Source: a plasmid
DNA: 64,000 bases
Sequence record: NZ_CP118102.1
Direction: 5' to 3' (one strand)
In this document: positions 1 through 64,000 of the stretch, in pieces
How positions within the stretch are numbered: position 1 is the stretch's first letter
Layout of the letters: the number at the start of each line of letters is the position of its first letter
Position numbers and translations under genes: made by a program
Notes under the pieces: generated by a model
The model's database searches: none
What the model was told of the DNA's origin: nothing
What the model saw: only the letters and a program-made list of their open reading frames with translations

Positions 1-529
1 TGTCCGGCAGGGAGACTCGCTTGGCCAGCGTTTCGATCGGCTGCGCGGTTTCGGCGAAGCGATCGGGCAGCAGTCCGGCGACGAAGCCCGCACGGGTGGC
101 CCGGAAAGGGCCGAGGCGTCGAACGGCGTCGTAGGCTGCCTGCGGGTACAGGAAGCGCGAGGACGGGAAGTCCCGCGCGCCTCCGATATGGTCGGCGTGG
201 AAGTGCGAGAGAATGACACTGCGGACGTCCTCCGCGGCAATGCCGAGCCGGGCGAGCTGCCGGACGGCGGTGTTATCCTCATGCAAAATGACGGGCGTGA
301 GTCGGCGGTACAGCGAATAGGGAAAAGAACCGGTCAGCTCGCGAAATCGCGGAGAGTAGCCGGTATCGAACAAAATCCAGCCCTGCGAAGGGTGGCGAAT
401 GCAGGCGAAGCCGGCCGGATAGGCGGCCGAACGCAGCGAGCCGCCCCGCAGCGTCACGAATTCGGGATGCAGGCAATAACCGGCGGACAGGAGCAAAAGC
501 TCGACCTGGACGGGATGCTCTCGGTTCAT
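1..529 (-). CDS. MBL-fold metallo-hydrolase (partial; 3' end lies beyond window start)
   Basis: Minus-strand translation from ATG 529..527 reads MNREHPVQVELLLLSAGY...ILSHFHADHIGGARDF, carrying the HxHxDH metallo-beta-lactamase motif. The start overlaps the stop of the upstream epimerase gene (ATGA). The plus ORF 188..598 is its antisense shadow. Confidence 0.75.
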   Translation of the reverse strand, partial: MNREHPVQVELLLLSAGYCLHPEFVTLRGGSLRSAAYPAGFACIRHPSQGWILFDTGYSPRFRELTGSFPYSLYRRLTPVILHEDNTAVRQLARLGIAAEDVRSVILSHFHADHIGGARDFPSSRFLYPQAAYDAVRRLGPFRATRAGFVAGLLPDRFAETAQPIETLAKRVSLPD

Positions 530-1524
530 GACGGGTTGCTCCTCCACCAGTCCGCGAATCGGCGCAAGCCCTCGTCGAGCGGGATTCGCGGTTCGTAGTT
601 CAGCGCTTGGCGCGCTTGGGCCAGATCGAGCGTCTGGCTGTAGGCCAGCAGGCCGACCGTATACCGAGTAAAAGGCGGCTCCGCGCCAATCGCCGGGAAC
701 GCTCTGTACAGCCACTCCATTGCGCGTCCCGCGGCAAGCGCGGCAGGCCGGGAGACGCGCCGGGTGCGCAGCGGCAGCTCCAGCAGGGCGAACAGCCGCC
801 GCAGCAGGTCGATCAGCTTGACGGGCTCACCGTTCGACAGATTGTAGATCGCGCCCGCGGCGCTTTCCGGCGCGTTGCATGCCTGAACGAGCCCGTCGAC
901 CGCGTTGTCGACATAGGTCAGATCGAGCAGCGCCTCGCCTCCGCCGATAAGCGGAATGCCGCGCGAATCGTTCACCCGCAGCAGCCGAGGGAACAACGAC
1001 GTATCTCCAGGGCCGAATACGGCTCTTGGCCGCACGATGATCGAAGACAATCCGTTGCCGGCCGCATCCGCGACGACCCGTTCCGCCATCAGTTTGGTGG
1101 CGGCGTAGGCGTTCACAGGCTTGCGAGGCAGCTCCTCTTGCTCGGAAACGAGCAGCCGATCTCTGTAATTGAAGTAAACGCTTGGCGTGGACACATGGAC
1201 CAGTCTGCGCGCTCCGTGACGAAAGCAGCCGGAGACGACATGCTCCGTGCCGCCGACGTTGGTCTCATAGAAGTCTCGGTAGGCTCCCCACGGAGAAGAC
1301 AGCGCCGCGCAGTGAATGACGTAGTCGCGTCCGGCGCAGGCGTCTTCAATCTGCTGCCGGTTGCGCAAATCCGCCTGAAGGAAGGGGATACCCTGAGCGG
1401 CCAGCTGGCGGCCGATTTTCTCGTCGCGTCCTAGCCCCGTCACGTCCCATCCCAGATCGCGCAAGCGAACGGCCGTCGCTCGGCCCAGAAATCCCGTTGC
1501 TCCCGTTACCAATACTTTTGTCAT
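526..1524 (-). CDS. NAD-dependent epimerase/dehydratase family protein (SDR fold)
   Basis: 332 aa. N-terminal Rossmann motif VLVTGATGFLGRATAVRL and YxxxK-type active-site region (YAATK). Stop overlaps the MBL gene start. Confidence 0.85.
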   Translation of the reverse strand: MTKVLVTGATGFLGRATAVRLRDLGWDVTGLGRDEKIGRQLAAQGIPFLQADLRNRQQIEDACAGRDYVIHCAALSSPWGAYRDFYETNVGGTEHVVSGCFRHGARRLVHVSTPSVYFNYRDRLLVSEQEELPRKPVNAYAATKLMAERVVADAAGNGLSSIIVRPRAVFGPGDTSLFPRLLRVNDSRGIPLIGGGEALLDLTYVDNAVDGLVQACNAPESAAGAIYNLSNGEPVKLIDLLRRLFALLELPLRTRRVSRPAALAAGRAMEWLYRAFPAIGAEPPFTRYTVGLLAYSQTLDLAQARQALNYEPRIPLDEGLRRFADWWRSNPS

Positions 1525-2765
1525 CGTTCACCATTCCATTCGATATCCGAGGTAGACGCTTCTTGAAGCGTCAGGCGTTGCCGGGCGGCCGTTCGGCGCG
1601 TCCAGGCGAGCAGCCGAAACTGTTCCGCAAAAGGCTTCGGGTCTTCCCGGCGATACACGACGTCACGGCTGCCTCGCCAAGCGCGCAGCCATTCGCCGAG
1701 CGTTCGTTCGCGGACGGCCTGGACGAGCCCGTAGCTCAGCATCGCGGCCGAGAGCATCGCGCCTTGTCTTGATTGTGCGGCAGGAGAGGCGATTCGCCCG
1801 GCCGCCAGAAGAGCGGCAGGACACAGCAGCGCCTCCGCCAGCCGGCCGTCCGATCCGAACAGATGCACTCCGCTCGTCGCCCTCGGATTGCATTCCATCG
1901 GCAGGACGGCGCCTTCCGGCGAGATCATGAAATCGAAGGCGATCTGCCCGGTAAAGCCGATTCCCGCGACGAAGCGCCGGACCCAATCGAACAGCTGCGG
2001 CTGGCTGGCCGGCTCGTAATGGATGCTGGCGCCCCGGCCGGCGCGAAAACGGCTGCGGTATGCGGCGTGAGCCGCGATCCGGCCCTCGTGCGCTACGCTG
2101 TAGGTGCACCATTCTTCGCCGCGCAGCAGCTCCTGGACGATCCAGGGCCGACGGTCAGACACGCCGGCCTCGGCCAGCTTGCGCGCGATTTCCTTACGGC
2201 GGGAGTCCGGCAAGGGAGTGCGGCGCAAATCGAGCAGCAGCGTGCGCGAAGCGAATCGCGAATAGGCCGGCTTGAGCGCGATGCCTTCGGCGAAGCGGGG
2301 GCTGTCCAGCAGCAGCAGCTGCCAGCCGTCCGGCGTGTCCAGCGTCACCGTGTCCGGGACGGGAAGTCCGAGGCGCGCCGCGGTTTCTATAAATTTGCCT
2401 TTGTGGTGGAGAGAGTCCAGTTCCGCCAGAGGCGCCGCCAGTACGCGGCAAACGCCCTCGAATCGGTCGAGCTCCTTGGAAATGTGGAAAATCTCCTCGC
2501 AAGTTGGAATCAGCGCGTCGATGCGGTGTTGTTCGGCAATCGCGCACAGTGCCGCGGCGTATTTCTCCGAATTTTCGGAGGGCGGGGGGACATGGAAGCT
2601 TCGTTCGACGGAACGGGATACCCGGCACAGGTGATAGGGCGCGGATTCGGCCGCGTAAACCCGATGGCCGGCGGCGCGGAACAGGCGGGCCAGCTCCAAC
2701 GCTGCCGGAGAGCGGCCTCCTGTAAGGAGAACGCGCTGCGGCTCCGTTTCCGGCTCAATAGTCAA
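1521..2765 (-). CDS. ATP-grasp domain ligase
   Basis: 414 aa. N-terminal pre-ATP-grasp Rossmann-like region (RVLLTGGRSPAALELARLFRAAGHRV), central ATP-grasp-like core (KPAYSRFASR...WIVQELLRGEE). Start overlaps the KAS III stop, indicating translational coupling. Confidence 0.65.
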   Translation of the reverse strand: MTIEPETEPQRVLLTGGRSPAALELARLFRAAGHRVYAAESAPYHLCRVSRSVERSFHVPPPSENSEKYAAALCAIAEQHRIDALIPTCEEIFHISKELDRFEGVCRVLAAPLAELDSLHHKGKFIETAARLGLPVPDTVTLDTPDGWQLLLLDSPRFAEGIALKPAYSRFASRTLLLDLRRTPLPDSRRKEIARKLAEAGVSDRRPWIVQELLRGEEWCTYSVAHEGRIAAHAAYRSRFRAGRGASIHYEPASQPQLFDWVRRFVAGIGFTGQIAFDFMISPEGAVLPMECNPRATSGVHLFGSDGRLAEALLCPAALLAAGRIASPAAQSRQGAMLSAAMLSYGLVQAVRERTLGEWLRAWRGSRDVVYRREDPKPFAEQFRLLAWTRRTAARQRLTLQEASTSDIEWNGER

Positions 2766-3756
2766 GGATCAGCCCTCCCAGCGTCAGTCCCGCCGCCGTT
2801 CCGATCAGCAGCACGCGGTCCCCCCGCTCGATCCGTCCCGTCCGGATCGCTTCATGAAGGCCCATCGGGAGGGAGGCGGCGATCGTATTGCCGTGGTTCG
2901 GCGTAATATAGACAAGCTGGCGCTCGGCTATGCCCAGCTTCTTGCGCATGAGGCGAACGGCCATCGCGCTGCCTTGGTGGGGGATGACCGCTTTAAGGTC
3001 CGACATGACCGTTCCCGCCGATTGCAGCAGCTCCTCTGTGAAGTCGGGCAGCAGGCGAGAAGCCATCTTGTAGATGGCCGGACCGTCCATCGAGAACAGA
3101 TAGTCGTCCGCGGCGGCGGGACGATAGCCGTTCGGGTGACGCCTGGTGCCGCCCGCGCGAATCTCGGAGAAGGCGGCTCCGGCGCTGTAGGTGCGCATGG
3201 AGGCGCCGACGATGGCGGACGGCTCGCCGTCCTCCGCCGGACCGAGGACAACGGCGGCTGCTCCGTCCCCGAACAGCGCGGCGCTTTCCTTGTGCCGCCA
3301 ATCGAGGCCGACGGAAGCGATCTCGGACGTGACGATCAGCACGTAGCGGTATCTTCCGGCCGCGATCATGCAGGACATGGCGTCAAGCGCCGCCAGGAAG
3401 CTGAGACAGGTGGAATCAATATCAAAGGCGGGGACGCCGGACTGCTCCATCCCCAACTCGCGTTGAATGAATACGGCGGAGCAGGGGAGAGCTTGCTCCT
3501 TGGTGCCGCTTGCGCCGACGAGGCAATCCATGTCGGTGAACTTCAGGTTGGCGGCTTGAAGGGCGGCTTGGGCGGCTTTCGCGCCCATGGCGGATGCGGT
3601 GTCGTCTTCTCCGGCGTAGTGCCGGGAGACGATGTCCGTCACCCTGCGCGTCCAGCCCCGGGAAACGCCGAGGCGATCGTCCATCTCCAGATCGGAGATC
3701 GGGCGGCCGGGCAAGTATTTGCCCGTTCCGTATATTTTGACTTTGCGAATGTTCAT
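2755..3756 (-). CDS. 3-oxoacyl-ACP synthase III (FabH-like KAS III)
   Basis: 333 aa. Cys-His-Asn catalytic context (DSTCLSFLAALDA..., HQGSAMA..., NHGNTIAASLP) and the typical C-terminal GGLILDY tail. RBS GGAGATCTC precedes ATG 3756. Confidence 0.85.
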   Translation of the reverse strand: MNIRKVKIYGTGKYLPGRPISDLEMDDRLGVSRGWTRRVTDIVSRHYAGEDDTASAMGAKAAQAALQAANLKFTDMDCLVGASGTKEQALPCSAVFIQRELGMEQSGVPAFDIDSTCLSFLAALDAMSCMIAAGRYRYVLIVTSEIASVGLDWRHKESAALFGDGAAAVVLGPAEDGEPSAIVGASMRTYSAGAAFSEIRAGGTRRHPNGYRPAAADDYLFSMDGPAIYKMASRLLPDFTEELLQSAGTVMSDLKAVIPHQGSAMAVRLMRKKLGIAERQLVYITPNHGNTIAASLPMGLHEAIRTGRIERGDRVLLIGTAAGLTLGGLILDY

Positions 3757-4259
3757 AGAGAGATCTCCTTCCCGCGCATCGTTCCCGCAAGTTCATTGTG
3801 CCGGAAAGAGGACGGACCGAATAGTACCAATTTCGCCTGGTACCTCCGTTATTCGACTGCAAACATACATGTTCGACAGAAGTCGCGCAGGTTCCTGTCG
3901 CCGGATCGGGACACGCCAAATAACCCGAACCGATTGCGGTCCGGGCTAGGCACGCCCTAATGGATGCGACCTTATTGCTCCGCTTTGACGATGCTTTTGC
4001 CGAACAGATACAGAACGCCGACCCCTCCGAACATAAGAGCAAGCAGGAAATAGAAGTAAAACACGCGCGCCACCTCCCGGAATTGGATTAGGAAATCGAA
4101 CACCCCAACTGTAAGCCAGACTGGAGGAGCTGTGACCACCCAATTGCGAGAAAATGCGGCCAGCCAAAAAGCTTGGTAACGACTGGCGTTGGGGAACAGG
4201 GAAAGAGACAGAGGCAGGGCGGCGTAATGACAGGGGCACAGGCGAGCCTTGTGCGACGG

Positions 4260-4718
4260 GTCAGGAGGGCGGATGATAAGCTCGCGTGGCGGTACTGTTG
4301 GGGGAGGCGGGTCAGGCGGTCGGACAATAAGCTCGCGTGGCGGTACTGTTGGGGGAGGCGGGTCAGGCGGGCGGATGATAAGCTCGCGAGGCGGTACTGT
4401 GGAGGGCGACGGGACAGGCGGTCGGACAATAAGCTCGCGTGGCGGTACTGTTGGGGGAGGCGGGTCAGGCGGGCGGATGATAAGCACGCGTGGCGGTACT
4501 GTTGGGGGCGGCAGGTCAGGCAGTCAGACGATAAGCACGCGTGGCGGTACTGTGGAGGGCGGCGGGTCAGGCGGTCGGACGATAAGCACGCGTGGCGGTA
4601 CTGTTGGGGGCGGCGGGTCAGGCGGTCAGACGATAAGCACGCGTGGCGGTACTGTTGGGGGCGGCAGGTCAGGCAGTCAGACGATAAGCTCGCGTGGAGG
4701 TACTGTTGGGGGCGGCGG
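4260..4718. repeat. Nine tandem copies of a 51-bp (17-codon) unit
   Basis: Units begin at 4260, 4311, 4362, 4413, 4464, 4515, 4566, 4617 and 4668. Consensus gtcaggcggtcggacgataagctcgcgtggcggtactgttgggggcggcgg, with point variants. The unit length is a multiple of 3, and three reading frames stay open across the array. Confidence 0.9.
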
Positions 4719-4728
4719 TTTGTGTTGT

Positions 4729-4756
4729 GCAGGATGCTCCGTGTGGAGCATCCTGC
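4729..4756. other. Perfect 12-bp stem / 4-nt loop hairpin immediately after the repeat array (no T-tract)
   Basis: gcaggatgctcc gtgt ggagcatcctgc. Confidence 0.6.
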
Positions 4757-4829
4757 AGTGGAGTTGGAGCCATTAGTTGAGTGTCGGGAACGATCCGACG
4801 TTGCCGTCCAATGGGTTTCGGGGAGCGAA

Positions 4830-6221
4830 TCAGCCGCGGACGAACCGTTCGAAGAGGGAGCCGGCGGCCAGCACTAGTTCGTCGTCGCCGCGACGCCCTG
4901 TGAGCTGCAGGCCGATCGGCAGTCCTTCCGAGGAGAGGCCGGCAGGCAGCGACAGCGCCGGGAGCCCCCACAGGTTGGCAAGCGGAGTGAACTCGCCGTT
5001 GGCGGGTCCGCCCGGCTTGCCTGCCGGGATCGGGCCGGCGGTGACCGGACAGGTGGGGGAGACGAGTACGTCGATCTCTTCGAACAAACTGTCAACCAAC
5101 GAGCGATGGGAATCCCTCCAGCTCAGGCAGACGTCATAGTCGCTCGTCGTAATGGCGCGTCCCGCCTCCAAGCTGTTCCGCATCCGTTCGCTGTAACCTT
5201 TCGCCCAATCCGTCAGCTTTTCTGTATGTGTCCGATATGCCTCGTAATGCAAAATCGTCCACGTTTTTTCCTTCACCTCGGAGATTGGAAGCTCTGTGTT
5301 CAACCGCTTGACGCGGAAGCCGGCCTTCTCCATCGTCTGGACTACGCCAAGGATCGCATCGCGAATTTCGGGCTCTGCCTCCGCATCCAAATAGTCGGTC
5401 GCTACGCCGATTGTCAGCGGCTTCTCAGTCGCGCGAGCCCTGATGCCGGGTTGCTCCACTTCCACGTTCAGTCGCATCCGATTCTCCGCAGATTCCTCCA
5501 TAAGACGCGTTCCTTTTTCATCCGAACGCTCCGCAAGAACGTTAAACAGCAAGGAGACGTCTTCGCAAGTGCGTGCCAACACGCCTGCATGATCCAGCGA
5601 CGGCGCCAGCGGCGTAATGCCGTCCAGGCTGAGGCGCCCCGCGGACGGCTTGAATCCGGCGACACCGCAGAAGCTGGCCGGCACCCGGACGGAGCCGGCT
5701 GAGTCGGTGCCGATCGAGCCGAGGGCGAAACCGGCGGCGATCCCCGCGGCGGAGCCGGAGCTGGAGCCGCCGGGCAGTCGGCCGGGCCGCAGCGGATTAA
5801 GCGTCCAGCCGAAGGCCGGGTGAGGCCGGCCGTAAGCGAACTCGTACAAATGCGCCTTGCCGATGATGACTGAGCCGGCCTCCAACAGCTTGGCGACGAC
5901 GCGTGCATGCGCTTCTGGAACCGGCACGGGAGATCGGCCCGAGCCGTTCGTCAGCGGCACTCCCGCATAAGCGATCATATCTTTGACGGATACCGGGATG
6001 CCGTGCAGCGGTCCGCGGTCGCGGCCGTCCCGCAGCTCGCGCTCGGCCTGCGCGGCCTGTGCCCGAGCTTCGTCCTCCATCAGATGAAGGAAGGAGCGAT
6101 ACCGGTCGTCTTCGTTTCGTATTCGCTGCAGAAGCGATTCCAGCAGTTGGACGGGAGAGAGCTCTCCGCTGCGGAAGGCCCGTCCTGCCGCCGCGATCGT
6201 CCATTGGTCGTTTCGGGGCAT
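4830..6221 (-). CDS. Amidase (amidase-signature family; GatA-like)
   Basis: 463 aa. Contains GGSSSGSAAGIAAGFALGSIGTDSAGSVRVPASFCGVAGFKPS (amidase signature, Ser-cisSer-Lys triad region) and the KDMIAYAG lysine region. Confidence 0.85.
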   Translation of the reverse strand: MPRNDQWTIAAAGRAFRSGELSPVQLLESLLQRIRNEDDRYRSFLHLMEDEARAQAAQAERELRDGRDRGPLHGIPVSVKDMIAYAGVPLTNGSGRSPVPVPEAHARVVAKLLEAGSVIIGKAHLYEFAYGRPHPAFGWTLNPLRPGRLPGGSSSGSAAGIAAGFALGSIGTDSAGSVRVPASFCGVAGFKPSAGRLSLDGITPLAPSLDHAGVLARTCEDVSLLFNVLAERSDEKGTRLMEESAENRMRLNVEVEQPGIRARATEKPLTIGVATDYLDAEAEPEIRDAILGVVQTMEKAGFRVKRLNTELPISEVKEKTWTILHYEAYRTHTEKLTDWAKGYSERMRNSLEAGRAITTSDYDVCLSWRDSHRSLVDSLFEEIDVLVSPTCPVTAGPIPAGKPGGPANGEFTPLANLWGLPALSLPAGLSSEGLPIGLQLTGRRGDDELVLAAGSLFERFVRG

Positions 6222-6652
6222 GTCTCATTCCTCCATGTGTTAAGCATATACGAAATCAGAGTTGCGAGGTTGGGATAAAATTGGAGCAGATTGCGAAAAC
6301 GGCGTGTGCATTGGCGACGACTGACCGAAAGGGATGACGACCAACGGCATTGACAGCGGCCGACATACGGAAGGGCGACAGACCAAGGTGTTCGAGGCGG
6401 CGGACGTAAGCAACTGCCGGCGATTGCGGTGAAAAAGATAACGGCTTGCGAAGGTATATAACGAGATTGCGACGAACGTTTATCCGACTTTACAACTTGG
6501 ATAACTCATACTATGATAGCGTCAAGCGCCGGTTAGGTGCAAGGTTATCGCGTCTTCGCGCTTAGTCTTGAACAAGAGGAGCGAGACTTCAGAATCCCGA
6601 TATAACAAAATGAAGCGCAATTCAATACAAATCCCGATTCGGAGGCGGTCAT

Positions 6653-7620
6653 ATGGCGGCACACGGAACTGCAAACGAATTTATCGCCCGGCTGTACGAA
6701 GCGAAGCTGGCCCGGGCTGCGAAGCTCCCCGACCCGGCGGCGGATGGGGAGGAGCTGCTGCGCAGAAGGGAGCGGTTGGCCAGTCTGCTTCGCATCCCCC
6801 TTGCACAGGAAAATGCCGTCCCGCCGGATGCTGAGCTGCTGGAACGTACGGACCAAGGGGCTTACATTCGCGAACGGGTGGAGATCGGCACGAGGGACGG
6901 CCTGCGCATGCCGATGTACGTGCTGCTCCCCAAGACGGCGTCCGCCAGCAGCCCCGCACCTGCCGTACTGGCGCTGCACGGCCACGGCTACGGCAGCCGC
7001 GAGCTGGTCGGACTGACGCCGGACGGACGCGACGAGCCGGAGGGAACGGGCATTCACAAGCATTTCGCGCTGTCTCTCGTCAAGCGCGGTCTGGCCGTCA
7101 TTGTACCCGAACTGCTCGGCTTCGGCGAGCGCCGGCTGGAGGAGGATAGCCGGCTGGACGAAAATCCGGCGGATATGCGCAACTCCTCCTGCTACAAACT
7201 GTCCTCCTTTTTGACTCATCTGGGAGAGACGCTGGCGGAGCGTTCGTCGCGTATTTGGCGGCAGCGCTGGATGAACGCTTCCGTGCCGTCGTATTAAGCG
7301 GGTATACGAATACTTATGAGGACAGTTACTTTTTCTCCCGGCAGCACTGTCTGTGCGACTATATTCCCGGAATCGTCGAGTTGGGCGACATGCCCGATCT
7401 CGTCGGATTGATCGCTCCCCGTTCCCTGTACTTGGAGGTCGGGAAGAGCGACCATCTGTTTCCGGTGGAAGGGGCGGTCAGAGCAGCTGAGCGGATCGGA
7501 ATGTATTACGAGCGCTTGGGCGCGGCGGACCGGCTTGTGTTGGATATTTTTGACGGGGGACACGAAATCGGGGGAATCGGCTCGTTCGATTGGTTGAGGA
7601 AGGAGCTGGATGCGCTATGA
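6653..7620 (+). pseudogene. Alpha/beta-hydrolase fold esterase (dienelactone hydrolase / acetyl-xylan-esterase-like), broken by a frameshift near 7200-7255
   Basis: ORF 6653..7297 (ALHGHGYG...) and ORF 7255..7620 (...VVLSGYTNTYED...DGGHEIGG) are consecutive parts of one roughly 320-aa hydrolase in different frames. The second frame reads back to a stop at 7147 and encodes GGAFVAYLAAALDERFRAVV, which resembles the nucleophile-elbow region. Confidence 0.55.
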
Positions 7621-8489
7621 GCCGAACGATCAATCCGGTTCCGCAGCTGGTCGAGCGCAGCTTCCTGTTCTTCCACCGCCTCGAAACCCGGGAAGGCCAT
7701 CTGGAAATCGTCAACGCCCACCAAGGCATCGAAATCGTGCTCGTGAGGGAAGGACGCGGTCAGCTGATTCTCGACCGGACGGTGCACCCGATCGGGCCGG
7801 GAACGTTTGTCGTAATCCAGCCGTACCAGCTGCATCATTTTAAGATGGAGCCTCCTTACGTGCGCACGCCGCTCGTATTCGATCCTTATTTGTTCGACCG
7901 CTATGCCGCGTTGTTTCCGGCGCTGCAAGCCTTTTTTCATCGGCTGTGGAAAGGAAAGCACGGAGGGCGGCTGTTCGCGCTCAGCGAGGAGGAGTTGGAG
8001 CGGTTGGACGGGTTGGCCGGACAGTTCGAGCGCAGGCTCGGCGAGGTGCCGGAATACGGGAGACAGGAGGAATTGTTGCTGTTTCTGCTCGACTGGATGC
8101 GGGAGCTGCGCGTAATCTGCGAGCGGGACGACCGGCGCGAGCCGGATGCGGCCGGCAAGCGGGAAGGCAGACATATCGAGCAGATGATGAGCTGGATCGA
8201 GGAGCATTACCACGAAAGCTTCTCATTGGAAAAGCTGGCCGAAGCGCTTCATCTGTCGCCGTTCTACGCCTCGCATCTGTTCAGCGAAGAGACCGGCTGC
8301 ACGCTCAGTCAGTACATTATAGCCCGCAGATTGCGCGAGTCGTGTCTGCTGCTGACGATGACCGACCGGCCCGTAGCGCAGATCGGCAAGCAGATCGGTT
8401 TTAACAGCAGCGCCTACTTCTGCAAGACGTTCAAGAAAAAGATGGGCTTATCGCCGCAAGCTTTCCGCAAGCGCTCCGGACAGGCGTAA
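7617..8489 (+). CDS. AraC-family transcriptional regulator (cupin sensor domain plus AraC HTH)
   Basis: ATG 7617 overlaps the upstream stop (ATGA). C-terminal HTH region LAEALHLSPFYASHLFSEETGCTLSQYIIARRLRESCLLL...IGFNSSAYFCKTFKKKMGLSPQAFR. Confidence 0.85.
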   Translation: MSRTINPVPQLVERSFLFFHRLETREGHLEIVNAHQGIEIVLVREGRGQLILDRTVHPIGPGTFVVIQPYQLHHFKMEPPYVRTPLVFDPYLFDRYAALFPALQAFFHRLWKGKHGGRLFALSEEELERLDGLAGQFERRLGEVPEYGRQEELLLFLLDWMRELRVICERDDRREPDAAGKREGRHIEQMMSWIEEHYHESFSLEKLAEALHLSPFYASHLFSEETGCTLSQYIIARRLRESCLLLTMTDRPVAQIGKQIGFNSSAYFCKTFKKKMGLSPQAFRKRSGQA

Positions 8490-8733
8490 CGACGGGAGAA
8501 GGCGAACCAGCCGGAGCGCAGGAGGAGAACCGCCCCGCGCCGGTTGATTCGTCATGCCCGAAAACGGCCGTACGTCGCGTCCTGGAGGGGCGCTGTGCCA
8601 TCCGGCAAACGGATCAGACGCCGGGCTATCGGTCAGACGGAATGAACGACAGGAGGCTGCGCGATCCGGAGGAAAAGTCCGAAACGGCGGCAAGTCAGGC
8701 CTCATACCCGCTCTACAAGGAGGAATAAGTCAG

Positions 8734-9573
8734 ATGAAATACGCGTTCAATACGGCATCGGCCCCGACGCTGACGCTGCCGGAGCTGCTGGAAGCGGCTC
8801 GTCGCTACGGCTACGGTGGTCTGGAAGTACGAGCCGGAGTCGGACATCGTCACGGCATCGAAATCGACGCCGGCACGGAAGCGCGCCAAAGCTTGAGACG
8901 GCTGGCGGAGAAGGCAAAAGTCGCCCTGACGGCGCTCGGCGTATCCAGCCGGTTCTCGGCGGCGGAGGAGGAGGGCGAGGCGCAGATAGACGCTGCCGAG
9001 AAAGCCATTGAGTTGGCGGCGGATATGGGGATTCCGTATGTTCGGCTGTTTTGCGGCCGGATTGCGGCGGGAGACAGCCGGGACAAAGCGCGGGAACGCA
9101 TCGTGGAGGCGCTGCGCCGACTCGCGCCAAGCGGGACGGAGCATGGAGTCGTTCTGCTGCTGGAGACGCACGACGACTGGTCTGCCCCTGGCGAGCTGGC
9201 AGAGGTGCTGCGGCGGGTTGGTCATCCAAGCGTTGCGGCTCTCTGGGACGTGCTTCATACGCAGCACGAAGGAGAGGCATCGCCCGCGGAAACCGTCGCC
9301 GCGCTGGGGCCGTGGATCCGCCACGTCCATGTGCACGACGGCGTCCGCAAACCGCCCGGGAGCACCGGGCATCCGCATTACCGCGCCATCGGCAGCGGCG
9401 ATGTCGATCATGCCGAGGTCATCCGGGCGCTGAACGGCATCGGCTATACGGGCTGGCTGAGCGGGGAGTGGTACGAATGGGAGCCGCGCGAGACGCATCT
9501 GCCGCGCGAGCTGGAGGCGCTGCGGCGGGCCGAGCAAGCGGCCGGGAAAGGAGCGTCCGAAGATGGCCTTTAA
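8734..9573 (+). CDS. Sugar phosphate isomerase/epimerase (xylose-isomerase-like TIM barrel)
   Basis: Likely true start at ATG 8734 (MKYAFNTASAP) with RBS AAGGAGGA at 8717-8724. The ORF-track start at 8554 adds an improbable Arg/Gly-rich leader. AP-endonuclease-2 / xylose-isomerase TIM-barrel pattern (LLLETHDD..., HVHVHDG). Confidence 0.8.
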   Translation: MKYAFNTASAPTLTLPELLEAARRYGYGGLEVRAGVGHRHGIEIDAGTEARQSLRRLAEKAKVALTALGVSSRFSAAEEEGEAQIDAAEKAIELAADMGIPYVRLFCGRIAAGDSRDKARERIVEALRRLAPSGTEHGVVLLLETHDDWSAPGELAEVLRRVGHPSVAALWDVLHTQHEGEASPAETVAALGPWIRHVHVHDGVRKPPGSTGHPHYRAIGSGDVDHAEVIRALNGIGYTGWLSGEWYEWEPRETHLPRELEALRRAEQAAGKGASEDGL

Positions 9574-10561
9574 AATATGCGTGATCGGATGCGGCGGCAT
9601 CGCCTGGAGAGGGCATGGTCCGGCGTACCGGCGTTACCGGGAGGAACGGCCGGATACGGAGCTGGCTGCCTGCGTGGACGCCGATCCGGACAGGGCGGCC
9701 AAATTCGCCGAGGAGTTCGGCTTTCGCCGGGCGTACACGAGGGTGGAGGAAGCGCTGGAGACGGAGCGTCCAGACGCCGTCTGCCTGCTCGTGCCCGCTC
9801 CGTACATCGCGGAGCTGGCCGCATCGATTCTAGGCCAAGGCTACCCGCTGCTGCTGGAGAAACCTCCCGGCACGACGCGGGAAGAAGCGCTGCGCATCGC
9901 AGCAGCCGCGATTCGGCCGAACGGCGGCGAGATTCCGACACGGGTGGCGTTCAACCGCCGATATATGCCGCTGATCGGGCAGGCGGTCGACGCGCTGAAG
10001 GAGTGGCGTGAAGCCGGACGGCTGCATCATATCGCTTACGACATCAGCCGGGTTGGCCGAACCGACGACGAGGACGCGTCCGTCACCGCGATTCACGGCA
10101 TCGACGCGCTAAGAACGCTGGCAGGTTCGGATTACCGCGACATTCGCCTGAGCTATCGCCCGCTCCCGCATCTGGGTTCGCGCGTGACGAATGTCTCGCT
10201 GGAAGGCGAGTTTCAGTCCGGGGCGACGTTCCGGCTGAATTATTTTCCGGCGGCGGGGGCGGTATACGAGAGGGCGGCGATCAACTGTGAAGACGCCACG
10301 CTGCTGCTTCGGCTTCCGTTCTGGACGTCGAACGATTCGCCCGGAGGCGTTCTGCTGCAAGGCAACCGCGAGCTGAAGCATTGGGCGTCGGAAGCCGAGC
10401 CGTTCGTAACCAACGGCTTCTACGAGGAGAATGCCGGCTTCTTCGACGCCGTCCGCGCGGGCATGCAGCCGACTGGAGGAATCCGCACGGCGATTCAGTC
10501 GGTAGAGGTGGCGGAGGCGGTGCTGCGGAGAGAGACGCGTTATGCGTCGGACAACAGATAA
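9563..10561 (+). CDS. Gfo/Idh/MocA family oxidoreductase
   Basis: N-terminal Rossmann motif MAFKICVIGCGGIAWRGH and EKP motif (LLLEKPPG). Confidence 0.85.
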   Translation: MAFKICVIGCGGIAWRGHGPAYRRYREERPDTELAACVDADPDRAAKFAEEFGFRRAYTRVEEALETERPDAVCLLVPAPYIAELAASILGQGYPLLLEKPPGTTREEALRIAAAAIRPNGGEIPTRVAFNRRYMPLIGQAVDALKEWREAGRLHHIAYDISRVGRTDDEDASVTAIHGIDALRTLAGSDYRDIRLSYRPLPHLGSRVTNVSLEGEFQSGATFRLNYFPAAGAVYERAAINCEDATLLLRLPFWTSNDSPGGVLLQGNRELKHWASEAEPFVTNGFYEENAGFFDAVRAGMQPTGGIRTAIQSVEVAEAVLRRETRYASDNR

Positions 10562-10572
10562 GGAGGACAACG

Positions 10573-12804
10573 ATGAACAGCAAATCAGCGAGCTACGACG
10601 TCGTGGTCGCCGGAGGCGGACTGGCCGGCTTCAGCGCGGCGGTGGCAGCGGCCCGGGAAGGCGCGCGCACCGCGCTCGTGCAGGATCGACCCGTGCTGGG
10701 CGGCAACAGCTCGTCGGAAATTCGCGTGACGCCGCACGGCGCCGGACGGTTTCATGCCTACGCCAGAGAGACGGGAATCATTACCGAGGTGACGTGCGAG
10801 GATCGGGCGAACAACCATGAGCAGTTTCACAACAACGGCTGGACGAACAGCGTGTGGGATATGACGTTGTACGATCTGGCGATGAGAACGCCGAACTTGA
10901 CGGTGTACCTGAACACCTCCGTGCAGCAGGTCGAAAAGGATGGAGACCGGCGCATCGCCGCCGTTACCGCGAGAGTCGCGGGGGCGGAGACGGAGCTGCG
11001 GCTGCAAGGCCGCGTCTTCATCGATTGCACCGGGGACGGCACGGTCGCGGCGCTGGCGGGCAACGAGTGGCGGATGGGCAGCGAGAGCCGCGACGAATTC
11101 GGCGAGCCCCACGCTCCGGAGCGCGCAAGCGGCGACACGATGGGCAGCTCGATCCATTTCCGCGCCCGCGATACGGGGCGGCCGGCTCCGTTTCGCGCCC
11201 CCGAATGGGCCGTCGCGTATGACGATCCCGCCTTTTTCTACGCGCACAATCGCAGACCGTACGACATTCGCGCCGGTTACTGGTGGTTCGAGCTGGGTTC
11301 GCCTTGGGATACGATACACGACGCGGAGACGATCCGCCATGAGCTGACGCGCCATGTGCTGGGCGTATGGGACTGGATCAAGAACAAGGACCCGCTGACC
11401 CGGGACAAGGCGGTGAATTACGCGCTCGACTGGATCGGCCAGGTGCCGGGCAAAAGGGAAAGTCGGCGCATAATGGGCCGTTATCTGCTGACCGAGCATG
11501 ACGTGCTGGAAGGCAGAAAGTTTGCCGACGAGGTCGCCTATGGCGGGTGGTATTTGGACCTGCACATCCCCGGAGGGCTGCTCGCGCCGACAAGCGAGCT
11601 GCCGGGAGCGGCCGAGCTGGTCAGCCCCTACGGCATTCCGCTGCGCATTCTGATCGCCAAGGATATCGACAACCTGCTGATGGCGGGGCGCAACGTCAGC
11701 GTCACGCACGCGGCGCTCGGCACCGTCCGCGTCATGTCGACGACTGCCATTATGGGCCAGGCGGCAGGAACCGCCGCTGCCGTCGCGCTTAGGCGCGGCA
11801 TTCCCGTCCCGGACGTGCCGGGGACGGACGCCATTGCGGAGGTGCAGCAGACGCTGCTGCGGGCCGGCTGTTTCCTGCCGGGCGCAGCGAACGTCGATCC
11901 GCTCGACCTCGCCCGGCAGGCGGAGGTGACGGCCAGCAGCGAGGCGGAGCTTGCCGAGACGGAGCCGGGAGACGAGGGAGAGGCGCTGGACATCCGTCGC
12001 AGCCAGTGGGTGGCCGTCGCGGCGGGCGAACTGGAGCATCTGGACGTCTGGGTGGCGAATCGCGGCGACCATCCGCTCTCGTTCGAAGCCGAATTGCATC
12101 GCACCGGGCATATTTGGGATTACGACGTGCGGCAGCAAAACCGGCTGGCCGCAGCCATACTGGAAGTTCCGCCGGCCTGCGAAGGCTGGATTCGATGGCT
12201 GCCGCGGCTGGACGCGCGAAGCGGCCTTCCGGAAGAAGGCTATGTCCGGCTCGATCTGCTGAACGGCCGCGGGCTGATCTGGCGCCGCGCCAATGCCGTG
12301 CACCCCGGGCTTCCGTCGGCCAGCGAACTGGAGCCCGGCCGCCTGCGCAGCCACGACGACGGACGGACGATGAGCTTCCGCGTCAGTCCGCCCCAGCCGA
12401 TCTATTCGGCCGCGCAGACGGTCAGCGGCGTCACCCGGCCGCATCGGACCGTCAACCTGTGGCGTTCGGCGCCAGGCCTGCCGCTTCCGCAGACGCTGGA
12501 GCTGCGATGGCGCGAGACGCGGGAGATCGGGACGGTCGAGCTGACTTTTCCGGGACATCTGCTTCAGGATCACAACCGTTATCCCGCCTACTATCGCGAA
12601 CCCGACTGTCCGCGCGACTACAGAATTGAGGCTTGGACCGCCGGGGGCTGGGAGAGCGTCCACGAGACGTTCGGCAATTATCAGCGCCGCGTGTCTCATC
12701 GACTCTCCCGACCGGTACGGACGGAGCGCATCCGCATCGTCTTCCTGGCATCCAACGGAGGCGCGGAAGCGGCGGTCTACGAGATTCGCTGCTACGGGAT
12801 ATAA
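10573..12804 (+). CDS. FAD-dependent oxidoreductase (743 aa) with C-terminal discoidin/F5-8-type-C-like domain
   Basis: Likely true start ATG 10573 (MNSKSASYDVVVAGGGLAGFSAAVAAAREGARTALV) with RBS AAGGAGGA. GxGxxG FAD-binding motif. C-terminal ...RIRIVFLASNGGAEAAVYEIRCYGI is typical of a galactose-binding-like domain. The ORF-track start at 10381 sits inside the upstream gene. Confidence 0.7.
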   Translation: MNSKSASYDVVVAGGGLAGFSAAVAAAREGARTALVQDRPVLGGNSSSEIRVTPHGAGRFHAYARETGIITEVTCEDRANNHEQFHNNGWTNSVWDMTLYDLAMRTPNLTVYLNTSVQQVEKDGDRRIAAVTARVAGAETELRLQGRVFIDCTGDGTVAALAGNEWRMGSESRDEFGEPHAPERASGDTMGSSIHFRARDTGRPAPFRAPEWAVAYDDPAFFYAHNRRPYDIRAGYWWFELGSPWDTIHDAETIRHELTRHVLGVWDWIKNKDPLTRDKAVNYALDWIGQVPGKRESRRIMGRYLLTEHDVLEGRKFADEVAYGGWYLDLHIPGGLLAPTSELPGAAELVSPYGIPLRILIAKDIDNLLMAGRNVSVTHAALGTVRVMSTTAIMGQAAGTAAAVALRRGIPVPDVPGTDAIAEVQQTLLRAGCFLPGAANVDPLDLARQAEVTASSEAELAETEPGDEGEALDIRRSQWVAVAAGELEHLDVWVANRGDHPLSFEAELHRTGHIWDYDVRQQNRLAAAILEVPPACEGWIRWLPRLDARSGLPEEGYVRLDLLNGRGLIWRRANAVHPGLPSASELEPGRLRSHDDGRTMSFRVSPPQPIYSAAQTVSGVTRPHRTVNLWRSAPGLPLPQTLELRWRETREIGTVELTFPGHLLQDHNRYPAYYREPDCPRDYRIEAWTAGGWESVHETFGNYQRRVSHRLSRPVRTERIRIVFLASNGGAEAAVYEIRCYGI

Positions 12805-12944
12805 CGGGATTGCCTTTTCATAACACAAGCTTGGCATTCTCCAATAACCTACTTTACACCTCGGAAAACACTGTATTATGATGAGGCCATGCGAGAGGCC
12901 GCGCACAACGCAAGTCGAATCCATATTCAAGGAGACAATGACCG

Positions 12945-13760
12945 ATGAACGCTAAAACAAAAACGTTATTCGCCGTATTGACGCTGGTTGCGGCACTGAT
13001 CGCCGCAGGCTGCTCGAACGATAAAGGAAACGGCTCCGCACAGTCGGCCGCCGCGCAAACTTCGCTGGATAAGCTGAAGCAGAAAGGCGAGTTCGTCATC
13101 GCGACGACCGGCACGTATCCGCCGTACGCCTTCCACGAGGAGACCGGCGACCGACCGCTGACCGGCTTCGATATCGAGCTGCTGACCGAGGTGTTCGCGC
13201 GCATCGACGGCGTGAAGCTGTCGTTCAAGGAAGCGGAATGGGACGGCATGCTTGCAGGCCTGGACGCGGGACGGTTCGACTCGATCCACCAGATCGGAGT
13301 CACGGAGGAGCGCAAGGAGAAATACGATTTCGCCGACCCGTACCTGATCTCGTACCCGACGCTGATCGTGCTGGACGAGACGAAGGATATCAACAGCTTC
13401 GAGGATTTGAAGGGCAAGAAAGTGTACGGCTCCAATACGAGCATTTACGGCAAGCTGGCCGAGTCCTACGGCGCGGTGCTCGTGCCGGAGGGCGAAAGCC
13501 TGGAGCTGCTGAAGAACAAACGGGTGGACGCGATCATTTTCAACAATCTGTACTTCCTGGAGCTGAAGAAAAACCGTCCCGACCTGAACCTGAGAGCGGC
13601 CGATCAGGCCGATACGCAGGAGTTGGTGGCGCTGCCTCTCGTGAAGGGCGGAGACGGTACGGCGATCGCGGCGTTTAACGAGGCGCTGAAGAGCGTGAAG
13701 GAAGACGGCATATACGAGAAGCTGTCGCTCAAATGGTTCGGCGAAAACTTGCTGAAGTAA
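12945..13760 (+). CDS. Polar amino acid ABC transporter substrate-binding lipoprotein
   Basis: Signal peptide with lipobox LIAAGCS. Family-3 solute-binding-protein pattern (GEFVIATTGTYPPYAF..., ...WDGMLAGLDAGRFD). Confidence 0.85.
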   Translation: MNAKTKTLFAVLTLVAALIAAGCSNDKGNGSAQSAAAQTSLDKLKQKGEFVIATTGTYPPYAFHEETGDRPLTGFDIELLTEVFARIDGVKLSFKEAEWDGMLAGLDAGRFDSIHQIGVTEERKEKYDFADPYLISYPTLIVLDETKDINSFEDLKGKKVYGSNTSIYGKLAESYGAVLVPEGESLELLKNKRVDAIIFNNLYFLELKKNRPDLNLRAADQADTQELVALPLVKGGDGTAIAAFNEALKSVKEDGIYEKLSLKWFGENLLK

Positions 13761-13782
13761 GGCGGATAAAGGAGGGCTCGGC

Positions 13783-14460
13783 ATGAGCCAGGAGCGCGCG
13801 GAAAGACTGTGGGACATAGCCCTCCACTCGTTGTGGCCGCTGCTGCAGGGGATGCTGAAATACACGATTCCTCTGTCGCTCGTCTCGTTCGCGCTGGCGC
13901 TGATCTTCGCTCTGCTGATCGCGCTGGCCGGCCTGTCTCCCAGGCCGTACCTGCGGTTGCCCTCGCGGTTCTACGTCTGGATCGTCCGGGGCACGCCCAT
14001 TCTCGTTCAACTGTTCATCATTTTCTATGGACTTCCGAATGTCGGCATCGTGCTTCCCGCGTTCCCGACGGTCGTCATCGCGCTGACGGTGGCGGAAGCG
14101 GCGTACTGCTCGGAAATCATGCGCTCGACGATCAAATCTCTGCCGCAGGGGCAGTGGAAGGCGGGATATTCCCTCGGAATGTCCCCTTTCCAGGTGCTCA
14201 GACGCGTCATCTTGCCGCAGGCGGCGCGGATCAGCATTCCGCCGCTCGGCAACCAGTTCATCGGCCTGTTCAAGACGTCGTCGCTGGCCGCTCTCGTCAC
14301 CCTGCCGGACCTGTTCGGCGTGGCCAAGCAGATCGCCGCCTCGACGTTCGAGCCAATGCTGCTCTATATTATCGCGGCCGGCTACTATTTGCTGATCTGC
14401 TCCGCGCTGACGGTCGGCCAGCACCGGCTGGAGAAGAAGTTCGGCAACTATTCGCTGTAG
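13783..14460 (+). CDS. Polar amino acid ABC transporter permease (HisM/GlnP-type)
   Basis: 225 aa with multiple TM segments and EAA-like loop [42 protein letters not shown]. Confidence 0.85.
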
Positions 14461-14480
14461 CGGGAAAGGAGGGGATCGCC

Positions 14481-15275
14481 ATGTTGAACGTTACGCAGCT
14501 TCGCAAAAGCTTCGGCCGCACCGAGGTGCTTCGAGGCATCGACCTGCGCGTGGCCAAGGGGGAGACGACGATTGTGATCGGTCCTTCAGGTTCAGGCAAG
14601 TCGACGCTGCTGAGTTGCCTGAACCTGCTGGAAATTCCCGATTCCGGGGAGCTTGAGCTGGACGGCCATCGGATGAAGTTCGGGGACGGCGGCAAAAAGC
14701 GGACTCGCGAGCTGATCGGCTATCGGCAGAAAACGGGCATGGTGTTCCAAAGCCATCAGTTGTTCCCGCACCGGACGGCGCTGGAGAACGTAATCGAAGG
14801 GCTGATCGTCGTCAAGCGCTGGAATCGCAGCGACGCGCGCCGACGGGGCGAGGAGCTGCTCGCCAAAGTCGGTCTGCGCGAATTCGCCGACCGCTACCCG
14901 GCACAGCTGTCCGGCGGGCAGCAGCAGCGGGTCGGCATCGCCCGGGCGCTTGCGATGGACCCGGCGGTGCTGCTGTTCGACGAGCCGACGTCAGCGCTCG
15001 ATCCGGAGCTGGTCGGCGAAGTGCTGCGGGTGATGAAGGAACTGGCGCGCGAAGGGATGACGCTGATCGTGGCGACGCATGAAATGAACTTCGCCCGGGA
15101 GGTGGCCGACCGCGTCATCTTCATGGAAAAGGGCTTGATCGCGGACGAAGGCACGGCGGCCCATATTTTCGGCGCGAGCCGTAACGAGCGGGTGCGTCAG
15201 TTTCTCAGCCGGTTCGACGCGGCGGCGGAATTGCCGTCCGTTCCGGTTCAGGTTCAGGTTCAGGCAACTTTATAA
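14481..15275 (+). CDS. Polar amino acid ABC transporter ATP-binding protein
   Basis: Start ATG 14481 after RBS AAGGAGGGGA. Walker [10 protein letters not shown], signature [15 protein letters not shown], Walker [13 protein letters not shown]. The 488-aa ORF 13809..15275 is a frame artefact fused across the permease. Confidence 0.9.
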
Positions 15276-15299
15276 TAGAAGAAAGGCGGGTGGCAGCCG

Positions 15300-16652
15300 A
15301 TGACGGCAAACCGCAAACAATTGAAACTGGGCTTTATGGTGCACGGCGTCGGGTCGAGCGCGAGCGCATGGCGGCATCCGGCGGTCGAGTCGGACGCGAG
15401 CGTCGCGTTCGACTTTTACCGGCGGCAGGCGCAGATCGCGGAGGCCGGCAAGCTGGACCTCGTCTTTATCGCGGACGTGCTTTATATTAACGAGCGATCG
15501 ACGCCGCATTTCGTCAACCATCTGGAGCCGCTGACGCTTCTGGCCGCGCTGGGCGCCGTTACTTCGCGGATCGGCCTCGTCGGCACGCTGTCGACGACGT
15601 ACAGCGAACCCTACGCCGGAGCGCGCCAGCTCGCTTCGATCGACCGGATCAGCGGAGGACGGGCGGGCTGGAACGTCGTGACGACCGGCATGCGCGGAGC
15701 GGCGCTCAACTTCGGCAAAGCGGAGGACGCGCACCCGGATCACGATACGCGCTACCGGATCGCGGGCGAATATTTGGAGGCGGCGCGCGGACTGTGGGAT
15801 TCGTGGGAGGACGACGCGTTCGTAAGGGACAAGGAGAGCGGCGTCTTTTACGACCCGGACAAGCTGCATACGCTCGACTACCGGGGCGAGTTCTTCTCGG
15901 TTCGCGGTCCGCTGAACATCGCGCGCTCCAAGCAGGGGCATCCGGTCATCTTCCAGGCGGGCTCCTCGGAGGACGGTCAGAACTTCGCCGCCCGCCATGC
16001 CGACGCGGTCATGACCGGCATTACCGAGCCGGAGGAGGCGCGGCGTTATTATCGGGAGCTGAAGCGCAAAGCCGCTGCAGCGGGACGAAATCCGGACGAT
16101 CTGCTCGTTATGCCGAGCGCCGCCGTCGTCGTAGGCCGAACGAGGGAAGAGGCGGAGGAGAAGTACGAGGCGACCGCTTCGCTCCTGTCGATCGAGGAGG
16201 CGATGCGGTATTTCGCGCAGTTTTTCGACTTTCACGATTTTACGCAGTATCCGCTCGACGGTCCGTTTCCCGAGCTGGGCGACTTGGGGCGCAGCAGCTA
16301 TCAGAGCTTTACGGACAGGGTCAAGCGCGAGGCGCGGGACAAGGGGCTGACGCTGCGCCAGACGATTCGCAGGTTCGCCGCGCCGAAGCCGCGTTTTCTC
16401 GGTTCGGCAGCCGAAGTGGCGGACGGCTTGCAGGAATGGTTCGAGACGGGGTCGGCCGACGGATTTATATTGCACAGCGACGTGCCGGGCACGTTGTCCG
16501 ACTTCGCGGAGCTTGTCGTGCCGGTGCTGCAAGAGCGCGGTTTGTTCCGCCGCGAGTACGAGGCCGATACGCTGCGGGGCATGCTCGGCTTGCCCGTGCC
16601 GCGCAATCGCTATGAGGCCGCGCGGGCCGCACGCTTCAAGGACGGCGGGTGA
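15300..16652 (+). CDS. LLM-class flavin-dependent monooxygenase (NtaA/SnaA/DszA family)
   Basis: 450 aa. MTANRKQLKLGFMVHGVGSSASAWRHP... is a typical bacterial-luciferase-like N-terminus. Confidence 0.8.
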   Translation: MTANRKQLKLGFMVHGVGSSASAWRHPAVESDASVAFDFYRRQAQIAEAGKLDLVFIADVLYINERSTPHFVNHLEPLTLLAALGAVTSRIGLVGTLSTTYSEPYAGARQLASIDRISGGRAGWNVVTTGMRGAALNFGKAEDAHPDHDTRYRIAGEYLEAARGLWDSWEDDAFVRDKESGVFYDPDKLHTLDYRGEFFSVRGPLNIARSKQGHPVIFQAGSSEDGQNFAARHADAVMTGITEPEEARRYYRELKRKAAAAGRNPDDLLVMPSAAVVVGRTREEAEEKYEATASLLSIEEAMRYFAQFFDFHDFTQYPLDGPFPELGDLGRSSYQSFTDRVKREARDKGLTLRQTIRRFAAPKPRFLGSAAEVADGLQEWFETGSADGFILHSDVPGTLSDFAELVVPVLQERGLFRREYEADTLRGMLGLPVPRNRYEAARAARFKDGG

Positions 16653-17865
16653 ACAGCCAGAACAGCAGGGCGGCGGCGCTGACAGCCGCGCCGAGCAGAC
16701 AGACGCCGGTCCAGCCTGCGGCATGGTAGGTCATCGTGGAGGCGATCGAACCGGCCGCGCTGCCGAACGAGTAGAACATCATGTAGCCGGCGGTCAGCCT
16801 GCTCCGGGCTTCCGGCCGCACGGCCAAGATCAGGCTCTGGTTGGTCACATGCACCGCTTGCACGGCCGCGTCGAGCAGGACGATGCCGGCGAGCAGCGCG
16901 AACAGCGAATGCGGAGTCATTCCGATCGGCAGCCAGGAGCCGAGCAGCAGAAGCAGCGCCGCTCCGGTCGTTCGCTGTCCGAGGCCGCGATCGGCCCATC
17001 TGCCGGCGCGCGCGGCCGCCATCGCTCCGGCGGCTCCCGCCAGTCCGAATGCGCCGATCGCCGTATGCGACAGCGAGAACGGCGGAGCGCTGAGAGGCAG
17101 CGCCAGCGAAGTCCACAAAATGCTGAATGCGGCGAAAATCAGCATGGCAAGGACGGCGCGAACACGCAATATCCGCTCCTGCACGAACAGTGCAAGCATC
17201 GATCGAAGCAGTCCGAGGTAGGCGACGGATTCGCTCGCAGGCTCGCGAAGAGGCAGCGTCCGAAGCAGGGCGACGGCCATAACGGACGTCAGCGCCGCCG
17301 ATGCGAAGTACACGGCCCGCCAGCCGCCCATATCGGCCAATAAGCCCGCGAACGACCGGGCGAGTAAAATGCCGATGCCGATGCCGCTTGTCACCAAGCC
17401 TACGATGCGTCCCCTCTCGGCAGGGGAAGCCAAAGCGGCCGCGTATGCGACCAGCGTCTGCGTCACGACGGCGAGTCCTCCGACCGCAGCCATGCCGACG
17501 AGCAGCGTCGCGCTCGAAGATGAGAAGCCGACCGCCAGCAGCGCGGCGACGGACAGCAGCATCTGCGCCCCGATCAGCTTGCGGCGGTTGAGCAGATCGC
17601 CCAGCGGCACGAGCAGCAGCAGCCCGAGCGCATAGCAGATTTGCGTTACTGTAACGACGATGCCGATCGTGGAGCGGGCGATGCCGAATTCTCCCGCGAT
17701 CGAATCCAACAGCGGCTGAGCATAGTACACATTGGCGACTGCCAGCCCCGCGGCAGCGGCAAACAAATAGGCCGCACGCCGCGAAAGATAGGCCGGCTGC
17801 GCGGCTCCTGCTTCAAGATGACCGACTTCTGCCGTACTCCCCGAATGCGAAACGCTATTTTTCAT
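16636..17865 (-). CDS. MFS transporter
   Basis: 409 aa with about 12 predicted TM helices. Convergent 17-bp overlap with the monooxygenase gene. Divergent from the TetR gene. Confidence 0.8.
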   Translation of the reverse strand: MKNSVSHSGSTAEVGHLEAGAAQPAYLSRRAAYLFAAAAGLAVANVYYAQPLLDSIAGEFGIARSTIGIVVTVTQICYALGLLLLVPLGDLLNRRKLIGAQMLLSVAALLAVGFSSSSATLLVGMAAVGGLAVVTQTLVAYAAALASPAERGRIVGLVTSGIGIGILLARSFAGLLADMGGWRAVYFASAALTSVMAVALLRTLPLREPASESVAYLGLLRSMLALFVQERILRVRAVLAMLIFAAFSILWTSLALPLSAPPFSLSHTAIGAFGLAGAAGAMAAARAGRWADRGLGQRTTGAALLLLLGSWLPIGMTPHSLFALLAGIVLLDAAVQAVHVTNQSLILAVRPEARSRLTAGYMMFYSFGSAAGSIASTMTYHAAGWTGVCLLGAAVSAAALLFWLFTRRP

Positions 17866-17978
17866 ATCTCCATTCCTCCTGTTTCTTCTGCATTTCTATT
17901 CTGTACCGAACAGTAAATAATAGAGCGTCACAAATATAGCTTTAAAGAATCGAATCTGTCAACTCCTGCGGTAATCCT

Positions 17979-18007
17979 TTGACAATCAACTTTCCAAGGC
18001 GTATATT
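17979..18007 (+). promoter_or_regulatory. Sigma-A-type promoter for the TetR gene
   Basis: TTGACA (17979-17984), 17-nt spacer, TATATT (18002-18007); about 35 nt upstream of ATG 18043. Confidence 0.5.
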
Positions 18008-18042
18008 TTAATATACCGTTCGATACGAAATGAGGGAGAAGT

Positions 18043-18681
18043 ATGGCGCGTACGAGGGAGTTCGACGAGGAGCAGGCGCTCGATGCGGCGATGCGGCTGT
18101 TTTGGGAGAAGGGGTTCGAGGGGACGTCTTTAAGCGATCTGACGGCTGGCATGGGCATACAGCGCCCGAGCCTGTACGCGGCTTTCGGCGACAAGAAGGA
18201 GCTGTTCGAAGCCGCGCTCCGCAAGTATACGGGCGACCATGCCGCATACGTCCGCGCCTCTCTGCAAAATCGCCCTTCTATTATAGAAGCTTTCCGCAGC
18301 CTGTTTCGGAGCACGACGGCAACGGTGGACGAAGAGGGGGCGAGCCGGGGATGCTTCTGCATCAACTCGATGGTGGAGCTGGCGCCTCATGACGAGAAAT
18401 TCGCGGTTTTGACCAGGGAGCATCAGATGTATATCGCCGTTCTCTTCCAGGAAGCAATCGAGCGTGGGATTCGTTCCGGCGAGCTGGCCCCCGGCATTCA
18501 TGCCAAAGGTTTGGCCCAAGCGCTGGCCGTCTCGTGGATCGGACTGACGGTGCTGGCGAAGTCCCGTCCGCCCCGGTCGTTTCTCGATCAGTCGGTGGAG
18601 GAAACGGTCGCGCTGCTGCGGCGGGGCGAATCGGATCGTCCATCATTCGGAAATTGTGACGGGGCCGACATAAATTTATGA
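18043..18681 (+). CDS. TetR/AcrR-family transcriptional regulator
   Basis: N-terminal HTH EEQALDAAMRLFWEKGFEGTSLSDLTAGMGIQRPSLYAAFGDKKELF. Divergent from the MFS transporter (classic repressor/efflux pair). Confidence 0.85.
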   Translation: MARTREFDEEQALDAAMRLFWEKGFEGTSLSDLTAGMGIQRPSLYAAFGDKKELFEAALRKYTGDHAAYVRASLQNRPSIIEAFRSLFRSTTATVDEEGASRGCFCINSMVELAPHDEKFAVLTREHQMYIAVLFQEAIERGIRSGELAPGIHAKGLAQALAVSWIGLTVLAKSRPPRSFLDQSVEETVALLRRGESDRPSFGNCDGADINL

Positions 18682-18771
18682 CAAAATGATGGTGTCTCCG
18701 CGAAAGCCGCGAATGATCGCGCAAGTTATGTTAGCATAGGGGGAGGATAATCTGGAAGGAGCGGATAAGCC

Positions 18772-19191
18772 GTGCAGCGAGTTCAAAACAGTCGTCTGAG
18801 TCTTGAAATGCCCACCAAATCGTTTATCCATGTCTTATTCGATACGATAAAGATCGGAATTATCAAATCCAACTTGATCGCGATGTTCGCCGGCCTGTGC
18901 ATGGCTCTGTACGTAGAAGGAATCCCGTTCTTCGACAAGATCGGCACGATCGTCCTGGCCGGGATCGGATCTTTCCTCGTCATCGGTTCGGCGGGCGCGT
19001 TCAACAATTTGTACGACCGGGACATCGACGCCATTATGGACAGAACGAAGAAGCGGCCGACCGTGACCGGATACGTCGGCACGAGGAGCGGCCTGTTCAT
19101 CGCCATCTGGACCGCCGTATTCGGCCTGTTCGCCTTGTACGTTGCGTCTCCGTTGGCGGCGCTGTTCGGCTTTCTCGGCCTGTTCCTGTAG
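18772..19191 (+). pseudogene. ctaB: Protoheme IX farnesyltransferase (heme O synthase), N-terminal ~139 codons only, truncated at the GC-content break
   Basis: UbiA-family signature GSAGAFNNLYDRDIDAIMDRTKKRPTV. The ORF ends ...GFLGLFL then TAG at 19192, where a full-length CtaB would continue for roughly 160 more residues. GC content drops sharply just downstream. Confidence 0.6.
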
Positions 19192-19222
19192 GGGTACCGC
19201 CAACATTTTAACGATAATATAC

Positions 19223-19259
19223 GCTAAGCCTTCGGATGTACCTGGCTTAGCGTTTTTTC
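19223..19259 (+). terminator. Rho-independent terminator
   Basis: gctaagcc ttcggatgtacct ggcttagc followed by gttttttct. Confidence 0.5.
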
Positions 19260-19375
19260 TTACTCTAAGCCCAATAGTCCGGGCTACACCGCCCGGACTA
19301 CCGATCACTCACCTTCCTGTTGTTTCAGCGGTCGTAATGAGTTAGCGGACATCAAGTGTATGCTTTGAAAACACC

Positions 19376-19407
19376 AAATGACCGCTAATCTTAATTAGCG
19401 GTCATTT
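19376..19407. promoter_or_regulatory. Perfect 14-bp inverted repeat with 4-bp spacer (candidate operator or recombination site), plus a third half-site at 19341-19352
   Basis: aaatgaccgctaat ctta attagcggtcattt; upstream copy ttagcggacatc. Confidence 0.4.
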
Positions 19408-19429
19408 AATATTAGGAGATCATTCCTTC

Positions 19430-19606
19430 ATGATGGTTCGTAGAGACGATTTGCGCAACCGAGGAAACACTCGTGCAGCAAATGAATCGGCAACGAATCG
19501 CGCTATAGGAATCGTTTCTGCGCGATACTTCACGAAGCATATTTTTTATTTTAATATCAATTCGATGATGTTGCTTGTTTTGCCACCGGATGACGAACTT
19601 TTTTGA
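19430..19606 (+). CDS. Small hypothetical ORF (58 aa, Arg-rich); doubtful
   Basis: RBS AGGAGA 11 nt upstream of ATG. MMVRRDDLRNRGNTRAANESATNR... Its 3' end overlaps the converging gene 19546..19890 by 60 bp. Confidence 0.2.
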   Translation: MMVRRDDLRNRGNTRAANESATNRAIGIVSARYFTKHIFYFNINSMMLLVLPPDDELF

Positions 19607-19890
19607 CGCATTGTCATCCTCCCTGCACCTGCCATTTCCACGAGAATTTGCCCGATGGCGTTTGTGGTATCAATCACCATGTTTTTGATTGCTTTAGGTT
19701 CCAGCGTCACCCCGTTGTCGATGGCTGTGCCATCGATCACACTTGGCAATACATTGCCGTTTGCACTGTCTTTGACGACCATGTTAATATTTTTTTCTTC
19801 GTCGCTGCCATTGTTGATCGCCACCGAAAGTGTGGTTTCTCCGTTTTTGCGAGACATCGTGAACGTGGTTTTTGAACTGTTTTCAAGCAT
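19546..19890 (-). CDS. Hypothetical protein (114 aa, Asn/Ser/Thr-rich)
   Basis: ORF with coding-like composition. No family recognised from sequence alone. Confidence 0.45.
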   Translation of the reverse strand: MLENSSKTTFTMSRKNGETTLSVAINNGSDEEKNINMVVKDSANGNVLPSVIDGTAIDNGVTLEPKAIKNMVIDTTNAIGQILVEMAGAGRMTMRQKSSSSGGKTSNIIELILK

Positions 19891-19904
19891 GGGTAAACGC
19901 CTCC

Positions 19905-20273
19905 TTAAGCGATTGAATTATTTTGGTTTAACATATCAAAAATGCGCTGTTGTTTATTTTTTTCATCATCGAGCAGTTTGGAAATAATCCCTTCCAAATT
20001 CGTCGTCCCCGACGTGCCGCAGGTACAGCCGCTTGTTGATCCGCTAGAAGGCTGACAGTTACAGCAGGTACGGCATTTGCAAAACAAAAGCAATAAGGCT
20101 AAAAGCACGGAATTGTCGCTAATTTGAATTTGATTGCCAACGGTGAAGTTGTTGCCATTGGAGACGGTGTTTGCCGAGTTGTTTGCCGAGCTCGCTAACC
20201 CGTTTGCCGTGCTCACTAAGGCGCTGTTGTAGTCAAAGGTGTTGTTGGATTCACTGGTATTCGTGGATTCCAC
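19905..20273 (-). CDS. Hypothetical Asn/Ser-rich protein with Cys-rich core
   Basis: 122 aa. Core CKCRTCCNCQPSSGSTSGCTCGTSG. Divergent from the Ubl operon. Confidence 0.45.
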   Translation of the reverse strand: MESTNTSESNNTFDYNSALVSTANGLASSANNSANTVSNGNNFTVGNQIQISDNSVLLALLLLFCKCRTCCNCQPSSGSTSGCTCGTSGTTNLEGIISKLLDDEKNKQQRIFDMLNQNNSIA

Positions 20274-20407
20274 AACACATCGAAGAGCATATAAACCACC
20301 ATGGAGAGGAAGAGAACACTTTTAAACTCCCATTACCGGAACTCATTCAATTTGCAGAACTCCTTGGCAAAGAAGAAAGTGACCGGTACGTAGCCAATTT
20401 CAATAGG

Positions 20408-20812
20408 ATGTTGAATCGTAGTTGCGATTATCTAGATTTCAGTATGGAAGGGATAGTTGTAAACGCTAGTATTCAAATTACCTTGACTGGCTTCTATGGT
20501 ATTTTATCTCCCTTTCTTAAAGTGTTGTTAGAAATTAAACAAATGGTGCAGCAAGTTTTTCGTGATAGCAAGTCACAGATAACTAACAGCTCTCAGAATG
20601 TAGTTTTACTGAAGGAGCTTAATCAAAGGGTTGGATCCGTTCCTGAAGTATCCATCACTGACAGCACAACTGTTGTGTTTGCCCAGATCATGAAGTTCCT
20701 CGGTGGGAACTCATCTGAGAGCAGTGATAACTTAACCTTCAGTGATATGAGAAACATTTTAACCCATGTACTTGACCAGGTGACTATAAATAGGAAGGAT
20801 GATGTGGCATGA
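20408..20812 (+). CDS. Candidate ubiquitin-like protein precursor (first gene of the Ubl-E2-JAB-E1 operon); start uncertain
   Basis: 134 aa from the first in-frame ATG. No good RBS. The frame is open back to 20171 without a canonical start. Internal ...FAQIMKFLGG at residues 92-101, followed by a 33-aa tail. Stop overlaps the next start (ATGA). Confidence 0.4.
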   Translation: MLNRSCDYLDFSMEGIVVNASIQITLTGFYGILSPFLKVLLEIKQMVQQVFRDSKSQITNSSQNVVLLKELNQRVGSVPEVSITDSTTVVFAQIMKFLGGNSSESSDNLTFSDMRNILTHVLDQVTINRKDDVA

Positions 20813-21522
20813 GCCAGCAGCATTTAGTAGAGAAAAACAATACAGGAAATGAAATGGTTATTCGGATCCGCGACCATTATGCACTTCCCATTGTTGAGGA
20901 GTATATTGACGGTGTTAAAGTCGGTGAAGGTATTTATACACATGAAGCGGTTGCCAGTGCTATTCTTCAGTCTCTAGAAACTGGATTAGTACGAACACCT
21001 GTCATGCCAAGAGGTGCTCTCCATTTCGTTGAAATAACGAAGTCCCGTCAGTTTATCTTTATGGAGGTGTCTCCTCAAAACAGGAAGGCTTATTATCACG
21101 AAGCCGTAATTGAGGAAGTTCCTTTTCCAAGATTGGTATTCGGCTTTGAAATTCATGAGCGTGATAAAAATTGGGCAATCAGTCAAGTATACCTTGCAGC
21201 TTTGGAGGACCAAATCATTCCCAGTGAGGAATCGATGGTCTTTTTTTATCCCTACACCAACGTTAAGGAGAATTTTCAAGTTTGCTGGGGTAGTCAGCAG
21301 TTACCGGATATTGAACGGTTATCGCAGCTATCCACTTTTCCAGAACTGTTCTTTAACTCTCCAAATTCGGACTGTTACTACTATAGTTCTAATAACAGCG
21401 ACATGAATTATCGCGAGCTGGTGACCAAGATTAAGGGAGAAAGATTTCCGCAAGAGTATCTTAAGGCGACTAATCTTACACTGCAGGCATGGTTCAATCG
21501 GATCGTTGGTTTTGAAGTGTAG
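20809..21522 (+). CDS. E2-like (UBC-fold) protein candidate
   Basis: 237 aa. FFYPYTNVKENFQVCWGS resembles the E2 HPN...C catalytic loop, with a variant YPYTN and Cys 7 residues after the Asn. Translationally coupled on both sides. Confidence 0.5.
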   Translation: MSQQHLVEKNNTGNEMVIRIRDHYALPIVEEYIDGVKVGEGIYTHEAVASAILQSLETGLVRTPVMPRGALHFVEITKSRQFIFMEVSPQNRKAYYHEAVIEEVPFPRLVFGFEIHERDKNWAISQVYLAALEDQIIPSEESMVFFYPYTNVKENFQVCWGSQQLPDIERLSQLSTFPELFFNSPNSDCYYYSSNNSDMNYRELVTKIKGERFPQEYLKATNLTLQAWFNRIVGFEV

Positions 21523-21559
21523 AACGAGATAAATATTAGTTAAATTAGGAGGAATAAAA

Positions 21560-22960
21560 ATGTCTAACAACAATTATGGTCAAGGTGATCTATTCTCTTA
21601 TTTTGGTGATGATTTCGCTGAAGCATTAGAATATGAGGAGAAGAATAAACTACAGCATACTTCTGACCAATCTATTGAAGAAGATCATAAAGATAACCCT
21701 CCATCAGAGAGTCTTACTTCTGATCCAGCAGCTGAAAAAAGTCAAGGTGAAAGCCGTCCGACGAAGCTAATCTCACTGGAATCGCGCAGAAGAGTATCAG
21801 ATTCTTTCTCTAATGATGGTTGTCCTGATGCATGTTCTGATAAAGAATTAGATGACGATGAAAAAGATGCTTTAGAGGATAAGGCAAGCGATGAACAAGA
21901 AGCGGACAAGCGTGAGCTCAGTGGGGAAAGCGGAAACACTTCTGTGATCAAATCAGATGAAAAAACACCAGTTACCGCTAAGAAGGAAATAGAAAAACCA
22001 GAACTGAATCATGCTACCTTTATTTGCTACTCAGGGCTAAGCATTTCTATAACAAAATTCTTCTCTGAGGATAAGCTAGCTGGTCTTGAGCTTGAGGATG
22101 TTCGGAAACGCCTGGAAAAAGATTACCCAGAGCTTTCAAAACAGCGGACAAAAATGGATTGGGACAAGAAGAAAAATATAATTGTGCCTATGGTCACCGG
22201 TGGAAAAAAAGGGGCCCGTTTTACAAATGGCACTCGTGGTTTTTATTCATCTTCTCAAGAACTCATTGAGCATCAGGAGCCAATATCCTACCTTGCTGCA
22301 CAAGATGGGTACTATGAAATACGAGAGAACCTGATAGGAGTATTTATAGGGAGAACGGCTGCTGAAGAGCTGATTGAATGGGAAGGATTCTCTGTATTTA
22401 ATTCAGTCTTACCCAAACATCTAGATCGTGAGCCTTGCAGACCTGGATTTAAATACAAATTACCTAAGATACCCAAGCAACTCTTTGCTCAACTGGTCTC
22501 CTTTTTTATGGACTATACAGATTACGATGTGGAGGTTATGGGTGTTTTCTACTACGATATTGATCGCCAGCAGTTTATTTTGGATGTTCCTTATCAATCT
22601 GTCACCAAATATTCAGTTAACCCTTGGTACTCTGTTTATCCCGGACATGTAGTTAAGGTCGCTGAAATCCATTCACATAACACGATGCGTGCAGATTTTA
22701 GTTCGATTGATGATGAAGATGAAGTAGGGACCATGTTATACGGAGTAGTTGGTAAGATCAAAAAAGGACATGCAACAGACGTGTTTTTTGATGTCAGGAC
22801 TCGTGCAGGAATGGCAGGAAAGTTCATACCTATCGATCCCAAGGTATTTATCGAAGGAGAATTAACGAGTAACCGGCTAAATAATCATATCGATTATGTC
22901 GCCTATCCTAAAGACTGGGTTAAAAAGGTGACAATCATAGGAGGCAATAGAAATGATTAA
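21560..22960 (+). CDS. JAB/JAMM (MPN+) metalloprotease with long acidic low-complexity N-terminal region
   Basis: 466 aa. Strong RBS AGGAGGAATAAAA before ATG. Exact JAMM motif EIHSHNTMRADFSSIDD (HxHx7Sx2D). N-terminal ~150 residues are D/E/S/K-rich. Confidence 0.8.
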   Translation: MSNNNYGQGDLFSYFGDDFAEALEYEEKNKLQHTSDQSIEEDHKDNPPSESLTSDPAAEKSQGESRPTKLISLESRRRVSDSFSNDGCPDACSDKELDDDEKDALEDKASDEQEADKRELSGESGNTSVIKSDEKTPVTAKKEIEKPELNHATFICYSGLSISITKFFSEDKLAGLELEDVRKRLEKDYPELSKQRTKMDWDKKKNIIVPMVTGGKKGARFTNGTRGFYSSSQELIEHQEPISYLAAQDGYYEIRENLIGVFIGRTAAEELIEWEGFSVFNSVLPKHLDREPCRPGFKYKLPKIPKQLFAQLVSFFMDYTDYDVEVMGVFYYDIDRQQFILDVPYQSVTKYSVNPWYSVYPGHVVKVAEIHSHNTMRADFSSIDDEDEVGTMLYGVVGKIKKGHATDVFFDVRTRAGMAGKFIPIDPKVFIEGELTSNRLNNHIDYVAYPKDWVKKVTIIGGNRND

Positions 22961-23786
22961 TCTACTTTCACTCACTCCAAACTACACATCACTTTATTAT
23001 TATATAGTCTTGATTGGTGCAGGAGGGAATGGTGGATATACGGTGCAACGTCTAACTAAGATGATGAGTGCATTTAATAATGTTCCATCCTTTCTTATGA
23101 TTGCTGATCCGGATACTGTAGAGGAAAAGAACATTCTGCGGCAGCCTTTTATCCCGTCTGATATTGGGCTCAAGAAATCCGAGGTATTAGCTAAGCGATA
23201 TGGCGGTACATATGGATTAAAGATCGGTTCTTTCTCAGATTCATATATTGAGTCGGTAGAACAAATAGAAAAACTTTTTTCTCTGACGGATTACCGGCAT
23301 AAGCCTGGACAATACATTCAAAAGGTACTTATAGGTGCTGTAGATAATGATTTTTCAAGAAACATCATGAATGATTACTTCAATCGGACGGATGATATCA
23401 TTTATATTGATGCCGGCATCGAAGGGGTTTTCATGCCAAGTGAGCAGCCACAAGATCAGTGGTCTACCGAGGAACTAAAGGACCACATGGATAGTGGCTA
23501 TTCCGGTCAGATTGTTGTAGGACTAAAAAAAGACGGGAAGGAGATCTTACCGCCTCTAAATGTGGTTTACCCTATAAATGCGGAAGATGCTATCCCTCCG
23601 TCTCACAACTGTGGGTTAGAGCCTTATCAACCACAACGGATGATCGCCAATGAATATGCTGCCATGCATATATCTACAGTTCTTAATGAGCTTTTTAGCT
23701 CAAATTCGATTCATATTCATATATCGAACTTCTCAGCAAGGAATGGTAGCTGCCGTCCTATTTATTTTGAAGAGGTACAGGAATAG
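22953..23786 (+). CDS. E1-like (ThiF/MoeB/UBA family) adenylyltransferase
   Basis: 277 aa. IVLIGAGGNGGYTVQRL...IADPDTVEEKNILRQPF (glycine-rich nucleotide loop plus DxDxVexsNLnRQ motif), ...GLKKSEVLAKR, ...GAVDNDFSRN. Start overlaps the JAB gene stop. Confidence 0.85.
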   Translation: MINLLSLTPNYTSLYYYIVLIGAGGNGGYTVQRLTKMMSAFNNVPSFLMIADPDTVEEKNILRQPFIPSDIGLKKSEVLAKRYGGTYGLKIGSFSDSYIESVEQIEKLFSLTDYRHKPGQYIQKVLIGAVDNDFSRNIMNDYFNRTDDIIYIDAGIEGVFMPSEQPQDQWSTEELKDHMDSGYSGQIVVGLKKDGKEILPPLNVVYPINAEDAIPPSHNCGLEPYQPQRMIANEYAAMHISTVLNELFSSNSIHIHISNFSARNGSCRPIYFEEVQE

Positions 23787-23805
23787 CCGCCCAATTGTCA
23801 CATTT

Positions 23806-23838
23806 AAAAAGGGGGCATAATAATTACCCCCTTTTTTC
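23806..23838 (+). terminator. Rho-independent terminator after the E1 gene
   Basis: aaaaaggggg cataataatta ccccc tttttt. Confidence 0.7.
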
Positions 23839-23858
23839 TACAATGAAACACTAGGCAA

Positions 23859-24043
23859 TTGACGAATTTTGTCTTTTTTGCTATAACTAAAGTATTACAT
23901 GAGTTATAAATTTTTCTTTATCGTTGACTATTCGATAAAGAGAGAGTTAAACCGATAATCGGCTAATAAATATTTTGGGCTTAATTTGCCATGGAGAACA
24001 TAGACACCGGAGGTGTCTATTTGTGTTTCTATGGCTTTTTTTG
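23859..24043 (+). ncRNA. Candidate small RNA or structured leader: sigma-A-like promoter followed about 100 nt later by a strong intrinsic terminator
   Basis: TTGACG (23859-23864), 17 nt, TATAAC (23882-23887). Nested hairpin ccatggagaacatagacaccggaggtgtctatttgtgtttctatgg plus T7 at 23989-24043. No ORF of meaningful size between them. Confidence 0.3.
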
Positions 24044-24156
24044 TGCCTTACGGGAGGTCATACATAATTAACGAGTACAGAGATCCTTATCAAGTTAGTG
24101 ATGAATTGTTGATCCCTGCAGAAGACTAGGTTGAAACGCTATGTGCCGAGCAATTT

Positions 24157-24954
24157 GTGCTTCCCACACTTCCACCAGAGATGTACGCTGTGGACCAGTA
24201 TGACCACTATCATATTAACTTTTCAGGGGGTGCCGACTCACTTGCGCTCGCCTTGATTATGAAATATGGATACAAAATACCATCCGAAAAGATGGTTCTT
24301 GTCCATATGCGAGTTGATGGAAATCCGGAAGAGAAGCAGCAACTCTTTGATTGGCCGCAGACCGATGAATACTTGCGATACGCAAGTGAAAAGCTGGATA
24401 TTCCATTGGTCGTTATTTGGGGTGACAAGTCACTTGAAGAACGTATTCGAGATCGCAAAATGTTTCCGGATAAAAGCTGCAGATTCTGCACTTCTTATAC
24501 GAAGCGAGACGTTTACGCAAAGTGGGTTCGTCAGTTCGATGACTGTAAAATTCTAATGCTTACTGGGGAACGCTCAGAAGAATCATCTGATCGAGCGAAG
24601 GAGCCAATATTTGAGTATCATCCTGCCCATGCAACTAAAAGAAAGAATCGTGAAGTGCATTGGTTCCGACCGATCAAGAATATGCTTAAATCCCAGGTTA
24701 AGCAGCTGGCCGCCAATTACAGTATTGAACTACACCCTTGTTATCAATGGGTTTCACGTTGCAGCTGTCGTTTCTGTATCTTTAATACCGCTTCGGAAAT
24801 GGAGCGTGTCGCTCAGCTCTACCCTGATGATTGGGAGTACTTAAAACGTATGGAGTTACATCTTGGCCATACCATGAAAACCAAAAGGGGTAAACCAGTC
24901 CTTCTTTCTGAATTTGTGAATGAATCTCAAGTCACCATATCAGACTTCATCTGA
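24157..24954 (+). CDS. PAPS-reductase-family PP-loop ATPase (phosphoadenosine phosphosulfate reductase-like)
   Basis: PP-loop SGGADS near the N-terminus. C-terminal Cys cluster CYQWVSRCSCRFC. GTG 24157 or ATG 24181 as start. Confidence 0.7.
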   Translation: MLPTLPPEMYAVDQYDHYHINFSGGADSLALALIMKYGYKIPSEKMVLVHMRVDGNPEEKQQLFDWPQTDEYLRYASEKLDIPLVVIWGDKSLEERIRDRKMFPDKSCRFCTSYTKRDVYAKWVRQFDDCKILMLTGERSEESSDRAKEPIFEYHPAHATKRKNREVHWFRPIKNMLKSQVKQLAANYSIELHPCYQWVSRCSCRFCIFNTASEMERVAQLYPDDWEYLKRMELHLGHTMKTKRGKPVLLSEFVNESQVTISDFI

Positions 24955-24993
24955 AGAGAATCGATAGAACTAACTATAAAGGAGGCAATAAAC

Positions 24994-25374
24994 ATGCAGA
25001 CAATTTTCAAAGAAAATCATAAACAACGTATGAACCCGGAGCTTATTAACCAGATGGAATCTGTAGTTAAAAGCGTTATAGTTAACGAAAAATTTCATGC
25101 AGACTTTTATTTACATGACCTTAAAGTAATGGACTCTTCCAATGGAGGAATATTTGCCTGGTATGTCTATGATTGCGGTACTCATTTAATTCAACTGAGT
25201 AATTATGATGAAGTAATCGCATTTCAAAAGGAATGGATCCAAAGCATGCCTAGCATCCGTGATAAGCATTGGAGAGATTGTTTATATGTTTGTGATACCG
25301 CCAAAAGTGAACTCAAAATCGTTAAGAGTTTTAGCGAGGGTAACTTGGTAGAGCAGCTCAAATTAGTCGTCTGA
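24994..25374 (+). CDS. Hypothetical protein (126 aa)
   Basis: RBS AAGGAGG before ATG. No family recognised. Confidence 0.5.
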   Translation: MQTIFKENHKQRMNPELINQMESVVKSVIVNEKFHADFYLHDLKVMDSSNGGIFAWYVYDCGTHLIQLSNYDEVIAFQKEWIQSMPSIRDKHWRDCLYVCDTAKSELKIVKSFSEGNLVEQLKLVV

Positions 25375-25503
25375 CTTTGGAGGGCCTTGAGAAGAGTGGA
25401 GGGTTAGCTGTCTGCAGCTAACACTTTCACTCCTCAATTAGGCTGTCCAGAGTGACACCTTTTTTAATTCATAACCCCCATACCGGAAGGAGAAATTTCA
25501 AAA

Positions 25504-25749
25504 ATGTCGCAACAATTCCACAACCAAGGTTTTATTATTATGATTGAACAGGACGCAGCAGAAAAGGATTACACAGCATATATACCAGCACTTCGACTTG
25601 GAGCCAAAGGTCATACTCTTGAAGAAGTCCGTGACAATGCTCGAGACCTAATTCTTATGGAAGTCGAGGCAATGCAAAAAAGTGGAAAATCCATTCCATC
25701 TGACGACAACTGTATTGTAGAAACACTTTCAGTTTCCCTCACAGTGTAA
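25504..25749 (+). CDS. HicB-like / UPF0150-family antitoxin-fold protein (no HicA partner seen)
   Basis: 81 aa. ...YTAYIPALRLGAKGHTLEEVRDNARDLI... is a typical HicB N-domain pattern. RBS GGAAGGAG. Confidence 0.55.
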   Translation: MSQQFHNQGFIIMIEQDAAEKDYTAYIPALRLGAKGHTLEEVRDNARDLILMEVEAMQKSGKSIPSDDNCIVETLSVSLTV

Positions 25750-25762
25750 TTTTCGAAACAAT

Positions 25763-25801
25763 AAAAGGAACGCCTTCATTCGATTGGAAGCGTTCCTTTT
25801 C
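25763..25801 (+). terminator. Rho-independent terminator
   Basis: aaaaggaacgc cttcattcgattggaa gcgttcctttt. Confidence 0.7.
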
Positions 25802-25904
25802 AATGTTGAAATTCAAGAGTCTTGCTGCTGGTTCATCTGTGTTGTATTTCAACACAATAACTACTATACTATGGTTAAATTAAGTATAGAGGAGTAAGAC
25901 AAGT

Positions 25905-26192
25905 ATGTTATTCGGTGATTATATACGTGAACTACGAAAAGCAAGAGAACTTACACAAGACCAATTATCTAATTTAACAGGGATAAAAAAGCCTTATATT
26001 AGCCGTCTAGAAAATAATCACGATAATCCACCTAGCGAAGAGTTGTTGATTCGTCTTGCTGAAGCATTAGAAGTAGAAACGTATGAATTGATTCTTAAGG
26101 CCGGTAAAGTTCCAGAGGATTTCAAAAATCTTATAATTTATGATCCTGAGGTATATAGATTCCTGGTTAAAAAAATTAAACAAAGTAAATGA
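25905..26192 (+). CDS. XRE-family HTH transcriptional regulator
   Basis: LTQDQLSNLTGIKKPYISRLENNHDNPPSEELLIRLAEAL is a canonical HTH_3 pattern. Confidence 0.8.
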   Translation: MLFGDYIRELRKARELTQDQLSNLTGIKKPYISRLENNHDNPPSEELLIRLAEALEVETYELILKAGKVPEDFKNLIIYDPEVYRFLVKKIKQSK

Positions 26193-26258
26193 AAAAATAT
26201 ATAAAAAACAACCAGATAATAAGGTGCTTTTATCTGGTTGAAACATAAGGAGGCATTT

Positions 26259-26561
26259 ATGCTGAAAAAGATAAACTTCAGAGGCTCAGATTATTTCATA
26301 CATAAAATTAAATATCCGGACAATAAGAATACTTGTATCATCCTAGACCCTAATGAGCAGCTTATCAATAATGAAGATTTATACGTAGTCTCCGTTAACC
26401 TTGATTTAGGAGAACCATTTCTTGATTTTATCCCATTTGATGTTAATAAACTACCTATGTACTTGATGTCTGATCTTATTGAAATGGAAGTATTGGCAGC
26501 CCCAACTCACCAAGTGAAGTCCGGTTTTGTTACATACCCACTTTGTAAAGTATTAATTTAA
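26259..26561 (+). CDS. Hypothetical protein (101 aa)
   Basis: ORF followed by palindromic terminator-like element aaacagtgattgttacaatcactgttt (26566-26592). Confidence 0.45.
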   Translation: MLKKINFRGSDYFIHKIKYPDNKNTCIILDPNEQLINNEDLYVVSVNLDLGEPFLDFIPFDVNKLPMYLMSDLIEMEVLAAPTHQVKSGFVTYPLCKVLI

Positions 26562-26726
26562 TTCAAACAGTGATTGTTACAATCACTGTTTACATGCATG
26601 CAGCGATCACGATCAGCTGCTATTCCCCTATAAATTGATCCTTGAAATGATGAAATCTGCATTTACTTGCGAAAGAGTAATAGACTTTGAAGTGAGAGCA
26701 ACCTACTTATAGACCGGTTGCTCTTT

Positions 26727-27674
26727 CTAAACTTGCTTTTTTTCTTTTGATGTTATGATGGAAGGGATCGAAGGTTTTATTTTATGCATTGCTCTTTCCT
26801 TCACCTCATCCATAACGTGAGTATATATTTGAGTTGTAGAAATGGACTCATGACCAAGAAGATCCTGTACTGCACGAAGATCAGCCCCATTCCGTAAAAG
26901 ATCCGTCGCGAATGAATGTCTAAATTTATGGGCAGATAATGACATTCCGGAAAACTGAGGATATTCTGCTATAAGTGCATCAAAAGTTTTTTCTGCGATA
27001 GTCTGCACCATTCGCTTGCTAATACGCCTGCGAAATTGAGAAACAAAGAAAGCAGGCTCCTTGCTATTCCAGGGAGTTATTCGTTCCGTCAAGTATAACT
27101 CTAACAGTTGATTTAACTCAGCTGGAAGAGGGATATATCTCCATTTCCCCCCTTTACCTAAGACACCAATATTTGAGTTATCTTTATCATAATTAACTAT
27201 ATCTAATCTAACTATCTCGCTTACACGAAGTCCAGCGTACGCCATTAAAGCGACGATCGTAATATCCCTTAATTGATGTCTTCCTTTAATGAGCTCCAGG
27301 GAGGCATCTAAAAACTGTTTTTGGAGGTAGGTAGGTTGCCTTTTCTTTTCAACTTTTGCTTTTTCAATGTCCAATGTAGGATTATGATCTATTACTCGGA
27401 ATCTAACCATCACTTTATAAAATAATCGAATTGCTGACTGACACCGATTTCGGTAGCGTGCTCCTGCACCATTTTCTCTAACCTGGGTGAGATAGGTCAT
27501 AATTTCAATATCCGTAACATCATTGATGGGTTTATCATCTAAACTTAGGAGAAAATGCTTTAAATCATGAAGATAAGCATTTTGGGTATCTTTCGAATAT
27601 TCACGATCCTTCATATAGGAAACAAACAGCCTTACTTCTCGATCGTAACGCTCGAATATTTCTATATAACCCAT
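26727..27674 (-). CDS. Tyrosine site-specific recombinase (XerC/XerD-like phage integrase family)
   Basis: 315 aa. Catalytic region [40 protein letters not shown] (R..HxxR..Y). The interval between the GKGGK box and HxxRH is too short for an integron IntI-specific insertion. Confidence 0.85.
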
Positions 27675-27891
27675 TAACTCACATCCTAAAATTCGTTTTA
27701 AATCAAAATTGCATTAAATGCTTATTTAATGCAATTTTATTATAGCAAAAGTGCAGTCATTTACAAAGAAACAGAATAGCAGGAGCTATGGTGCTCTTAA
27801 TAATATTAAAGGCGAAATATGTTTATTCATCCAAAATAGAGACTTGCCGATATATATTAGAAACACGCTATAAAAAGGAGGTATTGGTATT

Positions 27892-28089
27892 ATGTCAATT
27901 CGTTTCATGAAGCCATTAAAATCTGATATTCAACTGCATACAGCAAAATTGGACCAGGAGCCAATATTAGTCTTTAATTCATATGAGCTTGTCGGTAGCG
28001 GCAGTATTGAAGAAATCACAGAGTATTCGGTCAAAGTTCGTGGAAATCGCTATTTTAAGGGAGTGCATACGTTCAAGTATGCTCAATAA
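27892..28089 (+). CDS. Hypothetical small protein (65 aa)
   Basis: RBS AAAAGGAGG before ATG. Confidence 0.4.
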   Translation: MSIRFMKPLKSDIQLHTAKLDQEPILVFNSYELVGSGSIEEITEYSVKVRGNRYFKGVHTFKYAQ

Positions 28090-28241
28090 CAGTTGAAATT
28101 TGAGTAAGTTTAGCGAAAAATCTTATTTTTTCAAACATTAAAAGAAGTAGTTCAAAATAATTAACATTTAAAAAGGATTTTATAGGTAAATAGTCGAATG
28201 GATATATGAGATAAAATAACTACACGAGAGAGGTTAGGAAC

Positions 28242-28970
28242 ATGAAGGATAAGCTTAAAGGCATGGTTTTAGGAGTTTTAATTAGTTCATTAGTATTGGG
28301 TGGTACTGTGACATATGCTGCTACTAATACAAAGTTGAGTGTTGTTTTAGAAAATATAAAGTATATGTTTGACGGTGTCCATAAACAAACGACTCAGTCC
28401 ATCATTTATAATGGGACATTGTATGTTCCAGCTAAGAAAGTAGCTCAAGGATTTGGAGAATCTTTTACATATGATGGAAAGAACAAGACAGCTTGGTACG
28501 GACAAAAGAACGGAACATTTAAATATCTAGATGAAATTAGTTATGCTAGAGTGGACGGGAAAAATCCAACTGGATCGATTAACTTTAAAAATTGGACGAA
28601 TCCTGCTAACTTAAAATTTACAATCGCTGACCAACAATATCTTCATGGTATAGGATCAGTACTTGATCAAAATTATAGTAGTGGCGATTACCAAAACTCA
28701 ATTGATTACAATTTAAATGGTAAATATAAAAAATTAACTGGCTTTATTGGAGTTGATGATTACACAAAAAATTCGGTTAATACAGGTACAATCACCATTA
28801 TAGGTGATGGACAAGAATTGTTTAGACAAGAAAATCTAAAGGGTGGAGATATGCCATCTAAAATTAACGTAGACGTAAGTGGTGTATTAAAGCTTCAAAT
28901 TAAATTTGAAAGTTCAGTTGATGAAGGTAAGCATATTGATTTAGTTATTGGAGATGCTAAATTGTATTGA
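28242..28970 (+). CDS. Secreted protein with copper-amine-oxidase-N-terminal-like domain and C-terminal beta-rich (NPCBM-like) domain
   Basis: Signal peptide MKDKLKGMVLGVLISSLVLGGTVTYAA. IYNGTLYVPAKKVAQGFGESFTYDGKNKTAWY matches the Cu_amine_oxidN1 pattern. Confidence 0.5.
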   Translation: MKDKLKGMVLGVLISSLVLGGTVTYAATNTKLSVVLENIKYMFDGVHKQTTQSIIYNGTLYVPAKKVAQGFGESFTYDGKNKTAWYGQKNGTFKYLDEISYARVDGKNPTGSINFKNWTNPANLKFTIADQQYLHGIGSVLDQNYSSGDYQNSIDYNLNGKYKKLTGFIGVDDYTKNSVNTGTITIIGDGQELFRQENLKGGDMPSKINVDVSGVLKLQIKFESSVDEGKHIDLVIGDAKLY

Positions 28971-29230
28971 TAGATGGCTGTAGGTAGAGTTTCATGAAAA
29001 TTAAGGTTAAATAGAAAGATTCTTTAATGAAAAAGCGGCAGTCGCTGAGACTGCCGTTATTTAATTTTTGATATGAACTTTGTAAAAGTAAATTTCTTAT
29101 AGCGGAATCATAGAAAGCGAAAAATAGCTGTATAGGGATGCTACATTTGGATGGGGATCCAAACTGATGCAAACGGCCATATTTAAATCACATTGGGTTA
29201 AGCTGATGGGAAACGTTAGTCGAAAATAAA

Positions 29231-29294
29231 TTGGAGCAATTTGCCGATTGGCAGCTGCTCCTTGCTCATTAAGCTAAGCTAGTTACGGGCAGGC
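29231..29294. repeat. Composite palindromic repeat family, copy (hairpin B plus half-site A, interrupted variant)
   Basis: ggagcaatttgccgattggcagctgctcc ... cattaagctaa gctagtta cgggcagg. Confidence 0.6.
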
Positions 29295-29324
29295 TAATAA
29301 AATAAAAAACCTCTTATGAGGTCT

Positions 29325-29567
29325 TTATTCCTTAATGTTGCTCTTATAATGTTGGTATCGACTAATTCCTAAAAATACTGAAGCAATAATAAACATCCAA
29401 GATTGAAACATATCTTGCCTTCTGATTATGTCTTGAATTAATGAAGAAGCGGCAAGAAGTATTAGAGTTAATATAACTACATCGGCAAACAAAGGTATTC
29501 TTTTGAAGTACCACCTTAGAACTAGCCAACTTAAAGCTCCTAGGCCTAACAACCAATAAAGAAACAT
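29325..29567 (-). CDS. Small two-TM membrane protein (80 aa), paralog A
   Basis: RBS GAGGTG before ATG. Terminator hairpin on the minus strand at 29306-29330. Confidence 0.55.
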   Translation of the reverse strand: MFLYWLLGLGALSWLVLRWYFKRIPLFADVVILTLILLAASSLIQDIIRRQDMFQSWMFIIASVFLGISRYQHYKSNIKE

Positions 29568-29650
29568 TGTTGCACCTCACAAAAATTAGATGTATTTTAA
29601 GGAAAACAAATAGCACCTTGTTGTTAGAAGGTCTGGCTTTGTAGATTGAT

Positions 29651-29911
29651 TTAAGATTGAACAATGATTTTCTTTATTTCCTTATAACGACGGAATGCAA
29701 GTATAAGTGAAGTGATAATAGTCATGAGAGCAACAAAAGGGTCTGATTGGTATTTAAATAAAACCTCAAAGAGATATCCAACTCCAAGTAAAAATAGGGT
29801 TAGGATCATGGTATCCGTAAATGTTGGTTTTATATTCAAAAATTTTTTGAATGACCAATTTAGAATTAAGGAACTGATAACCCCTAAGCCAATAACCCAA
29901 TATACGAACAT
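29651..29911 (-). CDS. Small two-TM membrane protein (86 aa), paralog B
   Basis: Start at MFVYWVIGLGV... with RBS GGAGGTG. Alignable with paralog A (MFLYWLLGLGA...). The longer ORF-track start at 30025 is unlikely. Confidence 0.55.
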   Translation of the reverse strand: MFVYWVIGLGVISSLILNWSFKKFLNIKPTFTDTMILTLFLLGVGYLFEVLFKYQSDPFVALMTIITSLILAFRRYKEIKKIIVQS

Positions 29912-30074
29912 GTCACACCTCCAGATTAAACTTAACACAATATACAGTATATGTAAATTACATCGAAAGACGATTTTTGTCGAGGGACAATAACTTGTAC
30001 CGATTACCGGAATGGACATGAGCATGGGCCTATTACCGATTAGATAAATATCTAACTGAAATTCACAGCTATTT

Positions 30075-30093
30075 CATTAAGCTAACGGGCAGG
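30075..30093. repeat. Half-site A copy (cattaagctaacgggcagg) at the end of a roughly 100-bp repeat shared with 32040-32140
   Basis: The 29990-30100 segment is alignable with 32040-32140 (cttgtaccgatt.ccg.aatggaca...attaccgattagataaatatctaactgaa...cattaagctaacggg). Confidence 0.7.
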
Positions 30094-30331
30094 TTAACGT
30101 CCGCCTACTCCACCAACTTTCTAATTAACTAACGCGCAGTCGCGAAAAAAAGAACCATTTGAATTTAATTGCAGCAGCAAAGCACAGAATAATTCATCCT
30201 TAATAAAAGACAATTTTCTTGTTTTAGTCAGAAGGGGGGGGTCTCAACTAACGCGTGAAGAATAATTGGAATGACTTTTGAAAGGAGATTCGAATTGAAA
30301 ATTTGTAAAAGAGGCTGCAATTGTTGCTGTA

Positions 30332-30523
30332 GTGATCTTTATCTTTAATTTAATTTTGGAACTACTATTTGATATGAGCGATTTCTTTGAGAGTTTTGAA
30401 AAGGGATTTGTACTGGGAGTAGGGTATTACTTAATACTTCTTATATCAGTATTTTTAATAGTATTGATAATAATGGCTATATCTAGGATTATCTCTAAAC
30501 TAAGGAGAACTAATAAAAAATGA
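30332..30523 (+). CDS. Small hydrophobic protein (63 aa)
   Basis: Single TM-like segment. Flanked by repeat copies. Confidence 0.35.
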   Translation: MIFIFNLILELLFDMSDFFESFEKGFVLGVGYYLILLISVFLIVLIIMAISRIISKLRRTNKK

Positions 30524-30602
30524 GTTATACGTATGCAGGCTAAATGATTAGATTTAAAACAAAAAGACAGGTAGAAATTCTCGTATTAATTTTAGATCGT
30601 AT

Positions 30603-30621
30603 CATTAAGCTAACGGGTAGG
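30603..30621. repeat. Half-site A copy (cattaagctaacgggtagg)
   Basis: Direct sequence match. Confidence 0.6.
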
Positions 30622-30887
30622 TTAGGTTAACATAACAAAGATGTAAAAATGCCCATAAATTCTACTACTTAAAAACGCGCTGATAAGCAATTTTCACGGG
30701 CTGTATTGATCTCGTCAGTGCCAGTACAGGGGAGTTGAGAAAAAGGTACGGGTTGATTTATGTGGATAAGGAGATGAAGGGAACGGAACATTGAAACGCA
30801 GCCGTAAGGACTCCTTTTACTGGTAAAAAAATGCATTGAATCAAACGGCCAGGAATTAAATTAGTATATATTTTAGACTCATTGAGT

Positions 30888-30931
30888 TTGTTAAAGGAAA
30901 AGACTGAGTCCATACGGAAACATGGACTCAG
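30888..30931. terminator. Perfect 15-bp stem hairpin, possibly a bidirectional terminator
   Basis: aaagactgagtccat acggaaac atggactcagtcttt plus tgc. Confidence 0.5.
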
Positions 30932-31269
30932 TCTTTTGCAATACCTTGCTTATTTTAAATAGTCAAGCATAAAGGGAATTTGACTTCTCTTCGGACCACC
31001 CCTTTATTTTCTTTGCCGTAAACGGAGCGCTAACCGGTCGATTAGAGTAATAGTTCCGCAATTGTTCAACGTACATTTCAATTCATTACTATCAATTGAA
31101 GTTGGATACTCATCTTCAAACATTACCAAGGATTGTGGCAGACGTGTACTGGGCACCGTTGGTTGCGATCGGATCATAAATTGTCGGGAGACAAGAACAT
31201 ATTCCCATTGAAGTCGCTAATTTAGCGGCTTTTTTGTTATGGCTTTAGCCAGTTGAGTGCGTGAAACGC

Positions 31270-32050
31270 GCGAAACAAAAAACCACCCGCTATGCGGGTG
31301 GAGGAATCAAAGGTTTGACCACCAAGACCATTCCGATAGAATTGAGATGTTCAGGCTCAAAGAAAGGAATGGTCTTAGATGGCAAACAAGAGCTACAGCC
31401 TAGCTCACACAAAGTGGATGTGCAAATACCACATTGTATTCACCCCGAAGTATAGACGGAAAGAGATCTATAATCAAGTAAGAAAAGATCTAATTGAAAT
31501 ATTCAAACGTTTATGTAAGTACAAAGGAGTAGAAATCATAGAAGGCCACATGATGCCAGATCACGTGCACATGTTGGTAGCAATCCCACCGAAAATTGCA
31601 GTCTCATCGTTCATGGGATATCTAAAAGGTAAAAGTTCTCTAATGATCTTTGAGAAACATGCCCAACTAAAATACAAATACGGAAATCGTAAATTCTGGG
31701 CAGAAGGATATTATGTAAGTACAGTGGGCTTAAATGAAGCGACGGTAAGAAAGTACATTCGTGAACAAGAAGCACATGACCAAGCAGTAGATAAACTGAG
31801 CGTAAAAGAATACGAAGATCCGTTCATCAGTAACAGGACCAAAAAGAAATAAACCAGTTTAACTGGTAAGTGAAAGTGACAAAAACACTGAGCCTGAACA
31901 GACTTGCTGTCAGGCTAGCGTCTTTAGGCGCAGTTTGGCAACAGGGGGTTATACCCCAAGAGCAAACCACCCGTTGGACGGGTGGTCCTGATTTTGATTT
32001 TATCGGTACAAGTTCTTGTCCCAAGCCAAGGACAAGAACTTGTACCGATT
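31270..32050 (+). mobile_element. IS200/IS605-family insertion sequence (tnpA only)
   Basis: Left-end hairpin ccacccgctatgcgggtgg (31283-31301), right-end hairpin ccacccgttggacgggtgg (31966-31984) and a 44-bp perfect palindrome at 32004-32047. Confidence 0.7.
31379..31852 (+). CDS. tnpA: IS200/IS605-family transposase TnpA (Y1 HUH)
   Basis: 157 aa. HUH motif region MPDHVHMLVAIPPKIAVSSFMGYLKGKSS and catalytic Tyr region YYVSTVG. Confidence 0.9.
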   Translation: MANKSYSLAHTKWMCKYHIVFTPKYRRKEIYNQVRKDLIEIFKRLCKYKGVEIIEGHMMPDHVHMLVAIPPKIAVSSFMGYLKGKSSLMIFEKHAQLKYKYGNRKFWAEGYYVSTVGLNEATVRKYIREQEAHDQAVDKLSVKEYEDPFISNRTKKK

Positions 32051-32119
32051 GCCGAAATGGACAAGAACATAGTCCGATTACCGATTAGATAAATATCTAA
32101 CTGAAGTTTACAGCTAGTT

Positions 32120-32137
32120 CATTAAGCTAACGGGCAT
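32120..32137. repeat. Half-site A copy (cattaagctaacgggcat)
   Basis: Direct sequence match. Confidence 0.6.
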
Positions 32138-32232
32138 ATTAGTTATAATTGTTTTCTACAGGCAATAGCGTGTTTTTATGGGTTATCATTGCTCATAGAA
32201 GATTAACCACAAATCTATAAAGGAGCCAAAAC

Positions 32233-32560
32233 ATGAGCAACGATACTCATTCATTATCTGAAGAAGATACTTTTACAATTGAGTGTAATGATATCATTCT
32301 AAGGGAATTTATTTGTGTGTACTGATTTAGATGAGTTTCATTCCTTGACATGGCAACCCGAAATACATGAATATTTGCCGGGTTGGAACGTAACTAAAGA
32401 GCAACGAAAAAATTGGCTTATTAATTATGAAATCCTTGAAAACAAACAGTTTTTAATTGCCGTATCACAAGGTGGTGTCATTGGTGAGCTTCGACTTCGG
32501 ATGGGAATCGAACTAAGGGAGTCAGGGGAGTTAATCGGTTGGTGCTGTACTGGAATCGAT
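32233..32560 (+). pseudogene. GNAT-family N-acetyltransferase (RimL-like), frameshifted near 32310 and 3'-truncated by an IS fragment
   Basis: MSNDTHSLSEEDTFTIECNDIILREFICVY then stop; it continues in another frame: CTDLDEFHSLTWQPEIHEYLPGW... Confidence 0.5.
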
Positions 32561-32748
32561 GCTTGGACAACCAACCGATTGAACGATTCTGGGGTACCTT
32601 TAAAGCAGAAAGCTATTATCTGGAGAAGTATGACACATACGATGATCTTCTAAAAAGTGTGAAAATCTACATGCGCTACTACAATAACAATCGGTATACC
32701 GAACGGCTCAACGGTTTATCTCCTAACGAATTTCGCCGAGCAGCTTAA
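32539..32748 (+). mobile_element. C-terminal fragment of an IS3-family transposase (integrase-core tail)
   Basis: ...IERFWGTFKAESYYLEKYDTYDDLLKSVKIYMRYYNNNRYTERLNGLSPNEFR is typical of the IS3 OrfB C-terminus. Confidence 0.6.
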
Positions 32749-32927
32749 CTAAGGGAAAATAATCACCTCACTTTATAGCCGAGGTATTGAAGAGTGATAA
32801 TCTTTTGTTTTTTAGACTGTCTACTTGACAGGGAGCACTTCACTTTTAGCCAGGCGCTTCTTTTTTCTTTCGCAAAGGGGCAACTGGCGGCCTTGACCGA
32901 CTGCCAATCGCCGCGCCGTGTAAAGTT

Positions 32928-33359
32928 TTACTCAAGTTGATTTTTCTCCTCGACACCTAGCGGTTCAAAAGCTTCTCTAAGCTTATGTGCCATTGTAGTG
33001 TTCCCATCGTAATAATAGACGAGTATTCTGCCCATACCATAAGATCCGTTTGGGGGGGCAGCAGAGGCTGTTGGAAATGGGTCGCGTTGTACTTCTCTCC
33101 TTTGTGCAACGTCTGCGAAAAGGTATATCGTTAAGTTCCCTTGTTCGAGTTGATATAAGTGAATCTCAGCGCCTTCTCTTTGAGAATCATATACATTTTG
33201 GCTTTCAATCCTTTCAACGTATTGAATACCAGCTTCATTAAGAACAGTCAACACGCCGTTTAAAGTCACTCCCGCAAACTGTTCCTGCGTACCTGATTTA
33301 CTGCCACAAGCACATAAAATAAAAACTATAACAATGAAGATAAATAAAGTCTTGTTCAT
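32928..33359 (-). CDS. Lipoprotein, hypothetical
   Basis: Signal peptide with lipobox FILCACGS. Confidence 0.55.
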   Translation of the reverse strand: MNKTLFIFIVIVFILCACGSKSGTQEQFAGVTLNGVLTVLNEAGIQYVERIESQNVYDSQREGAEIHLYQLEQGNLTIYLFADVAQRREVQRDPFPTASAAPPNGSYGMGRILVYYYDGNTTMAHKLREAFEPLGVEEKNQLE

Positions 33360-33779
33360 ACCCCTTCGCCTCCTTTTTAGTTAAGACGTAGAAAAAGTGT
33401 TAATGTTGCATTGCCCCATTAACTTGATATCTATTTCCCTTTTATAAACTATAATTTTTTTTTGCAGCTTTTTTGTAGTTAGAAATGCTACCTCTTTGTG
33501 TTTTAGCGTGTTCTACAAGTAAGTTCATTTTCTCGAATCCGGGGAGTCGTTTCCGCGCTCATTAAACAACGAAAAGCTGTATTGGCTTCGCTAACATCGG
33601 CGTTAGGCGGGAAACTGCGGTTTGATTAGGCCCAAGCAGTAACAGAAAAACGAATTATTAAATATAATTTTCTACAAATTACAACATGTTTTGGTATATA
33701 TTTGGTATTTTTGATCTATATAGTATTTTTATGAATGACAATATAATTTAGAAGAAATATTATGAATTGGAGGTACGAT

Positions 33780-34382
33780 ATGAAAAAGTATTTATTGGTA
33801 CTAAGTGCATTTCTTTGTTTGCTTTTGGTTAGTCAAGAAGTGGGTGCTTATGATTTCTACGGGAGCGGTTACAAGAACACCAACGCAACAACCGGAAGAC
33901 ATGCCAACCCAGCGTTGAACGGAGTTGTATACAACGGAACTACATACAACTTCAACACACATTATGTGAACGCTAGAAATCGATGGAATAATGCTACGGA
34001 TGTAAACGTATCTTCTGGGACGACTGGTACTATTGCAATCAGGTCATTCCACGGCGATTACGGGAATAATGACCTATTCGGATGGGCAAGAATGTACAAG
34101 AGTGACGGGACGACGGTACAATCGTGTGCAACATGCGAACCTACAGCTAACTGGGCCTATTCGGATGTTTATTTAAATCAATTTCATATCCACAATGATG
34201 GCGAAGGCGGCGATCCATGGTCACCTATGTATATCGATGGTCTAGCTACACATGAGTTTGGGCATGCATATGGCTTAGCACATGAGGATGACGTCGAGTC
34301 GGTAATGCATTCCGGAAATCTGTATGAAGGGTATTTAACGCCAAGGCCGGATGATATTAGCGGAATGAACGCTTTACATTAA
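33780..34382 (+). CDS. Secreted zinc metalloprotease, metzincin (matrixin/snapalysin-like)
   Basis: Signal peptide MKKYLLVLSAFLCLLLVSQEVGA. HEFGHAYGLAHEDD matches HExxHxxGxxH. RBS GGAGG. Confidence 0.8.
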   Translation: MKKYLLVLSAFLCLLLVSQEVGAYDFYGSGYKNTNATTGRHANPALNGVVYNGTTYNFNTHYVNARNRWNNATDVNVSSGTTGTIAIRSFHGDYGNNDLFGWARMYKSDGTTVQSCATCEPTANWAYSDVYLNQFHIHNDGEGGDPWSPMYIDGLATHEFGHAYGLAHEDDVESVMHSGNLYEGYLTPRPDDISGMNALH

Positions 34383-34398
34383 ATTTTGGAGGTGCAAA

Positions 34399-35022
34399 AT
34401 GAAGAAGACTATTATTATATTACTGTCATGTATAGCTATGGCGGCATGTTCGAATGTAGAAAAGCCATTAAATACTGCAACTGCTACTAATACTGCAACA
34501 TCAAATATTGCGACCACGCAAATTGTAGACCAAACAGCTGGCTCAACTGCAACAATTCGGCTATATGAATCTCTAGAAGAACTGACTAATAGTTCAGATG
34601 TAGTTGCAGAGATTATACCTGGAGATTCCAAGAAACTAATAGAATACGAAAATGCTAAGTTCACACTAATTGACGCAAAAATTAAAGATGTTTTCGTTGG
34701 AGATAATTCGCTAAAAAATTCAACAATAAAGGTGCTTGAATTGGGAGACTACCAAGTTGGTGATACGCAACTTGTAAAGAGCAAGGAACGTTATTTAATC
34801 TTCTTGAGGAAGTATCAGGGGTCCGTTACCTCTGAAGAAGCTTATGTACCGGTAGGGGTCTATCAAGGGAAGTTAAAAATTAAAGATGATCAAACATTAG
34901 TTTTTGAAGGGGGAGGGGATATTCACGCAAAACAGAAAAAGATTTCCTTCCAACAGGAATTAGCATCCGTTGAATTAACTGAAGCAGTGGAGAAAATTAA
35001 AGCTAGTAAATCTAAAGAATAA
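34399..35022 (+). CDS. Lipoprotein, hypothetical (co-transcribed with the metzincin)
   Basis: Lipobox LSCIAMAACS. 17-bp gap after the metzincin gene. Confidence 0.6.
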   Translation: MKKTIIILLSCIAMAACSNVEKPLNTATATNTATSNIATTQIVDQTAGSTATIRLYESLEELTNSSDVVAEIIPGDSKKLIEYENAKFTLIDAKIKDVFVGDNSLKNSTIKVLELGDYQVGDTQLVKSKERYLIFLRKYQGSVTSEEAYVPVGVYQGKLKIKDDQTLVFEGGGDIHAKQKKISFQQELASVELTEAVEKIKASKSKE

Positions 35023-35024
35023 AG

Positions 35025-35413
35025 CTCAGGCCAGTCCGGAATTGAAAGAGAAGCTCGAGAGGCTGGCGGCGGAAAGCGGCCTAGAGACGCAAGAGGTGTT
35101 CATCGAGCAACTGGCAGCGATCTACGAGCTGCAACAGCTCAAATAAGGCAATGGCAGCGGCTACGCGAAGCAGATCGAGGAACTGGAGCATCATTCGCGC
35201 CGGAACGTGGAGCTTTTCATCGGTCTGATCAACACGGAGGCGGCTGCGCGTCTCCAGCAGACGCAAGCGCATGATGACGTTCTCGCGGAACGGGCGCTGA
35301 CGATCATCGCGCAGGAGCAAGAGCTGGCGGAGCAGCTGGAGGCCAACAAGCTTCTGCGTCTTATTACGTATGCCCAATTGTTCCATGACTTCTTTTACCG
35401 GTATACCGGCTAA
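35025..35413 (+). pseudogene. GC-rich (about 58%) foreign fragment carrying a decayed ORF (one internal stop)
   Basis: Single frame reads ...KEKLERLAAESGLETQEVFIEQLAAIYELQQLK*GNGSGYAKQIEELEHHSRRNVELFIGLINTEAAARLQQTQAHDDVLAERALTIIAQEQELAEQLEAN... Composition is out of place in the low-GC island. Confidence 0.3.
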
Positions 35414-36343
35414 CCTCATCTCAATAGCTTTCATTTTGACTTCAACAGGATAACTAACTCTAGTTGCCAACGAAAAACACCTCCAAGATTGTCTCCATAT
35501 CTTACGACATGGTTGCATTTTCTTGAAGGTGTTTTAATTTGTCTCACGTTATGGGGTCAGTAAAAAATATGAAGGAAGTCGGTTGTCATAATATATATTA
35601 CGTAAACTATTTATTATACATTTAGTCAAAACTCGTATTTTGATCATATGTCTGGGACAAAAGAAAGAGCCATCCATACGGATGGCTCTCTTCTTCATAT
35701 AGCGTTTCTTCTATTATATGTAAATTCTCTCCAATAGTCAATTTCACTTAACCCTTTTGATAAATTTATTCTCGAAAGAAACAAATAACAATTCTTCTTT
35801 TTCTTGGTCATTCTTTTCTCTAATTGAACCTAAAGTTTTACGCAAACCGATTTTCCAAATCAGACAAATAATTAAGGTCTTTCATTGTCACACCTCAATT
35901 CCGACTAAAACCACTCGAATTTAAAACACCGCCCTCTTTGTAGGCGGCGATCTAATTCAGTAATTTCTCATGGTGTATTATTATGATACCCTTATCACAG
36001 TCATTAAATACATAGTATGGAATATAATTTGTCAAACGTTGGACTATTTTGTAGCTCTATAGAGAATATCTAATGGTTTGCGAGCTGCATCCACTGCTGT
36101 TGTTCTCCTTTAGTCAGCTTTTCCTCAAGTATTACCCCATTTTCATCAGTGCTCTTCAGCTTTAGTTGCATCAGCTGCTTGCTTAGTTCAATATATTCCT
36201 TTAATTCGTCTTCAATCAAAATATCTCCTTATTAAAACCCCTAGTATTTTATCGGTTGTCGTAAATTCTTTAGGAAGACATAAGATGATATTTGAGTTTA
36301 TTTAGTTCTGTTACATAATCCCGAAGTTAGTTTGAATTAAAAT

Positions 36344-36407
36344 GGAGCAGCTACCAACCGGCAACTGCTCCATTCTGTTTTAAACTTACGTTTCCCGTTA
36401 GCTTAAT
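36344..36407. repeat. Composite repeat copy: hairpin B plus T-run plus A' (tttcccgttagcttaat)
   Basis: ggagcagctaccaaccggcaactgctcc attctgtttt ... tttcccgttagcttaat. Confidence 0.7.
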
Positions 36408-36428
36408 CAATATCTGTAAAGTCCTTTA

Positions 36429-36974
36429 TCATTCTGTAATGTGCTTGAGCACCTTGGCCGGATTACCCGCGACTATCGTGTTTGCTGGCACATCTTTCGT
36501 TACAATTGAACCAGCTGCCACAATGGAATTATCACCTATTGAAACACCTGGAAGAATTGCACAGTGCCCTCCAATCCAAACATTATTTCCAATCGTTACA
36601 GGAATACCGTAACCAGATTTATTTCGGTCCTTTGGATTAACATTATGACCAGCCGTGTAAATGCCGACATTAGGTGCTATCATGCAATCATCACCGATAC
36701 GAACCTCTGCCATATCCAATATGGTGCAATTGTACCCTGCATAGAAGTAACGGCCAACATGAATGTTATAACCCAAATCACAGTGAAAATTATGATCGAT
36801 ACTAAAACCTTCACATACGCTGCCAAATAGTTCTCTAATCAATCGTTCTTTCTCTTGCTCATCTTCCGGATCGCAGTCATTATAAGCCTTCACAAGCTTT
36901 TGGGCTCTTATGCTTTTTTCTCGAAGTTCCACCGTTCCTCGTTCGTAATAGACCTTTTCTTTATTTTCTTTCAT
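36429..36974 (-). CDS. Maltose/galactoside O-acetyltransferase (left-handed beta-helix, hexapeptide repeat)
   Basis: 181 aa. Hexapeptide repeats IGDDCMIAPNVGIY...IGNNVWIGGHCAILPGVSIGDNSIVAAGSIV. Confidence 0.8.
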   Translation of the reverse strand: MKENKEKVYYERGTVELREKSIRAQKLVKAYNDCDPEDEQEKERLIRELFGSVCEGFSIDHNFHCDLGYNIHVGRYFYAGYNCTILDMAEVRIGDDCMIAPNVGIYTAGHNVNPKDRNKSGYGIPVTIGNNVWIGGHCAILPGVSIGDNSIVAAGSIVTKDVPANTIVAGNPAKVLKHITE

Positions 36975-37037
36975 TGTTTTCCTCCAGGCAAAAACGGTTT
37001 TACTTATTATATACTAGCCAGCATCTACGTTGAAACT

Positions 37038-37095
37038 ACCTGCCCGTTAGCTTAACGAAAAAGGAGCAACTGCCAACCGGCCAACTGCTCCATTG
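37038..37095. repeat. Composite repeat copy: A (cctgcccgttagcttaa), cgaaaaa, hairpin B, ttttttgg (bidirectional terminator-like)
   Basis: cctgcccgttagcttaacgaaaaaggagcaactgccaaccggccaactgctccattgcttttttgg. Confidence 0.75.
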
Positions 37096-37136
37096 CTTTT
37101 TTGGTCTTCAATTTACCCGTCACCTTAAACACTGAA

Positions 37137-37712
37137 TCATTTCATTGATATTGCTATCAAGATCATTTCCTCTTTAGTTAAATCTCCGCTTTGGATTTCA
37201 ATGAAAGTACCATCTTGTATCCATCGTAGGTATCCTCCTGATTTATGGTTAGCCCATTGTTCAAATCGCCCTTCTATTCCATTCATGTTAATTTTCTCTC
37301 CATGTCCATTAAACTTAAATTCCTCGACTATAGTTCTTGTTGTACTTGATTGGTTGCGAAGATCGATGTTAGTGACAACCCGGTTCATTTTATATCCAAC
37401 TGCCTTATGTTCTTCAATTCCAAACAGATATGTCTTTCCTGATTCATCAAAAAAATGAAGTCTAACTTTTGAGACTGATCGACTATGATCAAACGGATAT
37501 GGTTCCTTAATTTCTAATTTATAGCTTTGAACGGAGGAAGACGGTGTAAAAAGTTTGAAATCAGCAATAGTTTTTAACTTATACAATTCAAAATCCGAAA
37601 AAGTTAGCGTAGGTTTAGCTGATGCGATGAGTAAGTTATTGTTGATTCCAACAGAAATCCAACAAATAAAAATCAATGAAATAATCCATCTAGACAAAAA
37701 CATTCCCTCCAT
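37137..37712 (-). CDS. Hypothetical membrane-anchored/secreted protein (191 aa)
   Basis: N-terminal TM segment; no family recognised. Confidence 0.45.
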   Translation of the reverse strand: MEGMFLSRWIISLIFICWISVGINNNLLIASAKPTLTFSDFELYKLKTIADFKLFTPSSSVQSYKLEIKEPYPFDHSRSVSKVRLHFFDESGKTYLFGIEEHKAVGYKMNRVVTNIDLRNQSSTTRTIVEEFKFNGHGEKINMNGIEGRFEQWANHKSGGYLRWIQDGTFIEIQSGDLTKEEMILIAISMK

Positions 37713-37759
37713 ATTTTTTTGGGAATATTATGCCCTTGTTTAATTAAACTAACCTGCCC

Positions 37760-39699
37760 GTTACTAGAGTAAAGGGCTGGGTAAACCAGCCCCTCCTCAT
37801 CAAACCGTACGTGAGGTTTTCCCTCATACGGCTTTCCGATGTTCGTCATTCATGTGCATACAGATTACAAAAGCGTTTTGAGTCCACATTGACTCGCCAT
37901 GTTCCTCACTTCTTGGACTGCACTTTGCCACCGAGAACGTTGTCTTTTCTTTGCATACCACTTTGCCAAACGCAGCACAATGTACCAATCTAACTTCGCC
38001 ATTTTTCGTTGGCTGTAGGACGTGTGGTAGTAATTGCGCCACCCCTGAATCTTCGGATTCAGCCAACCTATGTGCTCCGCGAGTGACTTGTGTCTTTGGC
38101 TGGACGGAGCTAAGCGCTCTTTTACCACTTCCCGGATGCGTTCCTCCGCTTTACTGCACAGCCACTGCTGCGTGGTGTAGTACACTCTTCCGGAGGATGT
38201 CTCAGCTTTCGTCTTGCGATGATGCATGCCTAGAAAATCAAACCCTTCTTCTCCTGTCCATAATCCTACGATCCGCGTTTTCGTCGGATGCAAGGTCAGT
38301 TCCAGACGCTCCATAATCGCACGTATGAGTGCATACGCCCGATCTGCATCTTTCTTCGTTTTGCATACGACAACGAAGTCATCCGCGTAACGCGTAAGTT
38401 CCCCATTTTCACTGCCATGTCGTTCCCACAGAATATCAAAATAATTCAAATAGATATTCGCTAGCAGGGGGGATATCACACCACCTTGTGGTGTACCCAG
38501 ATCGGATCGCCTGATCTTTCCTTCCTCCATCACTCCCGCGTTCAGCCACTTCCTTACCAGCTTCAGGACGCGCCTGTCGCTGATTCGCATCTCTACCAGT
38601 TTCATCAGTTTCTCTTGGTTGATGTTGTCGAAGTAACCTTGGATGTCGACGTCGACCACCCAATTTCCTTTTCGGTTGCAGGCTTTTCGGATTCGGTCCA
38701 GTGCCCCTTTCGCACTTCGTTTTGGACGGAACCCAAATGAGGATTCCTGAAAGTCCGCTTCAAAGATCGGTTCCATGACCAGTTTCGCTGCCATCTGGAT
38801 GACGCGGTCTCGGACGGTTGGGATGCCCAGCGGTCTTTGCTTCCCGTCTTTCTTCGGAATGTAGTGCCGGCGGACGGGCTGTGGATGGTATTTGTTTTCC
38901 TTCAAGTGTCGTTGGCATTCGTACAGGAAAAACGCTTCTCCCTTTTCCTCAATATCCGAAAATGTTTCTCCATCGACGCCAGCCGATCCTTTGTTAGCTC
39001 GTACTCTCCGCCAGGCTTCCTCTAATACATCCATTCGATAGACCTTGTCGTACAACGCGTGGAATCTGCGCTTTTTGTTTTCCTTGGCCGCATGACCTAG
39101 TTTCTTCTGGAGTTGTTGAACGTTTTCCTTTGGTGTCGTTAGCCGTTTGGCATTCACTAATTCGTACCTCCTAAAAAAAAACATGAACAAAGCAGGGCTC
39201 CTTCCCTCCTGCAGGTTGTGTTGTCCTGCAGTTCCTCAGTACTACGAGCCCCTCGGACTCCCTTCCTGCAAGTAGATCATTTCATCTTTTGGACTTATAG
39301 ACCACTTTGTTACGGTTTCAAAAAAAAAAAAAAAAAAATCCGTGCAGGGGAGGGTCTCCCCAGTTCACTGCATCTTCTTTCATATCATGCCGATCCCCTT
39401 ACGCCGGAGGATTCTTCACTGCCGCTCCAAGTTCTTAGCAGTTTCCGTGGCCTTCACCCATTAAGCCGGGGTTCGGCTTCCCCTTGTCCCTCTTGCGAGG
39501 CCTCTTTGACGACGCGGCAGGATTCACTTGATGTTACGGCCTGAAATATTGCTCGCTCTGTCTCCGACAGATACTTTTGTCGATACGCTTCTACGCACAG
39601 TTTTCACCGTACATAGGTATCCTAGCTACACAGGGGCTTGGCCCCTCCTGTGACTGGACTTTCACCAGCTAGAAGATGCGTGCTTAGCTGGGCACGCGC
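37760..39699 (-). mobile_element. Bacterial group II intron (likely class C-like, terminator/hairpin-targeting), copy 1, about 1.94 kb
   Basis: Encodes the RT/maturase. Domain V-like agccgtatgagggaaaacctcacgtacggtt and domain VI-like gggctggtttacccagccc near the 3' end (minus strand). 3' boundary ...ctctagtaac|gggcagg. The 5' boundary is approximate (plus or minus 10 nt). Confidence 0.85.
37865..39190 (-). CDS. Group II intron reverse transcriptase/maturase
   Basis: 441 aa. RT domains with [18 protein letters not shown] and YADDFVVV (RT5/YADD), then the X/maturase domain. Confidence 0.9.
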
Positions 39700-39782
39700 T
39701 TAACGAAAAATGGAGCAGCTGCCAATCGGCAAACTGCTCCTTGTTTTTTTGGACTAACGTGTTTACCGTTAGTTCATTAAAC
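39700..39782. repeat. Composite repeat copy interrupted at its A half-site by group II intron copy 1
   Basis: ttaacgaaaaa tggagcagctgccaatcggcaaactgctcc ttgtttttttgg ... taccgttagttcattaa. Confidence 0.7.
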
Positions 39783-39819
39783 GTACCATGTCTGTATAGT
39801 GATTAAATCACTTTCTTCA

Positions 39820-40722
39820 CTAATCAGTGATTAAAGGCTTTCTTTGGTTAAGCTGATCTTTATTAAAGACTAACTCCCCACGTGTCCAAAATCCTTTTTG
39901 CACATATCCATCCCGATGAATTTTGGTCCCATAGCCATGTTCTAAATTATCTACCCAACCGCCTTCATAAACAGTACCATCATTCCATTTATATATTCCG
40001 TTTCCATCGTACAGCCCATCTTTCCATTCTCCACGATAAAAATCACCATTTGCGTATTCTTTAACACCAAAACCATATTCCTTATCATTAAACCATTGTC
40101 CTTCATATTTTGATCCATCTGACCAACGATACACCCCGGTTCCACATTTTAATCCGTTCATCATTTGCCCGAGGTAAGTTTCACCTGATTCATATTCAAT
40201 ACATATTTGATTCTCCTTTACACTTTCCCATACTCCTTCAACCCTTTTGTTGTCGATATGAATTACGGACTTTATCAAATTAGGTTTTGTCTCATGTTCA
40301 GATTGAGTAACTACTGTTCCTATTTGGGGTTCAAGCAACAAGGGGGGCGGTACAAATTGGTCGTTTACGAAGGTTTTGTAATACCAAGCTGTCAGATCGA
40401 AAATTTCTAAAATAAGTGTTCTCACTTTATTTTTTTCAATGAAAATAAAGCTTTCTCTAGTATCCAAGTATTCTAACTTCTTCAGCGTTGTCACCATGGA
40501 AAAAGGTAAAATTTCAATTTCCATTAGTGCAGATAAATTAATAAAAGGCTCAGAATCATCAATTTCTACATTCTCATTTAGTAGAATCTTTTTAACGATT
40601 AACCGTCCTATTTCTTTCAAATGATTTAAAGCTAAGATGTGGTCAAATTCTAATATATATTCAGCATGATATGCTAAAGAACAGACATCCGGCATTTCGT
40701 TTTCAAACACTTTAAAGCTCAT
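39820..40722 (-). CDS. MORN-repeat protein with uncharacterised N-terminal domain
   Basis: C-terminal repeats YEGQWFNDKEYGFGV, YRGEWKDGLYDGNGIY, YEGGWVDNLEHGYG. Confidence 0.65.
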   Translation of the reverse strand: MSFKVFENEMPDVCSLAYHAEYILEFDHILALNHLKEIGRLIVKKILLNENVEIDDSEPFINLSALMEIEILPFSMVTTLKKLEYLDTRESFIFIEKNKVRTLILEIFDLTAWYYKTFVNDQFVPPPLLLEPQIGTVVTQSEHETKPNLIKSVIHIDNKRVEGVWESVKENQICIEYESGETYLGQMMNGLKCGTGVYRWSDGSKYEGQWFNDKEYGFGVKEYANGDFYRGEWKDGLYDGNGIYKWNDGTVYEGGWVDNLEHGYGTKIHRDGYVQKGFWTRGELVFNKDQLNQRKPLITD

Positions 40723-40779
40723 TCTCCACCTCCATTTTTCCCGATACTATCCAAATAACTTCTACATATACTTTCAACT

Positions 40780-40872
40780 AACCTGCCCGTTAGCTTAACA
40801 AAAATGGAACAGCTGCCAACCGGCGAACTGCTCCATGCAGTTTTGATCTACCGTTTCCCGTTAGTTTAATCC
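40780..40872. repeat. Complete composite repeat: A, hairpin B, A'
   Basis: aacctgcccgttagcttaa caaaaat ggaacagctgccaaccggcgaactgctcc atgcagttttgatc taccgtttcccgttagtttaatcc. Confidence 0.75.
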
Positions 40873-41177
40873 TTAAGGGGCGACAGGTATAGGTTCTTTT
40901 CTACAGGTACTTTAAGAGGAGGCGAGGGGCGACAAACCCCATTTGGTACTTAAATATCCAGATCAAAAAAATTGGTTCAGTATTCCTTTCTCTGCATTCG
41001 AAGAAGTATCCAGAGTTCCTACAAGCGATAATGTCTTTTTGGCTTGTTGTCCTTTCCTTCTTTTCATCCTGTTTAAAAAAATAATTTTTATAAAAAAATA
41101 AAACGCATGCAACATTTTGTCTCTGAAAGTTGTTTGTAAATTTTAGCCTATTTTATCCAATATAAAAAGGAAACTAC

Positions 41178-41716
41178 ATGCCCAAGCTTTCTAAATTAAA
41201 TTACTAACAACAGCTCTATTATCTTTTTCGGCTGCTACTCTCGTTTCTGGTGCAGTTTTCGCAGCAGATGAATATGTCACAAAACATACTCTCTCAAGCA
41301 GTTCTGTAGACAACAAAGAAATTAGATGGGATGGTTACACAAGGTATGAAACCGCATGGTCATTTGCAGTTAAACTCTAAAAAGATCAGGGAAGAGTCAA
41401 CGTAGCTAAAGATACTTTAGCCCAAATTGAAGACCTCACACTCTTCGATTTTCATTATCCGTCAGAAACTTTCACTGCCATTTGGGTTCCTAGAACAGGT
41501 GCTGACGAAATTCATTTCAATATTGATAACATGGAGAAACCCGGAAGAACAGATAATCACAATAAGAAAACGGCATCTCACGAACTTGGCCACGCTTTAG
41601 GGGTTAGCGACCATTATGAAGACACGTACAGTACACAAATCATGTATGGGTTTGCTTCTAGTACAACAACACTTAAAACACACGAAATCAGCGATTACCG
41701 TTCTAAAAACCCTTAA
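41178..41716 (+). pseudogene. Metzincin metalloprotease pseudogene (multiple stops/frameshifts)
   Basis: Only a 61-aa ORF survives, carrying HELGHALGVSDH (HExxHxxGxxH). The upstream region encodes a signal-peptide-like sequence interrupted by stops. Confidence 0.5.
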
Positions 41717-42019
41717 ACAAGGAGGAGAATGATATGATGAAGAAAGTCATTATTGCAGGTTCTGTACTGGCAGGCGTTCTATTCTGTACCTTTCTAGTTA
41801 CTGAAATCATGCCAAAGCAGGAACCAGTGCATTTTAAGCTGCGACCTTTCTTCGTTACCTACCGTTATGATCCGTCTCGTTTACAGCGCTCACTGAACCA
41901 AACCGAATGAATTTATATCCTCAATAATCAGTCTAGCTTGCGGAGAAGATTATAATTCACATTTCTATCAATGATGACTTAAAGTCATTGATGTTACAAG
42001 CTTTCACTTAGATATATTT

Positions 42020-42892
42020 TTAGGTACAGTTGATAATCAGAATTATTATTCCCATAATTAATGGCGTGATCAAAGAGATAAGAATCGTATGTTTATCTAA
42101 AATAGGAATGATCAGCTTAGTATCAGGAGTGAGAATCTGTTGTAGACGATAATTTATAGCTACATGAGCAAGATGCACACCTTTAAATAGTGGTTCACTT
42201 TTATGCTCCTTGATCAAATTCAATAAAACGTTTCCTATCTGTCTTGTACTCTTCATCTGTTCTATTACATATTGATCTGCTTTTAATTCCATTTGGATTT
42301 CATAGTAGTTAACTAAACTTTTTATCACCGGTAGAAAAACATAACATTCAGAGAGTATTTTTAAAAGAACCGTATAAAAGGGATGTCGTTTAAAACAATG
42401 ATAGTATTCGTGATAAATGATTGCCCTGATTTCCTCATCATTAAACTGATCTAACAGACTTGTGGAAAGGATAATGTCGGATTTGAAGAATCCAGCTGAC
42501 ATTGCTATTTTGTTTTGATTTGATATCACTTTTATTTTTATATTTAATGACTTGTATCTTTCTGAGTACTCAGTAGATAAATCCAACTCCTCCATTTGGA
42601 AAAAGAGTTCCTTCATACCCTTATAGCGAAAATATTGATTAAATACTTGATAACCAAGCGTAAAAACTGAAAAGGTGATAAAAGCATTAATGATCATTTC
42701 GGCAGTTACATGATTAACAAATACATCTGTAAATGTAGCTTGAAGCAATAGAATTATATTATGGTTACTTGGCACATCTTGAAGTTGATGGTATATAACA
42801 TAGCCCATCTGAAAAAGAACCAAACTGCAAATAGCTATCCCTACTCCTACTGCCCGCTTTGGATCAAACAGTATTTTCGAATAACTATTCAT
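42020..42892 (-). CDS. M56-family (BlaR1-like) membrane metalloprotease lacking a C-terminal sensor domain
   Basis: 290 aa. Several TM segments. HExxH motif IIYHEYYHCFKRH. Gene start overlaps the BlaI-like gene stop. Confidence 0.6.
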   Translation of the reverse strand: MNSYSKILFDPKRAVGVGIAICSLVLFQMGYVIYHQLQDVPSNHNIILLLQATFTDVFVNHVTAEMIINAFITFSVFTLGYQVFNQYFRYKGMKELFFQMEELDLSTEYSERYKSLNIKIKVISNQNKIAMSAGFFKSDIILSTSLLDQFNDEEIRAIIYHEYYHCFKRHPFYTVLLKILSECYVFLPVIKSLVNYYEIQMELKADQYVIEQMKSTRQIGNVLLNLIKEHKSEPLFKGVHLAHVAINYRLQQILTPDTKLIIPILDKHTILISLITPLIMGIIILIINCT

Positions 42893-43307
42893 TTTTCAGT
42901 TCCTTCAATTTGTTCTCTAATTGTTGAATTAAATCAGGATCCGCTTTGTCTAGACTATCAATTAAATTACGAACCATATATGAGCCAAAATCAGCAATTA
43001 GTCCATTAGTAACCGCTTGGGTTTGCTCCTGGATAAATTCTTCTTTTGTTGTGGGGGCAGAAAAATAAGTTAATCTTGTTCTGCCCCTGCCACTTGATTC
43101 CTTTATTAAATATTCTTTATCAGTTAGTCTTGTCATAACTGTCATGACTGCGTTCAGTGAGATAGGGGATTCAGCGTTTATTAATTCATGAACTTGTTTA
43201 ATCGTCATTTTCCCGTTGCTCCACAATATCTCCATTATTTTAGCCTCTAACGAACCAAAAAATTTATTGATACCTTCTTCATCTAGATGGAATCTCTTTA
43301 CTCGCAT
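42885..43307 (-). CDS. BlaI/MecI/CopY-family transcriptional repressor
   Basis: 140 aa. Winged-helix penicillinase-repressor pattern ...EAKIMEILWSNGKMTIKQVHELIN...NAVMTVMTRLTDKEYL. Confidence 0.7.
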   Translation of the reverse strand: MRVKRFHLDEEGINKFFGSLEAKIMEILWSNGKMTIKQVHELINAESPISLNAVMTVMTRLTDKEYLIKESSGRGRTRLTYFSAPTTKEEFIQEQTQAVTNGLIADFGSYMVRNLIDSLDKADPDLIQQLENKLKELKNE

Positions 43308-43601
43308 ATTTTCGCTACCTCTTTCAGAAGAGTTTCATTTATTTCTAAATTAATGTTTCTAACTACAAACTATAGTTTAAACTATTTTAAGTCGTATGCC
43401 AATTTAACTTAGCAGCACAATACTATATAAGATCCATTTCCCAAATATAATAAAAGTGCGTTACAAGAGATCCCACTCTTGTAACGCACTTTATGACCTA
43501 TACTGAGTAAAATAATTCCTACCTTTGATCCTATTAATACGAATCATTATTATACCAAGAAACTTTTTTTGGATTAATTTACGCTACTATTCCAACCTGC
43601 T

Positions 43602-44894
43602 CTATAAATAACTCAATGGATTTTGTGGAGTTCCATTTACACGTACTTCAAAGTGCAAATGTGGACCTGTTGAATTCCCAGTTGAGCCCACTTCAGCGAT
43701 TTTTTGACCGCGGGATACAGATTCGCCTTCTTTTACTAGAGTACCATTCTCTCTGATGTGAGGATATAGTGTCCATAAACCATCTCCATGATCAACGATA
43801 ACTGTATTACCATATCCACCATACCACTCTGCCATAATGACCACACCTTCTTCTGCTGCATAAATACTCGTACCCTGAGGGGCAGCGAAATCTGTCCCAT
43901 TATGCATTTTCCCTACCTCACCTGTTATAGGGTGAACACGTGGACCAAAGTTAGAGGAAATGATTGCACCTTGAATCGGCATTCCTAGCACTCCACCTCC
44001 GTTGGAAGAACTGCTGGAGCTCGATTTAGTATTGGAGCTAGAAACCTTTTGCAGTGTTTTTTTTCTCTCTGCCTCTTCTGCAGCGGCTTTCGCCTTCGCA
44101 GCTCTTGCAGCCTGCTCTTCTTTCAACGCATTTTTTTCCTGAACCAGTTCCGACCGTTTTGACGCAATTTCAACCAACATTTGATCTTGCTTATCACTGA
44201 GTTCACTTTGTGTTTCAATCTCTTTCTCATATCCAGCAATCAGCTTCTGCTTTTCTTGCTCTTTACTAGCTAGCTCCGCTTTATGAGCTTTCTTCTCTGC
44301 GTATAGCCGTTTATGCTCTGTATACTGCTTATCAAGTTGCTGTTTCTTCTCTACAACAAGCTGCTTATCTTTCTTGTGTTCAACTAATAGATTTTGGTCT
44401 TGGTCTACTATCATTTTTAAAGAATCCATACGCTGTAGAAAATCGGTGAGGCTTGTAGATGATAACAATACATCCAAATAGGAAACTGTACCATCCGTGT
44501 ACATCAAACGTACTCGGGATTCTAGTAAGTCCTCACGAGCAGCAATCCTCTCTTCTGCAGCTTGTAATTCTTTTTTTGTATTGCGTAAGTTTTCTTCCGT
44601 TGTTTCAATATTGTAGGAGACAGTTGCAAGCTCATTGCTTACGTTATCTATTTGCTTCATGATGCTCTTCAAATATGTTTCTTGCTTTTGCTTATAGTAA
44701 ACGGCTTCCTGCTTTTTCTTTTCAGCTTTTTCCTGCTCTGATGTTGCCGAATTAGACTGTTGTTCGAGCTTTTCCAACTCATTATCAATATCACTGATGC
44801 TTGACGCTGCATGACTATAAGCAGGGCTAAGAATAGTGGCTGTAATCAAACTTATTGCAAGTGCAGTTGCTGTCTTTTTCAACTTAATTCCCAT
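43602..44894 (-). CDS. M23-family peptidoglycan metalloendopeptidase with N-terminal coiled-coil
   Basis: Signal peptide. Long coiled-coil. C-terminal LytM motifs HNGTDFAAPQGTSIYAAEEG and GSTGNSTGPHLHFEV. Confidence 0.8.
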   Translation of the reverse strand: MGIKLKKTATALAISLITATILSPAYSHAASSISDIDNELEKLEQQSNSATSEQEKAEKKKQEAVYYKQKQETYLKSIMKQIDNVSNELATVSYNIETTEENLRNTKKELQAAEERIAAREDLLESRVRLMYTDGTVSYLDVLLSSTSLTDFLQRMDSLKMIVDQDQNLLVEHKKDKQLVVEKKQQLDKQYTEHKRLYAEKKAHKAELASKEQEKQKLIAGYEKEIETQSELSDKQDQMLVEIASKRSELVQEKNALKEEQAARAAKAKAAAEEAERKKTLQKVSSSNTKSSSSSSSNGGGVLGMPIQGAIISSNFGPRVHPITGEVGKMHNGTDFAAPQGTSIYAAEEGVVIMAEWYGGYGNTVIVDHGDGLWTLYPHIRENGTLVKEGESVSRGQKIAEVGSTGNSTGPHLHFEVRVNGTPQNPLSYL

Positions 44895-45407
44895 CCTTGT
44901 ACATATTTTTAAATTCGAATTTTGTCTTTCATTGAGATAAATGGCCTTAAGATTAATAGAGAGATGACGCTACTTGTCCTAAATCGCCTCAAAGTTACTA
45001 AAACCCCTAAAATATTGCCATATATGTATTCGAGATATGGCGAATTATTAAAATTTTGTTACCTTACATAATGTAGTTTATTTCACTCTACCTTGTCAAC
45101 TCTTGGAGACGACAAATAAAGAGAGATTATCAATTTATCTGACAGCAAAGAAGACTAAGAACGTTAAATTTCTTATTAGAGGCTCTCTATGTAGCTTCAC
45201 TTTCAAAACCGCTCTTAGACACATTCCCTCCATTCAAAGGCGCCTTAAACACAAAAAAACCGTCGATCTTTTCATCAGATTAACGGCTTCAAAAATTCAA
45301 TTTTTTAACATATGTTTCGACTGCTTTTTGGAGCATCTTATGCTTATCACTTGGATTGTTCATAATAAGCATCGCAACTTTTTGTGGTGAGTCATCGATT
45401 GATTTCT

Positions 45408-45743
45408 TTATTCTTTTAATTTAAATATCTTCATTTCTTTAGATGATTCATACTCTATTCCTAACTCACTATTGTCTAATTCATATATCTTTGTGCCAAC
45501 ATCAAATTCATTTGAAGAAAGATTGGAAGTTACCGGGCCTTCAGGTTTAGTTTTTTGCTGAACACTAGCAACTATTTTTTTGTTAGGGAAATTGGCAGAA
45601 GATTCAACTCTAGTTCCAATGTATTGTTTATCATTATAAATGAGTAAAGAAGCATTAGAAGAAGACTCATCTGCTCGATTAGAACAACTTATCATTAAGA
45701 GGAGTATGAATGTTAAAGGGTATAATAGTTTAGCGATTCTCAT
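45408..45743 (-). CDS. Lipoprotein, hypothetical
   Basis: Lipobox LLMISCSN. Confidence 0.5.
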   Translation of the reverse strand: MRIAKLLYPLTFILLLMISCSNRADESSSNASLLIYNDKQYIGTRVESSANFPNKKIVASVQQKTKPEGPVTSNLSSNEFDVGTKIYELDNSELGIEYESSKEMKIFKLKE

Positions 45744-45766
45744 GAGGAACCCTCCCTTCTTATCAG

Positions 45767-46261
45767 TTAGTTATCTGATATTAAAACTTCAAGTACTTCA
45801 GTAATTAAATTATTTTGTGTTACAGAAGTGAAGCTCCTTGCACTCTCGTCGTACTCAAATTTTCCGCTAGGTCCTCCCACCATGATATAAGTATCCTCTA
45901 TAGGCTCATCAAGAAATAAGATGTATTCATTTCCAATTTCCATAAGAGGATGATTATAATAGGAGTCTTCTAAGCGCCCGTCTTGTAAGACTTTTATATA
46001 TTTCGCTGTAGAATCTTCATTACTCTTATAAACGTCTGTTACCTTAAATTGGAATTCAGTTATTGGTGTATCTTTGCCGTTCAGAAAAGTTCTGTTAACT
46101 TTATCAGGAACTCCTTTTACAATTAGAGAAGCCTTTTCTTCAACAGTATCTGTAGAAAAGGAAGGGAATGTAGCATGCTTTGTTACAGTTTCTTTTTCTA
46201 CATTTTGAGTTTGTTTATTTATAGACTGGCCTGGTTGTTCCACTAGGATGTAAGATGTCAA
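45767..46261 (-). CDS. Hypothetical secreted protein; N-terminus and signal peptide may extend to about 46300 and abut the IS30 left inverted repeat
   Basis: The frame stays open upstream, encoding ...KKLVLISTGLSFLLTSYILV (signal-peptide-like) with no ATG. Confidence 0.4.
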   Translation of the reverse strand: MTSYILVEQPGQSINKQTQNVEKETVTKHATFPSFSTDTVEEKASLIVKGVPDKVNRTFLNGKDTPITEFQFKVTDVYKSNEDSTAKYIKVLQDGRLEDSYYNHPLMEIGNEYILFLDEPIEDTYIMVGGPSGKFEYDESARSFTSVTQNNLITEVLEVLISDN

Positions 46262-46305
46262 TAAAAAGGATAAACCAGTAGATATAAGTACTAATTTTTT
46301 ATTGG

Positions 46306-47394
46306 TCGACAGATTGTAATATGAAGTGCGACACCTAGTTCAAAAAAAAATAAAAATGACCCATGGCCTGATTCGTGTAGAATAAAGTTACCACACCAAA
46401 TTCACACAGGAGAATCAGTCCATGAGCTACTCACATCTTACCATAATAGAACGAAGTAAACTAGAAGCACTCAAGCAACTAGGGATGTCTGCTCGAGCCA
46501 TTGCTCGTGAATTGGACCGACACCACTCTACGATCAGCCGAGAATTAAAACGAAATCAAAGTTCAGATGGTTATCAGGCGGTAGCTTCAGACGAGCGGTA
46601 TCAGTGTCTTCGCCAAACCCAAAGTTCACGAGGGAAGTGGACGGAGACGCTTGGTGAAGAGATAGAGAAGCGACTTCATGAAACCTGGTCTCCTGAGCAA
46701 ATTTCAATGAGCTATGCTCTAAAAGACAAGCCCATGGTTTCGTTCAAAACGATCTATCGGTGGCTCTATAAAGGTCGCTTGGCTCGTACGACAGTTCAAC
46801 AGCTAAGGCACAAAGGCAAGAGACAGAAGCCTCAAGAAAGACGAGGTCGGTTCCTCGTAGGGACTTCTATCAAACAACGTCCCAAAGAGATTCGTTCCCG
46901 AGAAACCTTTGGTCACTGGGAACTGGATACGGTCGTGTCTAGCCGAGGGAAAAGCAAGGCTTGTGTGGCCACCTTTATCGAGCGAGAAACACGGTTGTAC
47001 ACCGCGATTAAAATGCCAGATCGTACCGCACTATCTATGGAAATCGCTGTAGGCGTAGCTACTGCGCAGCACCCTTTGGGCACCTTCCAAACGGCTACCG
47101 TTGACCGTGGTAAGGAGTTCGCATGCTTTCATGATCTGGAAGACACTCACGCCATGAAGGTGTATTTTGCAGATCCTTATTCCTCATGGCAACGAGGATC
47201 CAATGAGAATGGAAACGGCCTCCTTCGAGAGTTCTTCTCTAAAGGAAAGGACTTCGCAGAGGTATCTGAAGACGAGTTAGAACATGCTCTCCATCTCATT
47301 AACAACAGACCAAGAAAATGTTTAGGTTGGAAGACAGCTCACGAATCTTTTGAGAATGAAGTGTCGCACTTGGATTGACAATCTGTCGTATAAA
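46306..47394 (+). mobile_element. IS30-family insertion sequence
   Basis: Imperfect terminal inverted repeats of about 28 bp: left cgacagattgtaatatgaagtgcgacac (46308-), right (reverse complement) cgacagattgtcaatccaagtgcgacac (-47393). Transposase gene inside. Confidence 0.8.
46422..47378 (+). CDS. IS30-family DDE transposase
   Basis: 318 aa. N-terminal HTH (LGMSARAIARELDRHHSTISRELKRN) and DDE core (HWELDTV..., ...DRGKEF..., ...NENGNGLLREF). Confidence 0.9.
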   Translation: MSYSHLTIIERSKLEALKQLGMSARAIARELDRHHSTISRELKRNQSSDGYQAVASDERYQCLRQTQSSRGKWTETLGEEIEKRLHETWSPEQISMSYALKDKPMVSFKTIYRWLYKGRLARTTVQQLRHKGKRQKPQERRGRFLVGTSIKQRPKEIRSRETFGHWELDTVVSSRGKSKACVATFIERETRLYTAIKMPDRTALSMEIAVGVATAQHPLGTFQTATVDRGKEFACFHDLEDTHAMKVYFADPYSSWQRGSNENGNGLLREFFSKGKDFAEVSEDELEHALHLINNRPRKCLGWKTAHESFENEVSHLD

Positions 47395-47754
47395 AAAATT
47401 TTATAACTTGTACATTTATTTTACGAGATAAAAGTAGTATTCTATATAGAAGAATCATGAAAATTGCTGAGACCCATAACCTACCGCCTCACCTCGCGTT
47501 AGCCCTGCGCTAAATCGAGTGTGAGGTGTTTTTATGTTTATTAGTCCGATGTTACTCGAAAAAGCGGACGCGCCATTCTCGGATTCGCGCTACATATTTG
47601 AACCGAATATCGACGGCCAGCCACCGCTTAATATTTTCGCAACTTAACGGAGAAGTCCGCTTATATACGCGTCATAATAACGATTGCACGCGCCAATATC
47701 CCGAAATAGCCTGCGAATCGCCAATCGGATTATGTTCTTGTCCATTACGGTAAT

Positions 47755-47798
47755 CGGTACAAGTTCTTGTCCTTGGCTTGGGACAAGAGCTTGTACCG
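47755..47798. repeat. 44-bp near-perfect palindrome, inverted copy of the one at 32004-32047 (solo IS200/IS605-end-like element)
   Basis: cggtacaagttcttgtccttggcttgggacaagagcttgtaccg. Confidence 0.7.
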
Positions 47799-47983
47799 AT
47801 AAAATAAAAAAGCCGCTAAAATAGCGACTTCAATGGGAATATGTTCTTGTCCCCCGACACTTTCGATATAACGTTAGTAATATAAATCGTCTTAGACAAA
47901 GTCCTGTATACAAATTAAACAACCTTAGTCCGGCCCATCGCCCTGATCTAAGGTTGTTTTGAGTGTGAACAAAAGATGAATCT

Positions 47984-49054
47984 TTAAGAAACTAGTGTTA
48001 ATGATCCAATAAAAGAAACAATAGCAAATATAAGCCCGCAGATAAGAGCAGCATACGCTGTATTGTTTTTTCTGAAAATAATATACATCCATACAATACT
48101 AACTAGAGCTATAACATAGAGAACTAAGGAAAATAGGCTTACATCAAAGTCAACGGGCACCTGTACCTCACCATCTGCTAACCAAAGGTACAATCTTGAT
48201 GCTGACAAAGCCATCATTTGAGGATCTAGATCATGTGGTGCAACTTGTTGATTCATAAACCCTGTTACAGTAAAAATAAGCAAAATAAATATCCCCTCAA
48301 CTGTTACCCACTTCCTCGGGTTGAAAGCAGAATTGTTCAATTTCTTTCTTATTAAAAAACCGTTAAAGAAAGCAATAAACAAAAGTGGAATGATCAAAAG
48401 ATGCTTTAACAATAAGGATTGACCATAAGAAGTTACCCATGAATTAAAATAATTCGGATCCGTTCTGATATTTAATAAGAGTCCAGATATTATTATAATT
48501 AGCATGATTACGATAGCAAGAGGATGATACCATGACAGAAATGACTTCCATTCTTCAGCTTTATTTGACATGTACATACCAGCAATAATGAGAATACCTG
48601 CCCAAACAGCAACCGAAAATAAATGGATAAATTGTGGCCAGAAACCAACCGGTCCAAAATATGAGGAAGCATGGCTGGACCAAGATAATGCTCCTACAAT
48701 AGATACTATTAATACAAATAGTAGTATATTGCTACTTGTACTGACTTTACCTTTCCTTGCTACCAATACACTGATTAACAGCACGGTTAATATCAAGGTC
48801 CATATATACGCTTTTCCTTCGGCAAAAGATAACATGACATTTTTAAAAATAAGGCCAAAACTTGCATCGTCTGAAAAAAAGAGAATGATCCTGAGTACGG
48901 GTAGAAATGAGAAAATAGCAACTCCTAAAGCTGCTAGGATAAACACTTTATTAGGTATTTTTACTGACTTATGAACTTGCGAAACAATGACTCCTCCAAA
49001 TAAGACAGACAAACAACTATAGAGAAAGGGCTCTCCTAACCAATACCAGCTCAT
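47984..49054 (-). CDS. copD: Copper resistance protein CopD (membrane)
   Basis: 356 aa, polytopic membrane protein. Immediately downstream of copC, with a 4-bp overlap. Confidence 0.7.
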   Translation of the reverse strand: MSWYWLGEPFLYSCLSVLFGGVIVSQVHKSVKIPNKVFILAALGVAIFSFLPVLRIILFFSDDASFGLIFKNVMLSFAEGKAYIWTLILTVLLISVLVARKGKVSTSSNILLFVLIVSIVGALSWSSHASSYFGPVGFWPQFIHLFSVAVWAGILIIAGMYMSNKAEEWKSFLSWYHPLAIVIMLIIIISGLLLNIRTDPNYFNSWVTSYGQSLLLKHLLIIPLLFIAFFNGFLIRKKLNNSAFNPRKWVTVEGIFILLIFTVTGFMNQQVAPHDLDPQMMALSASRLYLWLADGEVQVPVDFDVSLFSLVLYVIALVSIVWMYIIFRKNNTAYAALICGLIFAIVSFIGSLTLVS

Positions 49055-49653
49055 TGTTTCCTCCGTTTTATTTGTCTCATTAATGCTGCTATAACGATAA
49101 TGAGGATAATCCCTGCCCCAACAAAATACCAGGTATTATTGTTACTCTCTTCTCCAGGGAGAGCCTCAATAGAGGCTGAGACTTCCTCCGTGTTTGGTGT
49201 AGTTTCGACATTTCCAGTGGTTTCAGTGGTATCAATATTCTCAGTTATTTTGGTTTCTGAGCTTGTCGCTGTTTGCTCTTCGGGCAGGTCCACTGTAAAG
49301 TTATAATCGCCTTCAATCGGGTGACCGTCCTTCCCGACTATTTTCCATTCAACCGTGTATTCACCGTTTTTAAGATCAGTTCCATCCGATATATGTCTCT
49401 CCATCTTATTCATATCCAGGGTTATATCATTTAAAGGGACCTCTTGGTTATTTTGATCAAATAACTTAAAGGAGCTTAACACTTCTATACTCGTATTAAA
49501 CGTCAAAGTGATCTCACTAAATTCTGTGGTAACAACCTCACCATCTTTAGGAAAGGACTCCTCAATTTGAGTATGAGCAAGAGCAATTGATGGGAAGTAG
49601 AATAATAAAATACATACCAAAGCAATAATCACGAGTTGATAACTTTTTTTCAT
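49051..49653 (-). CDS. copC: Copper resistance protein CopC (periplasmic/extracytoplasmic Cu-binding), C-terminal TM anchor
   Basis: Signal peptide, then mature N-terminus HTQIEESFP (Cu-binding His1). Greek-key CopC pattern ...GEYTVEWKIVGKDGHPIEG. Confidence 0.75.
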   Translation of the reverse strand: MKKSYQLVIIALVCILLFYFPSIALAHTQIEESFPKDGEVVTTEFSEITLTFNTSIEVLSSFKLFDQNNQEVPLNDITLDMNKMERHISDGTDLKNGEYTVEWKIVGKDGHPIEGDYNFTVDLPEEQTATSSETKITENIDTTETTGNVETTPNTEEVSASIEALPGEESNNNTWYFVGAGIILIIVIAALMRQIKRRKQ

Positions 49654-49891
49654 TTAGAACATTCCTTTCTAATCGAAATTAAATCTAGTTCAGACTAACA
49701 CATGAAGATATGTTCATTCAATAATGTAAGCGATGTAATATTGTATTCTTTTAGAACTTTTGAAGGTGGAAGTAAAGAATGACTAAGAGTTGTTGTTCTA
49801 AAAATAACTCATAAAAAAACACCTTAAGTAAGAGACAAGTTCTAACCCTTGTCTGTTTACTTAAAGGTGTTTGATGAAAGCTTATGATGCC

Positions 49892-52066
49892 TTATGAGCT
49901 TTTCATTACTCGTACTGCATTTAATACAGCCAACAAAGTAACCCCAACGTCTGAGAATACCGCTTCCCACATCGTTGCAATGCCGAATGCACCTAGCAGT
50001 AAGAAAACTGCCTTCACTCCGAGAGCAAAAATGATATTTTGCCACACTATTTTTCTTGTCCTCTTCGCTATCCGAATAGCCGTTGTGATCTTTGATGGCT
50101 CATCGGTCATGATGACAATATCCGCTGCTTCAATGGCAGCATCAGAGCCAAGTCCGCCCATTGCAATTCCTACATCTGCCCTCGCCAATACCGGTGTATC
50201 ATTAATTCCATCACCAACAAATACAATTTTCTCTTTAGATGTCTTTTCTTGATCTAATTTTTCTATTTCTTCTACTTTGTTCTGTGGGAGTAACTCTGCG
50301 TACACCTGGTCTAATCCAAGTTGGCGCCCAACCGCTTCTCCTACCGTTTTAGAATCTCCGGTGAGCATGACTGTCTTTTTGATTCCAAGCTCCTTCAATG
50401 ATTGAATGGCTTCTAAGGAATCTTCTTTCACTTCATCAGAAATGACGATATACCCTGCATATTCCTTATTAATGCTCAGATGTACTATTGTTCCAAAGTC
50501 AGCTGGTTGATCATAACGAATATGTTCTTGATTCATTAGTTTTGCATTACCAGCAAGTACTTCTTTTCCATCAATCTTTACCTTGATACCATGCCCTGAA
50601 ATCTCATTATAATCCTCTAACTCATTCTCATTTATACTTTCACCATAGGCAGTTCGAATAGATTCGGCGATGGGATGAGTTGAGTGAGCTTCTGCATAAG
50701 CAGCATACCTTAAAAGCTGCTCTTTAGAAATCTCCCCTTTAGGTTGAATGTTTGTAACGGTAAATGCTCCCTTTGTCAGTGTTCCGGTCTTATCAAAGAC
50801 GACATATTTCACATCATTAAGGGCCTCCAGATAGTTACTTCCTTTAACCAACACTCCATTTTTTGAGGCTGCTCCAATCCCTCCAAAGAAGCCAAGTGGA
50901 ATAGAGACCACTAATGCACACGGACAAGAGATAACTAAAAATATAAGTGCACGGTATATCCATTCTGAGAAAGTAGCTCCAGTTATAATAAGAGGAGGAA
51001 CCACAGCAAGAAGCACAGCAATGATCACTACTACTGGAGTATAATAGCGGGCAAATTTTGTGATGAAATTCTCTGTTGGAGCTTTTTTACTGCTCGCATT
51101 CTGAACCAAATCCAGAATTTTTGATACAGTAGATTCACTAAATTCCTTAGCTACCTCCACGGTTAATACACCATTTTTATTTATAAAGCCACTGAGCACA
51201 TCATGACCTGGCTCCACTTCTCTTGGAACAGATTCTCCGGTTAGAGCAGAGGTATCCATAGCAGATACACCGTCAATGACTTTGCCATCTAAAGGAACCC
51301 TTTCACCAGGCTTTACCAAAATGATATCTCCGATCTTCACTTCTTCAGGAGATACACGTTCTATCTCGTTACCTATTTTTAAATTTGCATAGTCTGGGCG
51401 AATATCCAGGAGTGAGCTGATCGATTTTCTAGAACGATTTACGGCGATGCTTTGGAACATCTCACCAACTTGATAAAATAACATGACGGCTACACCCTCG
51501 GGATACTCTTGAATTGCAAAAGCGCCCACCGTTGCAATGGTCATCAAAAAGTTTTCATCAAAAACTTGACCCCTAAAAAGATTTTTGACTGCTCTGAATA
51601 CAATGTCGCCACCGATAATGATATAAGCTAATGCAAACAGCGAGAACTCTATATAGCCCGAAAAAGAAGAGAACCAAGCACCAGCAGCAATAAGGGCACC
51701 AATAATTAACCGGATTAACATACGTTTTGTGTTCTCATTTCCATGGTCGTGGGAATGATGGTGAGCATCTTCATGATTTTGATGTTCTTCTGTATCTTTG
51801 GAGCTACTTCTTGATGAAGATTTACCTTTTTCAATTACGCGTATATGAGGCTCTAATGTCTTCACCTTTTCTTTTGCTTTTGATACAATACTTTCTTCTC
51901 TTCCCTCTTCAGTCTCTAAAGTTAAAGTTTTAGTTACGAAATTTACTGAACAGGTACTAACTCCATCAATTTTCTTAACGCCGTTCTCAATCTTCATAGC
52001 ACAGTTCGCGCAGTCTAATCCATCTAATATTAACTCTTTTCTAACCTTCTGTAGCTGTGCTTCCAT
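49892..52066 (-). CDS. Heavy-metal-translocating P1B-type ATPase (Cd/Zn/Co-type; CadA/ZntA-like) with His-rich N-terminus
   Basis: Start MEAQLQKV after RBS GAGGAGTGAGGGG. HMA domain GLDCANCAM. His-rich HQNHEDAHHHSHDHG. TM6 CPC (VISCPCALVVSIP). DKTGTLT. GDGINDTP. Confidence 0.85.
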   Translation of the reverse strand: MEAQLQKVRKELILDGLDCANCAMKIENGVKKIDGVSTCSVNFVTKTLTLETEEGREESIVSKAKEKVKTLEPHIRVIEKGKSSSRSSSKDTEEHQNHEDAHHHSHDHGNENTKRMLIRLIIGALIAAGAWFSSFSGYIEFSLFALAYIIIGGDIVFRAVKNLFRGQVFDENFLMTIATVGAFAIQEYPEGVAVMLFYQVGEMFQSIAVNRSRKSISSLLDIRPDYANLKIGNEIERVSPEEVKIGDIILVKPGERVPLDGKVIDGVSAMDTSALTGESVPREVEPGHDVLSGFINKNGVLTVEVAKEFSESTVSKILDLVQNASSKKAPTENFITKFARYYTPVVVIIAVLLAVVPPLIITGATFSEWIYRALIFLVISCPCALVVSIPLGFFGGIGAASKNGVLVKGSNYLEALNDVKYVVFDKTGTLTKGAFTVTNIQPKGEISKEQLLRYAAYAEAHSTHPIAESIRTAYGESINENELEDYNEISGHGIKVKIDGKEVLAGNAKLMNQEHIRYDQPADFGTIVHLSINKEYAGYIVISDEVKEDSLEAIQSLKELGIKKTVMLTGDSKTVGEAVGRQLGLDQVYAELLPQNKVEEIEKLDQEKTSKEKIVFVGDGINDTPVLARADVGIAMGGLGSDAAIEAADIVIMTDEPSKITTAIRIAKRTRKIVWQNIIFALGVKAVFLLLGAFGIATMWEAVFSDVGVTLLAVLNAVRVMKSS

Positions 52067-52223
52067 GTAACCCCTCACTCCTCTCAAAAAGCTAAATTCA
52101 ATATATGAACAAATACTCATATGTTTGTTTAAACACATTATACGCAAATGAAAATTTAATTGTCAATAATTTGTATGAGATCAAAATAAAAAAGCACCTG
52201 CCATAAGCAGATGCTTTTAATGT

Positions 52224-52598
52224 TTAATTTTCATGCATAGTATGCTGAAGGGTTTGCGTGAAAATTTGTTCAATATGAGTATCATCTAATGAATAAAAAA
52301 CAGTCTTTCCCTCTTTCCGACGCTTAACGATTCTCATATTTCGTAAATAACGCAGCTGGTGAGAAATCGCGGACTGTCCCATTTCAAGAAGAACAGTAAG
52401 ATCATGAACACATAGTTCTCTCTGTAATAAAGCATGAATTATTTTAACTCGAGTAGGGTCACTAAATGCCTTAAACCAGTCTGCTACTTGAACTGCCACA
52501 TGTTCTTCAATCATTTCAGTCTTTACTTGTTTATAATCATCCTGAGAGCCAAGACATGTAGTATCACAATCTTCAATAAGGGGGGCTTTCTGCTCCAT
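52224..52598 (-). CDS. ArsR/SmtB-family metalloregulator (CadC-like)
   Basis: HTH ELCVHDLTVLLEMGQSAISHQLRYLRNMRIV. N-terminal Cys pair (EDCDTTC). Directly upstream of the ATPase. Confidence 0.75.
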   Translation of the reverse strand: MEQKAPLIEDCDTTCLGSQDDYKQVKTEMIEEHVAVQVADWFKAFSDPTRVKIIHALLQRELCVHDLTVLLEMGQSAISHQLRYLRNMRIVKRRKEGKTVFYSLDDTHIEQIFTQTLQHTMHEN

Positions 52599-52709
52599 CT
52601 TATAAATCACCTTCCTATTCACCAATACTACTTATTTTATAGTAAAGGTCAAAAAAACGAAAGGATTACGATTAAGAGATATTACCTGATATCATATTAA
52701 TGAATATAG

Positions 52710-53756
52710 TTAACTATTCTTATGATTAACAATATGATCAACAATTCTCTGAGCATCATATTTACCCCATCCAACAAGTGCAGATCCTCTACAGGTCTGC
52801 CATGGTAAACCAACGAAATATAGCCCCTCGACTACGGATACCCCCTCCGAGTGTTCAATCTCCCCTTCTTTAAACGCCTCAATAATATCTATCCATTGAT
52901 CATCACGTTTAAAACCAGTAGCCCAAATAACATTATCAATATGTATTGGAGATTCTTCGTTCTCAAAGTAAACCTGATCTTTATATATCTTATTAGTTCT
53001 CAAATGTAGTTTAATTTTCTCTTGCCTTATTAGTAACTCTAATTCTTTCCCATAGATCTGTTCAGGTTGTTTGTATAACCATTTACCTAGCGTACTCTTT
53101 CGATGAGCTGTTAAGAAACCTAATTTGTTAAAATACCAGAAGATACTCTTCCCTAGTATATGTAAAGGTTTGTAATTTATTTTTCCACTTGCAGAGAGAT
53201 GCACTTCATAGTTTGAAGCTAATTCGCATGCTATTTGAGCTCCGGAGTTTCCTGCACCTACAACTAGTACAACACCTTTCTTAAGTTGCTTCTCGTTTTT
53301 ATATTGTGAGGAATGCAATTGTATTACTGAATTGCTAAGAGCTTTGCTGAATAACGGAATATGTGGCTTCTGGAAAGGGCCTGTAGCTACAATTACATTT
53401 TTAGTAACGAATTCTCCTTGAGTTGTAATGAGCTTGAATGTGCCCCCCTCCTTAGTTAAAGATAAAACTTGTGTATTTCCTTGAATAGGGAACTCTAAAT
53501 GTTTAGCATAATCATTTAGATAATCTGCAAGTTCATCCTTATGCGGCAACCCCTGAGGATCACCTGCTAAATCCATACCTGGTAAGCTACTGTACATTCT
53601 AGGTGTGAACAGATGCAAGGAGTCATAACGACTTCTCCAAGTATCCCCAATCGACTTTTGACTATCTAAAATTAAGAAATTGATTGAATTTTGTTTTAGA
53701 TAGTAAGCTGATACTAGTCCTGCTTGTCCTCCACCAATAATAATAACATCATACAT
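52710..53756 (-). CDS. CzcO-like FAD/NAD(P)-binding oxidoreductase (flavin monooxygenase-like)
   Basis: MYDVIIIGGGQAGLVSAYYL (FAD GxGxxG) and second dinucleotide motif VLVVGAGNSGAQIACEL. Confidence 0.75.
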   Translation of the reverse strand: MYDVIIIGGGQAGLVSAYYLKQNSINFLILDSQKSIGDTWRSRYDSLHLFTPRMYSSLPGMDLAGDPQGLPHKDELADYLNDYAKHLEFPIQGNTQVLSLTKEGGTFKLITTQGEFVTKNVIVATGPFQKPHIPLFSKALSNSVIQLHSSQYKNEKQLKKGVVLVVGAGNSGAQIACELASNYEVHLSASGKINYKPLHILGKSIFWYFNKLGFLTAHRKSTLGKWLYKQPEQIYGKELELLIRQEKIKLHLRTNKIYKDQVYFENEESPIHIDNVIWATGFKRDDQWIDIIEAFKEGEIEHSEGVSVVEGLYFVGLPWQTCRGSALVGWGKYDAQRIVDHIVNHKNS

Positions 53757-53900
53757 TTTGGGAATTTCCTCCTAAACTAGTGATGTATTTAAATTATCAT
53801 ATGAGCAAGTATTCATCAATTGTCGGCATATAAATTTCCTCATAAAAAAAACAAGTTCAGATAACTTGTTTTTGCTTTACTATGACTGTATTAAAACACC

Positions 53901-54311
53901 TTACTTTGCCTTGGTTAGTATTAATAATAATGAAATGAAGGTAAAGGCGGTTAGCGCTAGGAAAGGGATTGTAATAAAGTTAAGCCAGTTGATGTACTGA
54001 ATATTACATGGTACACCACTAGTACACGGTTTAATAGATGCAAAGCCAGGTAGCTTCTGCTGCAAATAGTGAAACAAGGATAGACAGGCACCAAAGATGG
54101 ATAAGGGAAGTACATATTTTTTTATATTTTTGTCGCTGTAAAAAGCGGCAATTCCTAAAAGGATACTTAAAGGATACATAAGTATTCTTTGATACCAACA
54201 CAATTCACAAGGAATAAATCCTCTTATTTCACTAAAATATAGACTCCCTAACGTAGCAGTCACTGCAACAATCCAAGCCAAGTATAATGTTTGGTCTCGT
54301 AAAACCACCAT
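53901..54311 (-). CDS. Disulfide bond formation protein B (DsbB/BdbC family)
   Basis: 136 aa, 4 TM segments. CELCWYQR and a second Cys pair (CTSGVPC). Confidence 0.75.
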   Translation of the reverse strand: MVVLRDQTLYLAWIVAVTATLGSLYFSEIRGFIPCELCWYQRILMYPLSILLGIAAFYSDKNIKKYVLPLSIFGACLSLFHYLQQKLPGFASIKPCTSGVPCNIQYINWLNFITIPFLALTAFTFISLLLILTKAK

Positions 54312-54325
54312 TTTCCCCTCCCAGT

Positions 54326-55009
54326 TTACTCCTTAAGTTGAGCGTTTATTAAGCTAGAAATCTCATCATAATCAAATGGGTTAGATACCATTACATTATT
54401 TATCATAATTGTAGGTGTTTGCTGTACGTTATATTTAAGTACTAGTTCATTATCTATATTAACTTGCTCCTGGATTTGCATACTTTTCATATCATTCTCC
54501 AGTTTCTGAAGATAAATTGTTGGCGTGAACTGCTTAGCAATTTCCAAAACTTTCTCTGATGTTAACCAAAGTTCATCATGCTGCTCTGTTTGTGGTTGTG
54601 CATTGAATAGCTCTTTATGAAATGTCCAATACGCTTCAGGATCTTGTATCCAAATAGCTTCTGCCGCAAGCGCTCCAGTCCTCGACTCTTCTTCATGAAA
54701 AAGAACATTTATGTATGAGAATGAAGCTTTACCTGTTTCGATAAAGTCCTTCGTAATTCTTGGCTTCATTTCCTCTTCCCATGCCTTGCAGGACGGACAT
54801 TTAAAATCTCCAAACTCTACAATAGATACTTTAGATTCCTTACTCCCCAAAGTTGGTTGGTTCTCTGTCACAGGTGCGTCTTCGAATACCATTGCTGGAT
54901 TTTCTGATTTTTGATTCATTTGGTTTATCAAAAATAATGAAAGTAATAAAATAATGATTAGTGAAGTGAAGATAACTAATTTTTTTGACAATTGACGTGT
55001 GTTATTCAT
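54326..55009 (-). CDS. Thioredoxin-fold thiol-disulfide oxidoreductase (DsbA/BdbD-like)
   Basis: N-terminal TM anchor. CxxC active site FGDFKCPSCKAW. Confidence 0.75.
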   Translation of the reverse strand: MNNTRQLSKKLVIFTSLIIILLLSLFLINQMNQKSENPAMVFEDAPVTENQPTLGSKESKVSIVEFGDFKCPSCKAWEEEMKPRITKDFIETGKASFSYINVLFHEEESRTGALAAEAIWIQDPEAYWTFHKELFNAQPQTEQHDELWLTSEKVLEIAKQFTPTIYLQKLENDMKSMQIQEQVNIDNELVLKYNVQQTPTIMINNVMVSNPFDYDEISSLINAQLKE

Positions 55010-55079
55010 TGTTCACCTCGAAATTTTGTTTGTTTTTTTGATTCTACGTATAGATTCTTGCATCATTTGAAAATGTCCT

Positions 55080-55916
55080 TTAAGTATTATGTTTAAATTC
55101 AGAAATCTCTAATGGGTCATCATGCTTCTCCTTTCGATACCATTTAGCTGTAATAATCCCAAGCACTGCAACAAAAGCTGCCTCTTGCGTCATCTTCATA
55201 ATAATCCCACCTAATTGTTGATCATCTAATGGGCTCAAAATTGAAAATAGCTGAGGTGCATTTACATACGGTTCATAGAGTACTTTGTCAGAAAAAATAA
55301 TAACAACACATGCTGGATAAAGGAGAACTGCGTTAGCTGCAATATAACCTAGCTTTTTGACATTGGATAGCCGATCTAGTTCCGGAATAGGACAGATAAG
55401 AGGCCACCACATTTGAAATGAGGTAATGACTAGAAATGTATGATATAGGATTCCAAGCAGAGGGTTCTCCATCAATATATTAAATATGACTGGAAAGTGG
55501 TATACGGAGAATCCGAAATTAAATAAAAGCATAGCTAGTATAGGTTGATTCCAAAATTTTCCCAGATTCCTAAAAAACTTTGTCTCTAATAAAGGACGTA
55601 ACAACCAAGCTGGGGTCCCTAAGTAAATTAACAATGGCATTATGAAATATAATAAAGCTTGCTTCAGCATGTGAGCGCTAAACAAAACGTGATGACTAAG
55701 CGCATTAATTGGACTTCCAACAGCTAGATAGAGTGTTGCTAATCCGGATAAAAACAATATAATTTGTCTCAATTCCACTGGTTCACTTTGATTAAAACGA
55801 TTACGAAATTTCTTAATAGATAGAATGTAAGCTATTGATAATAAAACTGCTATTACAATTACAATCGGTCTCCACATTTCTAAAAAATCAAAATGTTCTA
55901 GTACCATTTCGTTCAT
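55080..55916 (-). CDS. ctaG: Cytochrome c oxidase (caa3-type) assembly factor CtaG
   Basis: 278 aa polytopic membrane protein with the Caa3_CtaG family pattern (multiple conserved His/Trp in TM helices). Confidence 0.6.
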   Translation of the reverse strand: MNEMVLEHFDFLEMWRPIVIVIAVLLSIAYILSIKKFRNRFNQSEPVELRQIILFLSGLATLYLAVGSPINALSHHVLFSAHMLKQALLYFIMPLLIYLGTPAWLLRPLLETKFFRNLGKFWNQPILAMLLFNFGFSVYHFPVIFNILMENPLLGILYHTFLVITSFQMWWPLICPIPELDRLSNVKKLGYIAANAVLLYPACVVIIFSDKVLYEPYVNAPQLFSILSPLDDQQLGGIIMKMTQEAAFVAVLGIITAKWYRKEKHDDPLEISEFKHNT

Positions 55917-56080
55917 CGCTAATAACCCCTCTACTACCCATTATAGAATAAATACTACAATGAGTAGTATAATATAAAATTGAAGAATCTGGTAACAAAA
56001 ATATTTATATACTCATGTTCAACTGAAAAATATCGAGAGGTGCTATTTCCCATACAGTAGGCACTTTGCTCAACTGTTAA

Positions 56081-56458
56081 TTAGCTTTGAGGAATGTATT
56101 TTTTTGAAAAATGAATTCCGCTACCAGCATAAAAATGTCCAAATAATTCATAGGATCCTTGTTCTAAGTTTGCGGAATTAACTTTTGCAGCATAAACTCC
56201 ATTGCCCTCATATTCACCTGGTATCCAGGTGGGACCTCCACCCTTACGAATTTCAAACATAAACCACGATTCCTGCGTAGTCGTCATGGCGTCATTTAAA
56301 GTTGCTGTTACTCGCACATTCTGTTCTTCATCTGTTTGAGCTTCAGATATAGCGATACTAATAGTTGATGCTTTATTATTAGAACCCTCTGAGCTGCAGC
56401 CTGTGAAAATATAAGTAGTCAACACTAAACCGACGATATATATTATTGCTTTCTTCAT
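56081..56458 (-). CDS. Lipoprotein, hypothetical (possibly a FixH/YtkA-like copper-handling domain)
   Basis: Lipobox IFTGCSS. Confidence 0.4.
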   Translation of the reverse strand: MKKAIIYIVGLVLTTYIFTGCSSEGSNNKASTISIAISEAQTDEEQNVRVTATLNDAMTTTQESWFMFEIRKGGGPTWIPGEYEGNGVYAAKVNSANLEQGSYELFGHFYAGSGIHFSKKYIPQS

Positions 56459-56900
56459 TTTTACCTCCGCAATCTGAATGCAAGACCGATTTCCACGATA
56501 CTAAATTTTCAAATTTTCTAAACATACACCTTCTTTTTTCATTTCCATCTAACATAATCTTGTTTGGGTTACGATTACAGATGTGGTCTAGGTTAATAAG
56601 CATCACAATTATATACTACAATTTGTAGTTTTAATTAAAAAACTATAATTGTTCAAAATATTGACCAAACCTTATAGCTAAAGGATCGTAGCTAACTCCA
56701 CTTTCATTAATATAAATCTCAGAGTATATAATCCCTTTGTTTCAAAGGAAGAATACTAAACACCAACACCTTTACATGCTGGAACTAGCATCAGACTCCA
56801 TAACTAAAATACAGCCGGTCCTACTGACCGACTGTACTTCTTGAAATATAAAATTGGCTTTCGAATTGAGACATTGTAAATATGGGTTAGTGAGGATGTG

Positions 56901-57824
56901 CTAATTTTCTTTTACTTCACAAAAAATCGAGTTATCATGCTGATGTACCCGTGTCTCAAGTTGAATCGTGATGTGCATGATTCCTTTATTTTCAAGCAAA
57001 TGTTCAATCTCACGTAATATTCGCTCACTTTCTCCGACGGTTAGCTGATCATCCACAACAGCATGGCAGGAAAGTGCATTTAGTCCACTAGTTATGGTCC
57101 ATATGTGCAAATCATGTATGCTTTGAATTCCTTCTGTTTTTTCAATTGTCCGAGCCACATCCTCAACATGAACATTACTCGGTGTTCCTTCCATTAAAAT
57201 ATGAACCGCATCTTTAGTAACGTAAAAGCCACTTCTTAAAACAAGTATTGCAACAATAACACTTGCAAGTGGATCTGCCCACCCCCAACCAAAGAACATA
57301 ATGAGTAAAGCAGCAACAATAGCACCAACAGATCCGAGCATATCACTTAGTACATGTAAAAAAGCTCCTCTCATGTTCAGATTTTCTTTTGTATCACCGC
57401 CACGCATCATTATCCATGCAACCAGAATATTAACCAACAATCCAATCGAACTGATAATGAGCATTCCGGTTGTAGCAACTTGAGGGGGATTTGCAAAGCG
57501 ATCAATTGCTTCATAGAAAATAAACAACGCAATTAGAATGAGTGTAGCACCATTCAACACTGCTGCTAAAATTTCAAAGCGTCTATACCCGTAGGTCTTA
57601 CTTCGACTCGCTACTTTTTGACCAAAAATAAAGGCAAGTAATGCAATTGCTAAGGAGATCGAATCGCTCAACATATGTCCTGCATCCGACAAAAGTGCAA
57701 GACTATTTGTAATAAAACCTCCAATAGCTTCAATAATCATGTAACATGTTATCAAAAGAAATGATATCCATAACACCTTTTTATTTGCACCATGTGTATG
57801 GTTGTGATCGTGGTTATGTGACAA
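56901..57824 (-). CDS. czcD: Cation diffusion facilitator (CzcD-type Zn/Co/Cd efflux)
   Basis: His-rich N-terminus MSHNHDHNHTH. CDF signature LSDAGHMLSD...; HVLSDMLGS. Confidence 0.85.
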   Translation of the reverse strand: MSHNHDHNHTHGANKKVLWISFLLITCYMIIEAIGGFITNSLALLSDAGHMLSDSISLAIALLAFIFGQKVASRSKTYGYRRFEILAAVLNGATLILIALFIFYEAIDRFANPPQVATTGMLIISSIGLLVNILVAWIMMRGGDTKENLNMRGAFLHVLSDMLGSVGAIVAALLIMFFGWGWADPLASVIVAILVLRSGFYVTKDAVHILMEGTPSNVHVEDVARTIEKTEGIQSIHDLHIWTITSGLNALSCHAVVDDQLTVGESERILREIEHLLENKGIMHITIQLETRVHQHDNSIFCEVKEN

Positions 57825-58153
57825 TTCAAATCCCTCCTCCTTGTTATGTATTCCGCTCAGATTAAAAAACTATTATGTGCATACTCAATTACTGTTGGCC
57901 ATATTCGTTACGTATTCATGATTGATATTATGCCCTTTCTTTTGTAGAAGAAATATGGTTTTTGATCTACATTATAACTTCTGCAATCGCCTCCCTCTTT
58001 TTTTGATTATCTAACTTTTTCTTTTGTATACCTTTTACTCCACGTTTACATAATGCTTGGTGCTTTTTTACAGTCGAATGATAATCTTCATATTATTGAA
58101 CAAATGAACAAAGATTCATGCATTCATCTGTAAGATTAAGAGGAGGAATTATC

Positions 58154-59512
58154 GTGAAATTATCAAAGAAAGCAATTCCTGCAGCAGCACTTAGCCTGGT
58201 CTTTGCCGCTTCTACAGTCTTGTCTGCCGGACAAGCAAATGCCGTACAGGCTGTCAGTGTAGAGAAAAAACAAATCAAGAATATTATCTTCCTCATAGGT
58301 GACGGCATGGGAACTTCTTATACTTCCGCTTACCGTTATATGAAGAATGATCCTTCTACGAAAGTGATGGAGAGAACCGTATTTGATCCCTACCTTGTCG
58401 GAACTCAAATGACATATCCGGATGACGACACGCAAAACGTGACGGATTCCGCTTCTGCGGCTACCGCAATGTCTGCTGGTGTTAAGACTTATAACGCTGC
58501 CATCGCTGTCGATAATGACGAATCGGAAGTCAAAACCGTATTGGAGCAGGCAAAGGAAAACGGGAAATCCACTGGGCTTGTTGCTACCTCGGAGATTACC
58601 CATGCCACACCGGCTGCATTCGGCGCTCATGACATCAGCCGGAGAAATATGGACGCGATCGCAGATGATTACTATGATGAATTGATCAATGGTGAGCACA
58701 AAGTTGATGTCTTATTAGGTGGAGGTAAATCTAATTTTGTACGTGAGGATCGTGACCTGACAAATGAGTTCCTAGAAGCTGGATTCAGTTATGTGACTGA
58801 TCGCAGCGCCCTGCTCGCAGATACTAATGAGCAGATTCTCGGACTTTTTGCTGACGGAGGAATGGACAAGTTGATCGATCGTACTAGCGAAACACCTTCT
58901 CTAGCCGAAATGACTAATACAGCGATTGATCGTCTGAGCACAAACGAAAATGGTTTTTTCCTAATGGTTGAAGGCAGCCAGATTGACTGGGCAGGCCATG
59001 ATAATGACATCGTTGGCTCTATGAGCGAAATGGAGGATTTTGCGGCAGCATTCCAGGCAGCTATTGATTTTGCTACAGAGAACGGCGAAACCCTTGTCGT
59101 AGCAACTGCAGACCATTCAACTGGCGGACTTACACTCGGAAAAGACGGAGAATATAACTTCTTCGTGGATCCGATCAAAGCTGCAGTACGGACTCCAGAC
59201 TTCATGGCAGCTCGAATTGCGGAAGGTGCTTCCGTAGAAGAAACGCTTAAGAACTATCTAAAGCTTGAGCTAACAGCTGAGGAAATTCAATCTGTAAAAG
59301 ACGTAGCTAAAGACGCAGATGTAACGACAATTGACAATGCCATCGAAACTATTATCGATAACCGTTCGTTCACTGGCTGGACTACAGGCGGACATACGGG
59401 TGAAGACGTGCCAGTCTATGCTTACGGTCCAGGAAGCCATCGCTTCTCCGGCCTGATCGACAATACAAATAACGCAGAGATCATCTTTGATATTTTAAAG
59501 AAACATAAATAA
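58154..59512 (+). CDS. Alkaline phosphatase (PhoA/PhoB family), secreted
   Basis: GTG start after RBS AGGAGGA. Signal peptide. Active-site region FLIGDGMGTSYTSAY and the metal-site His/Asp clusters. Confidence 0.85.
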   Translation: MKLSKKAIPAAALSLVFAASTVLSAGQANAVQAVSVEKKQIKNIIFLIGDGMGTSYTSAYRYMKNDPSTKVMERTVFDPYLVGTQMTYPDDDTQNVTDSASAATAMSAGVKTYNAAIAVDNDESEVKTVLEQAKENGKSTGLVATSEITHATPAAFGAHDISRRNMDAIADDYYDELINGEHKVDVLLGGGKSNFVREDRDLTNEFLEAGFSYVTDRSALLADTNEQILGLFADGGMDKLIDRTSETPSLAEMTNTAIDRLSTNENGFFLMVEGSQIDWAGHDNDIVGSMSEMEDFAAAFQAAIDFATENGETLVVATADHSTGGLTLGKDGEYNFFVDPIKAAVRTPDFMAARIAEGASVEETLKNYLKLELTAEEIQSVKDVAKDADVTTIDNAIETIIDNRSFTGWTTGGHTGEDVPVYAYGPGSHRFSGLIDNTNNAEIIFDILKKHK

Positions 59513-59525
59513 TTAAATACTCATC

Positions 59526-59580
59526 AGAAGCCCATTCTCTTCTATCCATCAGGAATCAGAGAATGGGCTTCTTTTCATTT
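59526..59580 (+). terminator. Rho-independent terminator after the phosphatase gene
   Basis: agaagcccattctct ... agagaatgggcttct then tttcattt. Confidence 0.7.
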
Positions 59581-59742
59581 GCATCATAAAAAGATGCCAC
59601 CTCGTGTCTTTTTATACAAAACATCCTCTCTCTAAGAGTTTATCCTGAAAATAAATTCATTCTCTCTTTGCATGTATTGTACCTGATCTCTAGATTCACC
59701 GACATTGGCCCTTGTGTTGCACTAAAGCCTTCGCTAAGGTCT

Positions 59743-60012
59743 TCAAACAAGGTCTTCAGCTGTTTGGGAAGCAAATCGTAGCCGTCTACATGTTTTTCCT
59801 TTCATGTAGTCCAGTACATAATACTCGAGAAAATTATTGATAGTAATTTCGGAGCGATCTTCCACGAATAGAATCATGAACAATGTACAGCCCGTTAGAG
59901 GAAAGGAAAAAATTTCGTCTGCCGCATCCATAATTAAGAAGCTTAAACCAGTCTGTTTAAGATAATACCCAGTAGCAAAACCAGCTTGTCCCGCTCCTAT
60001 CACTAAAATACA
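59743..60012 (-). pseudogene. Remnant of a czcO-like oxidoreductase (N-terminal ~35 aa recognisable, rest decayed)
   Basis: ...VRCILVIGAGQAGFATGYYLKQTGLSFLIMDAADE matches the N-terminus of the intact czcO-like gene at 52710-53756; similarity is lost after that. Confidence 0.5.
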
Positions 60013-60126
60013 TCGTACATGCGTTAGCCCCTTCACTAAACAATCAAATAATGGTTTGATTGAATAATTATAATATGATATTCTGATAATAATCAAACGG
60101 TTATTTGAGTGAATGGAGGGTATAAC

Positions 60127-60495
60127 ATGAAAGATAGCTGTGAAATTTATTGTTATGACGAACCGAAAGTGCGTAAAGTACAAAATGATTTACAAAAACA
60201 AGACATTCCTACAATGGCGAAGATGTTTAAAGCTCTCGCAGATGAAACACGATTGAAGATTGCCTATGCTTTATGCGAAGAACAGGAACTTTGTGTATGT
60301 GATGTGGCAAATATTACTGGGTCCTCGTTAGCTACTGCATCCCATCATCTGCGCACACTAAAACAACTTGGTTTAGCAAAATATCGAAAAGAAGGAAAGC
60401 TTGCGTTCTATTCATTGGAAGATGATCATGTACGTCAATTAGTTCAACTAGCCTCGATGCATAGCAAGGAGTTGATGAGTCATGCAACAACATGA
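60127..60495 (+). CDS. cadC: Cadmium efflux system accessory/regulatory protein CadC (ArsR family)
   Basis: [12 protein letters not shown] (N-terminal Cys pair) and CVCD metal site. HTH ...[27 protein letters not shown]. Overlaps the cadA start by 14 bp, as in plasmid pI258. Confidence 0.85.
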
Positions 60496-62611
60496 AGAGG
60501 AAAACAGTGAAAAACAAGTTTTCCGTATACAGGGTTTTACTTGCACTAATTGTGCAGGTAAATTTGAGAATAATGTAAGAAGTCTTCCCGGTGTATCGGA
60601 TGCAAAGGTTAACTTCGGAGCAGCCAAAATAACCGTTTATGGAAATGCTACCGTGGAAGAGTTGGAAAAGGCCGGGTCTTTTGAAAACTTAAAGGTATCA
60701 CCTGAAAAACAAAGAACCGTTGAAAAAAAGGAACCCTTCTGGAAAGAGAATTGGAATGTTATTCTTTCTATAATACTTATGGCTGCCGGCTACTTTTTTT
60801 CCTCTCGCTATGGAGAAGAAGGATTAATTCCTGCTTTAACATTTGGCGCTGCAATAATTATCGGCGGTTATGATCTATTTATAAAAGGAATTAAGAATCT
60901 ATTTCGGTTTCAGTTTGACATGAATACACTTATGACAGTCGCTATTATTGGGGCTGCTGCTATCGGAGAATGGGGCGAAGGTGCTGTAGTTGTAGTCCTT
61001 TTTGCAATAAGTGAGGCGCTTGAGCGCTACTCAATGCAAAAGGCACGCCAATCTATTCGGTCCCTTATGGACATTGCCCCTAAAGAAGCTTTAATTCGAC
61101 GCGGTTCTTCTGAAATAACGGTGAATGTAGATGATATTCAGGTTGGAGATGTAATGATCGTCAAGCCAGGACAAAAGCTTGCTATGGATGGTACTGTCAT
61201 TAAAGGTACTTCGACGCTGAATCAAGCTGCAATTACGGGAGAATCAGTCCCTGTTACAAAAACTATTAATGATGAAGTATTTGCAGGTACGCTAAACGAA
61301 GAAGGCTTACTTGAAGTTAGAGTTACCAAACGAGTTGAAGATACAACTATTTCTAAAATAATTCACCTTGTTGAAGAAGCTCAAGCCGAACGAGCTCCTT
61401 CACAAGCGTTTGTGGACCGTTTCGCTAAATATTATACACCTGCGATAATGGCAATAGCTATTGGTATCGCCATCGTCCCACCTCTGTTTGGTGCTGATTG
61501 GGGAGATTGGATATATCGTGGTTTATCGCTCCTTGTAGTAGGTTGTCCTTGTGCTTTGGTTATTTCCACTCCGATTTCAATTGTCACCGCTATCGGCAAT
61601 GCTGCCAAGAATGGAGTTTTGATCAAGGGTGGTATTCACCTAGAAGAAGTCGGGCGCATTTCAGCTGTAGCCTTTGACAAAACTGGCACCTTGACAAAAG
61701 GATTCCCAGAAGTAACAGATATCGCCCTATTTAACAGGAATGTTGAGAGCGAAGTTCTTTCGATTGCTGCATTAATTGAGAAAGGCTCACAACATCCGCT
61801 TGCCTCTGCTATTGTTCGGAAAGCGGAACAATTGGGTGCTGACCTTTCGCATTCCGTTGATGACTTTCAATCAATTACAGGTAAGGGTGTAAAAGCTTCG
61901 ATTAATGGCCAGCTATACTTTATTGGGAGCCCTAATCTGTTTGAAGAACTTCACTCAAATATTATAGATACGGTACGCAAGCAAATTAGCACGCTGCAGA
62001 CTCAAGGTAAAACTGTTATGGTACTGGGTACAAAGCAAGAAGTGATTGCCTTGATTGCAGTGGCCGATGCCGTTCGTGATTCCAGTAAATCAGTTATAGA
62101 AGAACTGCATTCTATCGGGGTTAAAAAGACGATTATGCTTACTGGGGATAACCAAGCCACAGCTAGAGCAATTGGAAGCCAGTTGGGCGTAGCCGAGGTC
62201 AAGGCAGAACTGTTACCCCAAGACAAGCTTAATTACATTAAAGAACTTCGGAAAAGCTATTCTCATGTAGCGATGGTTGGTGACGGAGTAAATGATGCAC
62301 CTGCACTTGCTGCTTCCACCGTAGGCATTGCCATGGGCGGCGCAGGTACTGATACAGCTCTGGAAACAGCCGACATTGCTTTAATGGCAGATGATTTAAG
62401 AAAACTCCCGTACACAATTCGTCTAAGTAAAAAAACTCTTATGATTATTAAACAAAACGTAGCATTTTCTTTAGGAATCAAGTTGTTAGCATTAGTGCTT
62501 ATTGTACCAGGATGGCTCACCCTATGGCTTGCTATTCTTGCGGATATGGGAGCAACACTGATTGTAACCCTAAACAGTCTAAGACTTCTAAAAGTAAAAA
62601 AAGAAAAATAG
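60482..62611 (+). CDS. cadA: Cadmium-translocating P1B-type ATPase CadA
   Basis: 709 aa. Closely resembles S. aureus pI258 CadA as remembered ([18 protein letters not shown]...[40 protein letters not shown]...[18 protein letters not shown]...[11 protein letters not shown]...[10 protein letters not shown]...[36 protein letters not shown]...). Confidence 0.95.
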
Positions 62612-62618
62612 TATGAAC

Positions 62619-62646
62619 AGACCGTCATGAAAGGCGGTCTTTTTTG
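62619..62646 (+). terminator. Rho-independent terminator of cadA
   Basis: agaccg tcatgaaag cggtct tttttg. Confidence 0.75.
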
Positions 62647-62666
62647 TTTCTACTATACTTCTTTCA

Positions 62667-62684
62667 CATTAAGCTAACCTGCCC
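62667..62684. repeat. Half-site A copy (cattaagctaa + cctgccc) interrupted by group II intron copy 2
   Basis: cattaagctaa|cctgcccgttactag... The intron lies between the two arms of the palindromic A motif. Confidence 0.6.
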
Positions 62685-64000
62685 GTTACTAGAGTAAAGG
62701 GCTGGGTAAACCAGCCCCTCCTCATCAAACCGTACGTGAGGTTTTCCCTCATACGGCTTTCCGATGTTCGTCATTCATGTGCATACAGATTACAAAAGCG
62801 TTTTGAGTCCACATTGACTCGCCATGTTCCTCACTTCTTGGACTGCACTTTGCCACCGAGAACGTTGTCTTTTCTTTGCATACCACTTTGCCAAACGCAG
62901 CACAATGTACCAATCTAACTTCGCCATTTTTCGTTGGCTGTAGGACGTGTGGTAGTAATTGCGCCACCCCTGAATCTTCGGATTCAGCCAACCTATGTGC
63001 TCCGCGAGTGACTTGTGTCTTTGGCTGGACGGAGCTAAGCGCTCTTTTACCACTTCCCGGATGCGTTCCTCCGCTTTACTGCACAGCCACTGCTGCGTGG
63101 TGTAGTACACTCTTCCGGAGGATGTCTCAGCTTTCGTCTTGCGATGATGCATGCCTAGAAAATCAAACCCTTCTTCTCCTGTCCATAATCCTACGATCCG
63201 CGTTTTCGTCGGATGCAAGGTCAGTTCCAGACGCTCCATAATCGCACGTATGAGTGCATACGCCCGATCTGCATCTTTCTTCGTTTTGCATACGACAACG
63301 AAGTCATCCGCGTAACGCGTAAGTTCCCCATTTTCACTGCCATGTCGTTCCCACAGAATATCAAAATAATTCAAATAGATATTCGCTAGCAGGGGGGATA
63401 TCACACCACCTTGTGGTGTACCCAGATCGGATCGCCTGATCTTTCCTTCCTCCATCACTCCCGCGTTCAGCCACTTCCTTACCAGCTTCAGGACGCGCCT
63501 GTCGCTGATTCGCATCTCTACCAGTTTCATCAGTTTCTCTTGGTTGATGTTGTCGAAGTAACCTTGGATGTCGACGTCGACCACCCAATTTCCTTTTCGG
63601 TTGCAGGCTTTTCGGATTCGGTCCAGTGCCCCTTTCGCACTTCGTTTTGGACGGAACCCAAATGAGGATTCCTGAAAGTCCGCTTCAAAGATCGGTTCCA
63701 TGACCAGTTTCGCTGCCATCTGGATGACGCGGTCTCGGACGGTTGGGATGCCCAGCGGTCTTTGCTTCCCGTCTTTCTTCGGAATGTAGTGCCGGCGGAC
63801 GGGCTGTGGATGGTATTTGTTTTCCTTCAAGTGTCGTTGGCATTCGTACAGGAAAAACGCTTCTCCCTTTTCCTCAATATCCGAAAATGTTTCTCCATCG
63901 ACGCCAGCCGATCCTTTGTTAGCTCGTACTCTCCGCCAGGCTTCCTCTAATACATCCATTCGATAGACCTTGTCGTACAACGCGTGGAATCTGCGCTTTT
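62685..64000 (-). mobile_element. Group II intron copy 2 (identical to copy 1 over about 1.3 kb; 5' part lies beyond window end)
   Basis: ORF translations are identical to copy 1 at an offset of 24925 nt. 3' boundary ...tagtaac|gggcaggttagcttaatg, inserted about 40 nt after the cadA terminator. Confidence 0.85.
62790..64000 (-). CDS. Group II intron reverse transcriptase/maturase (partial; N-terminus beyond window end)
   Basis: Identical to residues 46-441 of the copy-1 RT. Confidence 0.9.

Follow-up and report, generated by a model that had tools for sequence, protein, structure and literature searches.

Intergenic minisatellites of bacteria are exemplified by the mycobacterial MIRU-VNTR loci (PMC3635867; Supply et al. 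1997, cited there). The locus studied here resembled them in several respects. Namely, its units were tens of base pairs long and arranged head-to-tail between co-directional genes of a GC-rich genome, its alleles differed by whole units, and short-read assemblies failed to span the array. The preliminary description of this DNA had left three readings open: a repeat protein that is phase-variable or has recently expanded, a proline-rich membrane protein in decay, and a non-coding array. The evidence favoured the last option over the two coding ones, and we consider it very probable that the array is a young, lineage-restricted non-coding minisatellite (VNTR) at a single locus, resized by slippage or unequal recombination.

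Structure and genomic setting of the array

The nine-unit 51-bp tandem repeat noticed earlier was real. Tandem Repeats Finder (TRF) placed it at 4253-4718 of the window (the whole 64-kb stretch of DNA that was analysed), with a period of 51, 9.1 copies, 88% matches, zero indels and a score of 708. The units abutted directly and were similar over all 51 bp. A 29-nt core of the unit had 9 matches against 0 expected, and none elsewhere in the 64 kb. The plus strand of the array was G-rich and the minus strand, which also carried the flanking genes, was C-rich. By eye, each unit held only two runs of at least three G, about 35 nt apart, as regards a possible G-quadruplex.

The upstream gene ended at 4830 and the small downstream gene started at 4064 (Table 1). 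The latter preceded an operon of KAS III, ATP-grasp, epimerase and metallo-beta-lactamase-fold genes. The host was a Cohnella-type bacterium and the array lay between two of its genes. The spacer that followed the array evolved fast: it carried a TAC-to-TAA change in the related locus L007, and its length differed by 22 nt in L094.

Table 1. Features at and around the 51-bp array (positions in the window)
Feature	Position	Strand	Evidence
KAS III-like gene, first of the conserved downstream operon	2755..3756	minus	Pfam; homologues; related loci
Terminator-like hairpin after the small ORF, 11-bp stem then UUAUUU	3918..3947	minus	z about -3.3
Ribosome-binding site GGAGGTG (4071-4077) and 30-aa hydrophobic small ORF MFYFYFLLALMFGGVGVLYLFGKSIVKAEQ	3972..4077	minus	Conserved in five lineages
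Block of moderate conservation ahead of the small gene, TTGGCTGG..CGCAATTGG..TACAGT	4078..4170	minus	Alignment A1; L092 sequence
Unique spacer following the array, perhaps a tenth unit that has degenerated	4171..4252	minus	Alignments of relatives
51-bp array, 9.1 copies, probably non-coding	4253..4718	no strand	TRF; unit search and lists; stops per frame; phase and synonymous tests
Perfect 13-bp hairpin, 4-nt loop	4728..4757	minus	Folding; relatives
Amidase gene, same-strand upstream neighbour, for context only	4830..6221	minus	Pfam PF01425, E = 1e-94

Open reading frames across the array

Three ORFs had been reported across the array, and all of them were present as described. Two were on the plus strand: frame A (4173-4877, 234 aa), with the Arg/Trp-rich repeat RRVRRADDKLAWRYCWG, and frame B (4249-4776, 175 aa), with the Gly-rich repeat SGGRMISSRGGTVGGGG. 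The third was the minus-strand Pro frame (3972-4487, 171 aa) with its PPPPTVPPRELIVRPPD repeats. A fourth frame, the minus-strand PQQYRHASL frame, was fully open as well. The openness of the repeat was thus genuine, but it did not exceed chance. When the consensus unit was shuffled 20,000 times, at least three of the six frames were open in 96% of the shuffles and at least four in 80% (mean 4.3), and random units of 63% GC had a mean of 3.7 open frames. The long ORFs are what chance would give for a GC-rich unit in which few changes lead to a stop codon.

Codon composition was rejected as a way of telling the frames apart. The units were copies of one another, so that GC3 rested on only 17 independent codons per frame, and none of the frames fitted the host pattern (0.69/0.51/0.74 by codon position). 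The GC3 values given previously for frame A (about 82%) and the Pro frame (about 59%) were reproduced, at 0.82 within the array (0.75 over the whole ORF) and 0.593, respectively; frame B had 0.585 rather than about 0.53.

Frame A had been singled out as the best match to the host coding bias. It did have the highest GC3 inside the array, it was open in the window species, and its raw synonymous fraction was 0.43-0.47. However, its GC1 was below its GC2, unlike in host genes. Stops in this frame numbered 0/0/0/2/1 in the window, L001, L002, L007 and L094, and the ORF overlapped the last 48 bases of the amidase gene in antisense. Its sole family match was sub-threshold (Pfam T2SSppdC, 18.4 bits against a cut-off of 22.5 bits). 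An Arg/Trp-rich repeat protein made from this frame is, in our view, exceedingly improbable.

Frame B was the choice of the gene callers in complete assemblies (the Pro/TM frame being called at contig edges); it was annotated in two assemblies, as a gene of 116 aa and one of 99 aa. Along with the PQQYRH frame, it was free of stops in all five arrays. However, few substitutions could have produced a stop in either of these two frames. For frame B, staying open was to be expected, since its third codon positions coincided with those of the Pro frame and a stop arose from only 3 of the 153 possible substitutions. Its synonymous fraction was 0.46 against 0.34 expected (p = 0.11), and its GC by codon position (0.585/0.795/0.585) departed from that of the host. 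The N- and C-termini varied among lineages because they were located in the variable flanks and the hairpin. Moreover, the sequence resembling a ribosome-binding site was weak, all neighbouring genes lay on the opposite strand, and the frame matched no protein family. We therefore regard a Gly-rich repeat protein encoded here as highly improbable. The earlier suggestion of a phase-variable or expanded repeat protein did not hold up well, given the stops of frame A in the relatives and a frame B with neither coding signature nor homologues.

Tests for coding signatures and homologues

Among the 20 distinct units, variable columns were distributed over the codon phases as 9/5/10 (p = 0.42). The 28 variant events, which gave limited power, revealed no synonymous excess over the spectrum-weighted expectation in any frame; the best value (p = 0.08) was that of the Pro frame, with a synonymous fraction of 0.46 against 0.32 expected. 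When 1.84 billion representative proteins were searched exhaustively with HMMER, no relatives of the Pro-rich repeat came to light. The matches with the Pro-rich ORF covered only the last 30-54 residues, which corresponded to the small gene, in addition to three unrelated low-complexity repeat proteins. Pfam, NCBIfam and Rfam gave no usable match for any frame or for the region 3000-6000. With the Pro-rich ORF or frame B as the query, word-index searches of proteins returned nothing among the 8000 candidates to which they were limited; as they missed even the frame-B products of L001 and L002, they were given no weight. Thus, the array appeared to lie outside protein-coding sequence, having no conserved start or end, codon periodicity, synonymous excess or homologues.

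A separate small gene downstream of the array

The minus-strand ORF had been described as proline-rich repeats joined to a C-terminal membrane anchor. The two parts were in frame only in the window species, and the "membrane anchor" is a separate, conserved and previously unannotated gene for a predicted membrane peptide of 30 aa. This gene used a GTG start at 4064 and a stop at 3972-3974. Five lineages kept the arrangement GGAGGTG-N6-start, with a swap between GTG and ATG as the start codon, and the gene was conserved even where the array was absent. Synonymous and non-synonymous changes stood at 7:4, 12:6 and 13:7. HMMER matched the small ORF to P0121, P0123 and P0124, and at locus L092 it had been called as a 30-aa gene. 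The protein matched no described family.

The terminator-like hairpin after the small gene was also found in L087 and L092, with a z-score of about -3.3 in all three cases. On the other side of the gene, the block at 4078-4170 was shown to be non-coding by two indels against C. cellulosilytica, one of 14 nt and one of 1 nt; it probably holds the promoter and leader of the small gene, with a transcription start predicted near 4085-4100 on the minus strand.

These findings bear on the possibility of gene decay. Here the ancestor would have been a tail-anchored membrane protein beginning with MLHTEHPAQHK, followed by PPPPTVPPRELIVRPPD repeats, a linker and a transmembrane helix, and inactivated independently in each lineage. 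The period was a multiple of three, and L007 carried one 48-bp variant unit with a 3-bp deletion that preserved the frame. The Pro frame was open over the whole array in L007 (from the ATG) and in L094, and in the window it continued into the hydrophobic segment. However, that segment had its own strong ribosome-binding site and was conserved without any array. In L007 a TAA broke the junction with the Pro frame, in L094 the 22-nt length difference put the two out of frame, and linker lengths differed by 14, 1 and 22 nt among lineages. Candidate starts varied between a GTG within a unit and an ATG in the stem of the upstream hairpin, and no ribosome-binding site was visible at any of them in three lineages. 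Consistent C-termini were likewise lacking in these lineages.

Stops in the Pro frame numbered 3/1/1/0/0 in the window, L001, L002, L007 and L094. The TGA variants had been placed in units 5-9; such stops existed, but only in three units of the window (4524-4526, 4626-4628 and 4677-4679) rather than throughout, and the unit variant carrying the stop had spread to these three units. None of the lineages seen had an intact version of the gene, its codon periodicity was absent, and it had no homologue. With the anchor independent and the start, ribosome-binding site and C-terminus inconsistent, we find a decaying Pro-rich gene quite unlikely.

The hairpin between the amidase gene and the array

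The perfect hairpin reported next to the array was confirmed, although it had 13 base pairs and not 12. It formed by pairing of 4728-4740 with 4745-4757 (-25.9 kcal/mol, z = -7.9), lay 73 nt past the amidase stop and was separate from the repeat. The Pro frame had its sole ATG inside this hairpin, again with no ribosome-binding site. The hairpin was identical in L001, L002 and L007 and deleted in L094. It lacked a U tract, and it was rejected as a classical intrinsic terminator. It may instead mark the 3' end of the amidase transcript or act as a pause structure within it.

Distribution and copy number

The array was present in three close lineages. The amidase synteny beyond Cohnella (L008-L012) yielded neither an array nor a small ORF nor KAS III beside the amidase gene, and KAS III was therefore chosen as the handle, related loci being found through its homologues. 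Nine other Paenibacillaceae loci with the same downstream operon, namely C. cellulosilytica, L092 and seven more, were missing the array. Alignment detected no convincing similarity to a proto-unit in C. cellulosilytica. Further copies of the unit were absent from the 64-kb window, and a metagenome scan returned this locus, the counterpart in a relative and one chance match.

The comparison of repeat numbers among strains that had been proposed earlier did reveal variation. Near-identical assemblies with identical flanks contained 9, 6 and 5 units, the 6-unit version coming from a complete genome. The differences, of 153 bp and 51 bp, were clean deletions that kept the register, and the partial alleles L003 and L004 also differed. 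Since most short-read contigs broke inside the array, assembly collapse may contribute to these differences. Such variation fits an intergenic VNTR and a contingency gene equally. Variants specific to a lineage were common to several of its units, indicating concerted evolution.

RNA composition and a possible regulatory role

An RNA of the minus strand would consist of 48% C and 20% G and contain 28 YC dimers per 100 nt (background: 12). Its predicted minimum free energy was -72.4 kcal/mol compared with -96.8 +/- 5.4 kcal/mol for shuffled sequences, which was worse than 100 of 100 shuffles (z = +4.5), although this positive score arose in part from the repetition of one unit. The strand skew was not unique, as other regions of the window were more skewed. 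A promoter scan found one promoter-like site within a unit against 0.3 +/- 0.7 in shuffles.

The array could be non-coding and still functional, either as a transcription element tuned by copy number or as several weak promoter-like units in a stack. One variant would have the C-rich, unstructured RNA act as a zone of Rho loading and termination that shields the small gene and the operon from read-through. The other would have CCAACA-N17-TATCAT units feed transcription into them. The RNA composition, the folding below every shuffle, the preceding hairpin with no U tract, the promoter-like site and an upstream gene co-directional with the array in both genomic contexts were consistent with such a function. 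However, the array occurred in one narrow clade and was missing at the nine related loci with the same operon, the promoter-like count did not rise above that of shuffles, and the skew was unexceptional within the window. We consider a functional array rather unlikely. As a candidate role, a copy-number-tunable element (a Rho-loading insulator or a weak-promoter stack) that sets transcription into the 30-aa gene and the KAS III/ATP-grasp operon seems unlikely. A regulatory role of the array is possible, and its likeliest effect, if any, would be on transcription entering from upstream.

Proposed origin of the array

According to the non-coding minisatellite reading, the array has the 3' end of the upstream gene on one side and the putative promoter region of the 30-aa membrane-peptide gene on the other. 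Slipped-strand mispairing, or unequal recombination among the near-identical 51-bp units, would add and remove units in register; the units would be partly homogenised within each lineage, and none of the long ORFs across the array would be a gene. We infer that slippage or recombination was the mechanism and that the array was nearly neutral.

Several observations serve as counterpoints to this reading. The 51-bp unit and the 48-bp variant of L007 were both multiples of three, which hints at a coding origin since non-coding DNA would have about a 1-in-9 chance of showing this. Frame B and the PQQYRH frame were open in every lineage seen. Additionally, Pro-rich linkers can evolve under little constraint, and the limited power of the 28 variant events applied here as well.

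The value of this case was mainly cautionary: repeat units that are multiples of three look open in several frames by chance in GC-rich genomes, and the proteins that gene callers derive from such arrays end up in databases. The analysis also set apart a real 30-aa membrane-peptide gene, which belongs to no family described so far. For strain typing within this Cohnella clade, the array could be useful as a marker. A new biological question would arise only if the regulatory reading were true, in which case the locus would represent a contingency switch built on a minisatellite, in a soil bacterium of the Bacillota.

Comparison with known systems

Like Pro-rich tandem-repeat genes for surface or membrane proteins (contingency genes), the array had a unit that was a multiple of three, a Pro-rich periodic frame and a variable repeat number. 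Unlike them, it had no conserved start, ribosome-binding site, signal peptide or anchor; its Pro frame contained stops in the window species, and it displayed no codon-phase signal and no homologue. CRISPR arrays are likewise periodic and outside genes, and this class was rejected because the 51-bp units abutted, were 88% alike and left no unique spacers. With rut regions the array shared a C-rich, G-poor, unstructured and YC-rich RNA located past a stop codon and a hairpin with no U tract. This was a likeness in composition only, and known rut sites, unlike this array, are not long tandem arrays.

In MIRUs, small ORFs overlapping the stop and start codons of the neighbouring genes have been described, and no such ORFs were present at this array. 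MIRUs are dispersed over many loci, whereas this unit was found at one locus only, both in the 64-kb window and in the metagenome scan. A dispersed element of the REP/MIRU type was accordingly rejected, as the unit was not dispersed. Finally, unlike the mycobacterial MIRUs, the array belonged to a host of the phylum Bacillota and to a very narrow clade within it.

Repeat array and its open reading frames

Tandem Repeats Finder detected one array in the whole window (period 51, 9.1 copies, 88% matches, score 708, 0 indels), and the 29-nt unit core gave 9 matches at up to 3 mismatches, with 0 expected, and none elsewhere in the 64 kb. The nine-unit 51-bp repeat of the preliminary description was thereby borne out, and its three ORFs were all present with GC3 near the values reported there. 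The TGA variant was also found, not throughout units 5-9 as described but in three units only, and the perfect hairpin past the array had 13 pairs rather than 12 (-25.9 kcal/mol). Openness in three frames was seen as well, but a fourth frame (PQQYRHASL, minus strand) was fully open too. Since a frame in a tandem array is open in every unit or in none, each frame was a sample of 17 codons; when the consensus unit was shuffled 20,000 times, 96% of the shuffles kept three or more of the six frames open and 80% kept four or more (mean 4.3). The three-frame openness is not beyond chance.

Positions of features at the array locus, in the window unless a locus is named
Feature	Position	Strand	Remark
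ATP-grasp-like gene	1521-2765	minus	
KAS III-like gene	2755-3756	minus	
Epimerase, metallo-beta-lactamase-fold and AMP-binding genes	past the two genes above	minus	
KAS III leader	about 3757-3900	minus	~120 nt before KAS III start
Small gene	3972-4077	minus	GGAGGTG 4071-4077; GTG 4064; end 3972
Small gene in relatives	L087:2705-2797; L092:1714-1806; L007:5951-6043		
Array	4253-4718		
TGA variants	4524-4526; 4626-4628; 4677-4679	minus frame	
Hairpin	4728-4740 with 4745-4757		
Amidase	4830-6221	minus	PF01425, E = 1e-94
Segment absent from L094	4719-15465		~10.7 kb
Monooxygenase gene	15300-16652		
Low-GC island	about 37800-40750		
Island ORF, reverse-transcriptase/maturase-like	37865-39190	minus	
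Island ORF, MORN-like repeat protein	39820-40722	minus	
Frame B gene calls	L001:7446-7796; L002:7446-7745		116 aa; 99 aa
Long ORFs	2854-3960; 1773-2906	plus	
Long ORFs in L094	5019-6674; 5548-6705		

A small gene and its neighbourhood

The segment previously described as a C-terminal membrane anchor of the proline-rich protein proved to be an independent gene, with its own strong ribosome-binding site (RBS), start and terminator-like hairpin, conserved across lineages. On the minus strand, GGAGGTG was followed after 6 nt by a GTG that opened a 30-codon ORF (MFYFYFLLALMFGGVGVLYLFGKSIVKAEQ) encoding a hydrophobic protein of the pattern MFYFYFLL..GVGVLYLFGK..EQ. This arrangement of RBS and start was also found in Cohnella sp. 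SGD-V74 (L007), Ga0206118_100142 (L094), C. cellulosilytica (L087) and locus L092, the last with an ATG start, and the terminator-like hairpin lay 3' of the gene in three lineages. Synonymous and non-synonymous codon differences from the window stood at 7:4 in C. cellulosilytica and 12:6 in L092. When the 171-aa minus-strand ORF was searched exhaustively with HMMER against 1.84 billion representative proteins, matches were confined to the small-gene part (P0121, 43 aa; P0123, 50 aa; P0124, 30 aa), and P0124 spanned query residues 142-171, exactly the 30-aa ORF. Upstream of the RBS, alignment with C. cellulosilytica required gaps of 14 nt and 1 nt, so the sequence there was not the same reading frame. 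The peptide belonged to no family in Pfam or NCBIfam. It was called as a 30-aa gene in L092, flanked by a divergent UbiA gene and KAS III, and gene annotation of the complete genome (L001) did not include it. In some Cohnella it immediately preceded an operon of KAS III, ATP-grasp, epimerase, metallo-beta-lactamase-fold and AMP-binding genes.

The genes flanking the array were all on the minus strand. The amidase and KAS III genes recurred as exact copies in the 5.44-Mb complete genome CP118108.1 and several metagenome contigs, and the nearest named relatives of the locus were Cohnella species. One source named the genome with identical flanking genes (protein P0001; CP118108.1, GCA_028747985.1) "Paenibacillus urinalis"; against the all-Cohnella closest relatives, this label may point to inconsistent naming or classification.

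Two further features of the window were observed. Comparison of the sequence just upstream of KAS III in L087-L092 and L107-L110 revealed a leader kept in at least ten Paenibacillaceae loci, with the motifs GACAGGAAC-N15-CGAA, GTCGAA, a direct repeat GGTACTA..TTGGTACTAT and CACAATGAA. It had no Rfam match; a promoter for an alternative sigma factor, together with an operator, is one possible reading, and an RNA leader of an unknown kind another. Against ~63% GC in the rest of the window, a low-GC island with a marked excess of C over G was also present. It probably represents mobile or foreign DNA, and its group II intron-like ORF had a YADD motif judged by eye.

Reading frames in relatives

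The array was present in three closely related lineages: the window's species (9, 6 and 5 units in three assemblies), L007 (5 units, one of 48 bp) and L094 (5 units).

Stop codons inside the array, by frame
Frame	Window	L001	L002	L007	L094
Pro-rich (minus)	3	1	1	0	0
A (plus)	0	0	0	2	1
B (plus)	0	0	0	0	0
PQQYRH (minus)	0	0	0	0	0

Frame A, the best candidate by GC3 in the preliminary description, was excluded as a gene by its stops in two relatives. The Pro-rich frame is without stable ends across lineages. Its sole possible start in the window was a GTG within unit 5, from which it continued into the small gene without a change of frame. The L007 version started at an ATG within the 13-bp hairpin stem and ended at a TAA in the spacer (TAC to TAA). 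In L094 a TAA stood just ahead of the array, the sole start was a GTG within a unit, and the spacer differed by 22 nt in length, so that this frame and that of the small gene were not in register. Unlike the small gene, none of these starts had an RBS. Frame B had its third codon positions in common with the Pro-rich frame, and its openness carried little information because stops can arise in it by only 3 of the 153 possible single substitutions.

Gene callers emitted frame B where an assembly spanned the array, and contigs starting inside it (L099-L106) carried a partial gene call that joined the Pro-rich frame to the small membrane peptide; these proteins are spurious. ORFs of 368-551 aa, lying antisense to the KAS III and ATP-grasp genes or in another frame than theirs, passed straight through the array, a sign of how readily this GC-rich genome gives long non-genic ORFs.

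Comparison of 20 distinct units from three lineages gave 24 variable columns and 28 variant events. The columns fell 9, 5 and 10 at Pro-frame codon positions 1, 2 and 3 (chi-square p = 0.42). Observed and expected synonymous fractions, the latter weighted by the mutation spectrum seen among the units, were 0.46 and 0.32 in the Pro-rich frame (p = 0.08), 0.43 and 0.30 in frame A (p = 0.10) and 0.46 and 0.34 in frame B (p = 0.11). The commonest change was C-to-T on the minus strand (12 of 28 events). The stop-creating variant is now in three units in the window's species, and this spread counts against selection on the Pro-rich frame, which would oppose it. Units of one array had lineage-specific variants in common (CGC to CAC in four of five L094 units), pointing to homogenisation within arrays.

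With stops in relatives, unstable ends, no codon phase and no synonymous excess, the coding readings were not supported. The third option of the preliminary description, a non-coding array, was the best reading, and on these sequence comparisons we hold it with considerable confidence. The period and the sole indel are both multiples of three, which counts against it, as the unit may have originated in coding DNA.

Distribution, copy number and rearrangement

Nine loci carried the same operon with no array upstream of it, so the array is young and clade-specific; C. cellulosilytica and L092 had the small gene without the repeat, and seven other Cohnella or Paenibacillaceae loci had neither. 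Repeat number, which had been proposed for comparison among strains, did differ between assemblies. L001 corresponded to the window minus units 2-4 (153 bp), L002 lacked one more unit, the junctions fell within stretches identical from unit to unit, and two partial alleles (L003 and L004) differed by one unit. However, collapse of repeats by a short-read assembler gives the same whole-unit pattern as unequal recombination or slippage, and most short-read contigs stopped inside the array; copy-number polymorphism is therefore likely, not proven.

L094 lacked the segment from the amidase through the FAD-oxidoreductase block, with fragments of the monooxygenase gene left. It retained the array, which thus goes together with the small gene and operon rather than with the amidase, and one breakpoint coincided with the array edge. 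Between the window and L007 (window 2755-7219), amino acid identity was 93.7% for the amidase, 99.1% for KAS III, 99.3% for the ATP-grasp-like protein and 100% for ORF 6545-7219. This mosaic divergence suggests recent recombination whose boundary lay close to the array and spacer.

Origin, possible role and relation to known repeats

The array is real, single-locus and intergenic, without a coding signature, different by whole units between assemblies and narrow in range. A segment of about 51 bp was probably duplicated into an array whose length then changed by unequal recombination or slipped-strand mispairing; the array is probably nearly neutral. It lay ~90 nt upstream of a conserved block that probably holds the promoter of the small gene, so only transcripts reading through from the gene upstream would cover it.

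The predicted read-through RNA (48% C, 20% G) resembles a Rho-loading region in composition: it contained 28 YC dimers in every 100 nt (background, 12), was preceded by a strong hairpin without a U tract, and folded more weakly than 100 of 100 shuffles (-72.4 vs -96.8 +/- 5.4 kcal/mol), although the z-score of the folding is partly due to repetition of one unit. Other parts of the window were more skewed, and a promoter stack built on CCAACA-N17-TATCAT in each unit was at odds with a promoter-like count not above shuffles. Since most relatives also had no array, either function seems improbable.

Among known systems, a CRISPR array was rejected for the 51-bp repeat, and every feature of a repeat-protein gene that was tested was absent. 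The MIRU-VNTR loci of Mycobacterium tuberculosis are mostly intergenic minisatellites of variable copy number (PMC3635867). The closest kind was such an intergenic minisatellite or VNTR; dispersal over many loci, a MIRU-specific trait, was not seen in the window or in a metagenome scan, whereas the generic VNTR features were present. We regard the array as a fresh example of this already known type.

Follow-up and report, generated by a model that had tools for sequence, protein, structure and literature searches.

A Paenibacillus urinalis plasmid that probably acquired Cohnella chromosomal DNA together with a TnpI-type Tn3-family mini-transposon

Introduction

Transposons of the Tn3 family move by replicative transposition and form cointegrates (PMC7157771). 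Tn4430 of Bacillus thuringiensis belongs to this family and has a tyrosine resolvase, TnpI, that acts at an internal resolution site (IRS), which consists of an inverted core with a 4-bp spacer and direct accessory motifs (PMC2847244). The type is rare, as a 2020 survey of 190 Tn3-family members found TnpI only in Tn4430, Tn5401, and TnBth4, the last two also from B. thuringiensis (PMC7157771). Non-autonomous derivatives of the family, such as TIMEs and mosaic derivatives, are mobilised in trans and also mobilise neighbouring DNA (PMC4133298).

Here we analyse 64,000 nucleotides of plasmid record NZ_CP118102.1, a stretch referred to below as the window. The initial annotation of this DNA had flagged an abrupt change in composition at a truncated heme O synthase gene (ctaB) and had offered two explanations, a large island inserted into ctaB or an artefactual join of two contigs. 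We suggest a different one, which we regard as highly probable, namely that a low-GC plasmid of Paenibacillus urinalis acquired a block of Cohnella DNA together with a Tn3-family mini-transposon.

Results and discussion

The break in composition is as abrupt as first described, and it does fall at the truncated heme O synthase gene. The GC content is 62.9% (GC3 ~0.8) over positions 1–19190, an intermediate 45% over the 1.08 kb from 19191 to 20270, and 38.8% (GC3 ~0.32) over 20271–64000; the measured fall of ~24 points is smaller than the 30 points (66% to 36%) given at the outset. The break is exact to the base, at 19190/19191, where position 19191 is the first base of a 38-bp Tn3-family terminal inverted repeat (GGGGTACC...). 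Comparison with intact ctaB genes of relatives, which the initial annotation had proposed, drew on six uninterrupted alleles (L003, L095, L113, L117, L118, and L146), and homology to all six stops at 19190, a shared endpoint that, judged from the alignments, cannot be explained by chance. The junction is biological, and the suspicion that a mobile element truncated ctaB was well founded, the boundary being an exact transposon end. The features of the window are collected in Table 1.

Table 1. Positions of the features in the 64,000-nucleotide window.
Feature	Positions	Strand	Basis or remark
Cohnella-type chromosomal block, part within the window	1..19190		Identity to Cohnella; metabolic and transport genes, ends inside ctaB
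Heme O synthase 5' fragment (ctaB/ctaO-like)	18772..19191	+	GTG start, 139 codons, stop made at the junction
Predicted left copy of the 5-bp target-site duplication, CTGTA	19186..19190	+	Empty sites
IR-L, 38-bp terminal inverted repeat GGGGTACCGCCAACATTTTAACGATAATATACGCTAAG	19191..19228	+	One copy in the window, 0 expected by chance
Hairpin and U run, inner edge of IR-L	19221..19258	+	Direct folding
tnpA remnant, last 13 codons only	19305..19343	-	Identity to L002; internal deletion joint at 19342/19343
Putative TnpI resolution site (IRS) remnant	19342..19405	+	Motifs seen in the sequence
orf114, transposon passenger gene	19546..19890	-	Exact protein in 170 collection blocks
orf556 3' end, last 110 codons, cut at 20270	19905..20270	-	tblastn
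Non-homologous joint, transposon interior to plasmid backbone	20270..20271		No bases shared at the joint
Large P. urinalis plasmid backbone, 38.8% GC	20271..64000		Identity to CP118110.1 and CP118105.1
Plasmid gene, 5'-truncated homologue of PUW25_RS26960	20271..20812	+	Intact 243-aa gene in CP118110.1
Unoccupied target site CTAACT of another Tn3-family transposon	23052..23057	+	IR GGGGTACGACC..., duplicated CTAAC(T)

The ctaB-like reading frame, which contains ...AFNNLYDRDIDAIMDRTKKRP..., stops after codon 139 as had been reported, its TAG lying at 19189–19191 and not at 19192. That stop is made up of the TA of the Tyr140 codon and the first G of the transposon repeat. Native ctaB reads ...CCTGTA/CGTCGT across the insertion point (empty sites, ...CCTGTA/CGTCGTTCC), and IR-L abuts codon 140. 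What is left matches only positions 2–101 of 250 in Pfam UbiA and positions 4–117 of 281 in TIGR01473, where it scores 93.2 bits against a cut-off of 210.3; the intact 307-aa allele L095 scores 269.4 bits. It is a gene fragment and not a full-length heme O synthase.

The 3' half of ctaB, which the initial annotation had suggested seeking, is absent from the window (tblastn with an intact homologue as query), and further searches for 3' fragments or a right junction returned none. The C-terminal 168 aa gave nothing above 80% identity in a protein collection in which a known intact allele was likewise missed, and the same collection held none of six predicted right-junction ORFs. In a metagenome scan, the 25-mer just right of the insertion site matched two intact alleles only. 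The right copy of the CTGTA duplication was not seen, this transposon copy having the left half only. Since IR-R joined to CTGTA and the 3' part of ctaB was found nowhere, the event that created 19190/19191 is read from the exact inverted-repeat end by itself.

The DNA of intermediate composition is part of a non-autonomous Tn3-family mini-transposon, probably of the same TnpI type as Tn4430, Tn5401, and TnBth4. IR-L has the ~38-bp length and the initial GGGG of Tn3-family terminal repeats; IR-R lies outside the window. Identity of 100% links 19191–19343 to positions 3922–4074 of locus L002, and 19342–20270 to positions 8001–8929 of the same locus, in which tnpA occupies 4036–7005 and tnpI 7020–7937, both on the minus strand. 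As tnpA is reduced to its last 13 codons and a tblastn search of the 64 kb found no other Tn3 transposase, the window copy is a non-autonomous derivative; tnpI is deleted as well. Nor did the relevant strains yield a source of transposase for the mini-transposon. TnpI itself was considered as the agent of the tnpA-tnpI deletion, whose endpoints share just TT and fall outside the core site.

The putative remnant of the resolution site consists of one accessory motif, TTAGCGGACAT (19342–19352), and the core ATGACCGCTAAT-CTTA-ATTAGCGGTCAT (19378–19405); a second accessory motif is present in the full-length element and has been deleted from the window copy. The hairpin at the inner edge of IR-L folds with -17.5 kcal/mol (z = -3.98; 0 of 200 shuffles fold equally well) and, as modelled, looks like an intrinsic terminator that would block read-through from the ctaB fragment. 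With a loop of more than 8 bases it escaped a consensus terminator scan and was folded directly instead. Of the two passenger genes, orf114 adjoins tnpI-tnpA in nine of ten contexts among those listed and has no match in Pfam or NCBIfam, and orf556 is repetitive. Residues 447–556 of the latter are encoded at 20237–19908 with 100% identity (tblastn), and copies elsewhere extend beyond the point at which the window copy is cut.

Complete copies are found in other genomes. A complete 6.8-kb transposon on a plasmid of Paenibacillus sp. Cedars is bounded by an identical IR-L; IR-R of the complete copies matches IR-L at 32 of 38 positions, and target duplications of 5 bp flank the copies on the Cedars plasmid (TATCT) and on a Brevibacillus plasmid (TTATA). 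The full-length relative encodes a TnpA of 989 aa (NF033527, 1016 bits against a cut-off of 500) and a 305-aa TnpI-like tyrosine recombinase, 60% identical to a Tn5401-like TnpI. A complete 2.9-kb mini copy with both inverted repeats sits in the P. urinalis chromosome CP118108, where its flanks (AAGGA vs TAAAG) do not match, as expected of a rearranged copy.

The element has the same tnpI-tnpA module next to an IRS as Tn4430, and the IRS remnant shares the layout of inverted core, 4-bp spacer, and direct accessory motifs, with 5-bp duplications at the complete copies. The 38-bp repeat, which starts GGGGTACCGCC, we take to resemble that of Tn4430; a literature search for the Tn4430 repeat sequence matched cloning primers only. 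Unlike Tn4430, the present element has a TnpI of 305 aa and two extra passenger ORFs, and the window copy is without tnpA, tnpI, one accessory motif, and IR-R. With the Tn5401/TnBth4-like element on the B. thuringiensis plasmid CP043231, the present element shares 60% identity in TnpI and, over 70 nt, 82% in the res region, where motifs of the ATGWCCGCTAAY type are found in both. In contrast to Tn5401/TnBth4, however, TnpA is only 31% identical, orf114 and the repetitive orf556 stand in place of a ParDE toxin-antitoxin pair, and the hosts are Paenibacillaceae. In having no transposase, in keeping the family inverted repeats, and presumably in being moved in trans and in mobilising DNA next to it, the mini-transposon is like the TIMEs; it differs from these 262-bp elements in its much larger size, its passenger genes and resolution-site core, and its Gram-positive hosts.

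The initial annotation had also considered an artefactual join of two contigs. Here one contig would come from a high-GC genome and the other from a low-GC plasmid, fused for example over a transposon copy common to both. The extreme jump in composition would suit a chimera, as would flanks that are 99.5–100% identical to different organisms and a transposon that recurs, multi-copy and highly conserved, in many genomes. Nevertheless, junction 19190/19191 is present in at least five independent runs or assemblies spanning several years, and the exact 139-aa product with the junction occurs on at least ten contigs (GCA_047229085.1, SRR23080378, SRR23401455, SRR9179416, SRR29842799, and others); joint 20270/20271 is present in two sequencing runs. 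Short-read contigs pass unbranched over both joints. One of these, SRR23080378_92, spans window positions 4660–23039 and is 100% identical over the part compared (8772–23039). This conservative contig continues without a branch through all of the 1.08-kb transposon fragment and into the DNA on either side, which a repeat with two contexts in the sample would not allow. The SRR23080378 contigs (Logan) may stem from the isolate of the window itself and thus represent an independent assembly, not necessarily an independent strain. The reciprocal of joint 20270/20271 exists in the same sample, and, as this transposon is absent from the P. urinalis plasmids in PLSDB, they offer no copy from which a mis-join could arise. 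A chimera is therefore extremely improbable, which settles the flagged anomaly: the join is real, and the record need not count as chimeric.

The two sides of the junction have different origins. The high-GC side is collinear at 80–86% with the chromosome of Cohnella sp. LGH (CP072117), positions 8042–19190 are 99.47% identical to contig MWSG01000011.1 of Cohnella sp. CIP 111063, and the proteins of the block have exact or at least 90% identical relatives named Cohnella. Positions 1–12933 are also ~100% identical to a copy of the block in the P. urinalis chromosome CP118108.1. The native chromosome beside that copy, with catalase, Fur, and GerA genes, has ~46% GC (41–51%, an estimate based on ~10–15 kb); a literature search found no published G+C value for P. 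urinalis. Judged by these identities, the GC-rich side is the putative foreign passenger, ~40 kb from a close Cohnella relative of strain CIP 111063.

Further defining the block, its ends are two exact transposon ends, both facing away from it. At the left end, IR-R of the same transposon abuts an intergenic site downstream of an SBP gene (native ...TTCCCTTTA/GGATGG), for which the empty Cohnella site was found, and the joint of IR-R to SBP445 was detected in sample SRR23080378. This far boundary lies ~21 kb to the left of the window; no right junction of the kind that the initial annotation placed beyond the low-GC end exists. Truncated ctaB came along as a gene fragment and is not a disrupted gene of the present host; it would be best annotated as a hitch-hiking pseudogene fragment, and not as a gene that an island inactivated in its host. 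A search for a Cohnella donor with the transposon found none.

On the low-GC side, positions 20271–64000 are 100% identical to CP118110.1 (107940–110726 and 123844–164789) and to CP118105.1, both complete circular plasmids, the only difference being two insertions in the reference plasmids. Collinear and near-identical in this way, the stretch is the backbone of a large P. urinalis plasmid. Among the mobile elements noted there at the outset, IS200/IS605 tnpA, an IS30 transposase, two group II introns, and a tyrosine recombinase were confirmed, and the backbone also carries copper and heavy-metal genes and an E2/ThiF/PAPS-reductase cluster. A PADLOC scan of this cluster gave weak E1-E2, SspD, and BrxP matches only. 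The RS26960 homologue at the joint is without its first 190 nt, and the 213-aa ORF listed there is a fusion artefact. The second Tn3-family transposon, 13.1 kb long and carrying hxlAB-zwf-gnd-pgi, occupies the site at 23052–23057 in both P. urinalis plasmids of PLSDB. The polarity first assumed, with the AT-rich DNA as the insert, is thus reversed: the low-GC DNA is P. urinalis plasmid and the high-GC DNA is Cohnella, next to a native chromosome of ~46% GC.

The evidence from both sides also bears on the island explanation, in which a high-GC host would carry a large low-GC ICE, island, or whole plasmid in its chromosomal ctaB, with the right junction beyond the window. The gene is indeed interrupted, everything to its right is low in GC and rich in mobile elements, a tyrosine recombinase is encoded at 26727–27674, and Tn3-family cointegrate formation or one-ended transposition could in principle insert a plasmid from an inverted repeat (PMC4133298). 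Yet on its other side the block meets IR-R and then plasmid DNA again, and because its far side is so bounded, the high-GC DNA is the insert. The recombinase, 7.5 kb from the junction, is a plasmid backbone gene that plasmids without the junction, CP118110 among them, also have. There are no att-like repeats, and the joint is a Tn3-family inverted repeat rather than an integrase att site. Proteins identical to those of the block, moreover, are annotated in P. urinalis on a 227-kb record, and RS26955, two accessions before SBP445, is labelled '(plasmid)'. With native P. urinalis DNA at ~46% GC also speaking against it, an ICE or island inserted into ctaB is not borne out, and we consider it very unlikely. 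A P. urinalis chromosome with an integrated plasmid, whether by cointegrate formation or one-ended from a lone IR-L, was considered as well and rejected on the reciprocal joint, the Cohnella identity, and the 46% GC flank.

We return, then, to acquisition of the Cohnella block by the plasmid. The split in the mini-transposon falls within orf556, and that in the plasmid within RS26960. The reciprocal joint, in which plasmid sequence ending at 107936 continues into the transposon from L002 position 8930, lies in contig SRR23080378_157, with 3 bp (ACG) lost. From the outward-facing ends and the presence of both reciprocal joints in one sample, the order is therefore plasmid, right part of the transposon with IR-R, Cohnella block, IR-L with the left part of the transposon, plasmid. 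The accessions of the PUW24 plasmid record follow the predicted gene order: WDH85275 (RS26955), WDH85277 (SBP445), WDH85292 (epimerase), and WDH85301 (GFO). The acquired unit is ~43 kb, made up of the 2.9-kb mini-transposon (tnpA and tnpI deleted, two passenger ORFs) and ~40 kb of Cohnella DNA. The longest record with the truncated CtaB, TetR, and MFS proteins has 227,239 bp, and the window is probably part of a large P. urinalis plasmid with this unit, likely the 227,239-bp plasmid with PUW24_ locus tags, an assignment based on exact-protein metadata and the Logan contigs of SRR23080378.

Block and transposon occur, circularly permuted, in three contexts, namely this plasmid, P. urinalis chromosomes (CP118108 and CP118106), and a third low-GC replicon with qacH, in whose lineage 22 kb are deleted inside the block. 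The far junction in CP118108 is predicted to join SBP439' to native DNA. In the chromosome copy the mini-transposon is intact and 12934–19190, next to IR-L, is missing; in the plasmid copy the transposon is split and 12934–19190 is kept. Because each has what the other lost, neither copy derives from the other, which implies that a common precursor integrated at least twice, on separate occasions. Neither homology nor the recognisable signature of a recombinase is present at the integration joints.

The same unit opened at different points would point to a circular intermediate, integrated by non-homologous joins. In a Cohnella donor, two direct copies of the element would have come to flank the block, either through two insertions or through intramolecular replicative transposition from the SBP site into ctaB, with transposase supplied in trans by a full-length copy. 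Replicative transposition via a cointegrate would presumably apply here, as suggested by family membership and by the way both ends face outward from the block. The next step would be the release of a circle of transposon and block, through recombination of one copy with the other or through transposition itself, and this circle would have fused with the plasmid through a single non-homologous crossover. In an equivalent route, the plasmid could have integrated into the ctaB copy and then excised, much like a prime plasmid, via the other copy. That the mini-transposon and ~40 kb of Cohnella DNA formed a free circular 'translocatable unit', which entered at least three replicons at joints with neither homology nor transposon ends, is a tentative proposal that we think rather unlikely in this full form. 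Three independent non-homologous integrations are an uncomfortable number, and an unrecognised mechanism may be involved.

A history with no free circle is possible, if still on the unlikely side. The mini-transposon would have inserted into Cohnella ctaB and a plasmid would have integrated into it, carrying off the flanking chromosome by prime-plasmid excision or by one-ended or cointegrate transposition; the other two contexts would be later rearrangements and not independent integrations. One non-homologous event would then suffice for the plasmid copy, along with homologous or TnpI recombination between transposon copies, and the deletions (12934–19190 in the chromosome copy, 22 kb in the qac lineage) attest to ongoing rearrangement. 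Against this stands the complementary content of the chromosome and plasmid copies, the first with an intact mini-transposon but without 12934–19190, the second the opposite.

Whichever route was taken, acquisition of the Cohnella block by the plasmid belongs to a type of event already known, of which it is a good natural instance. As in F'-type prime plasmids and the deletion circles of intramolecular replicative transposition, element-adjacent chromosomal DNA is found on a plasmid with outward-facing ends. Unlike in either, the final integrations are non-homologous joints inside genes rather than at the element or its res site, and the transfer crosses genera, from Cohnella to Paenibacillus. 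It represents a clean natural transfer of ~40 kb of chromosomal DNA from Cohnella (60% GC) to P. urinalis (46% GC), blood-culture strains being among the isolates, and the DNA was carried by a non-autonomous Tn3-family element that is probably of the rare TnpI type. Every junction needed to reconstruct the route is preserved, and the case illustrates that a GC jump alone does not reveal which side is foreign. If such integrations are not random illegitimate events, they would reveal a route, so far undescribed, along which Tn3-family elements carry large chromosomal segments from one genus to another; candidates are end joining by a spore-forming host and a recombinase that has escaped recognition. 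Sister isolates have a qacH disinfectant-resistance cassette joined to the same transposon, a link between this plastic region and hospital-relevant traits.

The break in ctaB is a transposon end

GC content per 1-kb bin is 59–67% up to 18 kb and 32–51% from 19 kb on, and GC3 falls from ~0.8 to ~0.32 across the break (19190/19191), in agreement with the abrupt shift at a truncated heme O synthase gene noted in the initial annotation; the drop is extreme, at about 24 points as measured rather than the 30 given there (62.9% for 1–19190, 45.0% for 19191–20270, 38.8% for 20271–64000). The product of the 5' fragment, ctaB', matches only the first 101 of the 250 positions of Pfam UbiA and scores 93 bits with TIGR01473, the heme O synthase model, under the 210-bit cut-off, versus 269 bits for an intact 307-aa CtaB allele. 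Its stop codon, the TAG at 19189–19191 (one base earlier than annotated), takes its TA from codon Tyr140 and its G from the first base of transposon sequence, and a hairpin with a U-run predicted beyond it would end transcripts from the fragment.

Related sequences were checked for an intact ctaB, as had been proposed, and yielded six independent uninterrupted alleles: L003 (Bacillota MAG, 86% identity to the window), L095 (ERZ795039, 99.4%), L113 (SRR11508356, 98.7%), L117 and L118 (JGI metagenomes, 99.1% and 96.8%) and L146 (Cohnella sp. CIP 111063, 99.47%). Homology to the window ends at exactly 19190 in all six, and the empty site, ...CCTGTA/CGTCGTTCC, predicts the target duplication CTGTA. 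The other possibility raised, an assembly chimera, is very unlikely, since the exact truncated 139-aa product is encoded by no fewer than 10 independently sourced contigs, the Logan contig SRR23080378_92 (spanning window 4660–23039; 100% identity over the fetched part, 8772–23039) crosses both novel joints, 19190/19191 and 20270/20271, unbranched, and the latter joint is also found in a second run, SRR23401455.

The motif GGGGTACCGCCAACATTTTAACGATAATATACGCTAAG starts at 19191 and is present once in the window, with 0 occurrences expected by chance. Two stretches, 155 bp long from 19189 and 929 bp long from 19342, each have matches of 100% identity in plasmids of Brevibacillus borstelensis and Paenibacillus sp. 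Cedars, and on the Cedars plasmid the identical 38 bp are the left terminal inverted repeat (IR-L) of a complete 6.8-kb transposon with the order IR-L, tnpA, tyrosine recombinase, resolution site, two passenger ORFs (114 and 556 aa) and right repeat (IR-R), the latter matching IR-L at 32 of 38 positions. The break is thus a transposon terminal repeat, and the suggestion of an ICE inserted into ctaB falls away. The Cedars TnpA has 989 aa (NF033527 at 1016 bits); the 305-aa recombinase shares 60% identity with that of a Tn5401/TnBth4-like element of B. thuringiensis, but the identity of TnpA is only 31%. The 5-bp duplication is TATCT for the Cedars transposon and TTATA for the Brevibacillus copy. 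The resolution site, with an inverted core ATGACCGCTAAT-CTTA-ATTAGCGGTCAT and direct TTAGCGGACAT motifs, has the layout described for the Tn4430 TnpI/IRS system (PMC2847244), and a 2020 survey of 190 Tn3-family members listed TnpI in Tn4430, Tn5401 and TnBth4 only (PMC7157771). The element belongs to the Tn3 family, as judged from its inverted repeat and, in full-length relatives, from TnpA, TnpI/IRS and the 5-bp duplication.

In the window, 19191–19343 correspond to the first 153 bp of this transposon (IR-L and the last 13 tnpA codons), fused straight to the resolution-site region, with loss of tnpA, tnpI and one accessory motif; no Tn3 transposase is encoded within the 64-kb window. This copy, which lacks the family transposase, is a non-autonomous derivative; TIMEs are smaller and have fewer genes. 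The 114-aa passenger protein occurs unchanged in 170 blocks of the sequence collection, and in nine of the ten contexts shown it adjoins tnpI–tnpA, on Paenibacillaceae chromosomes as well as plasmids; the tenth context is the P. urinalis chromosome with its mini copy. The transposon is therefore widespread and recently active. A separate defective copy on B. borstelensis plasmid CP144923 (L001 6003–10026) has a different internal deletion, with 402 bp left at IR-L, an IS30 insertion and an intact TTATA duplication; tnpA and tnpI were therefore lost more than once.

Features of the window, in window coordinates
Feature	Position	Description
51-bp tandem array	4253–4718	9.1 copies, 88% matches, in the Cohnella block
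Alpha/beta-hydrolase gene	6653–7620	split around 7232–7251
ctaB' ORF	18772–19191	GTG start, 139 codons; bears the NNLYDRDIDAIMDRTKKRP motif
Predicted terminator-like hairpin and U-run	19221–19258	fold −17.5 kcal/mol, z = −3.98
Plasmid gene cluster	20809–25374	Prok-E2_D E2, 466-aa protein, ThiF/E1-like, PAPS-reductase-like, 126-aa ORF
Empty target site CTAACT	23052–23057	unoccupied in the window; filled in both PLSDB P. urinalis plasmids
Group II intron with ltrA reverse transcriptase gene	37763–39671
Group II intron with ltrA reverse transcriptase gene	62688–63980

Cohnella DNA in a P. urinalis plasmid

The low-GC side had been taken for an inserted island, and here the relationship is reversed. 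Window 20271–23057 and 23052–64000 match two complete circular P. urinalis plasmids, CP118110.1 and CP118105.1, at 100% identity, and the high-GC side has no close match among PLSDB plasmids. The protein cluster holding intact CtaB consists of Cohnella proteins, several proteins of the high-GC block match proteins named Cohnella exactly or at ≥90% identity, and the block is collinear with the Cohnella sp. LGH chromosome at 80–86% identity. In Cohnella sp. CIP 111063, a 283-kb contig matches window 8042–19190 at 99.47% and continues beyond the equivalent of 19190 with intact ctaB, then ahpC and ahpF. Native P. urinalis DNA beside a chromosomal copy of the block, with catalase, Fur, spore-germination, aldo-keto reductase and GSP synthetase genes, has 41–51% GC. 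Together, the plasmid identity of the low-GC side, the Cohnella identity of the block and the native GC content mean that the GC-rich DNA is the import and the AT-rich DNA the resident plasmid. Window 1–12933 matches the 5.44-Mb P. urinalis chromosome CP118108.1 at ~100% identity, which was first read as that chromosome with an integrated plasmid; this reading was rejected in view of the Cohnella identity of the block, the native GC content and the reciprocal joint described below.

Window 3902–18652 (14.7 kb, from the 51-bp array and an amidase gene to the TetR gene beside ctaB) is present in the CIP 111063-like lineage and missing in Cohnella sp. LGH and MAG OH_PFB_39, where ctaB lies ~0.5–0.6 kb from the ACP-synthase III gene; it is an older indel inside Cohnella. 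The array differs between strains in copy number and sequence and is a breakpoint of short-read contigs. The alpha/beta-hydrolase, 354 aa in other block copies, is split in the window and in SRR23080378 into 214-aa and 121-aa ORFs, with ~100 bp apparently missing at a 20-bp alignment overlap; as a strain marker, this split connects the window with the SRR23080378 isolate.

The rest of the unit (block plus transposon) was reconstructed from contigs of SRR23080378, a sample with the same structure as the window. Contig SRR23080378_157 joins plasmid 107936 (CP118110.1) to transposon 8930 (L002 coordinates), toward IR-R, and this joint is the exact reciprocal of 20270/20271 (transposon 8929/plasmid 107940), with 3 bp (ACG) lost and no microhomology. 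In contig SRR23080378_52, IR-R abuts the 3' side of the solute-binding-protein gene SBP445, followed by two permeases, two further SBP genes and an ABC ATPase, and further contigs tie the SBP/permease genes to TetR, a P450-BM3-like gene, an M28 peptidase and then the left end of the window. Together with the native Cohnella site of IR-R (...TTCCCTTTA/GGATGGAGG), these contigs give the order plasmid, transposon (8930 to IR-R), block, transposon (IR-L to 8929), plasmid, with ~21.0 kb of the ~40.2-kb Cohnella block left of the window and 19.2 kb within it. The protein accessions of the deposited PUW24 plasmid run in this order (WDH85275, plasmid gene RS26955; WDH85277, SBP445; WDH85292, epimerase; WDH85301, GFO). 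On this reconstruction, two exact transposon ends face outward from one contiguous piece of Cohnella chromosome.

Other copies and a possible route

P. urinalis chromosomes CP118108 and CP118106 carry an intact mini-transposon (2.9 kb, both IRs) with unmatched flanks (AAGGA vs TAAAG), and the order there is native GSP_synth' / 'SBP439 – permeases – SBP445 / IR-R Tn IR-L / block, from window 12933 leftwards. We interpret this copy as the same circle opened within the block, with 12934–19190 deleted beside IR-L. The plasmid copy has kept that segment and has a split transposon; given these complementary losses, neither copy can derive from the other, and the two must share a common precursor. 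At the chromosome joints (L140 9497 / L139 4193) the Cohnella block meets native DNA inside genes without homology, and a chromosomal joint yields a GSP-synthetase ORF in which a Cohnella SBP gene supplies the first ~107 codons.

A third lineage, of P. urinalis-type assemblies (GCA_047229085, GCA_047246765, SRR298427xx and many more samples) retains the ctaB'/IR-L joint, and its transposon is broken at L002 9193 and, on the other side, 267 bp from IR-R. Of the two flanks (L085 11763–13200; L141 13600–20924), one is a qacH/TetR cassette with 99.8% identity to small Bacillus cereus plasmids and the other is low-GC DNA that encodes an ATP-dependent DNA ligase. A 22-kb internal deletion of the block leaves the M28 peptidase gene fused with that of a permease. 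The junction with this cassette ties the rearranging region to disinfectant resistance; qac genes in P. urinalis have been reported by a hospital-surveillance paper (PMC12799223). Compared across the three contexts, the unit is circularly permuted, with non-homologous integration joints.

We suggest that in a Cohnella donor the transposon flanked the block as direct repeats, which could have arisen through a pair of insertions or through intramolecular replicative transposition out of the SBP445 site into ctaB, with transposase supplied in trans, as is known for non-autonomous Tn3 derivatives (PMC4133298; PMC7157771). A circle of transposon and block would have been freed in the course of that transposition or when the two copies recombined, a release in which the remaining IRS core could serve TnpI (PMC2847244), and would then have entered recipient replicons by illegitimate recombination. 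For the plasmid copy, a topologically equivalent route is that the plasmid integrated into the transposon copy in ctaB and was then excised via the other copy, in the manner of a prime plasmid. No Cohnella donor with the transposon and no IR-R/ctaB 3' joint were found, and these strains yielded no transposase source. The CtaB C-terminal half gave nothing above 80% identity in a word-indexed protein search, which misses members of the collection (exact and >90% identical full-length proteins are in it), so that its negative is not absence. The circular unit may integrate by a specific, as yet unrecognised mechanism. Prime-plasmid formation and transposition deletion circles likewise capture flanking chromosome, whereas the final joints of this unit are non-homologous. 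We consider it no new kind of system but a new, well-documented instance of a known event, with a rare TnpI-type transposon and inter-genus transfer into strains including clinical isolates.

Plasmid backbone

In CP118110.1 and CP118105.1, a different Tn3-family transposon of 13.1 kb separates the segments matching 20271–23057 and 23052–64000 and interrupts a ThiF-like gene. This transposon (L083 8166–11845, L084 18727; CP118110.1 110727–123843) has the IR GGGGTACGACCGAGG..., a serine recombinase and a cargo of ribulose-monophosphate and pentose-phosphate genes (hxlAB, zwf, gnd, pgi). The first gene of the E2/ThiF/PAPS-reductase cluster is the one truncated at 20271; the 466-aa protein has no family match, the PAPS-reductase-like protein has weak SspD and BrxP matches, and plasmids of P. 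lautus and Paenibacillus sp. Cedars have homologous clusters (~72% identity). The cluster may be a defence or modification system. The group II introns anticipated on the low-GC side are indeed there, and account for local GC peaks of ~51%; their domain V–VI matches both score 51.6 bits, so the two are likely copies of one intron.

Follow-up and report, generated by a model that had tools for sequence, protein, structure and literature searches.

Bacterial conjugation systems that combine E1, E2 and JAB proteins with a ubiquitin-like modifier (Ubl) include Bil (bacterial ISG15-like), Bub (6E/DUF6527) and the Cap2/Cap3 machinery of Type II CBASS. Bil comprises Type I and Type II, the latter corresponding to CEHH/6C, and some Bil Ubls have long disordered N-terminal tails (PMC10557695, PMC11601603). 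The Bil E2, BilB, pairs its catalytic Cys with a highly conserved adjacent His; the E1, BilD, contains IAD, AAD and mobile CYS domains; and the Ubls extend at most nine residues past a conserved Gly, and the JAB DUB trims this extension (PMC10557695). Bub and Type II CBASS show bacterial E1/E2/JAB machinery in variable fusions (Ubl–E2, JAB–E1, E2–E1). A further family, PRTRC (NCBIfam TIGR03734-03742), is presumably operon class 6d of Iyer, Burroughs & Aravind 2006.

We analysed a window of 64,000 nucleotides from a Paenibacillus plasmid (NZ_CP118102.1), in which the original prediction had recognised a four-gene antiphage operon of the Bil type. In our view the locus is likely what is left of a Ubl conjugation cassette carried on a plasmid, PRTRC-like and not Bil, for which we propose a mechanism and a role in the life of the mobile element.

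Layout, enzymes and family of the cassette

Behind a first gene discussed below, the window holds three plus-strand open reading frames, genes 2 to 4, at 20809-21522 (237 aa), 21560-22960 (466 aa) and 22953-23786 (277 aa). Translational coupling of all four genes had been proposed; genes 1 and 2 do share an ATGA overlap (20809-20812) and genes 3 and 4 overlap by 8 nt, but a 37-nt gap separates gene 2 from gene 3. The terminator placed at 23806-23838 is a real hairpin: the plus-strand sequence AAAAAGGGGG-N11-CCCCCTTTTTT, with a T tract, resembles an intrinsic terminator at the operon end (dG -19.1 kcal/mol, z = -2.9) and was passed over by a consensus scan because its loop is 11 nt. The supposed AT-rich accessory island was not borne out: 38% GC is the plasmid's own native composition, positions 27000-51000 being 100% identical to the P. 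urinalis plasmid CP118110. The compositional outlier is a 63% GC stretch at 1-19190.

By its profile matches, gene 2 (20809-21522, plus strand) is an E2-like conjugating enzyme of the Prok-E2_D type, related to PRTRC_B. It scores 50.6 bits against Pfam PF14460 (cut-off 25) and 55.7 bits against NCBIfam PRTRC_B (cut-off 131.45). The catalytic loop pointed out earlier, YPYTNVKENFQVCWG, is present and lies on positions conserved across sets of 100-120 homologues, with the pattern Pro-x-x-Asn-x7-Cys-x-Gly (PxxN-x7-C-x-G). Among 101 homologues P148, N151, C159 and G161 are 91-99% conserved, the predicted catalytic C159 (21283-21285) at 99% and N151, eight residues before it, at 97%. No His is at least 80% conserved at any position in these 101 sequences, whereas class 6d E2s have a conserved His C-terminal to the Cys (Iyer et al.).

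The second half of gene 3 (22214-22957, plus strand) is a JAB/JAMM metallopeptidase made up of a JAB-N domain (residues 219-320) and a catalytic core (321-466). Its active site, E325, H371, H373, S381 and D384, is invariant among 34 aligned homologues and forms an E...HxH-x7-S-x2-D metal site; the JAMM motif reported at the outset, HSHNTMRADFSSIDD, likewise falls on positions conserved across the sets of 100-120 homologues. The match to PRTRC_A is 22.6 bits over residues 324-423 (cut-off 101.8), and that to Pfam Prok-JAB, for this sequence alone, is 15 bits, below the cut-off of 25; many homologues carry a precomputed PF14464 match.

Gene 4 (22953-23786, plus strand) is, on sequence criteria, a small E1-like adenylating enzyme with a single ThiF domain, the full set of nucleotide-binding and adenylation motifs, namely a GxGxxG loop, DxD..N..RQ and a Mg-binding Asp, and a near-invariant Cys220 (23610-23612). 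It scores 31.1 bits against Pfam ThiF (cut-off 28.1) and 68.2 bits against PRTRC_ThiF (cut-off 144.75). The previously recognised motifs GAGGNGG and DPDTVEEKNILRQ are both there, again on positions conserved across 100-120 homologues. G22, G24, G27, D52, D54, E57, N60, Q64, D131, R136 and C220 are invariant in a 23-sequence alignment (A5), and G25 and R63 reach about 90% conservation in 121 sequences. The single sequence gave no significant match to solved chains. A profile aligned to one adenylation domain of UBA5 (1e-13), ThiF and others, among them UBA6, MccB, SAE2, BubCD (6e-8) and Cap2 (4e-6); the likeness to BubCD and Cap2 is at the general level of the E1 superfamily, UBA5 outscoring both.

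The best NCBIfam matches of the E2, JAB and E1 are PRTRC_B, PRTRC_A and PRTRC_ThiF, all far below their curated cut-offs, and three homologues bear the JGI label 'PRTRC genetic system protein A'. PRTRC, of Iyer class 6d-like organisation, is the nearest named family, and the cassette probably belongs to a broad PRTRC-like (Prok-E2_D) group. Both have an extra JAB N-terminal domain, a fast-diverging accessory protein upstream of the E2 and carriage on mobile elements. They differ in the modifier: the PRTRC Ubl (PRTRC_C) is small and separate, whereas that of the cassette is fused ahead of the JAB and has a long acidic N-terminal extension carrying a conserved motif. A search with the ParB of a viral locus (E 1e-5) found no ParB homologue in 84 loci from genome collections and metagenome assemblies, with few exceptions from Bacillota. 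The window lies outside this set; its own ten ORFs between 19905 and 26561 gave no ParB match in family libraries. ParB is present in the viral locus L114, whose ThiF scores 133.7 bits, and viral loci of this kind bridge the cassette's group and PRTRC.

About 130 related loci are carried by plasmids, by other kinds of mobile element and by large viral contigs, 50 of them on IMG/VR contigs. Plasmid homologues come from P. urinalis, P. lautus, Thermobacillus composti, P. rhizovicinus, P. sonchi, P. peoriae and Rossellomorea. The suggestion of a divergent, uncharacterised subtype of E2/JAB/E1 conjugation cassette with intact catalytic motifs is borne out. We found no experiment in the literature on family members or PRTRC, and so we only infer conjugation.

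The ubiquitin-like domain and leading motif of gene 3

Gene 3 is a fusion of an aromatic N-terminal motif, an acidic linker, a beta-grasp Ubl and JAB-N with the JAMM peptidase. According to the predicted structure, the cassette's Ubl lies within the front half of this gene, ahead of the JAB. The domain spans residues 146-218 (21995-22213, plus strand), adopts a beta-grasp fold in the AF2 model (pLDDT 82) and ends in K217-G218, invariant among aligned homologues. The long acidic N-terminus noted for the JAB protein does contain an acidic linker, but the same region also holds this Ubl. Residues 140-222 matched no NCBIfam family, PRTRC_C included.

Split loci mark the same boundary. In six of them the Ubl gene stops 1-6 aa past the KG and the JAB gene starts in overlap or within a few bases, these short JAB genes (~218 aa) beginning at the equivalent of residue ~222. 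Across 141 cluster representatives, 78 are fusions, 33 have tails of 1-10 aa and 18 end exactly at the Gly. The predicted processing site in gene 3 is G218|A219. Alternatively, the Ubl domain could stay fused to the JAB and have a regulatory or docking function there.

At the opposite end of the protein lies the short linear motif QGDLFSYFGD (residues 8-17; 21581-21610, plus strand), conserved in the form QxDLFSYFGG and followed by the low-complexity, poorly conserved acidic linker (residues 18-145). It is enriched relative to control ORFs: within the first 35 aa, [DSN][LM]F occurs in 57/83 homologues and 17/792 controls, and Q.[DSN][LM]F in 17/83 and 0/792. The core is DLF[ST][YF]F. Clamp-binding motifs follow the pattern QL[SD]LF and PIP boxes the pattern QxxLxx[FY][FY] (or Qxx[LIM]xx[FY][FY]). 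QGDLFSYF fits both patterns, with the Q missing from most of the 83 homologues, and by this resemblance we hypothesise that it is a candidate sliding-clamp-binding or PIP motif.

Gene 1, the Tn3 junction and the state of this copy

In the original prediction gene 1 begins at 20408, encodes a small protein and serves as the Ubl. This description does not hold. Five other assemblies encode a full-length gene 1 of 243 aa, and identity with the window begins exactly at 20271, so that 63 codons, including those for the sole invariant residues D19 and K25, are gone; what is left (20271-20812, plus strand) is a 5'-truncated remnant covering residues 64-243. We rejected gene 1 as the Ubl on three grounds: the gene is an accessory one cut short at its 5' end, conservation does not extend to its Gly-Gly, and the predicted model is not the beta-grasp that had been expected.

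Immediately upstream, 19191-20270 consists of two pieces of a Tn3-family element, 100% identical to DNA of Paenibacillus sp. Cedars and Brevibacillus plasmids, where it flanks genes for a Tn3 transposase and for a tyrosine recombinase. The minus-strand ORF at 19905-20273 retains the last 122 residues of a protein 556 aa long. The genes on both sides of the 20270/20271 junction are therefore 5'-truncated, and an independent Logan assembly shows the same junction. From these comparisons, gene 1 is a lineage-specific accessory gene that lost 63 codons, together with its upstream operon partners, at a Tn3-family junction.

It is quite possible, if somewhat short of an even chance, that this copy is a non-functional relic, promoterless, truncated in its first gene and drifting toward loss. 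Arguing for such decay are the double truncation at the junction, the disappearance of the upstream partners p113, GerE, YdjM and helicase, and a scan upstream of the cassette that gave no promoter-like site above background. In the sister plasmids CP118105 and CP118110 a 13-kb Tn3 insertion interrupts the E1 gene, and Tn3 insertions break different cassette genes in different P. urinalis plasmids. Counter to this, genes 2-4 remain whole and match the copies in undisrupted loci at 100% identity, so that if they have been inactivated this happened recently; transcription could come from read-through or from internal promoters; and the E2–JAB–E1 core, the only part common to all ~130 loci, might work without gene 1. 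Having lost its native 5' region, the cassette in the window may be silent or decaying.

Neighbourhoods, competing readings and proposed role

Whatever the state of the present copy, related loci adjoin replication, recombination and SOS genes. Around 69 Clostridial loci the recurrent neighbours are DUF6094 (49/69), Rad52 (40/69), SbcC-like proteins (29/69), SSB (21/69) and DnaN (16/69); in Bacillales they are DinG/YoaA helicase, YdjM, GerE and a Y-family polymerase. Such conservation may partly mirror shared ancestry of a few element families and not a functional link.

We regard it as very unlikely that the locus is a Bil antiphage system in which gene 1 would be the Ubl attached to phage proteins during infection. 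The two do share enzyme classes and the order E2–JAB–E1, and the conserved Gly of the cassette's Ubl, with a C-terminal extension that a JAB is expected to remove, resembles that of Bil (PMC10557695). HTH, HicB-like and recombinase genes lie near the cassette, and a PAPS-reductase-like neighbour matches the PADLOC models SspD and BrxP. The Bil assignment nevertheless fails on three components: there is no separate Ubl gene (BilA) upstream of the E2, gene 1 being truncated, non-beta-grasp and without a conserved Gly; the E2 lacks a conserved His next to its Cys and the CEHH signature; and the E1, at 277 aa, consists of one ThiF domain and lacks IAD and CYS domains. In PADLOC, whose library may lack Bil models, the E2 had no match, the JAB only a chance-level restriction-enzyme match (E 0.03) and the E1 only weak Cap2-type matches. 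Profiles of the E2 and JAB matched none of the solved chains, hence also none of those solved for Bil, Cap or Bub, in a chain set that may lack Bil entries; none of the 60 E1-profile matches listed is labelled Bil. Bub and Type II CBASS also differ, the cassette's fusion being Ubl–JAB, with no DUF6527 protease and no CD-NTase. As for a defence island or an antiphage role, nothing at the locus or among its homologues points to either: the family sits in replication, recombination and repair modules of plasmids, phages and viral contigs.

Also very unlikely is a sulfur carrier, in which the E1 would thiocarboxylate the Ubl to supply sulfur to the neighbouring PAPS-reductase/PP-loop (SspD/DndC-like) enzyme for DNA or RNA thiolation, as in TtuB/TtuC/TtuA or in the ThiS/MoaD–JAB–E1 neighbourhoods that include PAPS reductase (Iyer et al. 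2006): the E1 is suitably small, ThiF-like and single-domain, and the PAPS_reduct gene lies 370 bp downstream (24157-24954) and is conserved after the E1 in 15 Bacillales loci, but it stands past the terminator hairpin in the window and is missing from every viral locus and from all but one Clostridial-group locus, while an E2, unneeded in a pure sulfur relay, is found in every locus long enough to show its neighbourhood. Nor were rhodanese, cysteine desulfurase, thiamine or molybdopterin genes seen near the cassette loci examined; the biosynthetic setting named in the original prediction as evidence against conjugation is not found there, a PAPS-reductase-like gene in the Bacillales subset apart.

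Returning to the PRTRC-like conjugation cassette, we propose that the JAB would cleave behind Gly218, either within its own chain or in a second copy of the protein, and free a modifier of ~24 kDa (residues 1-218). The E1 would adenylate the exposed Gly and probably form a thioester on Cys220; the Ubl would then be handed to Cys159 of the E2 and on to lysines of target proteins, and the freed JAB could also undo conjugation. Eukaryotic ubiquitin precursors offer a functional analogy, being likewise made as fusions that need cleavage after a C-terminal Gly. The cassette would work for the mobile element that carries it, whether in replication, in recombination, in tolerating DNA damage or in becoming established in a host, and not as a host antiphage system.

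A more specific idea, which we hold to be improbable, is that the modifier carries its own replisome address: Qx[DS]LF[ST][YF]F would dock on the beta sliding clamp, or else on a different replication hub (for example SSB partners), and mobile elements would employ an E1–E2–JAB cascade to tag clamp-associated proteins. We raise it because element-encoded DnaN, SSB, Rad52, Y-family polymerase and DinG/YoaA adjoin the cassette, which is circumstantial. The analogy is with PCNA ubiquitylation and SUMOylation, in that modifier machinery may be steered to a clamp or replisome by a Qxx[LM]..[FY][FY]-type motif. Unlike the eukaryotic systems, with which there is no sequence kinship beyond the fold, the motif would be on the modifier itself, and clamp binding is suggested by motif resemblance. 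If true, the cassette would be a plasmid or bacterial counterpart of PCNA ubiquitylation, one with which the element could turn replication, translesion synthesis or recombination to its own advantage.

Architecture of the cassette and its enzymes

The window carries a real conjugation cassette, made up of E2, proUbl-JAB and E1, from a PRTRC-like family associated with mobile elements. Its anatomy is well supported; its conjugation chemistry we infer by analogy. Four successive ORFs lie on the plus strand within 20171-23786: the gene 1 remnant (20271-20812), gene 2 (20809-21522; 237 aa), gene 3 (21560-22960; 466 aa) and gene 4 (22953-23786; 277 aa). The original prediction described four translationally coupled genes with overlapping stop and start codons. 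This holds for genes 1 and 2, where the start of gene 2 overlaps the stop of gene 1 in an ATGA at 20809, and for genes 3 and 4, which overlap by 8 nt. It does not hold for genes 2 and 3, which are separated by 37 nt and thus do not overlap. The proposed terminator was borne out, in that a terminator-type hairpin, AAAAAGGGGG-N11-CCCCCTTTTTT, occupies 23806-23838 with a folding energy of -19.1 kcal/mol (z = -2.9); a consensus scan missed it solely because its loop is 11 nt long. The sequence motifs quoted in that prediction are all present.

Gene 2 encodes the E2, with 50.6 bits to Pfam Prok-E2_D (cut-off 25) and 55.7 bits to NCBIfam PRTRC_B (cut-off 131). Its loop reads Pro-x-x-Asn-x7-Cys-x-Gly, with the Asn-to-Cys spacing found in UBC enzymes. 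Across 101 non-identical homologues, P148, N151, C159 and G161 are 91-99% conserved, and no histidine is conserved. The E1 encoded by gene 4 passes the Pfam ThiF threshold (31.1 bits, cut-off 28.1), and among NCBIfam models it scores best against PRTRC_ThiF, with 68 bits for a cut-off of 145. G22, G24, G27, D52, D54, E57, N60, Q64, D131, R136 and C220 are invariant in a 23-sequence alignment, and G25 and R63 are ~90% conserved over 121 sequences. The E1 profile recognizes a broad range of E1 enzymes (UBA5 at 1e-13, UBA6, MccB, SAE2, ThiF, BubCD at 6e-8 and Cap2 at 4e-6). In the JAB part of gene 3, E325, H371, H373, S381 and D384 are invariant among 34 homologues; of the family models, PRTRC_A scores highest here, with 22.6 bits across residues 324-423. 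Sequence searches of the PDB gave no match for the E2, as single sequence or profile, or for the JAB-protein profile, and no significant match for the single E1 sequence.

A ubiquitin-like modifier within gene 3

The modifier had been assigned to gene 1, a small protein with an internal Gly-Gly; the evidence places it instead within gene 3. The gene 4 protein recurs, identical in every residue, on ten other public contigs, and in five of these the gene preceding E2 encodes 243 aa. Identity of the window to intact loci begins exactly at 20271 (blastn), and the 1080 bp before it (19191-20270) match, at 100% identity, two pieces of a Tn3-family element found on plasmids of Paenibacillus and Brevibacillus. 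Gene 1 has therefore lost its first 63 codons. Gone from the window, too, are all of its partners upstream in the operon: p113 (a protein of 113 aa), GerE, YdjM and a DinG/YoaA-type helicase. Because the identical junction occurs in an independent Logan assembly, it is no artefact of the window. In an alignment of thirteen gene 1 family members, the sole invariant residues, D19 and K25, fall within the deleted part, and the segment holding the Gly-Gly is missing from half of the family and is not conserved. By the refuting condition named beforehand for gene 1, its assignment as the Ubl therefore fails, and gene 1 is a truncated accessory gene. Its family is small and confined to Bacillales loci. 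Pfam and NCBIfam searches assigned no family to full-length gene 1, p113 or other upstream ORFs. Next to the junction, the ORF at 19905-20273 on the minus strand (122 aa, rich in Asn, Ser and Thr, with the Cys cluster CKCRTCCNC...CTCG) represents the C-terminal end of a hypothetical protein of 556 aa, whose gene adjoins Tn3-family transposase genes in other plasmids.

Gene 3 homologues share a conserved block of ~70 residues (~146-218) that ends in the invariant pair K217-G218, directly before the JAB part. Three independent lines, namely fold, gene fission and a library search, identify this block as the modifier. First, an AlphaFold model of residues 140-222 has a pLDDT of 82 and a bb-a-a-bb topology; Foldseek found no significant match to this model, and Pfam and NCBIfam assigned no family to the segment. 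Second, at six loci, in Brevibacillus (two), Paenibacillus (two), Ammoniphilus and Rossellomorea, nature has separated the two halves, leaving a short JAB gene (~218 aa) and an N-terminal half encoded as a gene of its own. The separate Ubl genes stop 1-6 residues past the same Lys-Gly (...GTSKGGV, ...GTSKGGF, ...GGAKGNG, ...GTSKGAL, ...GTSKGAALL or ...GTTKGYQVWE, each followed by the stop codon), and the JAB start overlaps that stop or lies a few bases from it. Third, a profile of the Ubl domain only retrieved 345 cluster representatives among 1.84 billion. Where the match reaches the domain end (141 representatives), 18 proteins end exactly at the Gly (...KKG-COOH), 33 carry tails of 1-10 residues, 12 have intermediate tails and 78 run on for more than 150 residues, like gene 3 of the window.

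This distribution of tails is what a conjugatable Ubl would show, with a C-terminal Gly that is already free or one that a peptidase has to expose. In Bil, the bacterial ISG15-like antiphage system, as many as nine residues come after a conserved Gly, and their removal by the JAB deubiquitinase has been demonstrated (PMC10557695). Given this precedent and the Gly-ending, tailed and fused forms of the domain, we interpret gene 3 as a fusion of proUbl and JAB that is predicted to be cleaved between G218 and A219. An iterated Ubl HMM drifted, on Clostridial proteins, onto an upstream repeat-like segment; we therefore drew domain boundaries only from the alignment of Bacillales-type proteins and from the library search.

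The E2s of the split-Ubl loci (L054, L058, L071, L080 and L084) are 347-456 aa long, with an apparently helical N-terminal extension of ~200 aa that is missing from the 237-aa E2 of the window; some also have an acidic C-terminal tail, which the window E2 lacks. Another "Ubl-KG-something" architecture was seen in ParB-linked, PRTRC-like viral loci from IMG/VR, where a Ubl-like segment (...VVKQAGTKG) begins the protein two genes upstream of E2 (L114 7883-8380, L108 7854-8381, L112 4389-5168 and L118 7622-8155) and continues into a C-terminal domain of ~100 aa ending ...GF. Comparison by hhalign of the Firmicutes Ubl domain with this viral PRTRC-like Ubl (…AGTKG) was not significant and so gives no proof of homology to PRTRC-type Ubls.

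Relationships, genomic setting and state of the window copy

Operons of the PRTRC (6d-like) kind, encoding E1, E2 and JAB proteins, go back to a prediction of 2006; plasmids, ICEs and large phages commonly carry them. We found no functional or experimental study of PRTRC or of the family of the window cassette in the literature searched (PRTRC, Prok-E2, leading-region anti-defence, and clamp motif with Ubl). The nearest descriptions are class 6d of Iyer et al. (2006) and the NCBIfam PRTRC models. In class 6d, a small Ubl that has a C-terminal Gly is accompanied by a helical protein that diverges rapidly, E2, JAB with an extra N-terminal domain, and E1. The family studied here differs in that its Ubl is fused to JAB and its E2 lacks the conserved His after the Cys; compared with PRTRC, it falls below the curated cut-offs and is without ParB (84 genome-collection and metagenome-assembly loci, nearly all Bacillota). 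Type II Bil corresponds to the CEHH/6C class and Bub to 6E (PMC10557695, PMC11601603). The Bil-type identity originally proposed does not survive comparison with the features that define Bil, since the family has no separate Ubl gene, no Cys and His pair in E2 and no multidomain E1. No defence-island signature is seen around the cassette loci, and PADLOC models returned nothing for the E2 and a match at chance level for the JAB protein. The Bil or antiphage label is thus not supported. A thiamine or molybdopterin context, named beforehand among the observations that would refute the original proposal, was rejected because no such genes are present.

The scans yielded 80 loci from genomes and 50 from IMG/VR, and local HMM searches found the E2, JAB and E1 triad in essentially all that are sufficiently long. 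Gene 3 homologues occur on plasmids of Paenibacillus urinalis, P. lautus, Thermobacillus composti, P. rhizovicinus, P. sonchi and P. peoriae. Paenibacillaceae loci with a full-length (~245-aa) gene 1 have the order helicase, YdjM, (SNF2), GerE, p113, gene 1, E2, Ubl-JAB, E1 ... PAPS-reductase-like, p126 (a 126-aa protein), HicB-like; split-gene loci retain the core from gene 1 to E1, and a Y-family polymerase is close by in three of eight Bacillales loci. The Clostridial order is Ubl-JAB, E1, 3-6 kb, E2. These elements encode a DUF6094 methyltransferase (49/69 loci), Rad52 (40/69), an SbcC-like ATPase (29/69), SSB (21/69) and their own DnaN (16/69), as well as primase-type domains, Ku and YqaJ. 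A bridge from the family to canonical PRTRC is formed by viral loci like L114, which combine SSB, ParB, a Ubl-containing protein, E2 and a short JAB with a ThiF scoring just short of the PRTRC cut-off (133.7 versus 144.75 bits). Single loci have, immediately 3' of the cassette, genes that, reading the translated ORFs, we take to encode an ArdC-like antirestriction protein with an HExxH-type motif (L071 10860-11762), an NAD-dependent DNA ligase (L084 12058-14097) and a DnaX-like clamp-loader subunit (L080 11592-13685), which are further DNA-metabolism context. What surrounds the cassette is the part of mobile elements devoted to replication, recombination and repair. Common descent of a few element families could underlie much of the conservation of this neighbourhood.

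In the window, E1 is followed by a trio encoding a PAPS-reductase/PP-loop protein (24157-24954, +), the 126-aa protein (24994-25374) and a HicB-like 81-aa protein (25504-25749). The trio is conserved 3' of E1 in Bacillales loci and nearly absent from Clostridial-group loci; its first protein matches the PADLOC models SspD (1.6e-15) and BrxP (1.7e-7).

From ~19.2 kb onwards the window is P. urinalis-type plasmid DNA, with 27000-51000 being 100% identical to the sister plasmid CP118110. Positions 1-19190 form a 63% GC block fused to this 38% GC Paenibacillus plasmid DNA, a junction also present in a Logan assembly (SRR23080378). The block encodes an ABC transporter, luciferase-like, MFS and TetR proteins and a truncated UbiA-family protein; compared with plasmids it has no close match, only ~75% matches to proteobacterial or actinobacterial genes.

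Genes 2-4 of the window are 100% identical to intact loci, and the 5' region of the cassette is lost. In the P. urinalis sister plasmids NZ_CP118105.1 and NZ_CP118110.1, gene 1, E2 and Ubl-JAB are intact and E1, uninterrupted in the window, is interrupted by a Tn3-family transposon of ~13 kb that brings with it zwf, gnd and pgi (glucose-6-phosphate isomerase). The insertion site corresponds to window 23052-23057, where a 6-bp overlap of the transposon flanks looks like a target-site duplication. These independent disruptions in close relatives suggest that the cassette is dispensable in this lineage.

The N-terminal motif and implications

The Ubl proteins start with a conserved aromatic motif; the linker after it is acidic and poorly conserved. 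In Paenibacillaceae the motif has the consensus QxDLFSYFGG; variants include QLSLF, QIDLF, QMDLF and QFSLF in other Bacillales and NDLFADFPFP in Clostridia. Pure chance is rejected on frequency, as [DSN][LM]F occurs within the first 35 residues of 57/83 homologues versus 17/792 control ORFs, and Q.[DSN][LM]F in 17/83 versus 0/792. QL[SD]LF is a bacterial clamp-binding motif and Qxx[LIM]xx[FY][FY] is the PIP box; the N-terminal motif resembles both in sequence, and the acidic and aromatic ...DF.PF stretches of Clostridial proteins recall the SSB C-terminal tail. We hypothesize that the motif targets the modifier to the replisome through putative binding of this kind. Alternatively, it may be a peptide for docking within the system itself and not a clamp motif. 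Arguing for the second case, the E2s of a small viral subgroup (L108, L112, L114, L116 and L118) begin M[EN/T]DLF[GSN]N[PS]H, placing the motif on a different component than in the Firmicutes Ubl. Should replisome targeting hold, prokaryotes would have in this system a parallel to PCNA modification.

These results provide a concrete, testable anatomy for the PRTRC-like group in Firmicutes. The modifier is identified with an exact predicted processing site at Lys-Gly, and is often encoded as a self-contained proUbl-protease fusion with a conserved putative N-terminal docking motif. For annotation, this means that a ~460-aa "JAB domain-containing protein" conceals a Ubl, and that the Ubl is mis-assigned when analogy of gene order is used alone. 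The association with mobile elements and DNA metabolism argues against reading every bacterial ubiquitin-like operon as antiphage.
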